Source of the DNA: Gnetum montanum
Taxonomy: Eukaryota; Plantae; Gnetophyta
Length of the DNA stretch: 64,000 nt
Assembly: GCA_015680685.1 (NCBI GenBank)
Contig: MNCI01003141.1
Location: forward strand, 4,404 to 68,403
Direction: 5' to 3'
Positions 1-64,000 of the stretch are shown piece by piece. The notes beneath the pieces were generated by a model. That model was not told the origin of the DNA. It was given only the letters and a program-made list of their open reading frames with translations, and did no database searches. Both the position numbers and the translations under genes were made by a program. Numbering within the stretch: the stretch's first letter is position 1; every line of letters starts with the position of its first letter.

Positions 1-33
1 TAATGTTATAACACTGCTTTCATTTTGGTACAG

Positions 34-360
34 ATGATTGGGAGCTTGAGATGGAAAGAAATAAGCGGATTCTGATACATAGGGTAATTGCAAGGCTGAA
101 CGTTTTCCAGAACTTATTTTATATTATTTTGCTTTTTCTGCAAGGACGTTAATTAAGATAATGTTTTCCTTTTCAACAGCATCCATTTCTGAAACCGGAA
201 AGAATCCTGAGGGATTCTGGTAACAACTATCTGATACATAGTAAAAACTCACTGCATGATTATGAAGTCCCAAAAGACTACGTCACTGACAATTGGCCAC
301 ACCTTCAGCAAGACTACTTTAAAAGACAGGGAGACATCCAAGGAATCTCGGATGGGTCAG
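34..360 (+). CDS. Two internal exons (34-83, 180-360) of an unidentified host gene
   Basis: cag|ATG..AGG|gtaatt, 96-nt intron, ttttcaacag|CAT..TCAG|gtggtt (or donor at 364). The exons join in one open frame: DWELEMERNKRILIHR-HPFLKPERILRDSGNNYLIHSKNSLHDYEVPKDYVTDNWPHLQQDYFKRQGDIQGISDGS. Product not recognised. Confidence 0.55.
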
Positions 361-419
361 GTGGTTAGGCTCAATTCACTCATTGCAAACAGCTTTCAGG
401 TTAAAACTTAGAAAGAGCA

Positions 420-1150
420 CATTTGCTGTGATGCCCACCCTCAGTGTCCATATTTCAGCCCTAAGCTTGGATTCCTGTCCGAAGAACAACTATTTCATTT
501 CTCTATTTATAGTTCAGGCCTGTTATAGGCACAACTGGTTTATTTCACTGTTTATATGTCAGAGACCAGGCACAACTGTTTCGTTTCACTGCGTATGTTT
601 TGGGTGGCATAGNTTTTCACTGTTTATATGTCAGAGACCACGCACAACTGTTTCGTTTCACTGCGTATGTTTTGGGTGGCATAGGGCAAGGTGCAGGCAC
701 CAGCTGTTTCATTTCTCTGCTTATATTTCAGCGGTCAGCCTGGGTGGCGTTACAAGCACATCACATATGTTCCATTTTTAGCAGTTATACTTGAATTCTT
801 AGATTTTAGCCGGTTCATTTCATTGCCTGAATTGTGAGACCTGTTCCAGGCACATCACTTATGCTCCATTTTAAGTGTTTTTTCTTTCCTGCTTATTTTA
901 GTCGTTTCATTTCATTGCTGTATTGTAAGTGATGCACCCTGCTATCTTATATTTTATCATTTCATTTCATTGCCTATATTTTGGGTCATGCCCACCCTCA
1001 CTGCTTATTTTGCCTAAGGCCTATTCGAGGCATAATTGTTTCCCTGTCTATGTTTCAACCTCCAGACTGGAAGCGTGTTCAAGCCTACTACGAATGTTTC
1101 ATTAACCGTTTCATTTTACTGCTTATATTTATATCAGCTGTTTGATTTCC
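420..1150. repeat. Degenerate tandem-like repeats (GTTTCATTTCA[C/T]TG core), presumed intronic
   Basis: Recurrent gtttcatttc / cacaactgtttc / tgcccaccctca motifs; the near-exact copy around the n at 613 may be an assembly overlap. Confidence 0.5.
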
Positions 1151-4100
1151 AGCAACACCAGAAATGTCTCATTTTAATATCTTGCAGCTATTCTAACAAA
1201 GCCACATTACACTTAAAAATGAAACATGAATAACTGAAATTTTTTTGAAATGAATAATATTTTTTTTAACAAACAAACAAGTTTCAAAGTAATAAAAAAA
1301 AATTTTAAAAGGTGTAGTTAGAATTTCACAGTTCTCTCATCTTTCAAGCACTTCACAAACCCTTACAATGTCACAAACCCATTACCACAAAAAGTGTTTT
1401 GAGGTAACAAAAACAAAATTTCCAAAATTTAGTTATATAATCCAACCAATTTCACTTCTTTTAATTTCGTTACAAACTCTTGCAAGTATTGCAAACACTT
1501 CAAAAAGTGGTGAAGAACATGCATAAGAATAGTTGTTATTTCGGATATGAATTCATAATAAAGTGCCTTTGATGTGCAACTAATTTTAGGTTGCATCTTA
1601 TGTAATGGGCACAAGATTATTTAACGCTTTTAAGTTTAAATTTACTATATATATTTGGGGAGGAGGGATATATAGACCAATTAGAACTTTATAACTCAGC
1701 ATTTCCCACTTAAATTTTAGTCCCTAATTCAGAGCTTTCAAATCAAAAATCTTACTACTAGCTAGACACCTCATTTTTTACATTATATACATTTTCGTTT
1801 ACATGCACTAATATAATTATTCATGATAAACTTCAATTTATAAAAGTAGAATCCATCTACGATATTCCAAGTATTAGAATGCTATCAACAAGCTTGGCTT
1901 AAGTTCTCATCATTTTAGAATTTAAAGTAGAAGATGGATTTAACTTTCTAAGAAAGTGCCTTTTTAGGTTATGCAAGTTAGAAGCCCTTGAAGATGAGTT
2001 ACATGAGGCTTTTTTTTTCCTTTTGTGTTGTGACTATTGCTTGAGCTAGCATTATAATGTTACAACAACAAGCTTGTATACTTTATTTTTGTTGCCCCCA
2101 GTGCGTGGTCAATATGTAGAGTTTATATTTATTTTTATGAAAATGTAATATCTCTCTAATAGATTCTATGGGTCTTCAATCTTAATAAAGCTTCAATTTT
2201 AATGTCAAAAATAAAATATTTGGATTTTACTTTATTTCTCATCTTTGCATTCAAGAGATATTAGGACCACATAGATTTAACCTTTACCTCTAATGTACTG
2301 AGAGTAAAAGGTGATTCATGGAAGCTGATTGTGATAGCTCTAACTTGGATCCCACTACTATTCCTATGTAGTATTTATTACACTATTTATTTTGAATGAA
2401 AAAACCAGCTATAAAGAAAAGGAAACTATGAATAGCCAATTAATTGCTTACCTTGTCATTAAGGGGCTAAGCACAAGTTTACAAAAATAAGGACTTTTTA
2501 ATTCTCAATTTTAATTGTATATATATTTTTATGTAGATATATCCAATAATTTATGGTACATTTATTTATTAGTTGAGAAATGCATAAACAAAATTGAGCT
2601 TGGCTTGTAATATGATTTTTTTATTTAGAGAAAAATGCTAACTTTATTTAATTTTTAAATTTTTAAAGAAATTTGATAACATAAAGCATGAGAAATAAAA
2701 ATATTAGAGTTTATAGAAATAAAAATATTTACCTCACAAATAACCTCAAGTTATAGCAATATTGTTTTATCGATAGTATCGATAGTAATCCTAGGCCATC
2801 CTAGTAGCCATTCGTGGTCTGTGTGCCTCAGCATAGCGCACCAACACCACAAGCAGCTGATCAAATCTTGCAGCAACCGTTTGTCCTGAGGATGCCTTCC
2901 CGGGCATGCACGCCCACGCCACATGTTAGTAAAATCACACCACCCCCACCATTAACACCGTGAGATCCATTTATCATTAGGGGGCCAATGCCTTCAATAG
3001 CCCCCACCTTANGCCATTACCCCTCATATTTTTTAGATAGACTTTATAAATAATATTGAAGAAGAAAAGATTTTTATTTTTAAGTTTATTATCTAGCCAA
3101 GATCTTTTCTTTTTTGATGAAGGTTTCATCTACATGAACATACTTCTATTTTTAAGTAATTTAAGTTCATTTCTACTATTGGTTAGCATGACTACAGTGT
3201 TTTAACTAATTGCCCTATTACATAATTTTATCGTTTTAGATAAATTTATAAAACATATTTTATGGTAACTCCTTTCAAGATCATATATATCATTAGGTAG
3301 TTGACCTTAAGATTTATAGATGCAAGGAATGACAAAGGTAATAGTCATCACTTGGAATGATGATGAGGTGCTTGTTTCATAATTCATAAGCCTTGAGTTT
3401 GAGGATAGGCATAACCACTAGAAAAAAGCTTAGGCTTTCACTCATTTGCTAGCCCTCCTTGAACCTTAGCAAGATGAGTATTAAGCTTCTAGGTGATGAC
3501 CTTCTAAGGAATGATAAAACATACAAACATATTAGATATCAAAGGATCTTTTGTTATTCACTATAGATGAAATCCTTGTAAGTATTCAACAAATTGCAAA
3601 GAAGCAAAGGTACCAATATAGGCTAATGAATCACTATAGATCATTATTCACATGTAATAAGAGACTTAGACTTCAAATGTAATTCAAGAATCATAGCCAT
3701 TTGAAGAAAATTATAATATGCATATGCAAGAGGATATTACTGAAAGATTAGGATTTAAGATGATTTTTCAAAGTTTGCTAGTACATAAATCTTTAAAAGG
3801 ACCCAAGCATAGACGAAAGACTAACTTAATCTCATCTAGTTTATGCATTTAACTTTTGATTGTAATTAATATGCATGTAGGTATCCAACACTCTAGGATG
3901 CAAAATAGTGAACAAAATATTTTTCAAATCACATCTAGCAAGAATCATCTTAAAATATTAGACCTATAGAAGCCTCATTCTCAACATAAAAATAAACTCT
4001 TTAGTTGAAATTCTAGATCTTGAAATGTTCTCTAACAACAAAACATCATTAAGTATTGGATTGTAAGAGAAAACATGATTTTTTATGTTTAAAAAATCAA

Positions 4101-4822
4101 AACATTTCAAATCTCAAAGTATTATTTTACTTGAAAAGTTTCTTCCTTCTATTAGTTTTGTATTTTCCCTAACTAATGAGTAGTGGGTAGTCCCTATGTC
4201 CAACCATACAAATCACAAGCATTCATACGTGATCTAGTCAAATTCCATAGACTTAGTTTCCTAAGTTGCTAATATTCCTAAATAGTAAATTATGTAGTTA
4301 TAAATCATTTTCTTCTCAATCCACACTTCTTTTTAACTATGTGTATGATTAAGTGTGATTGAGGAATAAGATATTAAATTTTATATTTTTTATTATTTTT
4401 CTCGTAATTGCTAGATGATTCAATGAATTTTTAATGATTGAATTAATTAACTAATTAACTATCCTAACATAGAGTATCCTTTCCCACTTGTCGTACCCAA
4501 ATTTAACTTATATTAACACCACTAGGCTATCAAGTGTATACAATTGGGCATACCAAGTATCCATTTATGAGATTATCAAGCATTAATACATTATGCTTGA
4601 AGTGGTTGCACTCACATGCTTATGGTTAACTACATTAATTACTTAAGAATATAAATGGAACTTTCATGTAAAGTAAAGTACTAAAAAGCAAAAGTAAACT
4701 AGTTTAACTGTTGCACTAGATGTAGGAAATATTGATTGTATGCCCATTCATACAAAAATGTTTAGGTACATGTGCATTCAAATAAACTTCTGTACAATCT
4801 CATAAATTCAGGCTATGGGCAC

Positions 4823-5369
4823 TGATGAGCCGCGATATCGTGTCCGCCCCCACAATATCGCAGCCTGCTGCATTGTCTATAAATAAGATATGACTTTCCC
4901 TATTCTAGGCACTTAGACTTCAATCCTTAGCTAAACTCTTGCAGTTTTACCATTCCAGAGTTAGAATAATTTCCATGTGCCTACAGTAGAAGTCTTAAAG
5001 TGAACGGATCTTTATTTGAGCAAATTGTACTTGAGCACACATTTGTGTATGGCAATAAAGATGAACTTTCTGATAAACCTTGCAACATATGGACTAAGCT
5101 AAATAGTAATTAATTATTGTTAAATTTTTAAACACTTTCCTAGATAATTAATCTCTCTCAACCCTTGANNNNNNNNNNNNNNNNNNNNNNNNNNNNNNNN
5201 NNNNNNNNNNNNNNNNNNNNNNNNNNNNNNNNNNNNNNNNNNNNNNNNNNNNNNNNNNNNNNNNNNNNNNNNNNNNNNNNNNNNNNNNNNNNNNNNNNNN
5301 NNNNNNNNNNNNNNNNNNNNNNNNNNNNNNNNNNNNNGTATTCGTATGGTTGAGTGTAACCACTCATTA
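4823..5369 (+). mobile_element. Athila-type solo LTR with 5-bp TSD GGCAC (contains N gap 5169-5337)
   Basis: Begins TGATGAG, ends CTCATTA (CA>TA); GGCAC at 4818-4822 and 5370-5374; closely similar to the LTR at 43150-43912; CTATAAATA box; CGATATCG motifs. Confidence 0.85.
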
Positions 5370-8300
5370 GGCACTTAGAAGGAAAATATTCTAATTATTA
5401 AAGGAAGAAATCATACGAGTTTAGCTAAGACTAAGACTGAAAGGTACCATAAATGCAAAGGGTGTACATGTTTATATAGGTAATAACTATGTCAATATCA
5501 ATGTGCTTGCATCAACGCATCCTAGCATGCACTAACAAGGATATGTCAATGGGCATGTGTCAATGAAGCCTATTTTATTGACTATTCATCACCAACCATT
5601 AGATATTTTGAAGGTCTTTGTACTATTTGAAAAAATATATCTATTTTTCTCATTTACTATAGATATCTAACAATGTAATTATTATTTAGGTAAAAGGTAA
5701 GCATCCATGGATTTTAATTTATGTTTATCATCTAGTTATGTTACCAAATAAACTAAATTGTTAGTATTTTCTTACTCAAAGACTAATCAATTTTTAACTA
5801 CCTTTCCTAGTAGTAGTAGGTTATTTTAACTGTGTCATGGCATCTGAGGAAAATGATTGAGAAACCTCATGGGAAAAATGAAGGCATGGATAGTTTCTTG
5901 AAGTTTAATTAAGCTTAGGCCTAACTGACATTAATATTGTTAATTTCCAATATAGTTGGAATAATCACAAATCAGGGTTTGCTAGAATTTATTATAATTC
6001 ATAAAATTTTTTAGCTTCATGAATGAACTTAATTTATATTCAAAGCATTCAAGGAGAAGACTTACCAAGGTAGGTTCTCACCATTGGCTTGTACTTATAT
6101 AGGATAATGTAGGTAAGAAATTATGCAATATTTTTGTTAATAGAAATATTACTAGATAGATAATGTAGGTAAGGAATCATGCAAAAAATTTTATTAGAAA
6201 TAATTGCTAGCTATAATTTTGAGTGTGAAATAAACTTCAATGCTTAATAGAGAGGATTTTCATGGAAAAAAGGTAAAATCCTTCAAATTGGTAGAAAAAC
6301 AAAAAAGAGCTCCTTTAGATAGCCACTTGACCCATCTTTCATTGGCATCGTTACTACCTTAAGCTTTACACTAGCATTTTTAATATGATCATAAAGTTAG
6401 TTACACTTAAGCCATCATTATTTTCTTCTATAGTTCTTTCAATGTATAATGTCAGTTATATGACTTGTATGTACCTATAGTTAAATTTGTTTATTTTCGA
6501 CACCCTCCACTATTAAATCATTAGTATAAGCAATCTTATATATTAAATTACCCAGAAGTAATTATAATTTATATGTTTAACTGTAAAATTTTTTAAGTTT
6601 CTATCTTCATTTACATTTTTATAAATATAAGCTCATTTTTCTAATTTTCCTTTCATGATAATGTTACTTCTTAAGTTTACTAGTTAAATCCAAAGTTAAT
6701 ACATTGTTAATATTATCATTATGTTTCATTATCAAAACATTATTTGAAATGAAGGATCAAAGAATTGCTTCTAAGTACTTTCTGTTCATGATGGATTTTC
6801 TATAACTCTTACTTTTTTGTTGGCCACCCTCTTAGCCCTAACACATTAGCATTCCTTGCTTGGAGAAATTGGAACTCAACCACTATCAAATTTGTACATT
6901 CATTAGAAGCCTAAGCTTTTACCAATGATGGGTTATTTGTTGTGAAATCTTTTATGATTTTTCTTTATTCATGATTTTTGTATTTTTGGATTTGTTGTCT
7001 TAGTTTTGTTTTTTCTAATTTACATGGATATAATTTATCTAATCCCTTGTGATTTGCAATTTCTTTTTGGTTGTTTGTGATTTGACTAAAATAGATCCAT
7101 ATTTTCTTTTTCTTTTAAAAAATAAAATTATTATTCCTAAATTTAAGGATCAATCATCACTCAACACATCAACATATTATTGAATCTCGATTTCACTAGC
7201 TTCATTCATGAACATTGGAAATGATAAGTTCTACTTCTAAGAAATAAATTGCATTATAATTAAAATGAATTATGTTATGAAGAATGATTAAGCATTTTTT
7301 TCATGTTATGAAATCATGGCTATGATGTTGCATCTACGACATCATAAGATTTTGTAAAACCTCATAGATATGATATATTTAGGGGTGGAAAAATCTATAT
7401 ATAATCATTACCTACTACATTAAATACACCATTTAGTCAATAACCTTAGTGAAACTATATCAATTTTTCATTGTAAATTTTAGAATAGTTAGTGAGTTCC
7501 TATAGCATGATTTCAAGTGATTGTTCAAAATCCTTATTCAATTGCTATGTACTTGGATACATTGCATAAATGATAATAAAGATTAAGATTATTTCATCCT
7601 ATTGTAGTACTTTGACTTAGCATAAATGTACATTCAAGGAAACTTATTTTGAATTCAATTAAGCATAACATATATTTTTCCATGCTATTAATTACTAATT
7701 TATGATTCAATTCATGATACTTATGACCACATGACTACAACTAGCTTTAAGCATAAATACATTAATGTTTAATAATCCAAGCAGTGTATCATTTGGTATA
7801 CCCACTAGCAAATATTTGGTAACCTAGTAACATTAACTTATGTTTAGGATGTGTATGGTAAGTTGAGAACATATGCTAAATGTGTAGGCTAAACTAGATT
7901 TATTCCTCACATTTAAGTTAGATAATTTAGAGTTTTAATCTATTAATATTTTAATAATATTTTAGACATGGACCACAACAACATAAATATCATACACCTT
8001 ATTCCAATTTAACCATATGAACGAGCCCACAAAATTTTTTATGAAGAAAATAGCTAAAGATCTGTTGCCTAGCTATCTAGATAACTACACTAGTCTAGTC
8101 TACAAAATATAACCAATTTACTTATTAATGCTCATAATATGTATAGTTGAGTGTATGATCTACTCTTCTACTCATCATTGGTGCTACTAGTACCACTAAT
8201 TTAGATTGATATAATCATCTAAGGGTCATTTTTGAAGCTTTAAATAATTTCTTACATAGAAATACTATTACTTCATTTGAAGAATACTTAGTAATTAAAA

Positions 8301-9019
8301 GATGTCTTCTCCTTGCAAGGTTGATTCCTTACCTATTGATGATTCTACAAGGAAATACAATAGGACAATAAAGAACAAGGATAATATATTCATGTAACTT
8401 AAAGTGGTCTAACAATATTCAAATCATTGTATTTCCACTTGATTTCATTTTAATCTTTCACTAGGATGATCATTTGTTAGGGAGGGACATGGAGAATAAT
8501 ATTGTGTCTCTACTTGAGTGCTTAATCCCATAAATGGTTATAGCAATGTTGATAAAAGTAGAATTAGAAGTGGTCACTAGTAACTAAAAAGTGGTTGATG
8601 AAATGTTCAATTGGTACTAGCCTAACAAAGCTCAACTACAAAAGGTTGTTTCATCAAAGCATGCCATGAAGCTAGCATGGAAAGAAGGATATCATTTTAC
8701 TAACATTAAAATTCAAGAAGGATACTAATTATCAATCTAGCATATATCATTACCAAAATCCCCAATCCTGTGCTACAAATGACACAACAAATCCATGGTT
8801 ACATTTAATGTTGCCTAGAAACTATGGAAAATAAAGGATAGGACTCAATAGAAGAAGGACATCTAGGCCTAGGTCTTCTAGGAGGTCAACCTAGGATGAT
8901 CAAAGGAGTTTTGGAAGAAGAGCAAGTTGGCACAACTCTCCTAGTTCATCATATTTCACATTCTTATCATTTTCTAGCTCTAATAAGGGTGAACATCTTT
9001 AAAAAAGAAGGTGTATTGA

Positions 9020-9275
9020 CAAATAACCTAGTAGATATGATTTAAGAGATCATCATAGAGATCGAGGAAGAGATGGTAGAGGTGACCAAGAAGTGGAACA
9101 TAGAGTTGAAAGAATGCATAGCAAGCACCACATAAGGGGGTATGATCATAACAAAGACTATGATGATAGAGATGATAATAATGGACTCTTGTTTGCTACT
9201 CATAGCATGATTAACATTAGGGAGCTATTCTACATTCCTACCAAGCATCATAGGGATAGCTAGATGAAACACCAC
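9020..9275 (+). pseudogene. Degenerate Athila-type gag fragment
   Basis: gcatgattaacattagggagctattctacattcctaccaagcatc aligns with gcatgttagaaatcaagaaggtcattagaattcctacaaggcacc in the element D gag (about 44970), preceded by similar R/H/D-rich coding. Confidence 0.5.
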
Positions 9276-10004
9276 AAAAATTTGCATGTTATGACCAATT
9301 TTCATCATATAGCTTTTACCCCATGAAAATCGAGGCAAGAATTTTTTGTAAATGTGAATTTGTAATCCATAATGGGAAATCTCCATATTCCATACTTTTG
9401 TAACTGAAAAATGCCTCATAAGTGGTTGAATCGTTATTTCCCAAGTTAAAGAAAGTCACCAAGTGTTTATATTTGGTCTTGGGGGATGGTGGGGGTGAGG
9501 GAGAGGGAGGGGAGGAGAGGCAAAAATGCCTTTTGGGATGCCAAAACTGGAAATTTGATGGGTTTTATTAGGGTTGGGGGATGGGGGGGGGGGGGGGGGG
9601 GGGTGTTGTGTGTGGGTGTGTGGGGGAAGGGGGTATATACACTTTTCTACACTAGAAACATTTCTACGAGGTAAATCTCACATACCCCCAGCATGGAGGG
9701 ATGGCAGTTTTCCCCTCACCATGGAAACTTTTCCCCTAGCATAAACACTGAATGCATAGCATGGAGACCTTCCCCCCTCAACATGAAAGTTTTCCCCAAT
9801 GTGGAAACTACATGCGCCCAATCTGGAAGCCACAAAAGCTAAATTACTCACTCACTGCACTCCAACATTGATTAGCCACTTTACCAAGCATGGAAAAATG
9901 TTCAACATGGAAGATTCATCTCTTGCATAGAAGGTGTGCCCCCATTACTATTTATAGTAAAAAAATGGTCATGGAGGTTTAGCACTTGTACCTTCAAAAT
10001 TTTG

Positions 10005-10816
10005 GCAATTACAACATGGCAAGTTTGCAATTACAGCATGTCAGGCTCGTCCAATAGATATGCACGTCCAACAGTCATGCATACCCATGCAACATAGACA
10101 CGTCAACATAGGCCCAAGGCACGTGGTGTCGAAACCACATCTTTCACATGCCCTTGGTCCTATAAATACCCCAATGAGAAACACTTAAAAAAGACCTTTC
10201 TTGATCTTTTTGGGGGTGTTCTTCAACAATTTGGACAGTTGACAATTTTGTTGACTACCAAGCAAGAAAGTTAGCATTGTATTCTTGATCAATGTAAACA
10301 TCTTCTTTGACACTGTAAATAGTTGGCACTCCCACTTGGCATCCTGTCCTAATCTTTCCACTATCCTCATAGCATTTTGCATTTTTGACTCCTAAATCCA
10401 TGTTCAAGTATACAATTGTCTTCCTCTAAATGTCTTGGTTACCTTTGGGATCTCTATGCGTCCTCGCGTCGCACAACCAATTGTATCCACCTTGGCATAG
10501 TGGAGTCACGTTCTTGAAGCGGTGCATTTTTCTAACTGTAATTTACTTTGTTTTCTTGCTTATTATCGCATTTCACATTTTTTTTATCCATTTTGCATTT
10601 AAATTTATCATTTCATGCTAGAAGTCTCTTTTTCAAATTATCCATTTATAAAAGGTTATATTAACACTTACTATGTCCCTGTTTGATCGACCAGACTGTT
10701 CAGGGTACCCTATGTTTGTTTTATCTAGCATAGCCCTCACACGGATCTGGGGTTAAGACAATTACAACCAATGACCTCTCGGTGTTTTCTAGCTATCGAT
10801 GTTTTTGATCGCTACA
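10005..10816 (+). repeat. Element A 5' LTR (5'-truncated; only the last ~810 bp remain)
   Basis: Aligns to 26415-27227 (about 87% identity by eye over the first 120 bp); ends GCTACA; TATA cctataaatac near 10160. Confidence 0.9.
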
Positions 10817-10822
10817 ATTTTC

Positions 10823-10840
10823 TGGCACTAGAAGGAGGGC
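10823..10840 (+). promoter_or_regulatory. Primer-binding site of element A (TGGCACTAGAAGGAGGGC)
   Basis: TGG-initiated motif just 3' of the LTR end; the same motif occurs at 27380 in element B. Confidence 0.75.
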
Positions 10841-11003
10841 TTGGCCTTTTCCATGTTTTACGGTAGTCCTGCAAGCATTTTGCATCATGCGATGTAGATT
10901 GGTCGCTTCAACAGTTCTTCTGGAACCTAGCAGGACGTAAAGCCTTAGATTATCGCTAGATTTTCTTGTTTCCATCATTTTCAGTCCTTTTAGCTTCATA
11001 ACA

Positions 11004-14000
11004 ATGGCTACTGCAACTACCGCTATTACTACTGCTAACCTTGAGGTTCCTCTCACAGTCCAAGGCACTACAAGTGCTGAGAGATTGCCCAGATCAGGGC
11101 TAGGACCACGTTGTCCCTCAGGATCCAAAACTAAGGACCCGAAGGTGTGGCTGAGAAACATGAACAATAAAAATTCCTCTACGCTAAGTTGTAGGCAAAC
11201 CTACCCTTAGATGCATAGAAATTTGAGGAAAAACGTAGCTTCAAGTTTTCGTACTACAACGGGAAGGAATTTATTCCTAATCCTAATGCTTTCATCCCTT
11301 TGAAAGAAGCACAACAATGGATTTTAGATTAGCTGATACATCTATCTAAACCTGGTGAGACACAAGATGTAGCGTCTCACCATGACGAGGTTTTCCAAGA
11401 TGGACACGAGGAACTAGATTCTCAATCCAACAAGGGAGGTCAAGTCAACCCCATGACCATTCCTCCTACCCAATCCTTCTAGATCAATCTGCCGACTATT
11501 GTCGCTTCCTTTGGGATCACAGCCATGCCACTATAGCCCATGATCCAACCTATCATGGGTAGTCGTACCATGCCCACAGTGTATCAAAACGCCCATATCC
11601 CTGTTTCGACTTCCATCGCCATTCCTCTGTAGGTTATTCATCAATCCCTTTTGTCTTTGAAAAATGCCCCAATCACAACTACCCTACCACATGTTCACAC
11701 CATGCCTACTTCATAGTCATACACAACTTCTGTTTCCATTCCTACCTTCACATCTGTCCCATCATTGGTGATGGACCCAGGCTTGTCCACATGGTGGACC
11801 CCATTCACTGTGCTTGTTCCACAACCATCACAAATGTCTCATTATGTTTGCCCTCAAATCCACCAAACCCCACATACGATACAACCCAACATGGGGCTAT
11901 GATCTATCCTGCCAGCAACATAAGCAACCTACCTGGTAGCCCAACCCACCGTTGCTGCTCCAACAGCATCACCTACCAAGTGGTGGATAGCGCAACTAGC
12001 ACCATTCATAGGGAAAACCCCAATGGTACTGCTGATGGGTCATGCTACCACCCCCTCCATTCCATATATGGGAGCTACTTCGGAAGTTCCCCAATAGTCC
12101 ACATTGTCACAGAGTCTAGATCAAGCATTCTAGCTTATCTAGACCCTTACTGAGGAAATAAAACACCTTAAGGATGTGGGGTCTAACATGGTACATGTCA
12201 TCCACTTTTACCAGGACGACCCCATTAGCCTTGCAATCCCTGCACTAATGCTACCCCCATGGATGTCCCTTCCACACTTCACGAAGTACAACAAAGAAGA
12301 AGATCCCAATGCACATCTTGTTACCTTTAGGTCTGAATCCTTTCTATTGCAATAATTGCCACACACAATTATTCGTGTCTTTGCTATGTTCCTAGTTGGG
12401 AGAGCCTTAGATTGGTACTGCACGCTGCCACGCTCATCTATTTCAACTCTAGAAGAGCTTTTGACCCAATTCATGACACGTTTCAAGTACAAATTGAAGG
12501 AAAAAATCATGCTAGATCAGTTGATGAGCATGAAGCAGGATCCTCTAGATCCGGTACAGAAGTTCATCCAATGTTGGAGTGCAACCCTTAATGAGATCCG
12601 TGAGCCCATCGCGGAAGCCAACTTGCTAACCATCCTTAAGGGTGTAGTGAATGACTTCATCAAGTCTAAACTATACAACCTTGATCCTCGCACTCTTAGT
12701 CAAGCCTTTGCTCAGACTAAGAGCATACAAGATGCAGCCGAGGCGAGTAAAGACCTAACCTATGTCACCTACAAGAACACCTTCACAAAGAATGACAAGG
12801 GTAAGGCCCCAATAGCCATAGTTGCCACTGTGGCGACTGAGGCCAAGCCTAAACCTAGTAGTAATGGTAACAAGAACAATAAGAAATTGGTTGCACCCGC
12901 AGCTAACCTCGTGCCCAAGCAAGATCATGCACCACAACCTGCCATACTAGCACCCGAGACATCTACATAACCCAAACTAAACTTTGAGCATAAAGATCGC
13001 TTAAAGTATACCCCACTGCCTCTCGAGCCTTCGGAACTTCTAAAGCAGCTACTAGTAGCAGGGCACATCCAACACAAGTAGATGTCAGAAGAAGGAATCA
13101 GGAGACATCAGTGCTACTGCAAACTCCTTAAGAATCCCTCTTTGACCTTGCCCAATGAGCCCTCATTTCCTAAGGATTTTAGGTTGGATTAGTTTTGAGA
13201 CTACCATCAATAATGTGGTCACAACACAGATTACTATCTGGCATTGCAAGATGACATTCAAAGGATGACTGATCAGGGGAAATTGATGCTGGACAAAAGC
13301 AACCTAGTATGCCTTGAAAATCAATCTCTGCATGTCTACACAGACACCCTCAATGCCAACAATGCCAGTTACATCATCAATTCCATCGGTATCGATAGTA
13401 ATCCTAGGCCATCCTAGTAGCCATTCGTGGTCTGTGTGCCTCAGCATAGCGCACCAACACCACGAGCAGCTGATCAAAGATTGCAGCAACCGTTTGTCCT
13501 GAAGGTGCCTTCCCGGGCATGCACCTCCACGCCACATGTTAGTAAAATCACACCACCCCTACCATTAACACCGTGAGCTCCATTTATCATTATGGGGCCA
13601 ATGCCTTCAATAGCCCCCACCTTACATAAGATAGTTGCGCAAGCTTCTCATCCTAAGAAACGAGAAGTGCATTTTTTTGGTGAGCCATCGAGGGAAAATA
13701 CCGTCCTAGGGGTTTCCAAGCCTACGTATTCACCCCCTGCATCTATGCCCTCAGTACCAAAGAGGGACATTTCTACAACTACAAAGTCCACCCTGCCCTA
13801 CCAAAAAGGATCTGAACCTAGATCCGAAACCACCCCTCCTTGGGAAATCTGTCTCCTAGGATGAATAGAAGAGGAGAAAGGAGGTAAACAGGGGGGTAGC
13901 CAGGACTTCTTAGATGCTCTCACTCATTTCAAACAAGCTTTAAAACAAAAGAACACTACACTGAGCTTGTACAACCTAATCATGACATCTATCCCACATC

Positions 14001-14790
14001 TTGAGACACTGATCCACATGTTGACAGTGATTCTGATCAATGAAGACATACTAGTGGAAGAGGAAGAGATCCACTTGGTCATGCTTCCCTCTACACTTGC
14101 AGAGGCAGAGCCATCCCAATTGACTTTTAGTGACGAATCAATCAGGAAAGATCCCCAAAGGGATCAAGTGACTACATCACCCTTATTCATCATAATTTCG
14201 GTTGGCCAACATTAGATCTAAAGGGTACACATTGATGATGGGGCTGCCATGAATGTCATCCCCTTCCCTATTGTGAAAAGGTTGGGCTTTGTTGACCAGA
14301 TCAAGCCCATAATGATGTCATGCCTAAGGTCATTCAATGGGGCATGGGTCATGGTGAAGGGCACAATCCACATAAACTTCGTGGTAGGGAACCAATTCTC
14401 CATGAATGCAACATTCATCATGGTTGAGGAAATGCCTAGGCTCAACTTGATCTTGGGGAGGTCATGGTTAGCCTAGCTTAGGACTATCTCCTCACCCATT
14501 CATCAGGAGATCCATCTACCTTATGCAGGTAGGAAGGTGGTGATCCATGGTGATGAGGTAGAAATGCAAGCAATTCACAATGTAGATATGGAATAGGGCT
14601 CAGAGGCTATAACCTATGAGAATCAAGCACCTGTCACAGCACACATTAACCATTCGGCAGAGGAATTAGCTCAGCAAGCCGATTCTTGAAACATAAACAC
14701 GTGGGTCGAGTTTCCCTTCTAAGAGGAGGATAGTAACATAGAAGAAGGCTCTGGCATAGCGTCTCGGCCTTATGTCCCACTCAACCCATG
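11004..14790 (+). pseudogene. gag: Element A gag-protease (stops and frameshifts)
   Basis: Retrotrans_gag-like KYNKEEDPNAHL..F..FLVGRALDWY..LP..SI...EELLTQF; zinc-knuckle remnant near 13190-13240; aspartic protease VHIDDGAAMNVI..FNLILGR-like motif (LNLILGRSWL) at 14220-14476. Confidence 0.85.
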
Positions 14791-14869
14791 ATAGATCAAG
14801 AAGCATCTACACCTAGTGTAGCAACCCCATTGCTTCCTACCCAAGCACCATCCTTGTGTATTCACACAA

Positions 14870-15097
14870 GGGCCAGAAATGACCTAAAACTAGCAACAAC
14901 CCAAAATGGCCTAAAACTATGCTACACCATGGCCTGAAATGACCTAAAACTAGCAATTGCCCGAAATGGCCTAAAACTAGCAATGACTCAAAATGGCCTA
15001 AAACTAGAAATGGTCCAAAATGGCCTAAAACTATGTTATGCCATGGCTCGAAATGGCCTAAAACTAGAAATGGCCTGAAATGGCCTAAAACTAGCAC
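14870..15097 (+). repeat. Tandem array 1 of element A (~30-bp unit, AAATGGCCTAAAACTAG)
   Basis: About 8 visible copies directly after gag-PR. Confidence 0.9.
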
Positions 15098-15258
15098 AAA
15101 AGAGTGAAAGTTTAACATGACATTTAGCATGTACACAATGCATAAGCTAGCATAAAATCAATTCACCTCTGTATTCAAATTTTTTTTCTTTTAGACAATG
15201 TTTACAAACATTCTACAAAAACTCAAAAAACATTTTCAAAGAAAAAATCCCCATGTTA

Positions 15259-18200
15259 TCATGGGTTGTCTCTACCCCCATCATCCTCATCATCTTCTTC
15301 TACATCACCTTCCTCTGTATTGTCCCCTACTACCACTTTACTCCTTCCTGCTACGGTCCCTGCGCCCTCATCGGGAACTTGCATTGTAGAAATGAAGTAG
15401 TCAACTAAGGCAATGTACACAAGTTACAATAGAGCATAAGCATTAATATAGTAGGAAGCAACTAACCTAAGAAGGACCTACATCTGTATCGAAGGGTAAT
15501 TGGTCTAAACTGAGCCCGAGGTGGTGCCGGACTTCCTCTTTCGTGATGTCCACCCAACGCTTGATGCTAGGTTCAGCGTTTGCAGTACCTCTCTCCCTTT
15601 CAGCGATCGTCCACCTTGGTGGTCCTAGAGAAAAGGAGGCAGTTGCGGTCTTGCCTATGGGAAAGTCCACTTCCCATTTAGGATATTTCGTAACCTTTAC
15701 TTGCTCTTTGAACTTACCATAAGCCTAAGAAGCGCCAATAGCATTTATGAATTCCTTATAGGTAAATGCCTCCATAGTAGCTTCCCTATATAGTTTACGA
15801 TAGGTGGCATGTTCCAGTTTATACATATGTTATGGTTCTTCTAGAACTGCCCCCATTCGTAAACACTTGCACTGTAATCCTTCCAATCCTGACACTTCTG
15901 GGCCAACAAGTCCATTTGCATTCGCTGCTCTATTATTTCATGGGTGGCTTCATTTTTCTGACACATGACTATCGAAAATATAGCATGATCTATCACAGCC
16001 ATGTGCTAGTCCTCATTATTAGTATCACAGGTTATGAGGAATTTGTTCCTCGATTTGAGGTCCGCCACCTTAGCACTGAGGTCGACCTTCTCTTTCTCAG
16101 CTTTTTGGACCCGTTTCCACATGTTCTCATTGATGCACTTATACTCCAACAAGGAGCAGGCCGAATGCAAAGAACACTTGCAAACCTCATCATATGCACA
16201 ATGAGACACCTCGATCAGTTCGGGTAGGAATGTAGGCACGACACCGACTTTCAAAGGCTATGCCAGGTTCCATTTGAGTTGAGAGGCTACCCTGACATAA
16301 AGAACATATCAGTCACATTAGCATAGAAAGGTTAGCAAAACTCAAATCATCTAGCATAGCAACACGAGAGCACCTAACACCACTACTTACCCACTTTAGG
16401 ATCAACCTGCTGAAGATCGTTGATCATGTCATCAATGATCCCTTGAGTAAATGTAAACTTATCATGGGTCTCGTCCCATGGTTCCACATGACTCGGAGGG
16501 GGTTCTGCAACATCAATAGTGGCACTTTTCATATAACTAAATGAATAAGTAATGACCAAAATAGGCTATGACAAGGTGAACATATTGTCGAACTCACGAG
16601 CATCCAGTTGTGGTCTCCCTTCCTGCTGATGCAAAACGATGATAGCAGCCTTGACAGAATTCTCTGCCAGGTCTGTACGGGCCTCTTCTTCATGCATTGG
16701 TGCCTTTCCTTTTAAGAGACCAATGTCTTTTTTATTCAAGGGAGATTCCTCTTCGTTAGTAGGATGATTCTACCTAATAACAAGAGACCCTGCATTAGCA
16801 ACAGGAGCTCCTTTCTTCTTGACTGGGGCCCTTCTCTTTGAGATCGGGTCCTCCGTGTCTTTATTTTTCACCTCCATCTTGGAAGCCGACACCTCTTCAT
16901 TTCCTTCTTCTTCCTCCTCCTCTTCCTTTGGAAACCAAAATCATGTTTGCGTTAGCCCAAAATAGGTTAGCCTAAAGAAAGTGCTACGCTATGCTACACC
17001 TTCTAGCATATCACAACATGGTAGGCATTAGCAAATTAGGCAAAGAATAAACATGAACAAAAATGTTTACTAATGGGGGGTTGCATCCTTTGTAGCTTAA
17101 GCCACAATCCCTTGCCCTCCTCTTCTTCAGCGTAGAGGGTTTCCTTAGCAAAAGGAGGCCTCTTTTGCTACAACTTTCTGGCCACAGTCTTGGCAATGAG
17201 ATGCTTCCTCTGTGACATGCTACCAGTTACAGCAGGGGGCATCTCTCCTATGCTATCTTGGCCATGAAAGTTGCAGGCCACGTGATCCTTAGTCATCACA
17301 GAAAATGACTTCCCAATTGCTTCTTGGGGATCTTGGGCTCAGGTGGTCTGGAGGATTTGGCAGATCCATGGTTTGGAAATCTGGTTGTGATTTTGTATAA
17401 TCCAGGCTTCATTCTTGTGAACTACTAGAAAATCCATGAAGCACCGCAAGCAAGCTATAAAGAAGGCATAAGGCAGGTTGAAATAGGACTCCTACTTCTT
17501 ATGGAGTCCCACAATTTTAGCTTGCAGGACTGTACATAGAAAATTAGCCTAGTTGTAGCAAGCCCCTTCCTCCATGACCTTGCACATTACCAGGGCCTAC
17601 TCAATCCCAAGGATCTTCCCTTCAGAGAGCACCTGGGGGAATGCGCAAGCACAAAAGATAGGTTCAACCTCCCTGGTGGGTCTTTCCTTGAGCTTCTCCA
17701 TGGGAAGCCCCTTCCACTCCTTGGTAAGCCCTAACCACTCTTGAATGTCCTTCTTCTGGAGGCTTAGCTCCCTGTTGGACTTTGACACTATGAGGACGCC
17801 ATTCATGGGGATGCTGAAAATATCTATGAACAACTGGTCATTGATTTCAATGACCACCCATATGTCGTGTATGCGCACGCAGAGGTAGTCTGCACTACTA
17901 GAAAAGGAGCTAACCAGGGAAAGCATCTCAGTGGTAGGAACACTCGGGTTCGGGGCCAGGAACAGATCCATAAGCCTAGCCTTTTGGATGTTTTGAACCA
18001 AGGAGTCCAAGGCTGCACTGCATATCCAGCACTGGCTCACCTCTACTTGTCCGTACTTGAAGTAGATGTTTGCCTCCTGGTGCTCAATGGTCACCACCAT
18101 CACGTCTTGGGGCTTTTTCACCCCTATAGTAACTTGCACAAAATATTTTAGCATGTAAAAATAGAGAAAACCCAAAAATTGCAAAGACACATAAGCATGT

Positions 18201-19739
18201 AGCACCTAATGTTCAGCTAACCAGGTTTTGTATGGTAACAGGAATAGCAGAAGATTAACTAGGACTTGTTCAACAGTGATTGGTTTGAAGGGTGCCCTTC
18301 CCTCATCCAACTGACCAAACTCCTTACACTTGCCATAGGGAATGGGGCATAGGTATGTGTGGTATTCACCCCTGCATTGACCAATCACACCTGCACGTAG
18401 GTTCTTAGCAGAAGAGAACTCCTACAGGGCTATCTATGTTATGGTCAGCACACCCGACTTATCGTGAAGCCCTTCCTTGATAAGGTAGAACTTAGTAAGA
18501 AAAACATATTGTTAGCATTTGACTAGCATAGCAAGTATTGCACAATACAGTAGAGTAGGGCTACAAAACTCACCCACTAGCATAGTAGATAGTCCTTGGT
18601 GGGTTTTCCAAGCACATTCCCATATGACACGCAACAAACAATGTGTTGTAAGCATGGTAGCAGCTATACTTAGGCATACCCCCGATCCAAGCCAAACACC
18701 TCAAATCTTTGGGGTGTTTGCTAGATCCTTCTCTATGCCTACTGCTAATTGCACTATCCATCAAAAATCTCAAGATACCCTGATTTGCCCCAGGAAACAA
18801 GGTTTCTGTTATGATGGCCGCCTCTTCCTCCTCTAGGTATGACCAAACAATCACACTAAAATGTTGGAGGAGAAACTGTAAGAACTCCTGTGCTACTTGC
18901 TTGAACTAGAACCCCCACTCTCCCACATGTGCATGGGGAGGAGGAACATTGGCCACTGGTTTGCTCATGCAACACAGGACCCCTACAATTTCTAGGAAAA
19001 TCAGAGTTGCCCTCAGCACTATCCTGCACAACACAACTAGTAAATGTTAGCATCATGCCCAAGTGCAATACACACACAGCGTAGAAAGACCTAGCATTTT
19101 AGCATATAGCGTAGCATAACCCTCTTCTTGCCCATAGTGTAGTAAGAATGTGAAAGAAATAGCATAGTAAGAATAGCCTAGCGTAGCAACAGAGCGATTA
19201 AACCTAGCAGAGTGATTAATAATACACCTTGACAAAACATGTGTCATACTATCACATCCCACATGGCGAAACCCTCCTAAGGATCCTACGCTATGCCATT
19301 CTAAAGCCAAGTAACTTTAACCATCCAAACCCCTATGGTAAAGACAACTGTAGCGATGGTGGTCTAGGCAACCTTCCATGCAATGATGGCGTAGCATTTG
19401 TGCATTTGCCATGGCCAAAATGGAAATGGCGATGATGTAAAGGCCAAAAAAATGATAACACAATGACAGTAAACACAAACATCTAGAACTAAATTGCAAA
19501 GAAAAAAATAGAAGCAGAAAAACAAAAATGATAACACCATGACATGCACCATCACACGCACCATGACACGCACCTATGTGACACGCACCAGGAAACAGAG
19601 GAAGCATAGTAGCCTACCAAGTCAACGGCATCTCCTCTCGCACCATGACATGCACCTATCTGATGCGCCCTAGGGTTTCCTTTACCTCATTGACCTTCGC
19701 GAGCACCAAGTGTATACGTTCTTTCTTTGAAGCCATCAT
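15259..19739 (-). pseudogene. Antisense multi-exon accessory gene of element A (FCP1-like pseudophosphatase + accessory domain + coiled coil)
   Basis: Exons approx 19739-19618, 19023-18574 (450 nt), ~18490-18262, 18132-~17071, ~16935-16598, ~16535-16391, 16286-15467, ~15380-15259; protein-level similarity to copy C in exons 2, 3, 4, 6 and 7; scattered stops. Confidence 0.85.
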
Positions 19740-19885
19740 TCTGCTTGCCAACTCCTCCTCGTTGCTATGTCAAAAATCGCCTTGCTCTTCGATAGCACCA
19801 TCGTTCTCACTTTGAAATCACTTTGTGCTCCAAATGTGGGCTCTGTATTGTTACGATGAAAATAGCAAGTTTAATAGAGGTTAAT

Positions 19886-19898
19886 CCCTATTTATAGC
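19886..19898 (-). promoter_or_regulatory. TATA box of antisense gene in A
   Basis: Minus strand gctataaataggg about 150 bp upstream of the ATG at 19739; positional equivalent in C at 56413. Confidence 0.6.
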
Positions 19899-20084
19899 AG
19901 TAATAGTAAAAAAGTGAAAACTTGTCATTCTCTCTCTCTGTTTAATGTGGAGTGCACCATGCAACATAGCATGCTCACCTTGACATTGTAGCACTATTGG
20001 CATTAAAACCTTGACATGCTTCAAGCTGACCATTCACTTTCCCCAAAAACAAAAAAATATATATATCTAACTTTATCGGACCGA

Positions 20085-20300
20085 AAAAGACCTTAAACTA
20101 GCAATCGTAGCGTAGTTGCAACTTTACTGGTCTGGAAAGACCTTAAACTACCAATCGTAGCATAGTTGTACTTTAGTGGTTTGGAAAGACCTTATACTAG
20201 TAGTCTTAGTGTAGTGGTGATTTTCACTGTCTAGAAAGACCTTAAACTAGCAATTTCAACCTGTTACACATTTGTAGTCTACAATGACATTAAACTAGTA
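20085..20300 (+). repeat. Tandem array 2 of element A (~50-bp unit, GACCTTAAACTAG core)
   Basis: Five copies of gaccttaaactag-like motif between the antisense-gene TATA and pol. Confidence 0.8.
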
Positions 20301-20564
20301 GTTTCACACTTTTGCATTGGAATTTTTGCATTTTTTGCAGTTTCGCATTTTCACATCGGTAGTTTTGCATTTTTCTTTTAACAGTTCTGCATCTCTATGC
20401 TTTAGTAGTCTAGCATGACTTTAAACTGGAAAATTTTAATCTTTATATCATACTTCGCTAGTTACATCTCATTGTTGTTTTTCAAGTTTTCATTATATGC
20501 GATTACTACCAATAGGTACCTCTTAACGAGGCTTTCATCTCATTTTGGAAAGGTTGAGCAAAAA

Positions 20565-23500
20565 ATGAAAATCCATCACAATCTCGCCATGCCTTCAGCT
20601 TTAGCAGGTTCACATGGCAAGCTTGCAAGACCATTGAACCTAGACCTAATCGACTAGGGGTCAACCACAGCTAGCATCATAGCATCCTTAAAAACATCCC
20701 CAGACTGGCCTGAGCATCTAGTCCGAACCCTTGATTTAGAGGTCAAAGATGTAACTGAGGACCCTCTCATTGAGATTCCTATGACCATGTCAAAGGGGGA
20801 AGTAAAAACATTAAAACTTAGTTCCCTCTTAGATGCATAGACACACAAAGATGTAGCCAAGATTCTCCAAGCCAACATTAAAGTCTTCGCATGGTCATAC
20901 AGTGACATGCAGAGTTTAGATCCAAGGCTAATACAACACAACATTTTCCTAGACCCACGCATGAAGGCAGTCAAGAAAAAAGCTCATAAGGTTAAACTAG
21001 AAATTACACTAGCTTTAAGGGATGAAATCATCAAGCTATACCAAGTTGGTTTCATCCATGTAGTTAATTACTCGGAATGGGTGTCCAACATTGTTGTAGT
21101 TTCTAAGAAAACGGGAGGAATGTGAATCTGTATAGANNNNNNNNNNNNNNNNNNNNNNCCATGACTTACATCTTCAATGACTACATCCTAGAAACGCTAA
21201 ACAACTATGTGGATGATATAGCAGTCAAATCCAAGGAGGGTGCTAATCACCCATGTGATCTAGCGGCAGGCCTCAAGTGTTTTCAAATGCATGAGTTGTG
21301 CCTCAATCCTAAAAAGTGTGTCATTGGGGTGAAAATCATACACATGTCATTGTTTGTAGTATCGGAGGCTGGAATACCAGTGGACCCTAACAAGGTTAAG
21401 GCCATCGTCAACCTGGCACCTCCTACAGATCTTAAAGAATTGCATGGTTTGCAAGGTAGGGTACAGTTCATCTGAAGGTTTATAGCAAAGTTAACTAACA
21501 AGTTACACCCCATGCAACATCTTCTAAAGAAAGGAGTTAACTTTGAATGGATAACTCAATGTCAACAAGCCTTCGATGACTTGAAGAAAGAACTTTTGCA
21601 CCTCCCAACTATGTATCCACCGTAGAGGAATAAGTCTTTCTTCATCTACCTTGTCATCTCTAACACATCTATTGCAACACTATTATGTTAGAAATGAGAT
21701 GACAGATCTAAGATACCAGTGTACTTTCTCAGTCATGCATTAATAGTGCATGAGGTGAAATACAACAAAGTAGAGAGAAGTTTCCATGCCTTAGTATTTG
21801 CGTTAAAAAAGTGAAAGAATTACCTATTTCATAGTACAATTAACATCATTTGCAAAAGCAACATACTCCAGGCTATCACTAACAACCTGTATGAAAGTAG
21901 CAAGATAGCCCAATGGAAAGAAATAATTGTAGAGTTTGACTTACACTATGTGAGCCAATCATCGACAAAGGGTCAAGCCATAGCAACCCAAATTACAGCC
22001 TCACTCATCGACGACCAGACAACCATAGATCCCAAATTCTTAGATGAGCATGTTAGCACTATCAATGCCATACCATTGTATCTCAAAGATACTTTACACT
22101 TTGATGACACCTTGACCATGCGGGGAGGTAGTGCAACTACCATCATCGCATTCTGCTCTGGGGAAATGCACCCGTTTACTTATCGTTTTACGTTCCTCTG
22201 CACCAAGAATGTGGCAAAGTACGAGGGGCTACTCAGAGGTCTCTCAAGTCCCCAAACACTATGCTTACAACATCTGGAGATTCTTAGTGATTCACAACTA
22301 GTTGTGAATCAAATCACCAAGGTCTATGCCTACAAAGCTATGCATCTACAACCCTATTGCGATCTAGCAAAAAACTTGCTCAAACAATTTGCAATTACAG
22401 ATGTGCAACATGTGCCATGCAACGAGAACATCGTAGCAGAAACCTTAGCCACCCTTGCACTAAATATTCCACCACACTCATTTTCAAGTCTATCAACTTC
22501 GACTGTCAAGTGTACTGAGCCTATCACTCAGGCGGGACGCATGTCCGCTATCAGTGCCATAGACACGCAGGAGTGGTACGGCAACATTAAAGCCCACCTG
22601 CAACATGGTGAATCCCCAAGTAGACTAACATTTGCCTAGAGAGATGTAATTTGTAAGCGTGCCCAAAAATATACACTCATGGGAAATGATGTTTTGTGCA
22701 AATGTTCCTATGACGGGATATTTTTGGCATGCATGGGTGAGGAGCAAGTGTGAAAGCTAATTAATGAAGTACATGAGGGACTGTGTGGAAGACACATAGC
22801 ACCTAGGGCTATGGCTATGAAAATTAGATGTCTAGGGTACTACTAGCCCCATATGGAGCATGATTGTCTATTAAAATTTAATACATGTGACACATGCTAG
22901 AGATACACAAATCTCATACATGTATTAGCTACGGAGTTGCACCCAACACAGATCACATGGCCTTTCTAGCAATGGGGACTAGACCTCATAGGACCTATCA
23001 CACCTAAGTCCTCTACAAGGCATAGCTTGATCATCATCATCACTGAATATTTTACTAAGTGGGTGGAAGCTATCTCATTGAGGAAGAAAACATCTCAACA
23101 GGTTTGTCACTTTATACTGGATAACATCGTGACAAGGTTTGGGCTTCTGATGACTATTGTAACCAACAATGGACCACATTTCAGTAGTACAGAAACTCAA
23201 ACCTTCTATAGTAATCTAGGCATTAGGAAATCATTCTCCTCCCCATATTACCCATAGGCGAATGGGTAGGTGGAGGCTACAAATAAGTCCATCATCAACT
23301 TGTTGAAGAGGATGCTTAACAATAGCAACAGGTGGTGGCATGACCAAATCCTCCATGTTCTATGGGCCTACAATGAGTAAGACTCCTTACAGTCTTGTTT
23401 ATGGATCTGAAGCTATGTTGCCTCTTGATTTGTAGGTACCATCACTCTGGATGATCCTATCTGATGTCATGAATGAAGCCCAGAACAACGATTCAAGGAT

Positions 23501-23795
23501 TATCAACCTTAACTCAATAGAGGGGGAGCATGCACAAACGCTGAGTCGCATAGAGAACTACCAGAGCAAGAAGCAACAAAAACACCAAAAAAACCCACAT
23601 CAATGACCAATACAAAAGGGAGACATCATCCTCAAGGCTGTCCATGAGCATGTGAGCAAATTCTCAGCCAATTGGAAAGTCCCATACATGGTCACCAAAG
23701 CCTTTGAGAATGGAGCCTTCAAGCTGGTGGACATGGATGACAACGAGTTCGCCAACTTGGTGAATCACTCATACCTGAAGGTGTACTATATCTAA
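20565..23795 (+). pseudogene. pol: Element A pol: RT-RNase H-archaeal RNase H-integrase (part of RT lost in N gap 21137-21158)
   Basis: VFAWSYSDM, WVSNIVVVSKK, YVDD, aRH FD...CTKNVAKYEGLL...DSQLVVNQ...NIVAETLA, IN HEGLCG, WGLDLIGP, EYFTKWVEA, FSANWKVPY. Confidence 0.92.
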
Positions 23796-23814
23796 GCACA
23801 TGAAGTAGTCAAGA

Positions 23815-24125
23815 AAACATCTGCTATGATGTGAAACTGGAAAAGGTGAGCAAACATCTGCTATGACATTAAACTTTCATGGTTTCATAAACGTTCTCTA
23901 TGACTTAAAATTGGTGTAGATCATCCGCTACAATGTAAAACTAGAAAAAAATGTTTTCTATGATGTAAAACTGGCATAGATCATCTACTACGATGTAAAA
24001 CTAACAAAAAACATCTGCTATGATGTAAAATTAGCACAGATCATCTGCTATGATGTAAAACTAGCATAACACATCCACGGTGATGTTAAATTAGCACACA
24101 TGGTCTACCAGGACCTTAAATTGGG
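23815..24125 (+). repeat. Tandem array 3 of element A (~30-bp unit, CATCTGCTATGATGTAAAACTRG)
   Basis: About 10 copies immediately after the pol stop codon. Confidence 0.9.
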
Positions 24126-25467
24126 TCTGTGGCACATCCCTAGCATGCATCTACACCAAGTACACATCAAGAGAGCATGCAAAATGCTGATGTGTGATGG
24201 GATGTTGCAGTTCTAGAACATAATTCATGATGCATTGAGAACACAATCTAGAACATATGCAATGCCGCCATTCCTAGCACCTTGTTGATCCCCTAGATGT
24301 CGTATGACATCTCATTGAACCCTTAGACCTACCATTGCCATAGCCCATCACCCTGATGGTAGTTCCTTGGTTAGTGCCTACTTCTAGAGTTCTAGTAATA
24401 TTGTGGCCTAGCCACAATATTATCACCCTCCATCTCCCTGCCAGCATCTAGGCTCAAGCGACATTTAGCTATGTGGTAACTGATCCCATAGCTGAACTGA
24501 GAATGCATGCCTTTGGCAGGTATTCCAAAGCATCTGCACTCACGGAAACTCACTGCTTCTTCAATGCCAACTCCTCCATCCTAATGATGTGAAGGGTATT
24601 GCTGACCTTCCTACTTTGGACATGATGCATCAGCAAAGGTGTCCAATAGCTTCAACAATGTCTACAACAAGCAAGATCTTTGCCCTCATTTGGAATCATG
24701 GCAATTTTTGCTACTTTTCTCTCTATCATGTTTGTAAGGTGCAACCAAAGGTGCATCTTGTCATAGTAGCAAATGCTACAACATTACAAAATGATTGTCT
24801 TGACTAGCTTGGCTACTTCACAGTGCACATCATGTCCTACCTTCTAAGCTTCTTCCCCTTACCTCACTCCCTACATCTACAATTCCTACTCACTCCCCTC
24901 TTTTACAAGCTTTTTTCCAACGCTTGTTAAGCCCTCCTGTTTGCTCAACCACAAAGACCATGATGTGTGTAACATAGCTCACTGCATGGGAAGTATCTAT
25001 AGGCAGGTTAAGGCCCCCATGCTGATGTAACACAACTCATTTGGGGAAAGAAACACCAATCCTGCAGCAAGGTTTTTCGCAAATTTAAGTAGAAAAATAT
25101 CAAAAGGAAAAAGCATAAGAGAGCAAAAACGTAGTGCCTAACACAAATGGCATGTAAGCTGTTTCGCAATCACCCTCTCCAAGAGTTTTGAAGAGAGGTC
25201 AAAGGTCAGCAAGAGTAAAGATGAAAATGTGAACACCTCCCTCACAAGCACGCCAATGAGGGACTCTGCTAAGCCTCATCTTTATCCTTCTCCTAAACCT
25301 CATTCCTCCTTGCTTAGCCCTTTTCCCCCAACAAAAACAAATGCAACACTCTCAAGCATAGCTAAACGATGTCTTGATGATCACCACACGGTAATGTTAG
25401 CATTTTATCTTCTGTGGTGTTTCATATTCTTTGTTAATGGCTCTTGGATCCATCCTCTAGACATTGA

Positions 25468-25481
25468 CAAAGAGCAGCCAA
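25468..25481 (+). promoter_or_regulatory. Polypurine tract of element A
   Basis: CAAAGAGCAGCCAA-TGAAACACCCTAAATTTT aligns with CAAATAGGGGCCAA-TCAAACACCATAAAATTT on the minus strand of element C. Confidence 0.65.
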
Positions 25482-27227
25482 TGAAACACCCTAAATTTTC
25501 AAGGCATTCTTGCTTCACTAGGCCATCATAATTCAGGCAGTGTCACAATAGTTCATCAGGAGATGGATGTTCTGGGCTCTAGGCTATACAGTTTCACAAA
25601 TTTTCTAGCTAGGTAATTCGTCCAGCCGATAGCCTACATAGAAGTAATGTGGAGAGTTTTTGGCGATGCTCAAAATGTGCAAAATAGTTTGGAAAGTTTT
25701 CTAGTTAAGGAGTTTGCTATGCTATGCCACACTATATAGCGTAGTAGACTTTGGAAAATAGTTGTTCAAATAGTCAACTACAAATTATTGCAAGAAAAGG
25801 CACTACGTAGCATAGCACAGTGTAGGGATAGCAAGATAGGAAGGCTTAGCCTACTTAGTGATTTTCAATTACACTAAGTTAGCATTCCTAGCCTTCAAAA
25901 ATAGTTGCTTCTCTCAACTCCAAGTGCTTCAGCAATGGCTCCTTCACAAGAAAACAACAAACTTAGTAGAAAAGTAGGCTATCTTAGTTGCTATGCTACG
26001 TAGCATAGCATAGCATAGCAACTCTGTGAATGGCATCTTAAAGGGCAGGATCAGCAAGTTCGCAAGGTTCACAGCATAAAAGGCAAAGTTTGTAGATTGG
26101 CGACATTTTCACGACTAAGGCTAGCTGCTACGCTATGCTATTCTCTATAGCATAACAAAGTCTAGCAAGTGTCCGAAAATTAGTCGAAGTGCTTCAAAGG
26201 TCTCTGACACATGCAATAGGACACAACACAAGTTTTTGCTTCAAACTGATGGCTACGCTATGTTATGCTGCATAACGTAGCACAACGTAACAAGTTGCCA
26301 TGCTACACCTGCATGCTACGCTACAAATCATGGCATGGTGTAGTAGATAGTTACGCCACATCAATGCAGTTCACCTAATTACACCGTTGGCACACATCTC
26401 CAAACTCTGACGGTGCAATTACAGTGTGGCAGGTTCGCAATTACAGCATGGCAGGCTCGTCCAACAGATATGCATGTCCAACGATCATGCATGCCCATTC
26501 AGCATAGACAATTTAACATAGGCCCAAGGCATGTGGTGTCCAAACCACATCTTTCGCATGCCCTTGTTCCTATAAATACCCCAATGAACAATGCTCCAAA
26601 AAAACCATTTTTAATCTTTTTGGGGGGCTTGTTTGGCAATTTGAACAGTTGATAATTTTGTTGACTAGCAAGCAAGAAAGTTAGTATTGTATTCTTGGCA
26701 TTGTAAACATCTTGTTTGACACCACAAATATTTGGCACTCTTGCTTGGCATCCTTTCCTGCTCTTTTCCACTATCCTCATAGCATTTTGTATTGTTGACT
26801 CCTAAATCTGTGTTCAAGTATACAACTGTCTTCCTCTAAACATCTTGATTACCTTTGGGATGTCTGCACCTCCCCACGTCATGCAACAAATTGTATCCAC
26901 CTTGGTAGAGTGGAGTCACATTCTTGAAGCAGTGCATTTTTATAACTGAAATTTACTTTGTTTTCTTGCTTATTATCACATTTCACATTTTTTTTTACCC
27001 CTTTTGCATTTAAAGTTATCATTTCATGATAGAAGTCTCATTTTCAAATTATCTATTTACGAAAGGTTATATTAACACTGACTATGTCCCTGTCTGATTG
27101 ACCTGATCGTTCAGGGCACCCCATTTCCATTTTATCTAGCACGACCCTCACATGAATATGGGGTTAAGACTATCATGATCAACGACCTCTTGGTGTTTTT
27201 CAGCCATCGATGTTTTCAGTCGCTACA
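25482..27227 (+). repeat. Element A 3' LTR (~1.75 kb)
   Basis: TGAAAC...GCTACA termini; 3' half matches the 5' LTR; U3 is rich in TAGCRTAGC/GCTAYGCTA motifs; TATA near 26570. Confidence 0.8.
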
Positions 27228-28129
27228 TTTTACATTTTGTAAGTCCCTAGGTGATCTTCTCGATTGTTTAGGGTACTAAAATTTCATTTTTTTTGGAGGC
27301 CCTATGGATTTGGGATTGAGGTTGTTGTGCTAGATCCATTGGTTTCCTAGTGATCGACATTACTGGTTCCAGCAGTTTTTGGTGCTAGAAGGAGAGCCTT
27401 TGACTAATTTTTATGAGTAGATCTATCTTTCCCATAGCCAATGTTGCATGTTGAAAGCCTTTTTCTGACTTTTTTCAACCAAAAATTTGAAGAACCAATG
27501 CTGATCTTTCCTCCCCTATGACCAAAATTGTAGCAGGGAAGTTGTAGGTGGTTGGGTGTTGGCTTTTCACAGCAATTGCTGTGAGGCTTTTTAACCCGAA
27601 TCCAACATTAAAATTTTTTCCCATTTTTCTTTTTTTGCTATCATATTTTTCAATTTCCAAATTGGGTGATGTAATCCTTTTGAAAACCATCAAAATTTCA
27701 AAAGTTAGCTTTTCCCCATCTTTCCTAGCTGAGAAAATTGGTAGCCTATTTAAACCAAGGTTTAGTGGAAAAATACCAACTTTCCACTTTGGTTTTTAGC
27801 CTTCCCCACCCTCATCAATGTTGGATTAGAGAGGTGTAAGATTCTCCCCATCTCACCCCCCTTCTTTCCTCCCCTACCATACCCAACGGAGAGGTAATTG
27901 GGAGGCCAATGTGGATGAGGATTTACACCAACATTCCCAGCTTTCTATTTTTGATAAAGGGGTAAAGCCAATTACCTAAACTTACTAATTATAGAAAGTG
28001 CTTCATTTTTAGTCATATTTACTTCCTTTGATCATTTTGAATTCCACTTGTTGGGATTTACCTCTATTTTTCCATTTTATAGCCTATTTAAGCCATTTTA
28101 GCACTATAACAATGTCTTTCTAGTAGTCC

Positions 28130-31100
28130 ACCATGTTGCCTCTTACCTTCATTGGTGAAGGTCCTAGCCAGTAAGCCATGAGGATCTATGACCCCAAAGA
28201 CCATGCTATCATCAAGTGTAGGAAATATTTGAGGGTTAGGGAAAAATTCTTGATTTTGTAGCTATACATGAAGACCAATATAATTACATTTGTGGCAACA
28301 TATAGGTTGGCATGCTAATTCCATGTTTGGAAGTAGAAGCCAAAAGGGAGTTTGAACTCATCTACCACAATGGTAAGGATTACATCCCTTTCCCCTATGA
28401 CCAAATACCTTTAACTAATATCTATGTGGGTATTCTAGTCCAATTGATTAAGATGGAGGAAGAATATGACAAGCATAGCTTAGAGGAGCAACAAAAAGAG
28501 GAAATTGAATTTAGGGTAAAATTTAAGCCTAAAAACATCCTAGGGGGATTGTTCCAACAAGAAAATCCCAAGGCCACTGAGCCTTCCCCTCATGCCTTTG
28601 TTTCCTCCATGGACGTGGTACCGTCATCTTCCACTCCCTTCTACCCTACCACAACTAATTCCATACTAGTCATAGCCACATATCAAACTCAATCAATGCC
28701 ATAGCCCATGACCTATAATCCATTAGTGCCTTTTTCCATAAAAACCTAATCTGTACAACCATCGATAGTGGTTTTCACCACCATACATCCATTGACCAAC
28801 CACATGGGATCCATAATGGGGCCTTCACCAAATCAGGGGTCACACACCCCCTTCATCTTATTTGTGCCATAAGTACTAGCATAAACATCCTTTTCATTGT
28901 TTATCCCACAAACTGTAGCCATAACATAATCACTTCCTTCCATTTTGCAATCCATAGTGTGGCCACAAGTCTCACAGCAAATGCCACAACCATATGTGCA
29001 AGCTTCATAGCTAATAGGGCCACCCAAAAACTAGATCAAGCATTTCAGATGATCCAAGACCTAACAAAGAAGTTATAGAGGATTAAAGCCTCTACATCCC
29101 AGAGTGTCAAGATTATGAATTTCTACTAGGATGATCCCATCAATCCTATGGTTCCACCCTTGACACTTTCTCATGGTGTCGCTATTCCCCAATTTATCAA
29201 GTATAATAGAGAAGGTGATCCCAATACTCATCTTATTACTGTTCAATATAAGTTATTATTCTTATAGCCATGGTGTCATATCCTCATGAGGATTTTTCCT
29301 ATGTTCTATACTGGAAAAGTACTTGATTGGTATCACACATTACCTAGAGGATCCATATCCTCTTTGGAGGACTTGATAAACTAGTTTGTCAACCACTTCA
29401 AGTATAACTTGAAGTTCAACACCATGCTTGACCAACTCATGAAGGTTAAGGAGGAACCCCTAGAACTTGTACAAAAGTTCATTCAATGGTGGAATGGATT
29501 GCTAAATGAAATACTAGAACCCATCACTAAGGCCCATCTTTTAGCGATATTCAAGGGGAAAGTGAACAATTTTATGAAATCAAAACTCTATTATCTTGAT
29601 CTGTGGTTCCTTAGCTAAGCATTTTCTCAAAATAAGAATATAGAGGATGTTGTAGAGGCTAGTCATGACCTATCCTACATAGCATATAAAAATTAACATA
29701 CACATAGAGACAAGGAAAAGAACAAAAAAAACAATGTATCTGTAAGAATAGTGACCAAAGAAGCAAAGACCACTAACCAAGGGTCAAGGAACAAACCACC
29801 TAAGGCCCCCACTAATAACCATGATAGCCAACCATCGACATCTAGGGCCACTACATCAACTACAAATAGACCAAATTTTGAGTGAAAATATAGAAGCAAA
29901 TGCACTACCTTGCCTTTTAAACCATTAGAGTTACTAATCAAATTTTGAAGAGTGGGCATATGCAATACAAATAGATGATCAAAGTTACTTGAAAGAAACA
30001 TAAGCATCTATGTGAAATATACAAGGACCCCACTTGAGCAACAAAGGATTATCCAAAACTACCTATGTACTTCAAGCAAGACTACTTTTTCCATTATTAT
30101 CAACTGCCTGATCATGACACAGACTTCTACCTTGCACTAAAGGATGATGTGCAAAAGATGGTAGATAGGAAGGAGCTAGTATTAGATGCTTCCAACCTAG
30201 TTCAACCATAAAATTAGTTGACGTAGGTTACAAAGACCCATTGAATGCTAATGATGTTCCTTATGTTATTTTAGCATTCAACATTGATGATGATCAGAGA
30301 TCCTCAAGAGAACCATTCATGATTTGAGTATCCCCTTGCAATGAGAGGGCTTCTTTAGCTTCCACCAACTCAAGATATCCCTTTGTCATAAAAATACCAT
30401 CATGAATGCATCTAAAGGAACCTTTTGTCATTAGGGTGCCCAAGCCTAACAAAACCCAACCAACCATAGCCCAACCAACCACATAACGACCTCTTGTGGT
30501 GGCCAATGCTACTACTTTTCACTCACAACCAATGATTAATAACTAGAAAATCTCAACCAAGCAAAGGAAGAAACATAAGAAAAAGCCTAACAACAAGGGT
30601 GATAAGTTGATAGAGGCAGAAGAGGAACTGGGACCACCAAAGCCCACTCCCCTCTCAGCTATACCCATGACCTCCTCTACCCAACATGTTCTAACTAAAA
30701 GGCCATAGAAGAATACCAAAATCCATAACTAGAAGAATGAGGGAAATCCTTAGCAATAATAACCTAACACCAAAGTTTAGATTTTGGGGTGCATGGAGGA
30801 AGTGAAGCAAAACCAAGGCAAGTAGCCTACAAATGATGATAAAACTTCCTTAGTGTGATGGATTAGGTTAGATAATCTCTTAAGCAAAAGAATACAACCT
30901 TGAGCTTATATGACCTGATCATGACTTTTGCCACACATTGTGAGGCATTAGTCAAAATGTTAACTTCCATCCCTATTAGTAAGGAAATCCCTACTGATGA
31001 GGAAGCCATCCATGCAGTGCTAGTTCCTATGTCATCAAGGGAAGAAAAATCAACATCCTTAGTATTTTTCCATAGCAAAATCAAGGTTAATCGCTAAAAT

Positions 31101-31760
31101 GGTGAAGTAACTAGGGCTCCTCTATTCATAACCATAAATGTAGGGTAGTTTAAAGTGCATTAGATGCATGTTGATAATGGAGTCATAACAAATTTCATCT
31201 CATGCACCATTGTTGTGTGCTTGGGCTTGATCGAGCAAATACAACCTACAATAACTGTAACTCTTAAATCCTTCAATAGATCAAGGATTACTATCAAGGG
31301 GTTCATTTCCTTGGATTTTGTGGTTGGAAAATAATTCCCCATAACTTCCAATTTCTTAGTGATGGAAAAGACACTAGGGTTTAGCCTTATTCTAGGAAGA
31401 CCATGGTTGGATCAATTTTGGACCATTTTCTCAACCACCCATCAAGAAATTCATCTTCCTTACAAGGAAGGTAAAATGATCATTCATAGTGATAGCATGG
31501 TTCCCTTGGCTATCAATAATGTGAACATAGAATAGGGATTTGAAGTGGAGCTTCAAGAAGAAGCTCCTAGCCATGAAATTCCTCAACCCAAGAGGGAACA
31601 AAAAGCCAATGATGATAATGATAGGAAATAGAATGTGTTATGGGATGAACTCCCTTTCAACATCATCAATGAAGGTGATGGTAAATATAAGCTTGTGTAG
31701 AGTAGACCTTATTCATTCTCTAATCTTTCAAAGATTAGGAAAAATCTACATAGGTGCAGT
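28130..31760 (+). pseudogene. gag: Element B gag-protease (heavily decayed)
   Basis: KYNREGDPNTHL, GKVLDWYHTLPRGSI, LDQLMKVKEEPLELVQKFIQWW, MHVDNG, LILGRPWL, WDELPFNIINEGD (matches C WTELPFNVISEGD). Confidence 0.8.
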
Positions 31761-32029
31761 GCACATTAACCTTTACATGCCCTTAAAACTAGATGCATCA
31801 ATGTCCATGTAGCCTAATCTTTCTTTCTTAATTTATTATACCTTTTTATGTATTTTTTTCACCCTTTATGCATGCAACCTAAGTTTCTACTTTCATTTGC
31901 AATTTTACTTATATATATTACAATGTTTCTTTTTATTTACTTTTACTCATGTCATAAACATAAAAAAGCCTTAAAAACTTTAAAACATATAATCACCAAA
32001 AAAAAATATAGGTTTCTCTTCAATAAAGC

Positions 32030-32250
32030 CTTGGTATGGCCTTAAACTAGAATCATAGCCTACTATGGCCTTAAACTAGCATCATAGTATACTAAGACTT
32101 TAAATTGGCAATACAACCCACCATGGCCTTAACTTCGCAAAAACAACATGGCTTGCCATGGCCTAAAATTGGTAAAAACAACATGGCCCATCATGGTCTA
32201 AAAGTGGAAAAATAATATAACTTGCACTCACTATGGCCTAAAACCAGTAA
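32030..32250 (+). repeat. Tandem array after gag-PR of element B (TGGCCTTAAACTRG core)
   Basis: About 7 copies at ~30-bp spacing, same core as the arrays in A. Confidence 0.8.
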
Positions 32251-32536
32251 ACATGTATTTTATTACATTTATCTTTTACACACATCACTTAGCCATTTGA
32301 CTTTATAGCCAAAATCATCAACATAGGCATTCATAATGCTTAGTAGAACAATATATATAGTCAAGAATAAAATCAAAATTTAAATTTAAAGTGTCTATAA
32401 CATACATAGCCATGGCCATATCGTGTGGTAAAATGTCCAAAAACTAATAACAACCATATACGACATAGTCTTAGCTAACAACAACCATTAACATAAAAAT
32501 AAAAACAAATAGCCAACAAGAGGGTGATGGAGATTG

Positions 32537-33415
32537 TTAAGAGGCATTTTCAAAAGGAAGTGGTGGGTCATTCACACCCTCACTATTGGGGCCACTAATG
32601 TCTCTTGATTCCTAAAATACAACAACACATAACTAGTTAGTAACCAATAGCCAAAACCATAAATGAAGACTAAAAATATAAAACATAAAATATGTCAAAC
32701 CTATGGAGACTCCAACTCCATAACTTATAGGGGTAGATGTGGAAGGCCTTCATCAAAACAATGGAGGATATGGTCCTCCATCATGTAGACCCAATCAACA
32801 TCCCTAAGATCAATGTTGGAGAGGATTCTAGTCCTGTCTATTGTACTCCATGTAGAAGGCTCTTGGGTAATAATAGGCATAGAGCTCTTACCTACGGTAG
32901 TGGTAATATGAGAAGTAGGGGATTACTCTATCATGAGAGTGCTCTTAAAAATTTTCTAAGAACTCTCCACCTAGATCCCCTAGATGAATATATCTTTCTT
33001 GCATTGTTCAACTAACTCCTCCTTAAGCCACTTGAGGTAGGCACCATGATCCACCTTGAATTTCCACTTGTAGGCCTTTTATTTCTTACCCCGCTCTAGG
33101 ACCCAAGTTTAGTAAGCTTTTCAATCCTTGACCTTCTAGAAGATGAGGTCCATATGCATCTACTATTTTTCCATCTCTTGTAGGATTGCTACTTGATCCT
33201 AAATAACATGGCAGTAGTGGGTCCATGTGATTTCTTTGGTCTACAATTCCCTTGAGTTAGCCAGTGGGGCTTCCACAAAGGCTTTGCAGTCTTGGAGATC
33301 TCTAATTACCTCCTCCTACCATTGAGTCTTCTCTATTAAGGCCAAAAATTGTTCCCATAGGGATTTGTTGGACTTCTCCAATTCCCATGAAGTTTTGGCA
33401 CATGACATTGCTAGA
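32537..33415 (-). pseudogene. Last two exons of the antisense accessory gene in element B
   Basis: Exon 7 end PSTWSTIDRTRILSNIDLRDVDWVYMMEDHILHCF (C: RPTYSAINKGKTLADVDL..DWDSVSEEEILRRL); donor at 32700; exon 8 32611-32537 ESRDISGPNSEGVNDPPLPFENAS*. Confidence 0.75.
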
Positions 33416-33416
33416 N

Positions 33417-36400
33417 GCAATATTGGGTATGAGATATCATGACTCCTGTGCGAGCCTATAAATAGACATGTAAGCGCAAGGAGTCAGGGAGTTATTTTTT
33501 AGAATTAGTTATTAATTCAGTTAGAAGTTTGTTTTCATTTTTAGCTCTTTTCAACCCTTTCTCCTAGTGCATGATTGCAGTGTGATGATTGTAATTGTAC
33601 GACACCTTTATTCAAGTGTGATGTACTTTGACATGCACATGACTAGAAATAAAGATCAAGATTACTTCATCATTGTAGCGTTCACTTAGTTTAATTATTT
33701 AATTTTTTTCTTAATTAATACTTATCTACCCTCAACTCCTATTAAACGCAGAATGAATATTGCTTAATCACGAGCATTTAAGTATGACTACTTGGTAACC
33801 TAGTAGTGTACCTAGGATTTGCGCTTGGTAATCCTAGTAGTAGTCATGCACAAGGTCCAAGATGTGTATGGATGATTAAGGAACATATTCTCATCACACT
33901 TAGGGTAGTTTAGACTCTCTCCTCCCATGTCCTATTACCTTTGCTCTCTCTCCCTTTTCCTCCTAGCTTAATTAAAGTGATTTTCCATTGCCTATAGGAG
34001 TAGCACTAGGTTAGAAACCACATCATACACCTCACTTTGGAATAAACCATATGTGAAAAAGCATTTACTAGTCCAGGTGGGAATATAGTGGACTACGATT
34101 AACAAGTAACTATATAGATACCATATTTAGCCCATCTAGGGAGTTCAACCAAATCATGCGTGAAACACTTGTATCTGTATGGTTGAGTGTAGGGGTACCT
34201 CACCACTCATCATTGGTGTTGTTGCTGGGGATGGTGCTAGTTATTTAGATTAGTTATATCATACACGATTGGTATAATGATTATTAATGATATCTCATTT
34301 AGAAAAGAAATTAAATTAAATTTAGTTAAGTCACACACCACCCATAACAATGTCTCTCTCACAAGACTCTGACAACACAACAATGAGTAAGGCAATTCAT
34401 TAGAAAACCAACAAATTATATGATGATGAAGATAGATTTTGGAGTACTCAACCTTATGTAGGAGTCTTGTACATTCATGAACACCCCAATGATACTAAAA
34501 AAATTTCATCATCCAACTCTGACACCTCTATTAAGGACGAGACATCCCATAGAATGAGGAGGCCCAAAAGGCCTAAGACCTTCTTAATGACTAAAAAGAA
34601 CATATTTGGGGATGATTAGAAGACCTACAAAATTCATAATGAGTTTTACATTTCCCTCTCTTCCTCTACTCTTTCAACATCAGATTGTGACATAGATGAC
34701 TATCTTTCAAGGGATTGGTGTAGAACTAAAAATTAAGCTCACAAAGAAAATCGAGAATGCCAACATGAACAAGGACAACATTGTCCCAATGCACAAACTC
34801 ACAACCCACTTAGTGACGATGAACCCTTGTTGGCCACTAAGAGCCTAATTCCTATACAAGAGGCCATTCAAATATCCCATAGGCATCACAAGGAAAACCG
34901 TCTACCAAGGCTTGACTTAAACAACTTTCCTAATTTTTCTGGAGGCTATGATTTAGATTTGCAGCATCATCTATAAGCATTCTACGATGCCTATGTATGG
35001 AAGAATATTGACAATGGGTGGAAAAAACTTAAGCTCTTTCCTATGACACTTATTGACTAACCAAAAGTATGGTATAGATCATTAAAACCAAAATCAATCC
35101 GTAGTTGGTCAACAATTGTAGAACTCTTTACTAAACAATATCAAACCTATGATAGAGTGTCGGCCTTGAGGAGACAAATCCAAGAATGAAAACAAGAGCA
35201 ACATGAAACCTTCTACATGGCCTTAGAAAGATATTATGCATTATTAAACAACTGCTAAAGCCATGGATTCTCTGAGGAGAGGCTAATGTATCACATCATG
35301 GATGGGCTTTGTAATGAAAGAAGGGAAACCTTAGGGATGTATGCCCAAGGTCAACTATATGAGTTACAAACCCATTAACTCAAAGAGCTTATGAAATGGG
35401 TAGAAAAATAAGAAGGGGAAATGGATACATGAGAGAATGTTGGAAACTCTTAATAGGACCAAAATATTGAATTAGAAAAGGTCCATAACCATAAAGAGGA
35501 GAAATCAACTCACCTTGCCGAAGTGCAACCATGTCTACCTTTTCCAGTGCAACAATCACTAGATGAAATCATGACAAATATTAATAAGATGATGTAGTGG
35601 GTGCATGGAAAATATGGAGAATATGCTAATAATAGTAGAGGCACAACTATGCCAAATCAAGAAATAGGACAAGACACCATGCAACAATCAGAACAAAGTG
35701 TAGAAGATAATAAGAATAAGAACTCAACTACCAACTTTACATATCAATGCAATGTCTGTCTGTATGATCACCTCAAAGGCCAATGCCTAGTTTTGGCACA
35801 TTTACATGAGCATTTGGGAGGAATGTTACATCTAGATTTCATATAGAAATATCCAATTCAACCATAGTGGAAAAAGCCCTAGTCGTGGGGGAGGCCATCG
35901 CCAACCCGACCATATCCTTTGTATGTCCCAACGCCAAATGCTTACTATGGTCAACACCATGTTTCTCCAATCGGATCATTATCCTCTACTTTACCTCATT
36001 GTTATCATTCTCTAGAATACTATCCACTCATATCCTCTCTAATAAGGTCACCACCTCATGTACCTTACACTTTTCCTCAACAATAATATTCTCATCCTTC
36101 ATCTCATTCTACATTGCCACTAATTATACCTGAGGGCTTTGCACTGCAGCATCAACCCATGAATGTTACTTGTGATACTATTAATAATAGTAGTGAAAAC
36201 CCACCACACCAAAGGCATCCCTTATTTAGATATGATCATTGAAAGGGACACCTTATTTCCAAAACCACTACATCCTCCAAGTCAGCACAAGTTTAACATT
36301 GTAATGCATCTTCCTCTTCGAATCCAACACCTCATGTTACCTTATCAGGGCCACCACTCAATACTCCAACAACCATGGGGCTCAATGAATATAGCCACAT

Positions 36401-39400
36401 GGGGAGACATGTTGATCCTTGCATACCATCTTACCGTCATAAGTACCATAGTGGGTCAACCCATCATAAATTAACCACATCTTATAACTTGCCCCACTAT
36501 GTCAACTCTAATCAAGTGTGTGAACCCCAATGAGGTAAGTATGAATAGGTCCCAATATTTCTAGCATGCAAGGATGCTAACTTTCCATTTATTAATTCTA
36601 GCCATGTTAAACCATTTAGCTATGGGGGGTATCCTCCATTCCAACAACACAGAATTAAGAAATTTTTTTCTGTTTCTTTAATTTTTCAACATTTTGTTTT
36701 CTAGTTTTTCCTATTTTAATTTATTGCTTTATCTTTCTATCTTTTTATCTTTTTATGAGTAATCCCATCTATGAATAAAGCACTCATGTGACTCATTGGT
36801 TGAGATGTTGTTCTCTGCTATCAAGTCTCAAGTGACTAATTACATGAACAGTGAGCCCACAACATCCACCTACCCATTTCATTAATAAGAGGTTCTACCT
36901 TGGGTGTAGTGATATTCCTAATCATTAAAAATCAAAGTAACCTTGTGTTTATTATACCCAGAGTGAAGAAGAATGGACTAAGTGGGAATGACCAGGGTGT
37001 GACATCAAGGGGACTTGTGGATTCTCTTTGGTGACATCTGTAGGAATTATCATGTAGCTTGGTTGTACTAAGATCCTTGTAGATCTAATGAAAAATCAAA
37101 TTAAGAGTAATCAAAAGGCACTCAATCAAGGAAACTCAATGCTATTCTAGGGGGTTCCATTGGAAAGACATGCACCCATGCCTAAAGGTAGATGGCTTCT
37201 CTAGCTTAAGCATTCATAAAAAAAAAAGAGAAAAGAGAAGAAGAGTGCCACAAATCAAAATTACTCCTCCATTGTATGAAATGTCAAGTGATCATACGCC
37301 TTTCCATCATGATGCTTTCATTGTTGTCCATCATTGGGATGAAACAATGTGATGTCACTGATCAAAGGAATGGACTTGGTCCTGATTTTTAAGCCACAGG
37401 TTAATGACACATTAATCATGCCTTATACTAAGGATTCATTGTGCCCTAGGCTATTTACCTCATGTCCCAATCTCTACAATCCCTTCAAAAATTCACCTCA
37501 TCTCACTGTTCATAAATTTGTGACTCATGTCTTGTGTAGCATTAAATTCATACCTCATCATGGTGGTATCTACTTGTGTGTGTTTTGTAGAACTAGTGTG
37601 GATTACATTTAACCCTTCTAGTGCCTATGGACATTTTAAGGTGTGGTTACACAAGGGCATTATAGGTTGGAATCTACTTTGGGGAGGACCCAGTTGCATA
37701 ACCCTTGTAATCTACACTCACAACACATCATCATCATATCATTTTATACCCTCCAAGAATTACAATACTCTTTCCCTCATTATCCTTCTAGTATAAATGT
37801 TCCTATGAACTGACACATGTCCTTTCTCCTCATCTGATTCATGCATTCCATTGCCAGATTCTACAACATTATATTTTTTCTACCTTCAGGACTATTTAAT
37901 ATTACCTTGGACCTTTTACACCGACTTCATGTCCTTCATTTGTGAGTTTAGAATTTTAGAAATTTATCAATTTTTCTAAGTACACTACTTTAAGAAAGCC
38001 ATGATATCGTGTATGCGATATTGTGTTGGATGTGATATCATGGTTGTGCTATCACATACATGATATTGCATCACATAGAACTATATATATGCACCCTCCT
38101 CCCCCGGTGCACATCAACATCATTTTCAACTGTTCATGCAAGGGAATTTTTTAAATTTTCTTCTACGACTCGCAGCTTGCGCACCTCTTATTCAAATAGC
38201 CATAACTCCCTCCATAGCTCTCTGATTCTTATTCCAAAAGAACCTACTTGAACCTGGAGTGTTCAGCATAGTCATGGGGAGGGGTACACTTCAAATTGTA
38301 TATAAATTTTTCATCATCTAAAGGATATTATAAAGGGTAATTGATTACAAAAAATGATGATAAACATGTGCCAAAAATAATCTTATCTCCTCACCTACAC
38401 CAGGAAATTAAATTGTAAACCCACCTTATCAAATTAAGGGGCCCAATATTAAAACTTTTAGGGAACATTTCCACAAGATTTTCTAACTTTGGATCACATA
38501 AAATAAGAAATGAATTCATTAAGGAAAAATTAAGTTATAACTTAAATTTTGTAAACAAATTTACTAATGGTCAACCTTGTGTGATTGCAGATGGTCCCTA
38601 AATATGGACAACAAGAAGGATCCTCTCAAGGTGTGTCCAAGGGACCCAGGAGAGGCAGAGGATAAGCATATACCAAACAACGTGCAGAGTAGGAGGCATA
38701 ATCATTTAGCATCCATCAAGAGATTATTGCTACTGCATAGTCAGGACAGGTGGAAGGAGGAGTTGTTGAAGCACCTGAATAGGGAAAAAACCTCATGTTG
38801 TCCTTGGACTGTGTCCAGGCTATCTAAGAAAGGTCCACGTCGGTAGTTGTGACCATGGAATTAAAATTTGGACCTTTCATGGAATTCACTCCTGAGGTTG
38901 ATAGGGACCAACTCAAAGGATCTCCATTATGGCCTATCCTCTCTGAAAGTGGTACCTGGTACTTAGGAGAAATGTACCAATTTTGGCATAATAAGGAAGA
39001 AGGCATCACAGTTGACATTTATGGTGTGTCTATAGATTTTTCCACCAAGGCCATCTCGGAAGTGTTGAACCTTCTGAATATATGGCCAAAAGTTGCTCAC
39101 CTATCCACTCGCTTTGATGCTGATGTGTGAAGAGTTTGGTTCAATAGGACATATGACAAAGAGGACAAGACATATGAAGAGTTGACACTGGAAGAAAGGA
39201 TATACTTCAAGATTGGCACTTATCACATATTCTCCACAAGAGGATTAAAAAGAATCTCAATGTATGCGGTAAGAGGAAGTGTAATATTGATGGGAGAGGC
39301 TAATGCTAACCTTCCTCATCTGTATCTCATGGAGATCTTGAGATGATTTGAAGAATGCAAGACAAGGAAGTTTGCATTGTCCTTCCCTTGTCTCATCAAG

Positions 39401-39830
39401 AGGTTGTGCAAATGTGCTAGTATTTTGGGGTACACCAATGATGTTCCCAGAAGATCCCAAAATGCTTCATTTGCTGAAGTACTAAAGCCACCAGCCCCAA
39501 GGAAAAGTGTTGGTGAGACATTGGAACTAGAGCAAGAATAGACAATGGGGCTCACTGCAACTAAAATTGTAGGGCCTAGCCAACTTCCAAGCATAGGCCC
39601 CAGTTAACAAGTAGGGTCCAACATGAGCCAACGAGACCAACTGTCACCACTATCGTAGGATTATTGATCGTCGATGAGCCATCTTAGGACCATCGTCAAG
39701 ATAGTTAGTTGGGAAAGTCGTGATGATGTTAATCTCTTCTGCATCATTAATGACATCATACAACCCACAGTTTCTATTGATCGTGCATGGGGCGAGCTGT
39801 CCATCCAAACAGGAGGAGGGGAAACTCATT
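33417..39830 (+). mobile_element. Element E: Athila-type element lacking pol (LTR part, PBS, gag, extra ORF), 3'-truncated
   Basis: LTR ends CTCATCA at 34212; PBS TGGTGTTGTTGCTGGGGA (tRNA-Asp type) 34214-34231; gag ~34350-35850 homologous to D; no RT/RH/IN seen; extra ORF from 38591. Confidence 0.75.
38591..39700 (+). pseudogene. Athila 3' extra ORF ('env-like'/Transposase_32-like), decayed
   Basis: ttgcag|ATG acceptor; FWHNKEEGITVDIYGVSIDFSTKAISEVLNL resembles the V.G..i.fs..aI...l.l motif of Athila extra ORFs. Confidence 0.6.
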
Positions 39831-39849
39831 AGTCACAACAGATTTTAGG

Positions 39850-41152
39850 GAACGCTGCATCTTTCCAGGTGCAATTGCAATTTGCAAAGTTAGATTTCAA
39901 CATTGTTCAGGAATGTCACCAACAAGGAGTTAAAGCAGCTTTCAAGGTGCCATAAATCATAACAGAATGCCAAATTAAAAATTGTTTCATCTAGCTTTTT
40001 TAGAGTTTTACTATTTAGCTTGCCCAAGAACATGATTATTTTGTACACTAGTTGGTGGAACGATTCCTAGGTATCAAAGCTGAGCTTTTACCTACATAGA
40101 CTAGTGGAATCATACTTAGTTCCTGCATTAGGTCTATACGATCCAGGAATCTCAGATCTTCGTCCTAGCCTGGCTAAAACTACAAAACTGGTATATATCA
40201 TGGACGACATGTAGAACACCTACGCTGATGCGGAGGAGATTCCTGTCATTACAGAGGCAGTGGCACGGTAAGAGCAAATTTCTTCCTGATTAAATATTTA
40301 GAAGCACATCGATTTCAAGAGTTAAAAATATAAGGTAACTCGGGGGGCAAAATGCTTTCCAGGTTCCATAATTTGAACGACCAGATCCAGTATCCTGTAC
40401 GCACAGTGTTTTCTGTTTTCCTGCAAACGGCCTGTATGTTGAATCGCCGATGTGTTCAGAAGCACGGTAGATGTGTGGAAAAATATCTTCGTCAAATGGT
40501 AACGACCAAATAGCTTGCGGGGAACAAAGATGCACACTTGCCGACGGTGGATGAGTAGCTAAAAAATGGTGCCATGAGCGTAGGAATGTGGCCTCTCTAT
40601 TTTACTGGAAAACTTCTAATATACGATTCATTACCTCCTCAAGTCTTAGAAAAGCCGATTCCAAGAATGTCAGAGTTCGATGAATTGTGTGGAAAAAGCT
40701 GCAGGCTGGCCGATGAGGTGAAGGTTTTATGTATTGAGCTAGAGCAGAAACAACATTTCAGAATTGTAGATTTGTATCATGATTATTATCCAATAATTTA
40801 ACTACGGTATTTTGTATTTATCCTTTTGGATTTTCAAGAGTCCAAGAAAGAATTATCAGCTGTGAAGTGCTGGCACAGCTGGCTAAAACAGCATTCAGGC
40901 TGCAACAAAGAAGATTCTTTGGTGCATTTAAGGGCGATGCTGAGGGAAAATGCAAGGAAACTCGCAGAGGCATATCTTGGAAAGGAAGAAAAAAAGGAAA
41001 ATAAAATGTCTGCCAAGAGACCAGTGTTCGCAGAAGCTTTCACTTCTTTGCAGAAGCTTTCACTTCTTCTATGCCCATGCAGACGGTTTTACCCACGCAA
41101 ACCACAACTTGAACGATCAAATTCATCTTCTTTATTTGACCCAGTAATTTAG
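39850..41152 (+). pseudogene. TPS: Terpene synthase pseudogene, C-terminal alpha domain (gymnosperm TPS-d-like)
   Basis: AKLDFNIVQECHQQ(+1)ELKQLS | WWNDS*VSKLSF..HRLVESY..IMDDM*NTY..EAVAR (40052-40267; DDxxD destroyed) | exon 40363-40498 | PTVDE*LKNG..RLADE | ..KQHSGCNKEDSLVHL..RSFHFFYAHADGF..LFDPV*. Typical TPS intron positions; 5' exons not seen. Confidence 0.9.
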
Positions 41153-42022
41153 CTTTCTCACAAACACTAAGTTACTGCCGGTGCCAATTTAACCAAGCAT
41201 GGACTAAATTATTGTATTTAAGTAACTATACGGACAGGCAAAGGGTACATGCAGGATATCACATCACTGAATTCTATGTAGCCTTTCAAACTCTATACTT
41301 ACAATGTTTCTTCCTTAATTATTTAGACTTACCTCTTTAATGATCTTCCACACCTTTGTTGGACAAGTTGTGTGAAGGTTTGGTTGTATTTCTTTAAATA
41401 AGAAATAAGGTGTTTGATATGTTGTTGATTTTTTGCAACATGAATTTCATTCTTCTTGTAAGTAAATTCCTTATGTTCATTTCATCTGTAAAAAAAAGAA
41501 AACCTAAAAATTATGTAAAGGAAATGAACTAGGTACATCTATTATATAGATAAACATTAATGATTCTCATGTACCAAGGCTCAAATAAGTTGGGCTTGAA
41601 TTGTTTAGGCTTACCTATTTACCAACATACTACTACCTCTTTCAACAAGTTGTTTAAAGGCCTTGCTATATTTTATTTATTAACAAATATGTATAACATG
41701 TATGATGTTGATTTTTTTAAACATGTAACCCATTCTTGTGGTAATTTAATTCTTATTTCTTTTCTTCTTAATTTTTTTTGAAAAACACAAAAATATAGAA
41801 AGGAAATGAACTAGGTACATCTAGTATACAAACAGAAATGGATGACCTTGTTACACATAGGGCCTAAACAAGTAGAGATTAGAGGCAACAAAAGATACAT
41901 AGTTAATATTCATAGGTACCTATATATCACAAAAAATTAAGACAAATATATGTAGAGATTGTGTAGAGGGGGTGAACATGTGAAAGAGAAGCATATTGTT
42001 AAGGCCAAAAGCTAATCATTAT

Positions 42023-43149
42023 TGATAAAACCAAATTTTTTATCATTGCGATATCATATCAACAATATTGTACCTACAATGTCGTAGCCCATCCTACGTC
42101 ATCGTTGATGCAATGTTTCAAGTTCTATGTAGCCCTATAAATACTAGCATTTGGATGCACAATTAACAACTATTTATTCAAACATTTAGCCAAAATTTTG
42201 CAATTTTGTTTCATAGTTGTACTAGAGAGTGGATGCCCACAATGTGATGTTAGATAATTGACTCGAATCTTTATTCAAGTAAATTGTACTTGGAAGTAGT
42301 ATATGCATAACAAATCAAAGTTGTTTTTCATCATTGCAACATTCCTTAGTTTTCTTATGTTTACTTAGCATAATTTCCTACTTATTTAGCTTAATACTTT
42401 ACTTTTTCAAGCATTTTACTTTACATGTTTATTAATCAAGTGAAATGGATACGACTAGTTTTGAGCATTAAGTGTACTTATCTAGTGACCCAATAGTGGC
42501 ATTTCTTAATTCACTTAGTAGTAATTCTACTTGGTAGCTACATGAGTCTAAGACTTAATCAATAAACTAGGAATGGATACCTATTGCTCTAGGAGAGGAT
42601 AGACTCTCATTTTAGTGTTACTTACTAATGAGTTGTAGTTTTGTTAGTTGCATCGATGAGGCTACATTGCCTTTTCATCATGGCCTCATTGACACATTGT
42701 ATCATGCATTGATGAGGCTCCATTGATGTAGTCTCCATATTTTGCCTATAAATACATGCCTACCAGCTACATTTATGAAAATCAAGATTTTAGAAGTAGT
42801 GAAGCTCTTGTAGTTTGTTCATTTAAGAGTTAGAGTATTTTCACCAAGTGCCAGTAGTAGGAGTCATTGACTATATGGATCTTAATTTGAGCATTGTTGT
42901 ACCTAAGCACAATAGTATGTGTGACAATAAAGATGAGCTTTTTGATAAACCTTGAAGCATTTTGAATAGATTAAATATTTTATTTATACATTTAATGTTT
43001 TCAATTATTTATCAGTAATGAAGCTAATGAAGTAGTTAAGTAATATAAGTGAGATAGATTAAACAAATAAGTATAACCACTTTGAGTGTAGCATGTATTC
43101 ACTTGGTAATACTAGTAGTGTTATTTCTTGGTACGCCTAGTAGTGTAGC
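42023..43149 (+). mobile_element. Two nested, truncated Athila-type LTRs (42023-42625 and 42626-43149)
   Basis: Each begins TGATAA/TAATGAG, has a CTATAAATA box and shares tctttattcaag..aattgtacttg, aataaagatga and cttggtaa..ctagtag blocks with LTR 43150-43912. Confidence 0.65.
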
Positions 43150-46100
43150 TAATGAGCCACGATATTGCATCATCTACGATATCGCGTTAGACCCTGTGAC
43201 ATCACGTACGCAATATCGTAGTCCATCACCAGTTCTATAAATAAGAGGCAGCTTTCCGTTGTTCACTCATCTACAGCTAGACCCTTAGCCAAACTATATT
43301 AGTTTTACCATTCGAGAGTTAAAATAATTTCCATGTGCCTACAGTAGGAGTCTCAAAGTGAACAGATCTTTATTCAAGCAAATTGTACTTGAGCACACAT
43401 TTGTGTATGGTAATAAAGATGAAATTTCTGATACACCTTGTGGCATATGGACTAAGCTAACTAGGATTAAATTATTGTTAAATGTTTAATTTCTTTCATA
43501 GATAATTAATCTCTCTCAACCCTTGACTCTCATAGTTAAGTGCATTCGGTACGACTATTTTGAGCACGTGTGTAATGCTTGGTAACCTAGTAATGAGTAG
43601 CGTTTGGTAATCCCAGTAGCATTGCACTAGTTTAGGGTGTGTGCAACAAGTGGAAATAGATACTGGTGCTAGGACGATTAGAACCTAGTTAGCGATAGGA
43701 ATTAAAAAGGATAAAATACATAAAATTCATATACCTCAAACTTACTTAACCATACAACCATGACAATACAAGTAAGTTTGGGAAGACAACGATTGATTAA
43801 CCTTAAGTGTTCCATTGGGCATGTAAGCACTTAGTCCTTTGAGTTTGACTGGATCATGCATGAGATGCTCGTATTCGTATGGTTGAGTGTAGGGGTACCT
43901 TGCCACTCATCATTGGTGCCGTTGCCAAGGAATTAGTTATTTGTGTGGTACATAGGACATAGGAGATCATTCACATCATTGGGAAGCTAAAAAGAACCCT
44001 TAGGGTTAATCAACAATAAAATAACATAACGGTAAACAACACATTGAAGAAGACTAAAATGTCTTCTTCTTCAAACAAAAGCATTTCTTTGCCTAGGACC
44101 AACACTAGAGAAAGTCAATGGCACAACACACATAAACAAAATCTGCCAGTTCCTCAACAATTCAATCTAGTATATATTCATCACAATGAATATATACCTA
44201 ACTTTACCTTTATCTTCCATCAAGATGAACAACTACGTTGTAGAGACTTGGAGGGTAACATAGTGTTGCCTCTAGATAGAGTAGCCCCCAACATGCTCCT
44301 TCGTGTCCTTGCACAAATAGGCATGTCACAATTATACACAGAGTACATTTCATGTGATTACCATGCAAGGGACTACCATCCCACATAAGCACAAGATCAA
44401 CGGGACTTGCGGCAGAAGAGTTACCACACATCTTTGAAGGGCAAAGGACCCCATAATGCTCCACCAGTCATAAGCGAAATTGAGGGTGGTGAACCTATTT
44501 CAATAGTTTCTCTATAGAATGATGTTTTCCCTCCTAATGATAGTGAGGAGGTGGTATTAGAACCTTCACTTCATGATTCACAACCCTGGTTCCGATCCCC
44601 ACGAACACAAAGTGTTCAACGAGGGAACACAACCACAAGATAAGGATGGACATTCTAACCATCATCATGATTGGGGTTGAGATGACCAAAGAGAGGGTAG
44701 GAAACATTGTCATGGCGATGGTCCTCCTTCTTCTTCACCTTCATCATTACATTCATCCTCTCCTTCAACATCAGGACATAGTCATAAGGAACCTAACCAT
44801 GAGGATAAGGGTAAGCAAAATGAGAGACCTTGATGAGAGAGTTAAGAGTAAGGATGAGGGCACTCTAGAAAATCAAGGCATGGAAGAAGGGAAAGTAGAG
44901 AACCTCGTACACATCATAGATGCTATGAGAGAAATGACCATGAAGAACCCCTACTGGCAACTTGAAGCATGTTAGAAATCAAGAAGGTCATTAGAATTCC
45001 TACAAGGCACCAAAAAGATAGCAGGATCAAGAGATTAGACATGAATAATATCCCACAATTTGAGGGGGGATATAACATTGATCCTCAGAACCACTTAGAG
45101 GAATTTCATGATGCATGTGCCTTATATAAGATTGAGAATGAGTGGAAAAAATTAAAGCTATTCCCAAAGACATTAGTAAAAGAAGCAGAAAGCTACTATT
45201 CTTCCTTAGAACCAGAATCCATTCGAAGCTGGAGTACGATGCTAGAACTATTTAACGATAAGTATCAAATCTACTCCTAGGTGTCCAATCTATGAAAGGA
45301 AATCAAAGGATGGAAGCAAGGAACTCACAAATCCTTGGATGCTACCATGAGCTAATACTATGCACTGCTACATCGTTGCATGGGCCATGGTTACTCGAAG
45401 TAGGATTAGCTACGTCATCTCATAGATGGACTTAGGCATGAAACTAGGAGAACCCTTCAAACGTATGCCCAAGGGAGATTATCAGAGCTTAGGTTCCATC
45501 AGATCCATAGATTTCTGGAGAAAGTAGCTAAGAAAGAACGAGAGCTACATAAGAGAGAAAGTGTGGAAGAGTACAACCGTGATCCTTCCCTATGAAAAAG
45601 GGGAGTGAGATTCTATGAGGAGGAGGAAGAGTTACCACTTGAAGAGTTGCTAGATAGGAAAACCGGTTCACTCCAAAAATTAACTATAGAAGTGTCAACA
45701 AAGTTAGATCAAATGTGGGAATCCTTAGATAGTAGATTTGAAACTATTCTAAAAATTGTAGAGGAGTCTAAGGGGTGAAGTAGTGACTATGACAAAAAAA
45801 AAGGGATTTGGACCATGGACATAACAAAGGTAAGGGAAAAATTTCTATCACCAAAGAGGTTGTGGATTTTGATACAGATAATGAAAATCAATGTGAGATA
45901 TGCTAGTATGACAATCCTAAGGAATGTTTCCCAATAATCTCACATCTGCAAAAGTTTTGGGTGTATGCACCTAATCCACGACTTAACAAACTGCAAGCAC
46001 CCCAACAGTTACCTTATCCCCAAGGTAACCCGAGGCAGTTTTGCCAACCATTAATGTATTATCCAAGTGGAACTCCACCACAACCTATTGAGCAACATCA

Positions 46101-48265
46101 GTAGTGGTAATACCCACAATCATGGGGGATGCCACCACCCAGGCAACAATACCCTTATTGTTAACTGGATCCATATGGCTATTATGTGCAGCAACTAGTC
46201 TCTCCAAGTGACTCTATTGATCATGCAAACCCACAACATCACTACCAAGCTTAGGAGTATTACAGAACTCCTTCTCCTAGGGGAGACACACCACATACAT
46301 ACCATCCTCCAAATCCATCGGCAATTCTCACACCGATAGCTCCATTACCAATCGCTCCCGCAATGCAAAGGATACTCCCCACTCAACCACAACAACCCAA
46401 TTTCATGAGGGTTGTAGGTCCTCAAACCACAATTGGTTTTGACAATTTTATGTAGAAAAGATATTTCTTCAGAACCAACAATCCAACCAAGCCCTCACCC
46501 TCACAAGCGGTTGAACATCTGAATACCTCCCTAAGAAGTAAAGCTTCGAGACCTCCTTCAACCCAAAAATTAAGCCTAACACATATAGTTTATGTTAACA
46601 CATGTTGTTACTAACTAGATTAAGGTGGGCCATCTTCCTAGGAAATTCTAGGATTCTGTAAGTCCTCTCATCTATCTCTAAGTCACTGGGAATGAACCAT
46701 GCAAGGCTCTTCTGGACTCAAGTTCTAAAGTCAATATAATATAATAAGAGATGTATAAAGCCTAGAACCTACTTCCATTAAGGAAGAGTAACATTCGACT
46801 ACATCTAGTTGACCAATCCATCACTGTCCCCTTGGGACTTGTGGACAACATCATTCCACTGTATGTGGTTAGTCGTATCTAGTTGATTTCCTAGTGATAC
46901 AAGTAAACAACGATAAGGGGGACTTCCCAATCATAATGGAGAGGGTGTGGCTAAGTACTATAAATGCATGCCTAGGAATCCATGATCTTTCCCTTGAAAT
47001 ATCCAAGAAGAATACTTTTGGAAAGATCAAGAAGAAGAAAGTTCCATGTATCACATATAGTAACACAGGGTGCCATTGCGTGCTGAAACCAACTTAAGGC
47101 TCAATTGGTAGAAAATCCATTTGATGGTCCAAGAGGGCATAGTACTTGGACATAATCTTTCACATTCAAGAATAAAGGTAGACCTAGATAAATTTAGGGT
47201 CATCCAAGAAATCACTCGACATCTAGAAACTGTGAAAGACATTCGATTATTCCTTGGACACACTAGCTATTATAGGAGATTCATTGAGAACTTCTCCAAG
47301 ATTGTGAGACTGTCGGTAGAACTATTGAAGAAGAATGCACCATTTGAATGGACCAGGGAATGTGAACAAGCATTCCAAACTCTGAAACAAAGGCTTGTAG
47401 AAACTCCCATTCTACAAGTTCATGACTGGTCTAGACCATTCCATATAATGACTGACGCATCCAATTATTCCTTAGGAGTTGTACTTACACAGTTAGATGA
47501 CCAGAAATGTCCTTATTACATCCACTGTGCAAGTAAGAGTGTCATCGATGCACAAATTAACTACAAAACTATAGAAAAAGAATTAATGGTTGTAGTGTTT
47601 ACACTAGATAAGTTTAGGTAGTATGTGTTAGGATACAAAGTGTATATTCATACGGATCATAGTGCAATCAGGTTGTTCATGAACAAGACAACGGTTAGCC
47701 CTCGTATTATACGTTGGTTGGTAATCCTACAGGAGTTTGATCTAACGATGATAAATTGAAAGGGCATCAAGAGCGTAGTTGTAGATCACTTATCTCAATT
47801 GCACTAGGATAGTAAAGAGGATGAATACGCCATATCCAATCATTTTCTAGACGAAGCCCTCTTTTCCAATGTAGTAAATAACCAATCCACGGGAATGAAT
47901 TGGTATAGTAGCATTCTTACCTATCTCCTTTCCCAAAAAACACCACAGGAGCTAAACTTTAGGAAGAAAGAACTGTTTCTTCACAGAGATAAGTACTTCA
48001 TAGAGATCAATGGACAACTTTACAAATTCTGTCCTAATCGCTTGGTTAGATGGTGTGTGCTCGATGTGGACCAACTAAGAGTTCTCCAGGATGCTCATGA
48101 GGGCCCTTGTGAGGGTCACTATGTAGGGAGACGAACGAAATGGGCTAAAGTAGCTATTGTAATAGACTGCACATTATCTACAACTACACTATTTGTATAA
48201 CAACAAGTTGTAAATAGGTTTGGTGTGCTGCCTATACTTATCTAAGATAATGGAACACACTTGAG
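43150..48265 (+). mobile_element. Element D: Athila-type LTR retrotransposon, internally deleted and 3'-truncated
   Basis: LTR 43150-43912 (TAATGAG..CTCATCA); PBS TGGTGCCGTTGCC 43914-43930; gag (DPQNHLEEFHDAC..KLKLFPKTL..SIRSW); PR remnant ~46600-47000; most of RT missing; RH MTDASNYSLGVVL..EKELMVVVF; IN H2C2 region HEGPCEGHY. Confidence 0.88.
47060..48265 (+). pseudogene. pol: Element D pol remnant (RT C-terminus, RNase H, start of integrase)
   Basis: MVQEGIVLGH..FLGHTSYYRRFIENFSKI..TDAS..YTDHSAI..RWL..LQEFD. Confidence 0.85.
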
Positions 48266-48680
48266 GATTTTTAATTTATAAGTAGTTCACAATATTAAGT
48301 GAAGGATAAAGTTATGCTTATTTGAAGAATGATTGAGTGCACTAGCCCCCATTGACATTTTTACTATTCCTATCTAGGTAGGAACAAAGGTCCCATGGTA
48401 GGTAAAAATAGGCAAAAGCACTATCACAAGGGGGATCAATGCTTATACTCCACTTCACCATTGTATATCCTGTAGTTTAGCGAAATCTAGAGTAATGTAT
48501 GGGTATGGGACATCATACTATATTTACAGTATAGGCATAGATCTACGTAAATAAAGTAAATTATATTTTATTTCTCATTTCTAGTGTAGTGTGTGTGTGT
48601 GAATATTTATTTTGTTCATTCAATAAAGACATACCTTACTCCAATAAAAATGGTTTTTCATCTATAAAAAAATGCTTATC

Positions 48681-48702
48681 ATATATATATATATATATAT
48701 AT
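48681..48702. repeat. (AT)n microsatellite
   Basis: atatatatatatatatatatat. Confidence 0.9.
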
Positions 48703-50512
48703 GGGATCTAAGAATCCCATCCCTAGTGGATACTCTAGTTTCTAAGATATTCCCAGTTATGATCTAATCATAAATGTATATTTCATATATTTGCTTATTT
48801 CTCACCTTGTATGTGGAACCAAAATGTCGAGCATTATGCATGCATGGTGCAAGAGTAAGATAAGGAGTATAGAATATAGTAAGGCAAGGTAAGGCAATGT
48901 TCTTGCATGAAATTCCTAGAAGTGTTTCTTATTCTTTATTTACTATGACTCATTTAAATGGTAGAAAGTGTCTTATTCATAAGTAAGATGATCCATGTCT
49001 TATAGTCTATACCTATCTTATAGAGATTACAATAAGCTCATTCTTTAAATGAGTATATAGGAAACAGCCTGATTGGATAAAATACTAAATCAATAAATAA
49101 TAATATACAAGTGAATGTCAATTGTAGGATGAAAATCAAGTACTACAATAAATACACTTGTGAGTGGCTCCAACAGGAATGAATTTGGATCCTTTGGATA
49201 GGGAATGATTAATAACCATAATTTCCCTATGGGCTTGGAGTGTAGTTTGCAAGGACGTGGATGTACCTAAATAAAAACTAGACATCAACCCAACCTTAAT
49301 AATTTGAAATATAATAATTTCAATGAATAATCACTAAATTTTAATAGTTATATGATTCCAAAGAATGATCTAGAATTAGGTCAATTATGTTTATTGGAAG
49401 CAAACATTCCAGTGGTAGTAGTAAAAACTCATCTATGTATGATTATAATAGCTACTAATGTACTTCATAGTTGGGCTATAACTTCCTTAGGTGTTAAATG
49501 TGATGTTGTATCTTGGAATTTGAATTAGACTTCTATTTTGATGGAACGACCAATAATTTTCTATGTTTAGTGCAACGAGATTTGTAGAACCAATCATATA
49601 TCACTTCCAAGCTATATCAGTCACGAGTTAAAACACCATTCTACTATTTTTCCAAAATTAGGTGACATAAGGCAATTTTTAGATATAAATTAGGTTTGAT
49701 AGTACATTGAGACAATGGGAAGGGTGATTTCATCATGTTCAAATAGCAAAAGTAGTGCCTTCAATTGATTGGAAAAAATATCTTTACCTAGTAATCCTTC
49801 TGAAATTTTTTCCTCCCTTATAATTCTAATAAAGTTATGTGAGAATGTTATGTACTCTACGGTCCTTTAATTGTACAAGAAAAATCAATATATAATTTTC
49901 AAATATAAAGAGCTAAAGATTACTAGACTTAGAAAAATTCTTGACTCTAAAAATGTAAAGATCATGATGATAAAATTAGAGGTCTAAAGTCAAAATGCTT
50001 GGTCTTGTTGGATGGGTGTAAAGTCCAAACAAGGATAGGGAATCTTTGATGATCAGGATCTTGCTAATTAGGGTTAATCAAGGGATGAAGATCATTCAAA
50101 GCAAGATGTAAAAAGGATAAAATTCCAGTAAGACTTCATGTAGTTAAGATCCAAATTCAAGGTGCGATTTGAAAAAGAAATTCAATTTTAATAAGACTTA
50201 ATTAAAATTATAGTTTGGACCCAAATCTACTTAGTAAGGGTGGCCATGACAATCACTAAGTGAATTTTCTTAAAAAGATAAGATTTCATATGTCTAGCCA
50301 TGGTAGGATGGACATGACTTAGGAAAGACTAGAAGTCATTATGCTCAAATTTCTATGACCCATCAACTAAAGCCAGAGATGGGTTTTCCCATCTATCCAT
50401 AGGGANTGTGATGAGTAAGAGAAATGTATATATGAATATGTGGCTAGTGGAGGCCTTCCCTATGGATAGATGGGAAAACCCATCTCTGGCTTTAGTTGAT
50501 GGGTCATAGANG

Positions 50513-51068
50513 ATGTTGTGTTGGGCGTATACGTTGAAGGATGTTGGGCGTATACGCTGGGCATATACGCTAATGGATGCGGGGCATATACACTGGGCGT
50601 ATACGCTGAAGGATGCTGGGCGTATACGCTGATGGATGCTGGGCGTATACGCTGAGTGTATATGCTGAAGGCTGGCCACTTGCTTCAATCCTTGGTCTTT
50701 GGTGTTATCTTCATGTTGTCATTGGAGATCTTGTCATCGAGAGTGTGCACCTGTAGTACCTGAGCATGCACGCCGGAGAGTCAGGCGTATACGCTGGATG
50801 CATATGCCGTGGAGTGTTGGGCGTATACGCTGCAGGTGTGAACTTGGGTGTATACGCTGGGCGTAGACGCTGGGTGTAAACACTGCAGGTGTGAACTTGG
50901 GCGTACACGCTGGGTATATACGCTGACACAAAATACTTAGTGAAAACCAAGCATTTCGAGCTCCGAAAGTGCCATGTATGACAACTCATGTAGCTGAGGT
51001 TGTCCGCAAGTCTCAAGGACCTGTTTGGCATCAGATGAGTACTAAGCTCCAAATTTTATGGTGTTTGA
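50513..51068 (-). repeat. Element C 3' LTR (U3 part) with GCGTATACGC motif cluster; PPT at 51069-51082
   Basis: PPT/LTR junction aligns with that of A; more than 10 (G/A)GCGTATACGCT-like motifs in 50520-50930. Confidence 0.7.
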
Positions 51069-52104
51069 TTGGCCCCTATTTGTTGACGCTTGGAGGAATC
51101 AACCCAAGAAGGATCAAAAAAGAAGTAAAAAACACCACAAGCAACTTGATAAAGACATTGCCTGCTGCCACTTGACGAGATGTGATTGCACCATGTTCAG
51201 TAGTACATGGGATCGGGAGAGTGAAATTTGTAGCGGGTGGGAGGATAGAGATTGTAGGGATTGGTGACTGCCCATGAGAATTGTTGTGGATAGGGCATGC
51301 TTGAGTATGTGGCATGTTGATCCTTGTCAATAGCCAATGTTTTAGCAGACTTGGAGTTCAGACATGTGATGTGCGTTCTTTGGCGGAACAAGGCTCTTGG
51401 TTAGGTTTCAAGAGAATTTGTTGGCAAGGCCAAAGCCACAGGAGGATGTGTTACATTCTTTAGAAGAACAGGGCCCATGTGTAATGTTCAGGGTAACCCA
51501 TTAATGGGGAGCCAAAGCCATGCAACTAGATGCTTCTTGACCATTTTGGACATGAGTACTTGGTTTGGAGACAACTGCCTTCCCGCCTGGGGCTTGTATG
51601 GGAAGTGCCAGAAGTCTCCTTTTTTTTGTGAAGAAAATTTGCCTTGATTTTTTACTCATGCTCGAGCACAGTACTGTGTGTTGAAATTGTGTTGAGGCGG
51701 CACAGTATTTTAAATGTGATGGGTGTATCGAGGGGATGCTAGGATAAATGTGTTGGCGAATGGATAGGGAATTTTTCTGGTGAATGGGGATGTACTAGTG
51801 AATGGTTTGATCTAGCTTTGTCAAGTATGCTACAAAAATTATCTCATCATGCTGCTGATGGAAGAAAGAATTCTTGGGCAAAATCTCTGGGTGTCATCCT
51901 ACAAACATAACTCCAAGGAGACAAGAAAACCGGGAGTGAATAGACTAGCTTAGACTTACACGGCAGCCGATGGTGCAGAGATGCTGAAGGATGGCAGGAA
52001 CTATATGTAGATGACAACAGTACTGGTAAGGGTGATTGATGACAAGCGATGCAGTGAAGCTGATGGATGCATCATGGCAGTGGATTGATGGGCCGGATGT
52101 GAAC

Positions 52105-52440
52105 CTGTCAGTTTATAGTCTTGGCAGACTATCATGGGATAGTTTTATGTCATAACCTGTTGGACATTACCTATTTAGCGTCGTGGCAGACGTTACATTG
52201 CTAGTTTTAAGTCTTGGCGGACTGTGAAGAGACAAGCTAGTTTATAGTCTTAGCGGACCCTGATGGTTGTAACGGTGGCAGTTTACTGTCACGCCGGATG
52301 GATGCAAGTTTATCGTCATTGCGGACACTGTGGTGTCAGTTTTAAGTCATAACCCAGGACCATTCTGTGGTATCAGTTTATCGTCATGACTCTAGGACGA
52401 GCTATGGTATCAGTTTATAGTCATAATTCTAGGACTTACA
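52105..52440 (-). repeat. Tandem array after pol of element C (GACTATAAACTG core on element strand)
   Basis: Repeated cagtttatagtc/cagtttatcgtc on +; same position as array 3 of A. Confidence 0.8.
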
Positions 52441-52457
52441 CGTACCTGAGCTTGTAT

Positions 52458-55400
52458 TTAGACGCACAACGGTCTTAGGTACAAGTGATTGCTTGGGTTA
52501 GCAAGCTCGTTCCCTTCCGTATCAGCCAGCTTGAATGCACCATTATCAAATGCCTTGATGACCATGTAAGGCCCTTCCCAGTTGGCTGAGAATTTTTCCG
52601 GGTGTTCTCGAACAGCCTTGAGCACGAGGTCGCCTTCTTGGATGGGGCGCTTGTCGATGTCATTCCGATGTCGCTGTCATTGTTGCTTTTGGTAACATTC
52701 GATTTGATCGAGCGCGCGTACACATTCTTCTTCCACTGAGTCGAGGTCAACGATGCATAGATCATTGTTTTGCCCATCGTCGACGAGTCCAAAAAGTGTG
52801 ACCCTTAAAGATGGTACTTTCAATTCCAAAGGTAAAACAACTTCTGAACTGTAAACAAGACTGTATGGATTTTTACTTGTTGATATTCGGTGTGTAGTGT
52901 GGTATGCCCACAATGCATATATTAATTGTTCATGCCATTTCTTTTTGCTTTGCGTGAGCATTTTCTTAAGTATTGTAATTATTTTTTTATTTGTTGCTTC
53001 TGCTTGCCCATTGCTCTGAGGATAGTAAGGGGATGAAAACGAGTGTTTGATCCCCAAACTGTCACAAAAGGTTTTCATCTCGGCACTGCTAAATTGCAGC
53101 CCGTTATCAGTGATGATTGTCATGGGAATGCCAAAATGGGCTACAATGTTTTCGAGAATGAAATTGCACACGTGCTTGGATGTAGTTTTTCAAAGGGGAG
53201 TAGCTTCTACCCACTTCCTGAAGTATTCTGTGGCGGTTATCATGAAACCGTGCCCTATAGACGATGAGGGTGTTATTGGACCAATGAGGTCCAATCCCCA
53301 TTTTTGGAAGGGCCACGTGATTTGCGCTGTGTGCAATTCGTTCAGTGGGACGTGGATTAGGTTGCTATGTTTCTGGCAAGTATCTCATGTCTTAACCTTG
53401 GAGAGACAGTCATATTCCATGTGTGGCGAATAGTAGCCTAATCGTCTTACTTTTGTGGCCATGGCTTTTGGCGCTATGTGTCCTCCGCATAGTCCCTCAT
53501 GTACTTGTTCAACAATTGTTTGGGCATCGGTACTATTGATGTATGTTAGCAATATGCCTTCGTAGGATCTACGACATAGTGTGTCCCTTACCAGGGTATA
53601 CTGCTTAGAACGTTTCCGCACTGCGTCTTTCTATGCATTTGTTAGATGTCATGGTGTTTCACCACGTAGAAGGTACTCTTTTATGTCATTGTACCATTCC
53701 ACTGCGTGTGTTGTGCTAACAGATGCAATTGGCAATATGTCGGGAGTATCGATTATTGGTTCAGCATAGTTGATTACAGAGCTTGGTAAGGCATGGAACA
53801 TGTCAGGTGATATGTTTAGCACCAATGTGGCTAATGCATTTGCGATGGTATTATCATTTCGAGAGACGTGTTGCACATCAATGTTTTCAAATCGCTTTAT
53901 TAAGTTTTTTGCCAAGTCACAGTATGGTTGTAAGTGTTAGGCTTTGCACGTATAGATGTCTGTGACTTGGTTGAGTACTAGTTGTGAATCGCCTCTGACT
54001 ACTAGCCGTGTGATGTCTGAAGCCAGTGCTGCTGCAAGAACCCTAAGGAGACCTTCATACTCCACTATGTTGTTAGTACAGTGAAAGTTGAAATGGTAGG
54101 TGAAGAGTCGGATCTCCCCGGAGGGATAGGTGATGACAGCAGCTACACTCCCTCCTCGAGAGGTGGATGCTCTATCAAAGATTAGAACGACATCATAATC
54201 TTGGGGCACTATGTGTATGGCACTTATGTTTTCATCTGGGAATTCCAGCTCTATAGTCACTTGATCTAGTGTGGGTGATGTGGCCATCTGATCTGTTATG
54301 GCTTGACCTTTGACTGATGATTGCACTAAGTAGTATAGGTCAAACTCGGCTTCATGGCTTTCCATTGGGCTATTCAACTTGTTTCGTAAATGTTCCCTGT
54401 TATGGCTCTCAGTACATTGTCTTACAAATTATGTAGACTTGGTTACGGAAGAGGTAATGTCACCATTTTCTTAAAGAAAAGACCAAAGCTAAACATGACT
54501 TCTCCACGTCATTATACTTCTTTTTGTGGGCAACTAAGGTGTGGATCAAGTAGTATAGAGGGACTTCGGTCTCGTCATCTTGTTTCTGGCATAGCATAGA
54601 CATGATTGACGATTCCGAAGTGGCAAGGTAGATGTAAAACGATTTGTTGTTTTGGGGTGGGTAAACCGTAGGCAGTCGGGCAAGTGCTGTTTTGATATTT
54701 TTGAAGGCTTCTTGGCACTGAGGAGTCCATTCGAAATGGTCATTTTTACGTAACAGGTGGTTCATAGGTTTTAGTTTGTTCCTTAATTTTTCTACGAAAT
54801 GCCTAATGAACTACAATCTACCTTGTAGACCTCGAAGTTCGGTAAGGTTTCTTGGTGGTTTCAGGTTTGTTATGGCCTTGACTTTATCGGGGTCTACTCG
54901 TATCCCTGCTTCAGAGGCTATGAATTCGAGCATTTTGCCTCTTTTGATGCCAAAGACACATTTTTTGTGTTGAGCCTTAGTTCATACATTAAACAACACT
55001 TTAAGACTAAGTCGAGGTCTTGTACATGTTGTTTGGCCATTTTTGACTTGACCATGATGTCATCCACATAGTCATTGAATGACCGTAACATATAATCACT
55101 AAAGATAAACGTCATGGCTCTTTGATACATGGCCCTAGCATTCTTGAGAACAAAGGGCATCATTGTGTAGCAAAAAGTTCCCCATGGGGTCATGAAAGTT
55201 ATCCGAAGTTGATATTCAGGGTTGATGCGTATTTGGTTGTATCCCGAAAAACCATCCATAAAAGATAGTAAGGCATGCCTAGCAGTCGAGTCAACAAGTT
55301 GATTGATGCTGGGTAGGGGAAAGTCATCCTTTATAGTTGCTACATTTAAATCTCGGAAGTCAATGCATAGGTGAATGCTTCCGTTTTTCTCCAGGACGAT

Positions 55401-55931
55401 GACCATGTTGGACACCCATTCGGCGTAATCAACAGCCCAAATGAAACCAGCTTGGTAGAGCTTGGTGATCTCATTGCAAACTGCCAATGCCACCTCGGGT
55501 TGAACTTTTCATGCTTTCTATTTTATCGATCTCAATTTTGGGTCTAGGATAATGTTGTGTTGGACAATTCTAGGATCTAGCCCGGGCATGTCTGTATAGG
55601 ACCAAGCGAACACTTTCATGTTTTCCCTAAGCACATTCTGAATGTCTCGGGCCAAGTGCGGTTGTAGTAATGTACTCAATTTTAATATTTTAGTTTCCCC
55701 ATTAGGCATGATAATGGGAGTTTTAGCTAACGGATCTTCGGTGATGTTTTCGGTGTCTATGTCAAGGAATTTTGTCATGCCCCCATAATTGTCTATTGTT
55801 TGCCATGTTGAGGCTATGACCACAACGTCCGTCAGTGGACTTAAGTTGATGCAGTTCATGTCAATGCCTCGTGTAATGTTGCCATATGGTCCGTCAATGA
55901 TTAAAGGTGCGTTTAAATGCTGGCAGTCCAT
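52458..55931 (-). pseudogene. pol: Element C pol: RT-RH-aRH-IN (few stops and frameshifts)
   Basis: VFAWSYTDMPGLDP, CIDFRDLN..KDDFPLP, LSFMDGFSGYNQI, YVDDIMV, aRH IFDRAS..TNNIVEYEGL..GDSQLV..NTIANALA, IN ITDNGLQF..YPQSNGQAEATN. Confidence 0.95.
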
Positions 55932-56044
55932 CGAGTTTGTTCCTGCCAATAAACCGAGAGTTGTATGAGCAAAGGGGTATTGTTCTATGCTTTTTGGTGA
56001 TTTAACTATGTGTACGTGTATAATGGTGGATTACCGTCACACTT

Positions 56045-56285
56045 GGACGCATGGCAGTTTAATGCCCTACCAGGTAGTGAGTGGCAGTTGAAGGCCGTAC
56101 CGGGCCGTGAATGGCAGTTTAAGGCCATACCGGGCCGTGATCGGGTAGGGAAATGGCAGTTTAAGGTCGTACCAGGCTATTATGGCAGTTTAACCAGCGT
56201 AAACATGTAAGACGGGATCCATGAAGGAACCAGGACGTAATAATTAGGGAAGTGGCAATTTAAAGCCGTAGCAGGCCATAATGTG
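56045..56285 (-). repeat. Tandem array upstream of pol in element C (GGCCTTAAACTGCC core on element strand)
   Basis: Repeated tggcagtttaaggcc on +; equivalent of array 2 in A. Confidence 0.8.
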
Positions 56286-56411
56286 TGTTTTAACAATTTT
56301 AATGATTTTTTGATTATTTTTTTGGACAAATTTTACCGAAAAATGCGCGAAAAAAGCAAAAGGCAAAAAATGGAGCAACAACGGAGGTGTTAGCGTCAAT
56401 GTCATCGAGCA

Positions 56412-56422
56412 CTATATAAAGG
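56412..56422 (+). promoter_or_regulatory. TATA box of the accessory gene in C
   Basis: ctatataaagg about 200 bp upstream of ATG 56616; AATAAA poly(A)-like signal near 61189 after the stop. Confidence 0.6.
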
Positions 56423-56615
56423 GAAGCGACAGTGTGAGCGATAGCGTAAACTTGTTAAGGCGTAAGTGTAAACCTCAATACCCTAGCGTAAGTGTAAACC
56501 TCAGCATAGATGCCAAGGACTGATCCCCAGCGTAGACGCTGAAGCTTAAACTTCTCAGTGCCAGCATAGACAGTTGCTCAGCATAAACTTAGATCATCAG
56601 CATAGACACTCCAAG

Positions 56616-59600
56616 ATGGGCAACGGAAAGGAAGTGGAGGGCCAGGGGAGGAAGGGTCCCGATCTAACGTTCGTCGAAGAGACGGAAGCCATGCTACAGG
56701 GTCTGCCCAGGCCAAGGATGCTGTCGTGGCTCGTGACATCCCATAGGTAAGCCTTGATCCCTGTCTTTGTTGTTATTTCCATGCTTCTTAGCGTAGACAA
56801 TCCTGGCGTATACGCTGAGCGTAGAGGGTTTTCGGCCTATACTCCAGCATAACTATGCAGCGTAGATGGTGTTTATCAATTTACTAGCATAAGCCCGTTT
56901 CTGTGTTATGTTGGCATACGCTCCGGTATGACTGTGAAGCTTGTCGGCATGTCATCAGCGTAAGTTGTCATATGTGACGGCTTATACGCTGAGGGTTTGC
57001 CCGGCATATACGCTGAACGTGTACAGTTGTCTTTTGGCGTACTGTTTTATTTTCTGGCATAAACAATTTACGCTGAAAGTGAACTCGAGCGTATACGATG
57101 CGGGTTTCTTCAGCATATACGCTGTGCATGAAGGGGTTCAAGTGTCAGCATAGATGCTAAGTGTGGTAGCGTATACGCTGAGTTTAAATCACGTTTTTAT
57201 GTGAAGTGTTGGTTGGCGTATATGCTAAGTTTGAATTACGTTTTTTTACGCTAAGTGCTAACAGTTTGTCCGGCGTATACGCTGCGTATAGCGTATACGC
57301 TGAGGGTGAATTGTGGGCGTATACGCTGTGTACAGCGTATAAGCTGGGCGTAAGTTGTGTTTTTCATGCTAAGTGTAAAGTTTGACTGGCGTATATGCTC
57401 TGTGTACAGTGCATACGCCGAGCGTAAACAGAGTTGATTTTTGATTTATGATGCAAACTTTCATTTTGTGGCATTGCGATTGATTGTAGGGAGAGCAAAC
57501 GCTTCCTTATAATGGTCGAGCTTGTCGGGGTTCTCACATGGGTCGGCCTTGCTCAGGAGGGAAACCGTTCCCCAAATCTAACCATGGATGAAAGTGGGGT
57601 TTGGTTCAGGGAAGGTGCTTGTGAATTCTTGGCCTTTCTGCTAGACAATTTTGAAGTAGCCATGTGGTCGAATTTTGACGAGGTGACTGCATGGAGCGTG
57701 GTTGATGCAATGCTTCTGGGGGCTGCCGAGGGTGTCATGGTTTTCATCGAAGACATTGAAGAGGGGCTATTTTTTGATGAGGATGGTACCACTTGTGGGC
57801 CCAAGTCAACATGCCCGTTAATGCGCATGTGGGCATTGCTGCCCTGAGGGTTGGACTACCTCAATAACACATTGTTTATAGCTCCTCGTGCATATACCCT
57901 ATTCCAAAATCCTCTTGGCACAGTATACAGAGTAACCAGGTGAGACCATTTGACTTTATTACTTTACCTATCATCATTTGATGTTAGTTTTTATTTTAAA
58001 ATGCGTTTGTTTGCAGGCCGAGGACCAACCCATACCGGACCCTCATTGAAGATGAAGGACTAGCCCTCGCTTGCACTGCTCTGGAGGCTTTTATCATAGG
58101 CCCCACGCTTCATGGGATCGTACTAGCTCAGACGAAGGGTTTAATGGCCCATTTTCATAAGCAGTTTTCTAGGTCGTTTGCGATGTGGAAGGCTCGTTGG
58201 TGGCTCCATGAAAACTGGACAGATCAGGGGCCAGTCTTTCTTCATAACTTTGGCAGCACTTTGAAATCTACCACTAACGGTGAGTGGTAACATTTCCAAG
58301 ATGCGTTAATGGGTTTGTTCAACTGTTTGAGGTTATGCTGATATGGTCATTTGAACTTGTTTTAATAGTTGTTGCACCTTCCGGTGGGGATCCCGTGACG
58401 ACAGGATGGACTAAGATAACTTTGTCAATGAAGTTCGGGGAGGTGGCAAAGGTGCATAAATGGCTGCGTAAGCAAGCTTCACCATCCCTTAATCGTTGCC
58501 TAGACGATGCTGGTCTCCTGGAGCTTTTCATGATGCCAAGCCCTGATGTATCCATTAGGGAGATGATCGGGATTGTGGACTCTTTTAATGAGTCTGTCTC
58601 ATAATACAGCACCCGGATCAAGGGTGTTAAGGTGGTGTTTCATCTGTCTCCTGTTTTCTTTTCTAATTTGTTTGGCATGCTGGTAGATGGCCTACCTATA
58701 GTGTTGGACAGATCTCATAAAGAGCTCCAAACAATCTGTGAGCTAGAATCTTGGCTTGGCATGGCCAAAAGCACCAAGGGATTCCCGATGCAGGGGAAGG
58801 AAAAAGTTTTAGAGGTAAACGAATTATACCCCCTGTTTCGGGCACAGGCGTTCCCCAAGACTCTTTCTCAGGTGTGGAGCTTCGGGGTTGAGGCAGTATG
58901 CATTATGCGAACAATCTTAAAAACTGGCATGCGGTATAACTGGGCTCAAGTTTTGTTGGCGGGCCTACACAAGGAGATCATGCGATTACGCTCGAACAAC
59001 AAAGCGCAATCTCACTTCACCTTTGCCTTCTTTGCCAGTTATCTCCGCCATTTTTCCGAATTTCTTGTGGTGCGTGCTGACAACAAGTTCGTCCTACGGG
59101 ATTGGGGTCAACTATCCCGCCCATGGGTCAACCACTTATTTGCAACTGCCAAATCATAGGACGCCCCAGAAGGTATCGATGAGTCTGTGTCTGTTACCAC
59201 AGGGGGATCATCTGGCAATTCCATCCACACACGGGATAGTCTGGGGTTAGAGCCAGATGATGTACCTCTAACCACTAGGCGGGCAGAGCGGGTCATCAAG
59301 GAAACCATTGGCAAAGCCAAGTCGAAGTTGAAAAGACCCAAACGCGCAATAGAGGAAGTTGCCTATATAAACCAGCCACGCGTGAAGTGGATACGCTTCA
59401 AGATACCTGGTAAGCGAAGCTCATCTACTTATTATTTTATCATTTTTGTTTATTTATAACCTTTACTCTAATTGCTTATACGTGTTGTTGCTGTTTTTGG
59501 TTTGAGGCAGTGAGGAAACAGGCCTTGGAGACCATCACAAAGGAGGAGGAGATGAATACAGAGAAAAACAACAAGAAGGAAAGCCCAAAGAAAAGCCCGG

Positions 59601-61097
59601 GTGGAGGAACGGAGCAGCTAATGGAAAAGAACATCGAAACCGAACCATTGGACAACTAGGGTAGTATCGATCAAACACTTCGCAAGTTTCTTTAGGGAGA
59701 CCTGGATTTAGGTGACCCCCTAGAAGGTGATAAGGATAAGGGTATGTATTCCCCCTTTTCGTTCATTTTGTTTTACCAAATCAATTGCCGCTCCTACGGT
59801 TTGTTATTTTCATGTTTTTTTTATGCTTATCAGATGAAGGCAGCGAGATGAGGATAGTGCAGTTGGACGTACCTATGAAGACGGTTCCCCTGGAGAGGAC
59901 CGTTGAGGTTACTTCATCTCGTACCTGTCAGCCACTTACTTGGTCAGAAATGCTAAGTAAGATGGATTTTGTGGATGGGATCACTGAGGAAGTCGTTGAA
60001 CATCTCCAAGATGTCCACCCTGATATAGGTATGAATCACTTAAAGATTTGGAGCTTCACATCTCATTTGTATAGTTTTAACATTTGTATATTTTCTGCAT
60101 GGGCAGGCGCTAAACTAAGATGGGATCCCTCTGAGAGCATCAGCATGGAAAGCTTGGTCACACTCTCCCCAGAAGTGGAGCAAGTGCCAAGGCCTATTTA
60201 TGAGGGTGTTGCGGAAAGCCTTGCGCACAACGCTAAGTCATTGTGGACTTGTAGGTGTTCCATTGAACAGTTGCGGCTACAATTACAAGCAAAAGAGAAG
60301 GAAGTCTCCGAATTGTCAGAGGAACATGATGATTTGAAAGCTTGGTACAAGTTCGCCGCTGCCAGATTAAGTGGAGATCGTTCTTGGTGAACTTCCGAGG
60401 TCACATATACCAGGTATTGGAACTTACTGAATCTTCATGCATCGCTAACTTGGAGGATGGCAGAACGCAAAGTGCAGATCGATCTCCTAAACCTCAAGTA
60501 TCAAGATTGGAAGGCCTTTTCTTCCAAAGTTTGTAAGTGGGGTCAAGATGAGAAAAACCACAAGCATCAGTATAATAAATTGCTGAAAGAGGTGTCCATT
60601 GAAAAACGATAGCTAGAGATGTTTGTGGAAGGTTTAGGCTTGCGTTCTGCCTTTAATACATTTGCCAAAAACACAACTGTAGAAATGGAATCGCCTACAA
60701 GGGAATTTACAATGGCTTCTGGGGAGGTGTCGGTAGGTGAATTTCCTCTAAAACGTCCTACCTATTCGGCTATTAACAAAGGTAAGACTTTGGCAGACGT
60801 TGACTTAGGCTTGGATGGAACAGATTGGGATAGTGTTTCAGAGGAAGAAATCCTCCGTCGACTTGAATTCGGCTTAGGGGGATCCCCTATGGTAAGCGTT
60901 TTGTCCTTAGAAGGTTATTTTATCGAATAACGTTTAAAATTTTAACACCGGATTATTCCTATGTTGGTTGTTTATTATTTTTTTCGCATTTTCAGAATGA
61001 AGGTGGTGATGATACTCACAAGGCTGGCCCCAGTGGAGCAGGGGCCCCTGACACTGGTGGCTCTAAAGGAGATGATCCTCCTGTCCTGGACGCTTAG
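56616..61097 (+). pseudogene. 8-exon accessory gene antisense to element C (~1065 aa; FCP1/SCP-like pseudophosphatase, accessory domain, acidic/basic linker, coiled coil)
   Basis: Exons 56616-56746, 57490-57939, 58017-58279, 58369-59409, 59511-59741, 59834-60028, 60107-60891, 60996-61097. All introns are GT-AG with compatible phases; total 3198 nt = 1066 codons; only scattered point stops. Confidence 0.88.
56780..57430. repeat. Cluster of palindromic GCGTATACGC(T) motifs in intron 1 of the accessory gene
   Basis: Many gcgtatacgctg copies and decayed variants (gcatatacgc, gcgtatatgc). Confidence 0.85.
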
Positions 61098-61472
61098 TGT
61101 TTTTTATTTTTTGTGGTTTTCGCTGATTGATACAGGAATTGTAATTGAAAATGTTGAAAAAAAAGGAACAATTGTACAATGTGGCATGAATAAAATATTT
61201 TTTTGTTTGTTTTCAATCTGGTTGTACATACGACACGAGATTAAACTGTTTTCAGATTTGTTTTTCTATTTTAAATGTAATGCACTAAAATGATGATAAA
61301 AGGTACACGCTAGTTTCGGGCCTGGTTTGCACTAGTTTGAAACTATTTTGGGCCCCCATGCATAGTTTAAGGCCGTTTTGGGTTCCATTGTGATGTTTTA
61401 GAGAAAGGGAGTGAGTGTCTCGGTTGACCGGTCATCTCTGACCGTGGCTAGTTTTATGTCGTTACAGACATG

Positions 61473-61810
61473 ATAGTTTAACGTCATTCTAGACTCGGGG
61501 TATGGTTGTTTTAATAGGTATTTTTAGTTTAACGTCATTTCGGATGAAGGGTAGTTTAACGTCATTCTGGACTTGGGGTATGGTTGTTTTAATAGGTATT
61601 TGTAGTTTAACGTCATTTCGGATGAAGGGTAGTTTAACATCGTTTCGGACTTGGGGTATGGTTGTTTTAATAGGTATTTGTAGTTTAACGTCGTTTCGGA
61701 CGAAGGGTAGTTTAACGTCATTTCAGACTTGGGGTATGGTTGTTTTAATAGGTATTTGTAGTTTAACGTCGTTTTGGATGAAGGGTAGTTTAACGTCATT
61801 TCGGACTTGG
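61473..61810 (-). repeat. 78-bp near-perfect tandem repeat (~4 units) after gag-PR of element C
   Basis: Each unit holds two GACGTTAAACTA cores (element strand); degenerate cores continue to ~61310. Confidence 0.92.
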
Positions 61811-61817
61811 TGTTGTT

Positions 61818-64000
61818 TTATTTTAACTGTTTTTTGATCTTATTTATTTTTATGTCAGGGGGTGTATTAGTCGATACGATTTTGTATTCAGCATCTCCTT
61901 CGCTGATCACGTTGAATGGTAATTCAGTCCAGGAGACATCCGATGGTGTATTTTCGGTACTAGTATTGTCAAGTGTTTCGGTGTCTGTCATTGTTTTGGT
62001 TTTAGGCTCTTGTCCCGTGTTCAAAAGTTCATTACCTACCAGTTGCATTTTGTCTGAGTCCTTTTGACTAGGCTTGTCGAGTTCAACCTACGAGCCTTGG
62101 TTGATGTCTGTGTGCGATCAAATGATGGGAGTGACTGCTTCCCCATGTATGATGACTTCACCACCCTCATAGGGTAGGTGAATCTCCTGATGTATAGGGA
62201 AGGACACAGCTCTCAATTAGGCTAACTAAGGTCTTCCTAATATTAGGTTGAATCTTGGCATTTCATCGACAACCAAGAAGTCAGCAGATGCGGGGAACTG
62301 GTCTCCTGCTATGAAGTCTAGGGTTATTGTGCCCTTGACCAGTATGCGTGACCCGCTGAAGGACTTTAAGCATGTTGTTGTCGTAGGTTTGATTAAGTCG
62401 GTGAGCCCCAGTTGTTCAATGATAGGATATGGTACAAAGTTTGTAGCTGCCCCATCATATACATGGACCCTATGTATCTTGAACTCATTTACGTGTATGG
62501 TTATAAACATAGGGATTGTTGTGGTCTCTCCTGTCTTCTTGTCGACTTTGATGCTATCATCATGGAAGCTCAAGGGCTTAGGACTGACCCCGTGAGATGG
62601 GTACATTACTGCATGAATGGCCGGTTCGCTGGGGGCAAGTCCTCACTGACCGAGATCAATGTGAGCATCCACACTAGAGCTCCCGATGAGTCTGGGATGT
62701 TAGTACCAAGTCATACAAGCTTAAAGAAGTGTTCTATTGTTTCAAGGCTTGTGTGACTTGCGTTAAGGCTGTCGCAAGATCTCTGCTATTAGGGGCGCTC
62801 TTATCAGTGGTGACTAGGTCCATTAGGCCCAACAACTTTATTTCTTTTTTTTGCGACCTATCGTTCTTCTTCGTCGTCGTAGTTTTGGCTGGGTCATATT
62901 GCTTTGACGGTTCACCTTGATTTTCTATGTTTGATTGTTTGTTAGTTTGTGACATAGGCATGGAACTAAGTGGAGTGGGTTTGGGTGGCCCCAGAGCCAA
63001 CCATTGGTGCTCTTTCTCTATGCATTCCCATGTAAGCCTATCAGCTAAGCGTTCCCAATGTGGAGGTGGAGCTAGTTTTGAAGCCTTGGGTTGCCTTGGG
63101 ATGCGCACCACATATGGAGGTGGGTGGGATTGTGGTTGATCTGCATGGGGTGTTTGAGCTAGAGACTGGCTAGGGACCCTAATGACATAGGGGCAAGCTT
63201 TGCCTTGCGCTTTTGAGGTGGAGATTTGTTTGTTATTAGGATTTTTAGTTGTCCTAACAACATTTGGGGATGGTTTCGGTGGAGGTTGGACCTCCGCTAT
63301 TGCGAAGGAGGGTAGTACTCGGACTATGAAGAAAGCAAGTCGAGTTTGGGGAGTTAGTGGCTTTGCGAAAGTGGACGTAGCTGGAGGTATGCAGACGACG
63401 TAGGGCTGCTGGGGGGTACGCGGAAGTTGAGATGTGGATGCCGATACGGTGGGAGGAATCTACACTATGAAGGGCCTGTTAGGTGTTTCTGGTTTACTTT
63501 GAGGGTAGATGGTGTTAATATCCTTGGAATCATCATTAAGGTAGATCATGTTAATCACGTACAGAGCCTCTTTAGTATTCAGGGGATCTTTATACACCCC
63601 CATGGCCTGATTTTGCAGTTGGACTAGGTTGGCCTTGTCAAAAGTGATCTGTCCATCATCAATCATCTGCTGGATGTCCTGCTTCAAAGTGAAGCAGTAA
63701 TCCATTCCGTGCCCGTTGCGTTGATGGTAGTCGCAGAAGCGATCCATCCTAAAACCCTTGGGTACAGGCAGCTTATCCAGCATTGCTAGGCTCGGGTTCT
63801 GTATGAGTTGGTAGAACCGGTCATGCCTTTGGATGGCCACAGGGGATAATTGTTTATGTTTCATTAGCCCAGCTTTCAGGAGTTGATCAAAGAGGTGGGA
63901 TGCTTTCTTCGGTAGAGGCATGTATTGAGAGGGTTCTTTCCTCTCGAAATTACAAGTACGGTTTGTTGGGTTCTGTGATGATGATGACTCCAGGGCTATT
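61818..64000 (-). pseudogene. gag: Element C gag (3' part)-protease
   Basis: FCDYHQRNGHGMDYCFTLKQDIQQMID; IHRVHVYDGAATNFVP..RFNLILGRP; ends ..ELPFNVISEGDAEYKIV..*. Confidence 0.88.

Follow-up and report, generated by a model that had tools for sequence, protein, structure and literature searches.

Two Tat/Ogre-like retrotransposons of Gnetum montanum carry clusters of element-specific short words in the putative U3 and in intron 1 of an antisense accessory gene

Analysis of a 64,000-nt stretch of Gnetum montanum DNA (the window) reveals that two LTR retrotransposons, A and C, each amass a short word of their own at two places, the probable U3 part of the LTR and the first intron of an accessory gene running antisense to the element. 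These clusters are far above chance and are limited to non-coding element DNA. By analogy with the VANC proteins of VANDAL transposons, the accessory protein would bind the word of its own family and thereby keep that family active, a reading that we put forward tentatively and at somewhat less than an even chance.

The exact word GCGTATACGC occurs 11 times in the window, all in element C and none elsewhere, with six copies at 50548-50830 and five at 56806-57326 within intron 1 of the antisense gene. The original prediction had placed clusters at 50520-50930 and 56780-57430, and every exact copy falls there. Allowing up to one mismatch gives 24 matches, of which 11 fall in the first tract and 12 in intron 1, with a single one at 56530, and allowing up to two gives 36, with 30 inside the two tracts of C and 6 outside them; none of 500 dinucleotide shuffles reached the observed counts in either tract. 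A fuller form of the word, GGCGTATACGCTG, has the same orientation at both sites. The U3 cluster (50525..50923, no strand assigned) comprises 14 copies with up to two mismatches, lies 145-545 nt inside the LTR and has a tandem-like spacing of 13, 23 and 36 nt. The intron 1 cluster (about 56789-57426) also comprises 14 such copies, dispersed at intervals of 18-145 nt. CpG is retained in 21 of 28 and 19 of 28 motif slots, a figure biased by how the copies were picked. The half-site AGCRTA occurs 26 times in intron 1 as against 0-1 times in each of the remaining six introns, and it also lies between the TATA-like box and the start codon of the C gene (56443..56602, plus strand), always on the strand of the gene. 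Half-sites had been anticipated near this TATA, and seven AGCRTA are indeed found at 56380-56746, downstream of the box at 56413.

Element A carries a different but related word, TAGCRTAGC, with 10 copies in 25700-26409 and a U3 cluster at 25716..26323 that holds 12 copies within one mismatch in both orientations. In its intron 1 region (19030-19535) there are two exact copies, five with up to one mismatch and six of the shorter TAGCRTA, counts reached by none of 500 shuffles. The expectation that the A word would sit in equivalent places is thus borne out for both regions and fails as to exclusivity, the word also being found in other introns (16352, 16983, 16988 and 18524) and at 20108. The words of A and C have the core AGCRTA in common and differ around it: element C has a C before the core in 24/36 cases and a T after it in 26/36, whereas element A has a T before it in 18/22 and a G after it in 17/22. 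In C the half-sites seem to abut as an inverted pair, and in A to follow one another as 5-bp direct repeats. No enrichment of AGCRTA was found in gag or pol of either element.

The claim that the word agrees within an element and differs between elements holds apart from this common core. The 7-mer spectra of the two C tracts have a similarity of 0.588, above all 30,135 distant background tile pairs, and those of the A tracts 0.24, within the top 0.1% of such pairs, whereas values across the two elements are 0.017-0.096, a level that 27-99.9% of the background pairs reach or surpass; the comparison within the lineage covers two elements, A and C. Because the U3 and intron 1 tracts share only the word, with common runs of at most 15 nt in C and 11 nt in A, it is ruled out that either tract arose by copying a long segment from its partner.

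The predicted placement in an intron stands up to inspection of splice sites and reading frames, which indicate a real spliced gene antisense to the element. In C it runs from 56616 to 61097 on the plus strand with eight exons (56616-56746, 57490-57939, 58017-58279, 58369-59409, 59511-59741, 59834-60028, 60107-60891 and 60996-61097), GT..AG borders in all 7 introns and a carried frame that is the least-stopped one in all 8 exons, and it contains 7 premature stops. Intron 1 (56747..57489, plus strand, 743 nt) carries the second motif cluster, and a TATA-like box at 56413..56419 (plus strand) marks the putative promoter. The gene is homologous to that of A in the same relative strand; the latter occupies 15260..19896 on the minus strand with a TATA at 19896, is likewise broken, and has its cluster at 19078-19395 in an intron 1 (19024..19535, minus strand) for which the donor site is provisional. 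All copies of the gene seen in this analysis are broken. No splice joint appeared among the 15 listed of 481 joints in a poly(A) run, where 841 of 991 reads were less than 90% alike, a result that is uninformative on expression.

The U3 label of the other cluster could not be proven inside the window because the LTRs of A match only partially, the 5' LTR of C lies outside and the 3' LTR of C is cut at an N at 50511; it is backed by public contigs for A and by homology for C. The LTRs of A match each other only over 10005-10820 and 26415-27231, with 85% identity. In two runs, 87 and 94 public contigs have unrelated loose flanks before 25482, placing the LTR start there, and the resulting 3' LTR (25482..27227, plus strand) is about 1.75 kb long, starts with TG and has a TATA at 26571. 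The 5' LTR (10005..10816, plus strand), followed by the primer-binding site, lacks its initial ~930 nt and with them the motif cluster. An LTR start at 26415/10005 was rejected, as neither a polypurine tract, a TG nor a target-site pair was present, and there was no pile of loose-ended contigs among the 12 positions listed. In C, the U3 part of a 3' LTR remnant (50513..51068, minus strand) begins at 51068, a position that aligns with the LTR start of A, with a purine tract and then (T)G/C-AAACACC in both; the putative polypurine tract of C, recognized from its sequence and from the alignment to A, is at 51069..51081 (minus strand). Both clusters thus appear to lie in U3, the position in C depending on homology. 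The U3 clusters are upstream of the LTR TATA, and the intron 1 clusters are just downstream of the TATA of the accessory gene.

Three further features were considered and set aside. A candidate env-like ORF in sense orientation, preceding the U3 cluster, has no Pfam match, and the conserved stretch is the polypurine tract and LTR start; open frames across 50353-51055 reflect a repeat that simply lacks stops. A perfect inverted duplication of 54 nt, flanked on each side by a single N (50352..50510, no strand assigned), is outside the element and is likely a mis-oriented scaffold piece, with an opposite-strand joint in two other runs.

Judged by their coding sequence, A and C are Tat/Ogre-like Ty3/gypsy LTR retrotransposons. 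The pol region of C (52460..55940, minus strand) encodes reverse transcriptase (RT), RNase H, a second RNase H of archaeal type and integrase, is broken by stops and frameshifts, matches A by tblastx and gives Pfam hits to RVT_1 (4e-16), RVT_3 (2e-07) and rve (9e-11). The second RNase H lies between the first and the integrase, the arrangement by which the Tat clade is recognized in PMC6317226. As in Ogre elements, gag-protease is apart from RT, here by a spacer of about 6 kb in both A and C; the end of gag and the protease of C are at 62091..64000 (minus strand, by tblastx to A), and the element runs past the window. The extra gene occupies the interval from protease to RT. The Ogre ORF for a plant mobile domain (PMD) is placed elsewhere, either upstream of gag or on the antisense strand behind pol. 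No Pfam family was found in the 3' region of the element. A second word, TAAA(A)CTR, forms arrays at three non-coding sites: after the integrase (52115..52417, minus strand, all on the element sense strand), before RT (TAAACTG, 56061..56192, minus strand) and after the protease as a tandem array of a 78-nt unit with TAAACTA (61369..61792, minus strand). These arrays are fixed in strand, unlike the AGCRTA-type word, which occurs in both orientations.

Exon 2 of the accessory gene (57490..57939, plus strand) encodes an FCP1/NIF-like HAD domain, with E values for Pfam NIF of 0.013 in C and 0.00047 in A; both matches fall short of the curated cut-off. The catalytic motif of FCP1/SCP (NIF) phosphatases is DxDxT. 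This motif is absent from both proteins, in which the position of the first catalytic Asp is Glu (ELVGVL in C, EIVGVL in A), and the domain is likely inactive judging from these residues. Exon 4 (58369..59409, plus strand) encodes a large conserved domain that has diverged faster than the integrase, being 30% identical between A and C as compared with 59%. Its resemblance to PMD is at most weak: Pfam gave an E of 0.064 over one 184-amino acid stretch and no PMD for a longer read-through, profile-profile comparison with 40 PMD proteins gave a probability of 0.14% (E 0.41), and a profile built from 120 PMD proteins did not pick exon 4 among 852 six-frame tiles. A PDB sequence search with the accessory protein gave no match. 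Structure predictions had pLDDT values of 30 and 38, too low to bear on the fold, and a fold search with the pLDDT 30 model, itself uninformative on fold, found no match at E<=0.001. Exon 7 (60107..60891, plus strand) appears coiled-coil-like from weak matches to coiled-coil Pfam families.

Homologues of the accessory protein were absent among 193 and 1308 candidates, 1.84 billion representatives and two sets of 357 and 122 stretches. The ESM Atlas gave leads only, to unnamed plant clusters (best 0.90) and to one at 0.84 with DUF1985 on 13% of its members, and comparison with the Transposase_32-type ORF of the window was not significant (E 0.16). In viral contigs, the doubled C word had no match and an integrase search returned 0 of 16 stretches. 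The integrase search of metagenomes returned 1 of 92 stretches, the sole related locus retrieved (L001), which is intact though only distantly related and bears a true antisense PMD gene (E 8e-28). Its word, WTCGGCW, chosen after the fact from the top k-mers of L001 itself, has 50 copies there as against three in A, four in C and none in element B. It is densest in the inferred U3 (11 copies in 519 nt) and extends element-wide, with 21 copies in gag-pol codons and 2 at the 5' end of the PMD gene. It is enriched at synonymous gag-pol positions, its counts being reached in 0, 0 and 7 of 500 codon shuffles.

Foamy-virus Tas is one element-encoded factor that acts on both an LTR and an internal promoter, in an animal retrovirus with a sense accessory gene. 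Another likeness is VANC21, described in PMC5735166 as binding a 9-bp word that its own family accumulates in introns, between genes and in terminal non-coding DNA; the copies often stand in tandem, and the word changes from one related family to another. A and C resemble VANDAL elements in having an element-encoded, spliced accessory gene and a partly tandem 8-12-bp word that varies by family (PMC5735166, PMC10398659). They differ in being LTR retrotransposons known from sequence, whereas VANDALs belong to the Mutator DNA transposons and their binding and demethylation have been demonstrated, and in the extra FCP1-like domain of the protein. VANC is reported to share structural homology with MAIN, a PMD protein (PMC13547354), and the PMD-bearing L001 has a word of its own; together these give the analogy an indirect link. 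The Spm activator TnpA also binds dense clusters of family-specific, CG-containing 8-10-bp words, in a DNA transposon with a transposase-derived regulator and terminal clusters (bioRxiv 10.64898/2026.08.24.746577). Were self-recognition to operate in A and C, the word would be read as double-stranded DNA, as its occurrence in both orientations suggests. Specificity could come from the pairing of one half-site, AGCGTA, as might be expected of a dimer or oligomer of changed geometry. Exon 4 would then be a DNA-binding unit remotely of PMD/VANC type, and exon 7 an oligomerization coiled coil. The protein would then keep its own promoter open, and then the LTR, in a positive loop.

Several observations argue against self-recognition. 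The same hexamer is kept despite proteins that are only 30% identical, which a conserved host factor would fit as well. The element-wide spread of the L001 word, gag-pol codons included, and its two copies at the 5' end of the PMD gene also tell against it. In a host-factor reading, which we consider unlikely, each cluster would be a homotypic enhancer whose AGCGTA/GCGTA core is recognized by a host transcription factor, LTR and internal antisense promoter being active in the same cells and family differences being drift in repeat arrangement. In its favor, A and C share the hexamer, both clusters adjoin TATA boxes and the core resembles the NAC-family site CGT[A/G]. LTR cis-boxes are often arrays of host sites, and Sirevirus repeats have been so read (PMC2829016). 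Against this, a host factor does not require an arrangement that is concordant at the two sites of each element yet differs between elements; L001 has an unrelated word at the same U3 position, and the A word also occurs within internal introns. No DNA-binding domain was assigned to the accessory protein by the profile, PDB or fold searches, which would also weigh against self-recognition, and the amassing of the second word at three other non-coding sites may mean that repeat build-up is a general habit of these elements. Neutral growth, in which slippage during reverse transcription amplifies units and template switching seeds the second site with no binding factor, draws on the same arrays, on the tandem-like periods of the C U3 tract and on the family-specific tandem arrays described as common in Tat/Retand elements (PMC11963269). 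It seems decidedly improbable, given that the intron 1 copies are dispersed with unrelated flanks, that conservation falls sharply outside a 12-13-nt core, that no run above 15 nt is common to both tracts and that slippage does not yield an enrichment at synonymous positions such as that of the L001 word.

The same layout is known from Sireviruses, for which host factors or hairpins have been proposed instead, and this precedent would likewise tell against self-recognition. These Ty1/copia elements have a CpG-containing, often palindromic high-copy word in U3 upstream of the TATA (PMC2829016, PMC4728375) and a second cluster at the 5' side of an extra gene, with words that differ by family. 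They are of another superfamily, with a sense env-like ORF after pol and a CGG-CCG core, whereas A and C have gypsy domain order, an antisense eight-exon gene, the second cluster in intron 1 and an AGCGTA core. In maize, Sirevirus U3 palindromes make hairpins that are siRNA hotspots (PMC4728375), and the present clusters could similarly act as RNA or single-strand structures (small-RNA-silencing hairpins or genomic-RNA pairing signals) or as CpG-rich islands. The three tracts folded were all better than shuffles (z -7.9, -3.8 and -7.3), and CpG o/e is 1.0-1.3 in the C clusters versus 0.5-0.7 in the rest of C. Tracts of a self-complementary word fold well and are CpG-rich by construction, however, the A word is not palindromic and no fixed stem-loop is common to the sites; we rate this explanation lower than any of the others.

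The DNA layout itself, then, has a precedent in Sireviruses. For the extra genes of Tat/Ogre/Retand elements, the role is presented as an open question in the literature drawn on here. The usual extra ORF of Tat/Ogre elements combines a PMD and a coiled coil, of function described as unknown in PMC4408406. A and C share with this group a Tat-type pol, a protease apart from RT, internal tandem arrays and an antisense extra gene with its own promoter, which in described elements encodes a PMD-coiled coil or TRP28 protein with a proposed but unproven regulatory role (PMC4408406, PMC6317226, PMC11963269, PMC7264820). They depart from it in that the described extra ORFs either precede gag or follow pol ahead of the 3' LTR, whereas here the gene is in the protease-RT spacer and has 7 introns, a layout that the supplements of PMC4408406 and PMC6317226 may list. 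A broader proposal, which we regard as doubtful, is that the PMD extra genes of Tat/Ogre elements are VANC-like anti-silencers that co-evolve with a family word amassed in U3 and around their own promoter. The present lineage would be a variant, with a dead FCP1-like domain in its eight-exon gene and specificity given by half-site rearrangement.

DNA transposons provide demonstrated cases of sequence-specific anti-silencing; among the papers listed by the literature searches, none showed it for an LTR retrotransposon. Candidate target words and a gene to test are now named, and L001 extends the question to elements with an intact PMD gene. In large plant genomes, few sequences are more abundant than Tat/Ogre LTR retrotransposons. 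If true, self-recognition would add programmable-looking epigenetic activators and would help to account for the ability of single retrotransposon families to evade silencing and enlarge plant genomes.

The clustering of a short word at two distant sites in each of two related decayed LTR retrotransposons, A (about 10005–27227, + strand) and C (50513 to past 64000, − strand, extending outside the window), is real. All 11 exact copies of C's palindromic GCGTATACGC in the window lie within C, six at 50548–50830 and five at 56806–57326; allowing one mismatch gives 24 matches, in C's two cluster areas, and the cluster counts were reached by none of 500 dinucleotide shuffles, which upholds the original prediction of palindromic clusters at both sites. 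The conserved core spans 12–13 nt (GGCGTATACGCTG). Copies show tandem-like spacing in the U3 tract (13, 23, 36 nt) and are dispersed in the intron tract (18–145 nt apart, flanks unrelated), and the longest run common to the two tracts is at most 15 nt. For A, TAGCRTAGC occurs 10 times in 25700–26409 and, in intron 1, twice exactly or five times within one mismatch; the predicted equivalence of sites stands for the U3 and intron 1 clusters, but further copies lie in other introns and the promoter. By 7-mer spectrum, C's U3/intron pair ranks first of 30,135 distant tile pairs and is more alike than A's own LTR pair, A's U3/intron pair falls in the top 0.1% of tile pairs, and all four cross-element A/C pairs lie inside the background, bearing out concordance within elements and difference between them. 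The words, originally described as different but related, differ in arrangement, an abutting inverted pair in C versus 5-bp direct repeats in both orientations in A, and have the half-site AGCRTA in common. No enrichment of AGCRTA was found in gag and pol of A and C.

The window alone does not show that the first of these sites is U3, as had been claimed; the assignment comes from outside contigs for A and from homology to A for C. A's LTRs are alike only over 10005–10820 and 26415–27231, downstream of the word cluster, and neither a PPT nor a TG was found at that matching edge. We compared A's region 23700–27500 with contigs of two public runs and tallied loose ends; among the 12 of about 4,600 loose-end rows listed, a pile was present before 25482 in both runs (87 and 94 contigs). 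These ends (median 59 and 55 letters) agree at 0.36, so the flanks are unrelated, and position 25482 starts TGAAACACC with a purine-rich tract ahead. The pile, together with TGAAACACC after this tract, points to an LTR of about 1.75 kb in A, which places the word cluster 230–840 nt into the LTR, upstream of the TATA at 26571, and leaves the first 930 nt missing from the 5' LTR. The stretch now in the place of this lost U3, 9690–9975, has a TATA on the reverse strand at 9956 and seven words resembling CATGGAR; it may be a promoter region belonging to a different family that has a word of its own. C is alignable at A's LTR boundary, where it too has a purine tract, and reads TCAAACACC at 51068; by homology its word cluster would lie 145–545 nt into its 3' LTR. 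That LTR ends at an N at 50511, adjoining a perfect 54-nt inverted duplication (50352–50510, a single N on each side) that is likely an assembly artefact.

Both elements belong to a nest of decayed plant LTR retrotransposons interspersed with scaffold gaps, and in each, about 6 kb of spacer separates gag and protease from RT, RNase H, second RNase H and integrase, in that order. In excerpts of the literature, Ogre and Retand elements are distinguished by an additional RNase H lying between RH and INT (PMC6317226), and Ogre is described as having its protease apart from pol (PMC4408406). Many diverged copies are present in public DNA runs of the same organism and related ones. Element B (27228–33415), a more decayed relative placed after A, retains gag-protease, a primer-binding site near 27381 and an antisense gene's 3' end; it is interrupted at 33416 by another insertion, and the end of B's LTR appears to lie close to where A inserted. 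A broken Transposase_32-type ORF (38828–39538, +; E 3.5e-08) lies in another LTR element, at about 33417–40000, and 40100–40270 (+) looks by eye like a candidate exon of a terpene synthase, with a motif containing DD and a GT donor after it. A 236-nt piece at 2776–3011, 96% identical to A's gag region 13389–13624 and with a single N at its end, is a stray scaffold piece or a small insertion.

The accessory gene of C, antisense to the element, runs from its ATG at 56616 to 61097 in eight exons, with a homologous gene at the equivalent place in A. All seven introns are GT..AG, the frame carried through is the least-stopped in eight of eight exons, and seven premature stops break the gene. Intron 1 (743 nt) holds 26 AGCRTA against 0–1 in each of the other six introns, placing the second cluster as predicted. 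Exon 2 (57490–57939 in C, 18573–19025 in A) resembles FCP1/NIF under the cut-off (E 0.013 and 0.00047), preceding a large conserved domain, as one fusion, in both elements. The catalytic Asp motif of FCP1/NIF phosphatases is absent from this exon, described here as a phosphatase-like decoy within a retrotransposon gene; the literature search found no paper on such a decoy. Identity between A and C is 30% in exon 4 and 59% in integrase. Exon 4 weakly resembles the plant mobile domain (PMD), to whose proteins MAIN belongs (E 0.064 in one domain search; E 0.41 against a PMD profile, across the conserved helix pair). The PMD was absent from further domain searches of the accessory protein, another PMD profile search did not recover exon 4, and five database searches gave no homologs.

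An integrase search led from 92 candidate stretches to one outside locus (L001, 48% identity), a nearly intact Tat-type element (1–13059) whose 3' antisense gene encodes a PMD (E 8e-28) and a coiled coil. Its word WTCGGCW, chosen out of its own top k-mers, occurs 50 times, most densely at 11560–11860, with 11 copies in the 519 nt of presumed U3 upstream of its TATA; the same word occurs 3 times in A, 4 times in C and not at all in B. L001's gag-pol holds 21, an enrichment that extends to synonymous positions (three ORF counts reached by 0, 0 and 7 of 500 synonymous shuffles), and the 5' end of the PMD gene only 2. The agreement of L001 with A and C concerns a family word and its peak density in U3, and does not extend to an intron 1 cluster.

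That each element's accessory protein would use the clusters as its own sites, at an internal promoter and the LTR, is the best reading, which we hold tentatively, at somewhat less than an even chance. Against it count the hexamer shared by A and C, in a comparison of two elements only, and the searches of the accessory protein, which showed no binding domain. A further word, TAAA(A)CTR, which mostly follows ATGRCN and is common to the different families, also counts against it, being amassed in arrays at three sites other than the AGCRTA clusters: downstream of protease, ahead of RT and downstream of integrase (14885–15086, 20094–20422 and 23936–24056 in A; 61369–61792, 56061–56192 and 52115–52417 in C; 31784–32072 in B). 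Its strand bias (20 sense versus 2 antisense in A, 24 versus 2 in C) hints that it may act in the RNA, for instance as a packaging signal. Clusters serving as an enhancer for a host factor seem rather unlikely, and their origin by neutral turnover more unlikely again. A hairpin or CpG-island role is the least probable of these; folding z of −3.8 to −7.9 speaks for hairpins, but such values are expected from the words themselves.

Dense clusters bound by an element's own protein have precedents in excerpted reports. The word bound by VANC21 is 9 bp long and abounds in its own family's introns, intergenic and terminal DNA (PMC5735166), in regions also targeted by RdDM (PMC10398659), and a structural homology of VANC to MAIN is reported (PMC13547354); Spm TnpA likewise binds dense family-specific clusters (bioRxiv 10.64898/2026.08.24.746577). 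A and C are not VANDAL members. Nor are they Sireviruses, although the DNA layout of the clusters is already known in those Ty1/copia elements, where palindromic CpG words lie in U3 and again on the 5' side of an extra gene (PMC2829016, PMC4728375, in part). Retand and Ogre have antisense extra genes, as A and C do, and family-specific arrays, for which the excerpts only propose a regulatory role (PMC11963269, PMC7264820). New here are a spliced gene in the protease–RT spacer that lacks a homolog in the databases searched, its FCP1-like part, and two arrangements of one half-site, each concordant within its element; a literature search at listing level turned up no account of these features, and supplements may contain such elements. 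The mechanism is plausible: the accessory protein of each element would bind the clusters and so act on both its internal promoter and its LTR.

Follow-up and report, generated by a model that had tools for sequence, protein, structure and literature searches.

The window, that is, the whole 64-kb stretch of DNA analyzed here, contains Ty3/gypsy retrotransposons that carry an antisense, intron-bearing accessory gene, one exon of which resembles an FCP1/SCP (NIF, HAD-fold) phosphatase with altered catalytic positions. This raises the question of whether the resemblance reflects homology, and what such a domain might do for its carrier. A sequence-only reading of this DNA had proposed that a host phosphatase fold was captured and kept as a pseudo-enzyme, and the peptides it had quoted from both copies, which are referred to as C and A after their carrier elements, are all present where it had placed them.

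Both carriers show the order gag, protease, insert, RT, RNase H, additional RNase H, and integrase (Table 1), with the additional RNase H (RVT_3) located between RT_RNaseH and rve in A as well as in C. An LTR pair was seen in A only; its copies are 85% identical (K2P 0.166), with approximate ends, and directly after the 5' LTR, at 10823, follows a PBS-like site that presumably resembles the 3' end of tRNA-Asn. The location of the additional RNase H between RNase H and integrase is the rule for Ogre/Retand (excerpts of PMC6317226). The additional RNase H assigns the carriers to the Tat clade, and their domain order is that of Ogre/Retand; the position of the accessory gene is unlike either of these two.

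In A and C, the accessory gene lies antisense between protease and RT, and its site and orientation are the same in the remnant B, as indicated by an exon 7 homologue; neither NIF nor exon 4 was matched in B. The proteases of the three elements are 41-51% identical (51% between A and C). Since the gene holds the same place and orientation while A and C are only 54-56% identical in pol, it appears to be old and to have been under selection. An intron-bearing gene outlasts reverse transcription only if it is antisense to the genomic RNA, and the antisense orientation would account for the retention of introns by this gene. Other features of the window include a fourth gypsy remnant (44966-48200, plus strand) with gag and RT-RNase H, in which no accessory gene was detected, and a direct repeat of 236 bp (2776-3011 and 13389-13624, 96% identical), one copy of which lies within the gag of element A. 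The CpG observed/expected ratio is 0.7 in C, twice the 0.35 of A, and a near-perfect inverted duplication with a single N on each side (50406-50511) is likely an assembly artefact.

The accessory gene of C was traced through eight exons from an ATG at 56616 to a TAG at 61097 (3,198 nt, 1,066 codons), corresponding to a predicted protein of 1,065 residues. The exon borders are predictions, picked by eye among candidate splice sites; all seven introns are GT-AG and phase-chained, and the chain contains no frameshift and seven internal stops. In seven of the eight exons, the chained frame is the one with the fewest stops, and the eighth ends at the terminal stop. It is likely that the exons encode one fused protein. 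In A, homologues of exons 2, 4, 6, and 7 were identified (exon 4 homologue at 18133-17072), with exon borders partly placed.

Exon 4 of C matched PMD (PF10536) with an E-value of 0.064 and 12.9 bits, below the cut-off of 34.9; this match was obtained for the C copy only, not for A, and disappears on longer exon 4 reads. In the ESM Atlas, exon 4 retrieved unnamed plant clusters, one of which (rank 15, score 0.84) has DUF1985 on 13% of its members, and Pfam gave no DUF1985 match for this exon. Exon 3 was considered as the C-terminal helix of the NIF domain, which was not supported (hhalign to NIF, 0.1%). The strongest 19-residue hydrophobic stretch of the C protein reaches 1.65, and a membrane anchor is not evident. 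It should also be noted that a near-palindrome of the type GCGTATACGC is abundant, and partly in tandem, in intron 1 of the C gene (56800-57430) and beyond the C integrase (50522-50925).

Table 1. Coordinates of the carrier elements, the exons of the accessory gene, and the spacer arrays within the window (exon borders are predicted).
Feature	Position	Strand	Remarks
Element A	10005..27231	+	LTR pair ~10005-10820 and 26415-27231
Element A, coding parts	gag 12356-; protease 14060-14602; RT-RH-aRH-INT 20580-23913	+
Element A, array past protease	14864..15096	+	27-bp unit, 8 matches
Element A, accessory gene	15259..19740	-	ends approximate
Element A, exon 7 homologue	16284-15832	-
Element A, exon 2 homologue	18574..19023 (read 19023-18574)	-	one in-frame stop (codon 40)
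Element A, array ahead of RT	20086..20428	+	50-bp unit
Element A, array past integrase	23889..24098	+	30/60-bp unit
Element B remnant	29936..33399	+	gag, protease, motif array 32035-32104, antisense exon 7 homologue
Element B, exon 7 homologue	33399-32728	-
Element C, array past integrase	52140..52435	-	37-bp unit
Element C, RT - RNase H - additional (archaeal-type) RNase H - integrase	52419..56030	-
Element C, array from gene 5' end to RT	56051..56170	-	30-bp unit
C gene, exon 1 (predicted)	56616..56746	+	ATG to GT donor, phase 2
C gene, exon 2	57490..57939	+	NIF/FCP1-SCP-like HAD domain; one in-frame stop at 57845 (codon 119)
C gene, exon 3	58017..58279	+	open; no family match
C gene, exon 4	58369..59409	+	weakly PMD-like; basic tail with 8 K/R in 17 residues; two stops
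C gene, exon 5	59511-59741	+	two stops
C gene, exon 6	59834-60028	+
C gene, exon 7	60107..60891	+	putative coiled coil; weak coiled-coil-family matches only
C gene, exon 8 (last)	60996..61097	+	ends in TAG
Element C, array from protease to gene 3' end	61363..61810	-	78/27-bp units, 11 motif matches
Element C, gag end and protease	62091..63999	-	element runs past window edge

Sequencing data indicate that the family is large, since 19,280 contigs of a DNA sequencing run match 55800-62300. In two poly(A) runs of one study, 9 and 3 reads (12) from related copies skip 60892-60996, a joint that is one base off the predicted last GT-AG intron and absent from the DNA run. Among the best 15 of 51 joints, it is the only one with RNA support; coverage of exon 2 by RNA reads is low, and none of these 15 joints involves it. 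Most RNA reads are less than 90% alike to the copy in the window, which indicates that relatives are expressed, not necessarily the window copy itself. The strand split of one run, in which 51 molecules begin at one place, was discarded as evidence for the direction of transcription, because the minus first mate was also dominant over the protease and the stretch preceding RT.

The two copies of exon 2 are each exactly 450 nt long, preceded by AG, followed by GT, and identical in their phases. The reading frame of each is interrupted by a single stop, whereas the two remaining frames on that strand contain 8 and 9 stops in C and 13 and 9 in A. At the protein level, C and A are 30% identical, with a Smith-Waterman score of 150 (1000 shuffles: 26.5 +/- 4.3, maximum 48). 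Identities at codon positions 1, 2, and 3 are 0.48, 0.59, and 0.29, a test that is modest on its own (shuffle-control maximum for position 2: 0.56); the pattern is similar in exon 4 (0.46, 0.60, and 0.32) and pol (0.67, 0.78, and 0.36), and third positions of exons 2 and 4 are near random between A and C.

Within the window, no third copy of exon 2 was found, so that the NIF-bearing copies are C and A only. Searches for homologous proteins with the exon 2 pair returned none at E<=0.01 (134 candidates) and, in a wider search, none at E<=10 (2,643 candidates); the wider search with the exon 4 pair likewise returned none among 2,773 candidates. A phmmer search of 1.84 billion representatives yielded two matches, both to repeat proteins, which were discarded as relatives of exon 2. 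No further copies were identified in phage records, JGI metagenomes, or viral contigs, collections that are poor in plant repeats, and therefore absence there is no sign of rarity.

Several lines of evidence identify exon 2 as almost certainly homologous to the NIF/FCP1-SCP family (PF03031), as the sequence-only reading had suggested. Among the 56 stop-to-stop frames of the window that were compared with Pfam, NIF was matched by the two exon 2 frames only, and it is the sole Pfam family listed for either. NIF was thus the top match of both copies, and in both it remained under the gathering cut-off of 21.8 bits (15.6 bits for C and 20.3 bits for A, with the stop read as X). In the ESM Atlas, NIF was present in 30 of 30 matches (best score 0.93, with 196 of 256 features in common), and the top cluster is mostly from Streptophyta, as far as its few members with a record indicate. 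Furthermore, we employed an independent profile built from 88 natural NIF proteins of viral and bacterial records, which recovers CTDNEP1, SCP1-3, UBLCP1, Tim50, and Fcp1 in the PDB. When 2,544 six-frame segments of the window were compared with this profile, the top five were segments overlapping both exon 2 copies (E-values from 1.7e-5 to 3.3e-3), followed by a segment with an E-value of 2.2. In hhalign, the exon 2 pair reached 85.9% over 110 columns against 5 NIF rows and 96.8% (E 2.7e-10, 86 columns) against 47 NIF proteins, while the exon 4 pair as a control reached 0.6%.

Structure prediction went only part of the way: on the two exon 2 rows alone, AlphaFold gave a pLDDT of 39, and the HAD-like alpha/beta model obtained after adding 73 NIF rows (pLDDT 77.6) is not independent and indicates compatibility only. 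With this model, built on borrowed NIF rows, Foldseek returned NIF structures as best, with FCP1/SCP relatives at the top. Sequence searches of the PDB with exon 2 yielded chance matches only, and NCBIfam gave no match for exon 2 of either copy. Exon 2 is presumably most like a plant/fungal subfamily of NIF proteins, characterized by the motifs D-x-N, W-S, and N-T-L...N-P, which may be the donor. As for other NIF proteins encountered, two IMG/VR viral contigs (3-778; 656-1431) carry tandem NIF-domain genes with intact motifs, and free-standing NIF proteins whose motifs are intact occur widely in genomes of Myxococcota, Variovorax, and Stenotrophomonas.

For the comparison of active-site residues, 73 of the 88 NIF proteins served as control rows; these were chosen on motif I, so that their motif I conservation is by construction, and they were not chosen on motif IV. 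At motif I, where the controls read D-x-D-E-T, C has E-L-V-G-V and A has E-I-V-G-V. At motif IV, the pairwise and hhalign register places A-P (C) and A-C (A) where D-D is found in 71/73 and 70/73 controls; MAFFT shifts motif IV of A eight residues on, to E-N, again without Asp. In both copies, motifs I and IV therefore retain none of their four Asp residues. The motif II Ser (S60/S62, in the context W-S) and the motif III Lys (K105/K106; Lys in 72/73 controls) are kept in both. Degenerate members of the NIF family are known, including Tim50 and a fungal DXNXT group (excerpts of PMC13216928), and CTDNEP1 carrying D67E,D69T is inactive and retains partner binding (excerpts of 10.1101/2024.09.23.614427).

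The loss of aspartates had been claimed to be ancestral rather than due to decay, and this is in line with our findings. At three of the four Asp positions, C and A have E, V, and A in common, an agreement not expected from random decay, and none of these replacements is the transition expected from methylated-C decay. Since the common residues are encoded with differing third codon bases, the aspartates were most likely lost before the split of A and C, as far as two copies can tell. Taken together, the residues suggest that the exon 2 domain is very probably catalytically dead.

A candidate target for the accessory protein lies within the same elements. Tandem Repeats Finder returned 31 rows for the window, which we merged into 19 arrays, eight of them at three spacer sites: after the protease, before RT, and after the integrase. 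The periods of these eight differ (27, 50, 30/60, 29, 35, 78/27, 30, and 37), and a core TA(3-4)CT[AG] is found in 7 of the 8 compared to 0 of the 11 other arrays. A wider 14-bp pattern, RYGRYNTWAAACTR, has 30 matches, all of them at spacer sites and all element-sense, compared to 0.21 expected; this expectation is optimistic because the arrays were already known when the pattern was defined, yet the pattern recurs in three diverged elements. The fixed orientation of the motif suits an RNA signal and a DNA site equally.

We tentatively favor, with somewhat less than even confidence, that the accessory protein is a self-targeting regulator, anti-silencing or activating, which includes a dead phosphatase module. 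A more specific version, which we consider possible and no better than that, is a VANC-like, sequence-specific anti-silencing system of a retrotransposon, in which an antisense, intron-bearing gene would combine the disabled HAD phosphatase with a PMD/DUF1985-like reader and a coiled coil, and its product would recognize the 14-bp motif amplified in three arrays. The dead NIF/HAD module would form the protein-binding part at the front of the 1,065-residue Tat accessory protein, which might bind the motif arrays of its own element. The PMD/DUF1985-like part could read the motif in DNA in a VANC-like manner, with the coiled coil oligomerizing on the arrays, while the NIF module, which retains the Ser and Lys of the phosphate site, may hold a host partner as Tim50 or PP7L do. 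The bound protein would then likely keep the element transcribed despite host silencing. The steps from protein to motif are all ones that we infer from sequence, and it speaks against self-targeting that the PMD match is weak and confined to one copy, that the Pfam NIF matches are below the cut-off, and that the C gene contains 7 stops.

Since the motif could equally act in RNA, a Rev/CERV-like factor has to be considered, which would bind the motif in genomic RNA and aid export or packaging of unspliced RNA, with NIF as an adaptor. We regard this as unlikely. All 30 motif matches are element-sense, the insert of 5-6 kb that separates protease from RT, at the place of an intron in Ogre (excerpts of PMC4408406), is bordered by an array on either side, and CERV of Cer1 provides a precedent (PMC10309623). 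However, no conserved donor/acceptor pair was found around the insert in C, no RNA joint skips the insert among the best 15 of 51, no Rfam family matches the window, and PMD relatives have been described on chromatin.

It is rather unlikely, too, that exon 2 represents a captured fold without a ligand, serving as a structural or oligomerization part, with the arrays serving gag, pol, or a host factor. Such a role would fit the equal conservation of exons 2, 4, and 7 between C and A (29-30%), exon 2 being no better conserved than the other two, and the capture of exons by transposable elements is very common in large plant genomes (excerpts of PMC13477047). It would not explain why core residues of motifs II and III outlast 70% divergence or why the length and phases of exon 2 are fixed.

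The sequence-only reading had gone further and proposed that the dead domain binds the phosphorylated Pol II CTD, acting as a decoy, transactivator, or integration tether, for which we found no specific support and which we consider improbable. FCP1/SCP relatives, which head the structure list, are CTD phosphatases, the phosphate-site Ser and Lys are kept, and the D-to-E mutant of the relative CTDNEP1 still binds partners. However, PF03031 is a broad family that also includes Tim50, UBLCP1, CTDNEP1, and many bacterial and viral proteins, many of its members being unrelated to the CTD. In SCP1, the Tyr after motif II has a role in CTD binding. This Tyr, present in 73/73 controls and aligned with that of SCP1, is replaced by T (C) and E (A); moreover, the Pro of R-P is lost in both copies, and the motif II context is W-S as opposed to F-T-A-S in SCP1 and CTDNEP1. 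A strongly acidic stretch past the third strand in C, where the exon has a net charge of -13, also argues against CTD binding, and no link to the integrase was seen. The motif arrays, which the sequence-only reading did not mention, suggest another target than the CTD.

That exon 2 encodes an active enzyme after all, one with unconventional chemistry or a substrate other than protein, is very improbable: human TIMM50 has been reported to be active despite its degenerate motif, and a fungal DXNXT group of NIF proteins exists (excerpts of PMC13216928), but four of four Asp positions are changed, and the motif IV D-D is present in nearly all controls, which were not chosen on it. The seven introns and the occurrence of PMD in MULEs (excerpts of PMC4408406) might suggest that the gene is a DNA transposon in its own right, or a host pseudogene, that became nested within the retrotransposons. 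This is highly improbable given the identical site and orientation in three elements with diverged proteases, the absence of inverted repeats between the gene flanks in A and C, and the lack of any transposase match in Pfam.

Extra antisense genes have been described in Tat retrotransposons, and their role is stated to be unknown (excerpts of PMC7264820 and PMC4408406). A survey of the literature, which did not extend to Steinbauerova 2011, REXdb Additional files 1 and 3, or the supplements of PMC9289625 and of the bioRxiv papers, revealed no published description of a retrotransposon that contains a NIF domain or has an antisense gene located between its protease and RT, and the consulted sections of Retand and review papers (PMC11963269, PMC7264820, and PMC9289625) mention no NIF/HAD domain. 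The motif arrays are a new observation, and within the scope of this survey the NIF domain and the position between protease and RT appear to be new; PMD and PMD-coiled-coil extra ORFs are already known from Tat. The latter are found in TatIII and Ogre (lineages IV and V of Ustyantsev), which, like the carriers described here, are Ty3/gypsy elements with an additional RNase H (excerpts of PMC4408406 and PMC6317226). In their extra ORFs, a coiled coil comes after the PMD-like part, as predicted here with a sub-threshold PMD match. These ORFs are antisense in lineages III and V (excerpts of PMC4408406), but are located at the 3' end (antisense) or the 5' end (sense) rather than between protease and RT (excerpts of PMC4408406 and PMC6317226). 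Moreover, the extra ORF of Ogre has PMD and that of Retand Transposase_28 (excerpts of PMC6317226), whereas the accessory genes of A and C gave no Transposase_28 match and a PMD-like match in C only. The REXdb table of eORF domains contains no NIF/HAD domain, unlike the eight-exon gene described here, although this table (Additional file 4) comprises E<=1e-10 matches in at least 5 elements and would miss a diverged NIF domain.

Gypsy elements of orchids have likewise stably acquired an enzyme domain from their host, namely AlkB, which is recent and active with its catalytic residues kept (excerpts of PMC9289625), in contrast to the highly diverged and disabled exon 2. Among cellular proteins, Tim50 and the fungal DXNXT NIF group share a degenerate motif I with exon 2, but are cellular genes, with no sign that either was the donor (excerpts of PMC13216928). 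In MAIN/MAIL1-PP7L, PMD proteins are paired with PP7L, a protein of phosphatase fold that is 'presumably inactive', and in MAIL3 PMD is fused to PP7 (PMC7156037, PMC9899485); these are host genes with a PPP metallophosphatase rather than a HAD fold, and the likeness is an analogy only.

The closest functional parallel may be VANC of VANDAL elements (Mutator-like), which is an accessory gene with exons encoded by a transposable element, as is the gene described here, and which binds short motifs amplified in tandem repeats of non-coding regions, with units varying by family, similar to the arrays of A and C (excerpts of PMC5735166). The DUF1985 domain of VANC, which PMD-C resembles (10.1101/2024.09.27.615353), has no more than a faint lead here, namely the Atlas cluster with DUF1985 on 13% of its members. 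VANC is carried by a DNA transposon and not by an LTR retrotransposon, and the consulted sections of PMC5735166 name no phosphatase-like part comparable to the NIF domain. With a named fold, a clear sign of switched-off chemistry, and a candidate target in the same element, the role of such extra genes can now be tested on a defined pair of protein and motif; should binding occur at the level of DNA, anti-silencing of the VANC type would no longer be confined to DNA transposons and would include an LTR family of high copy number.
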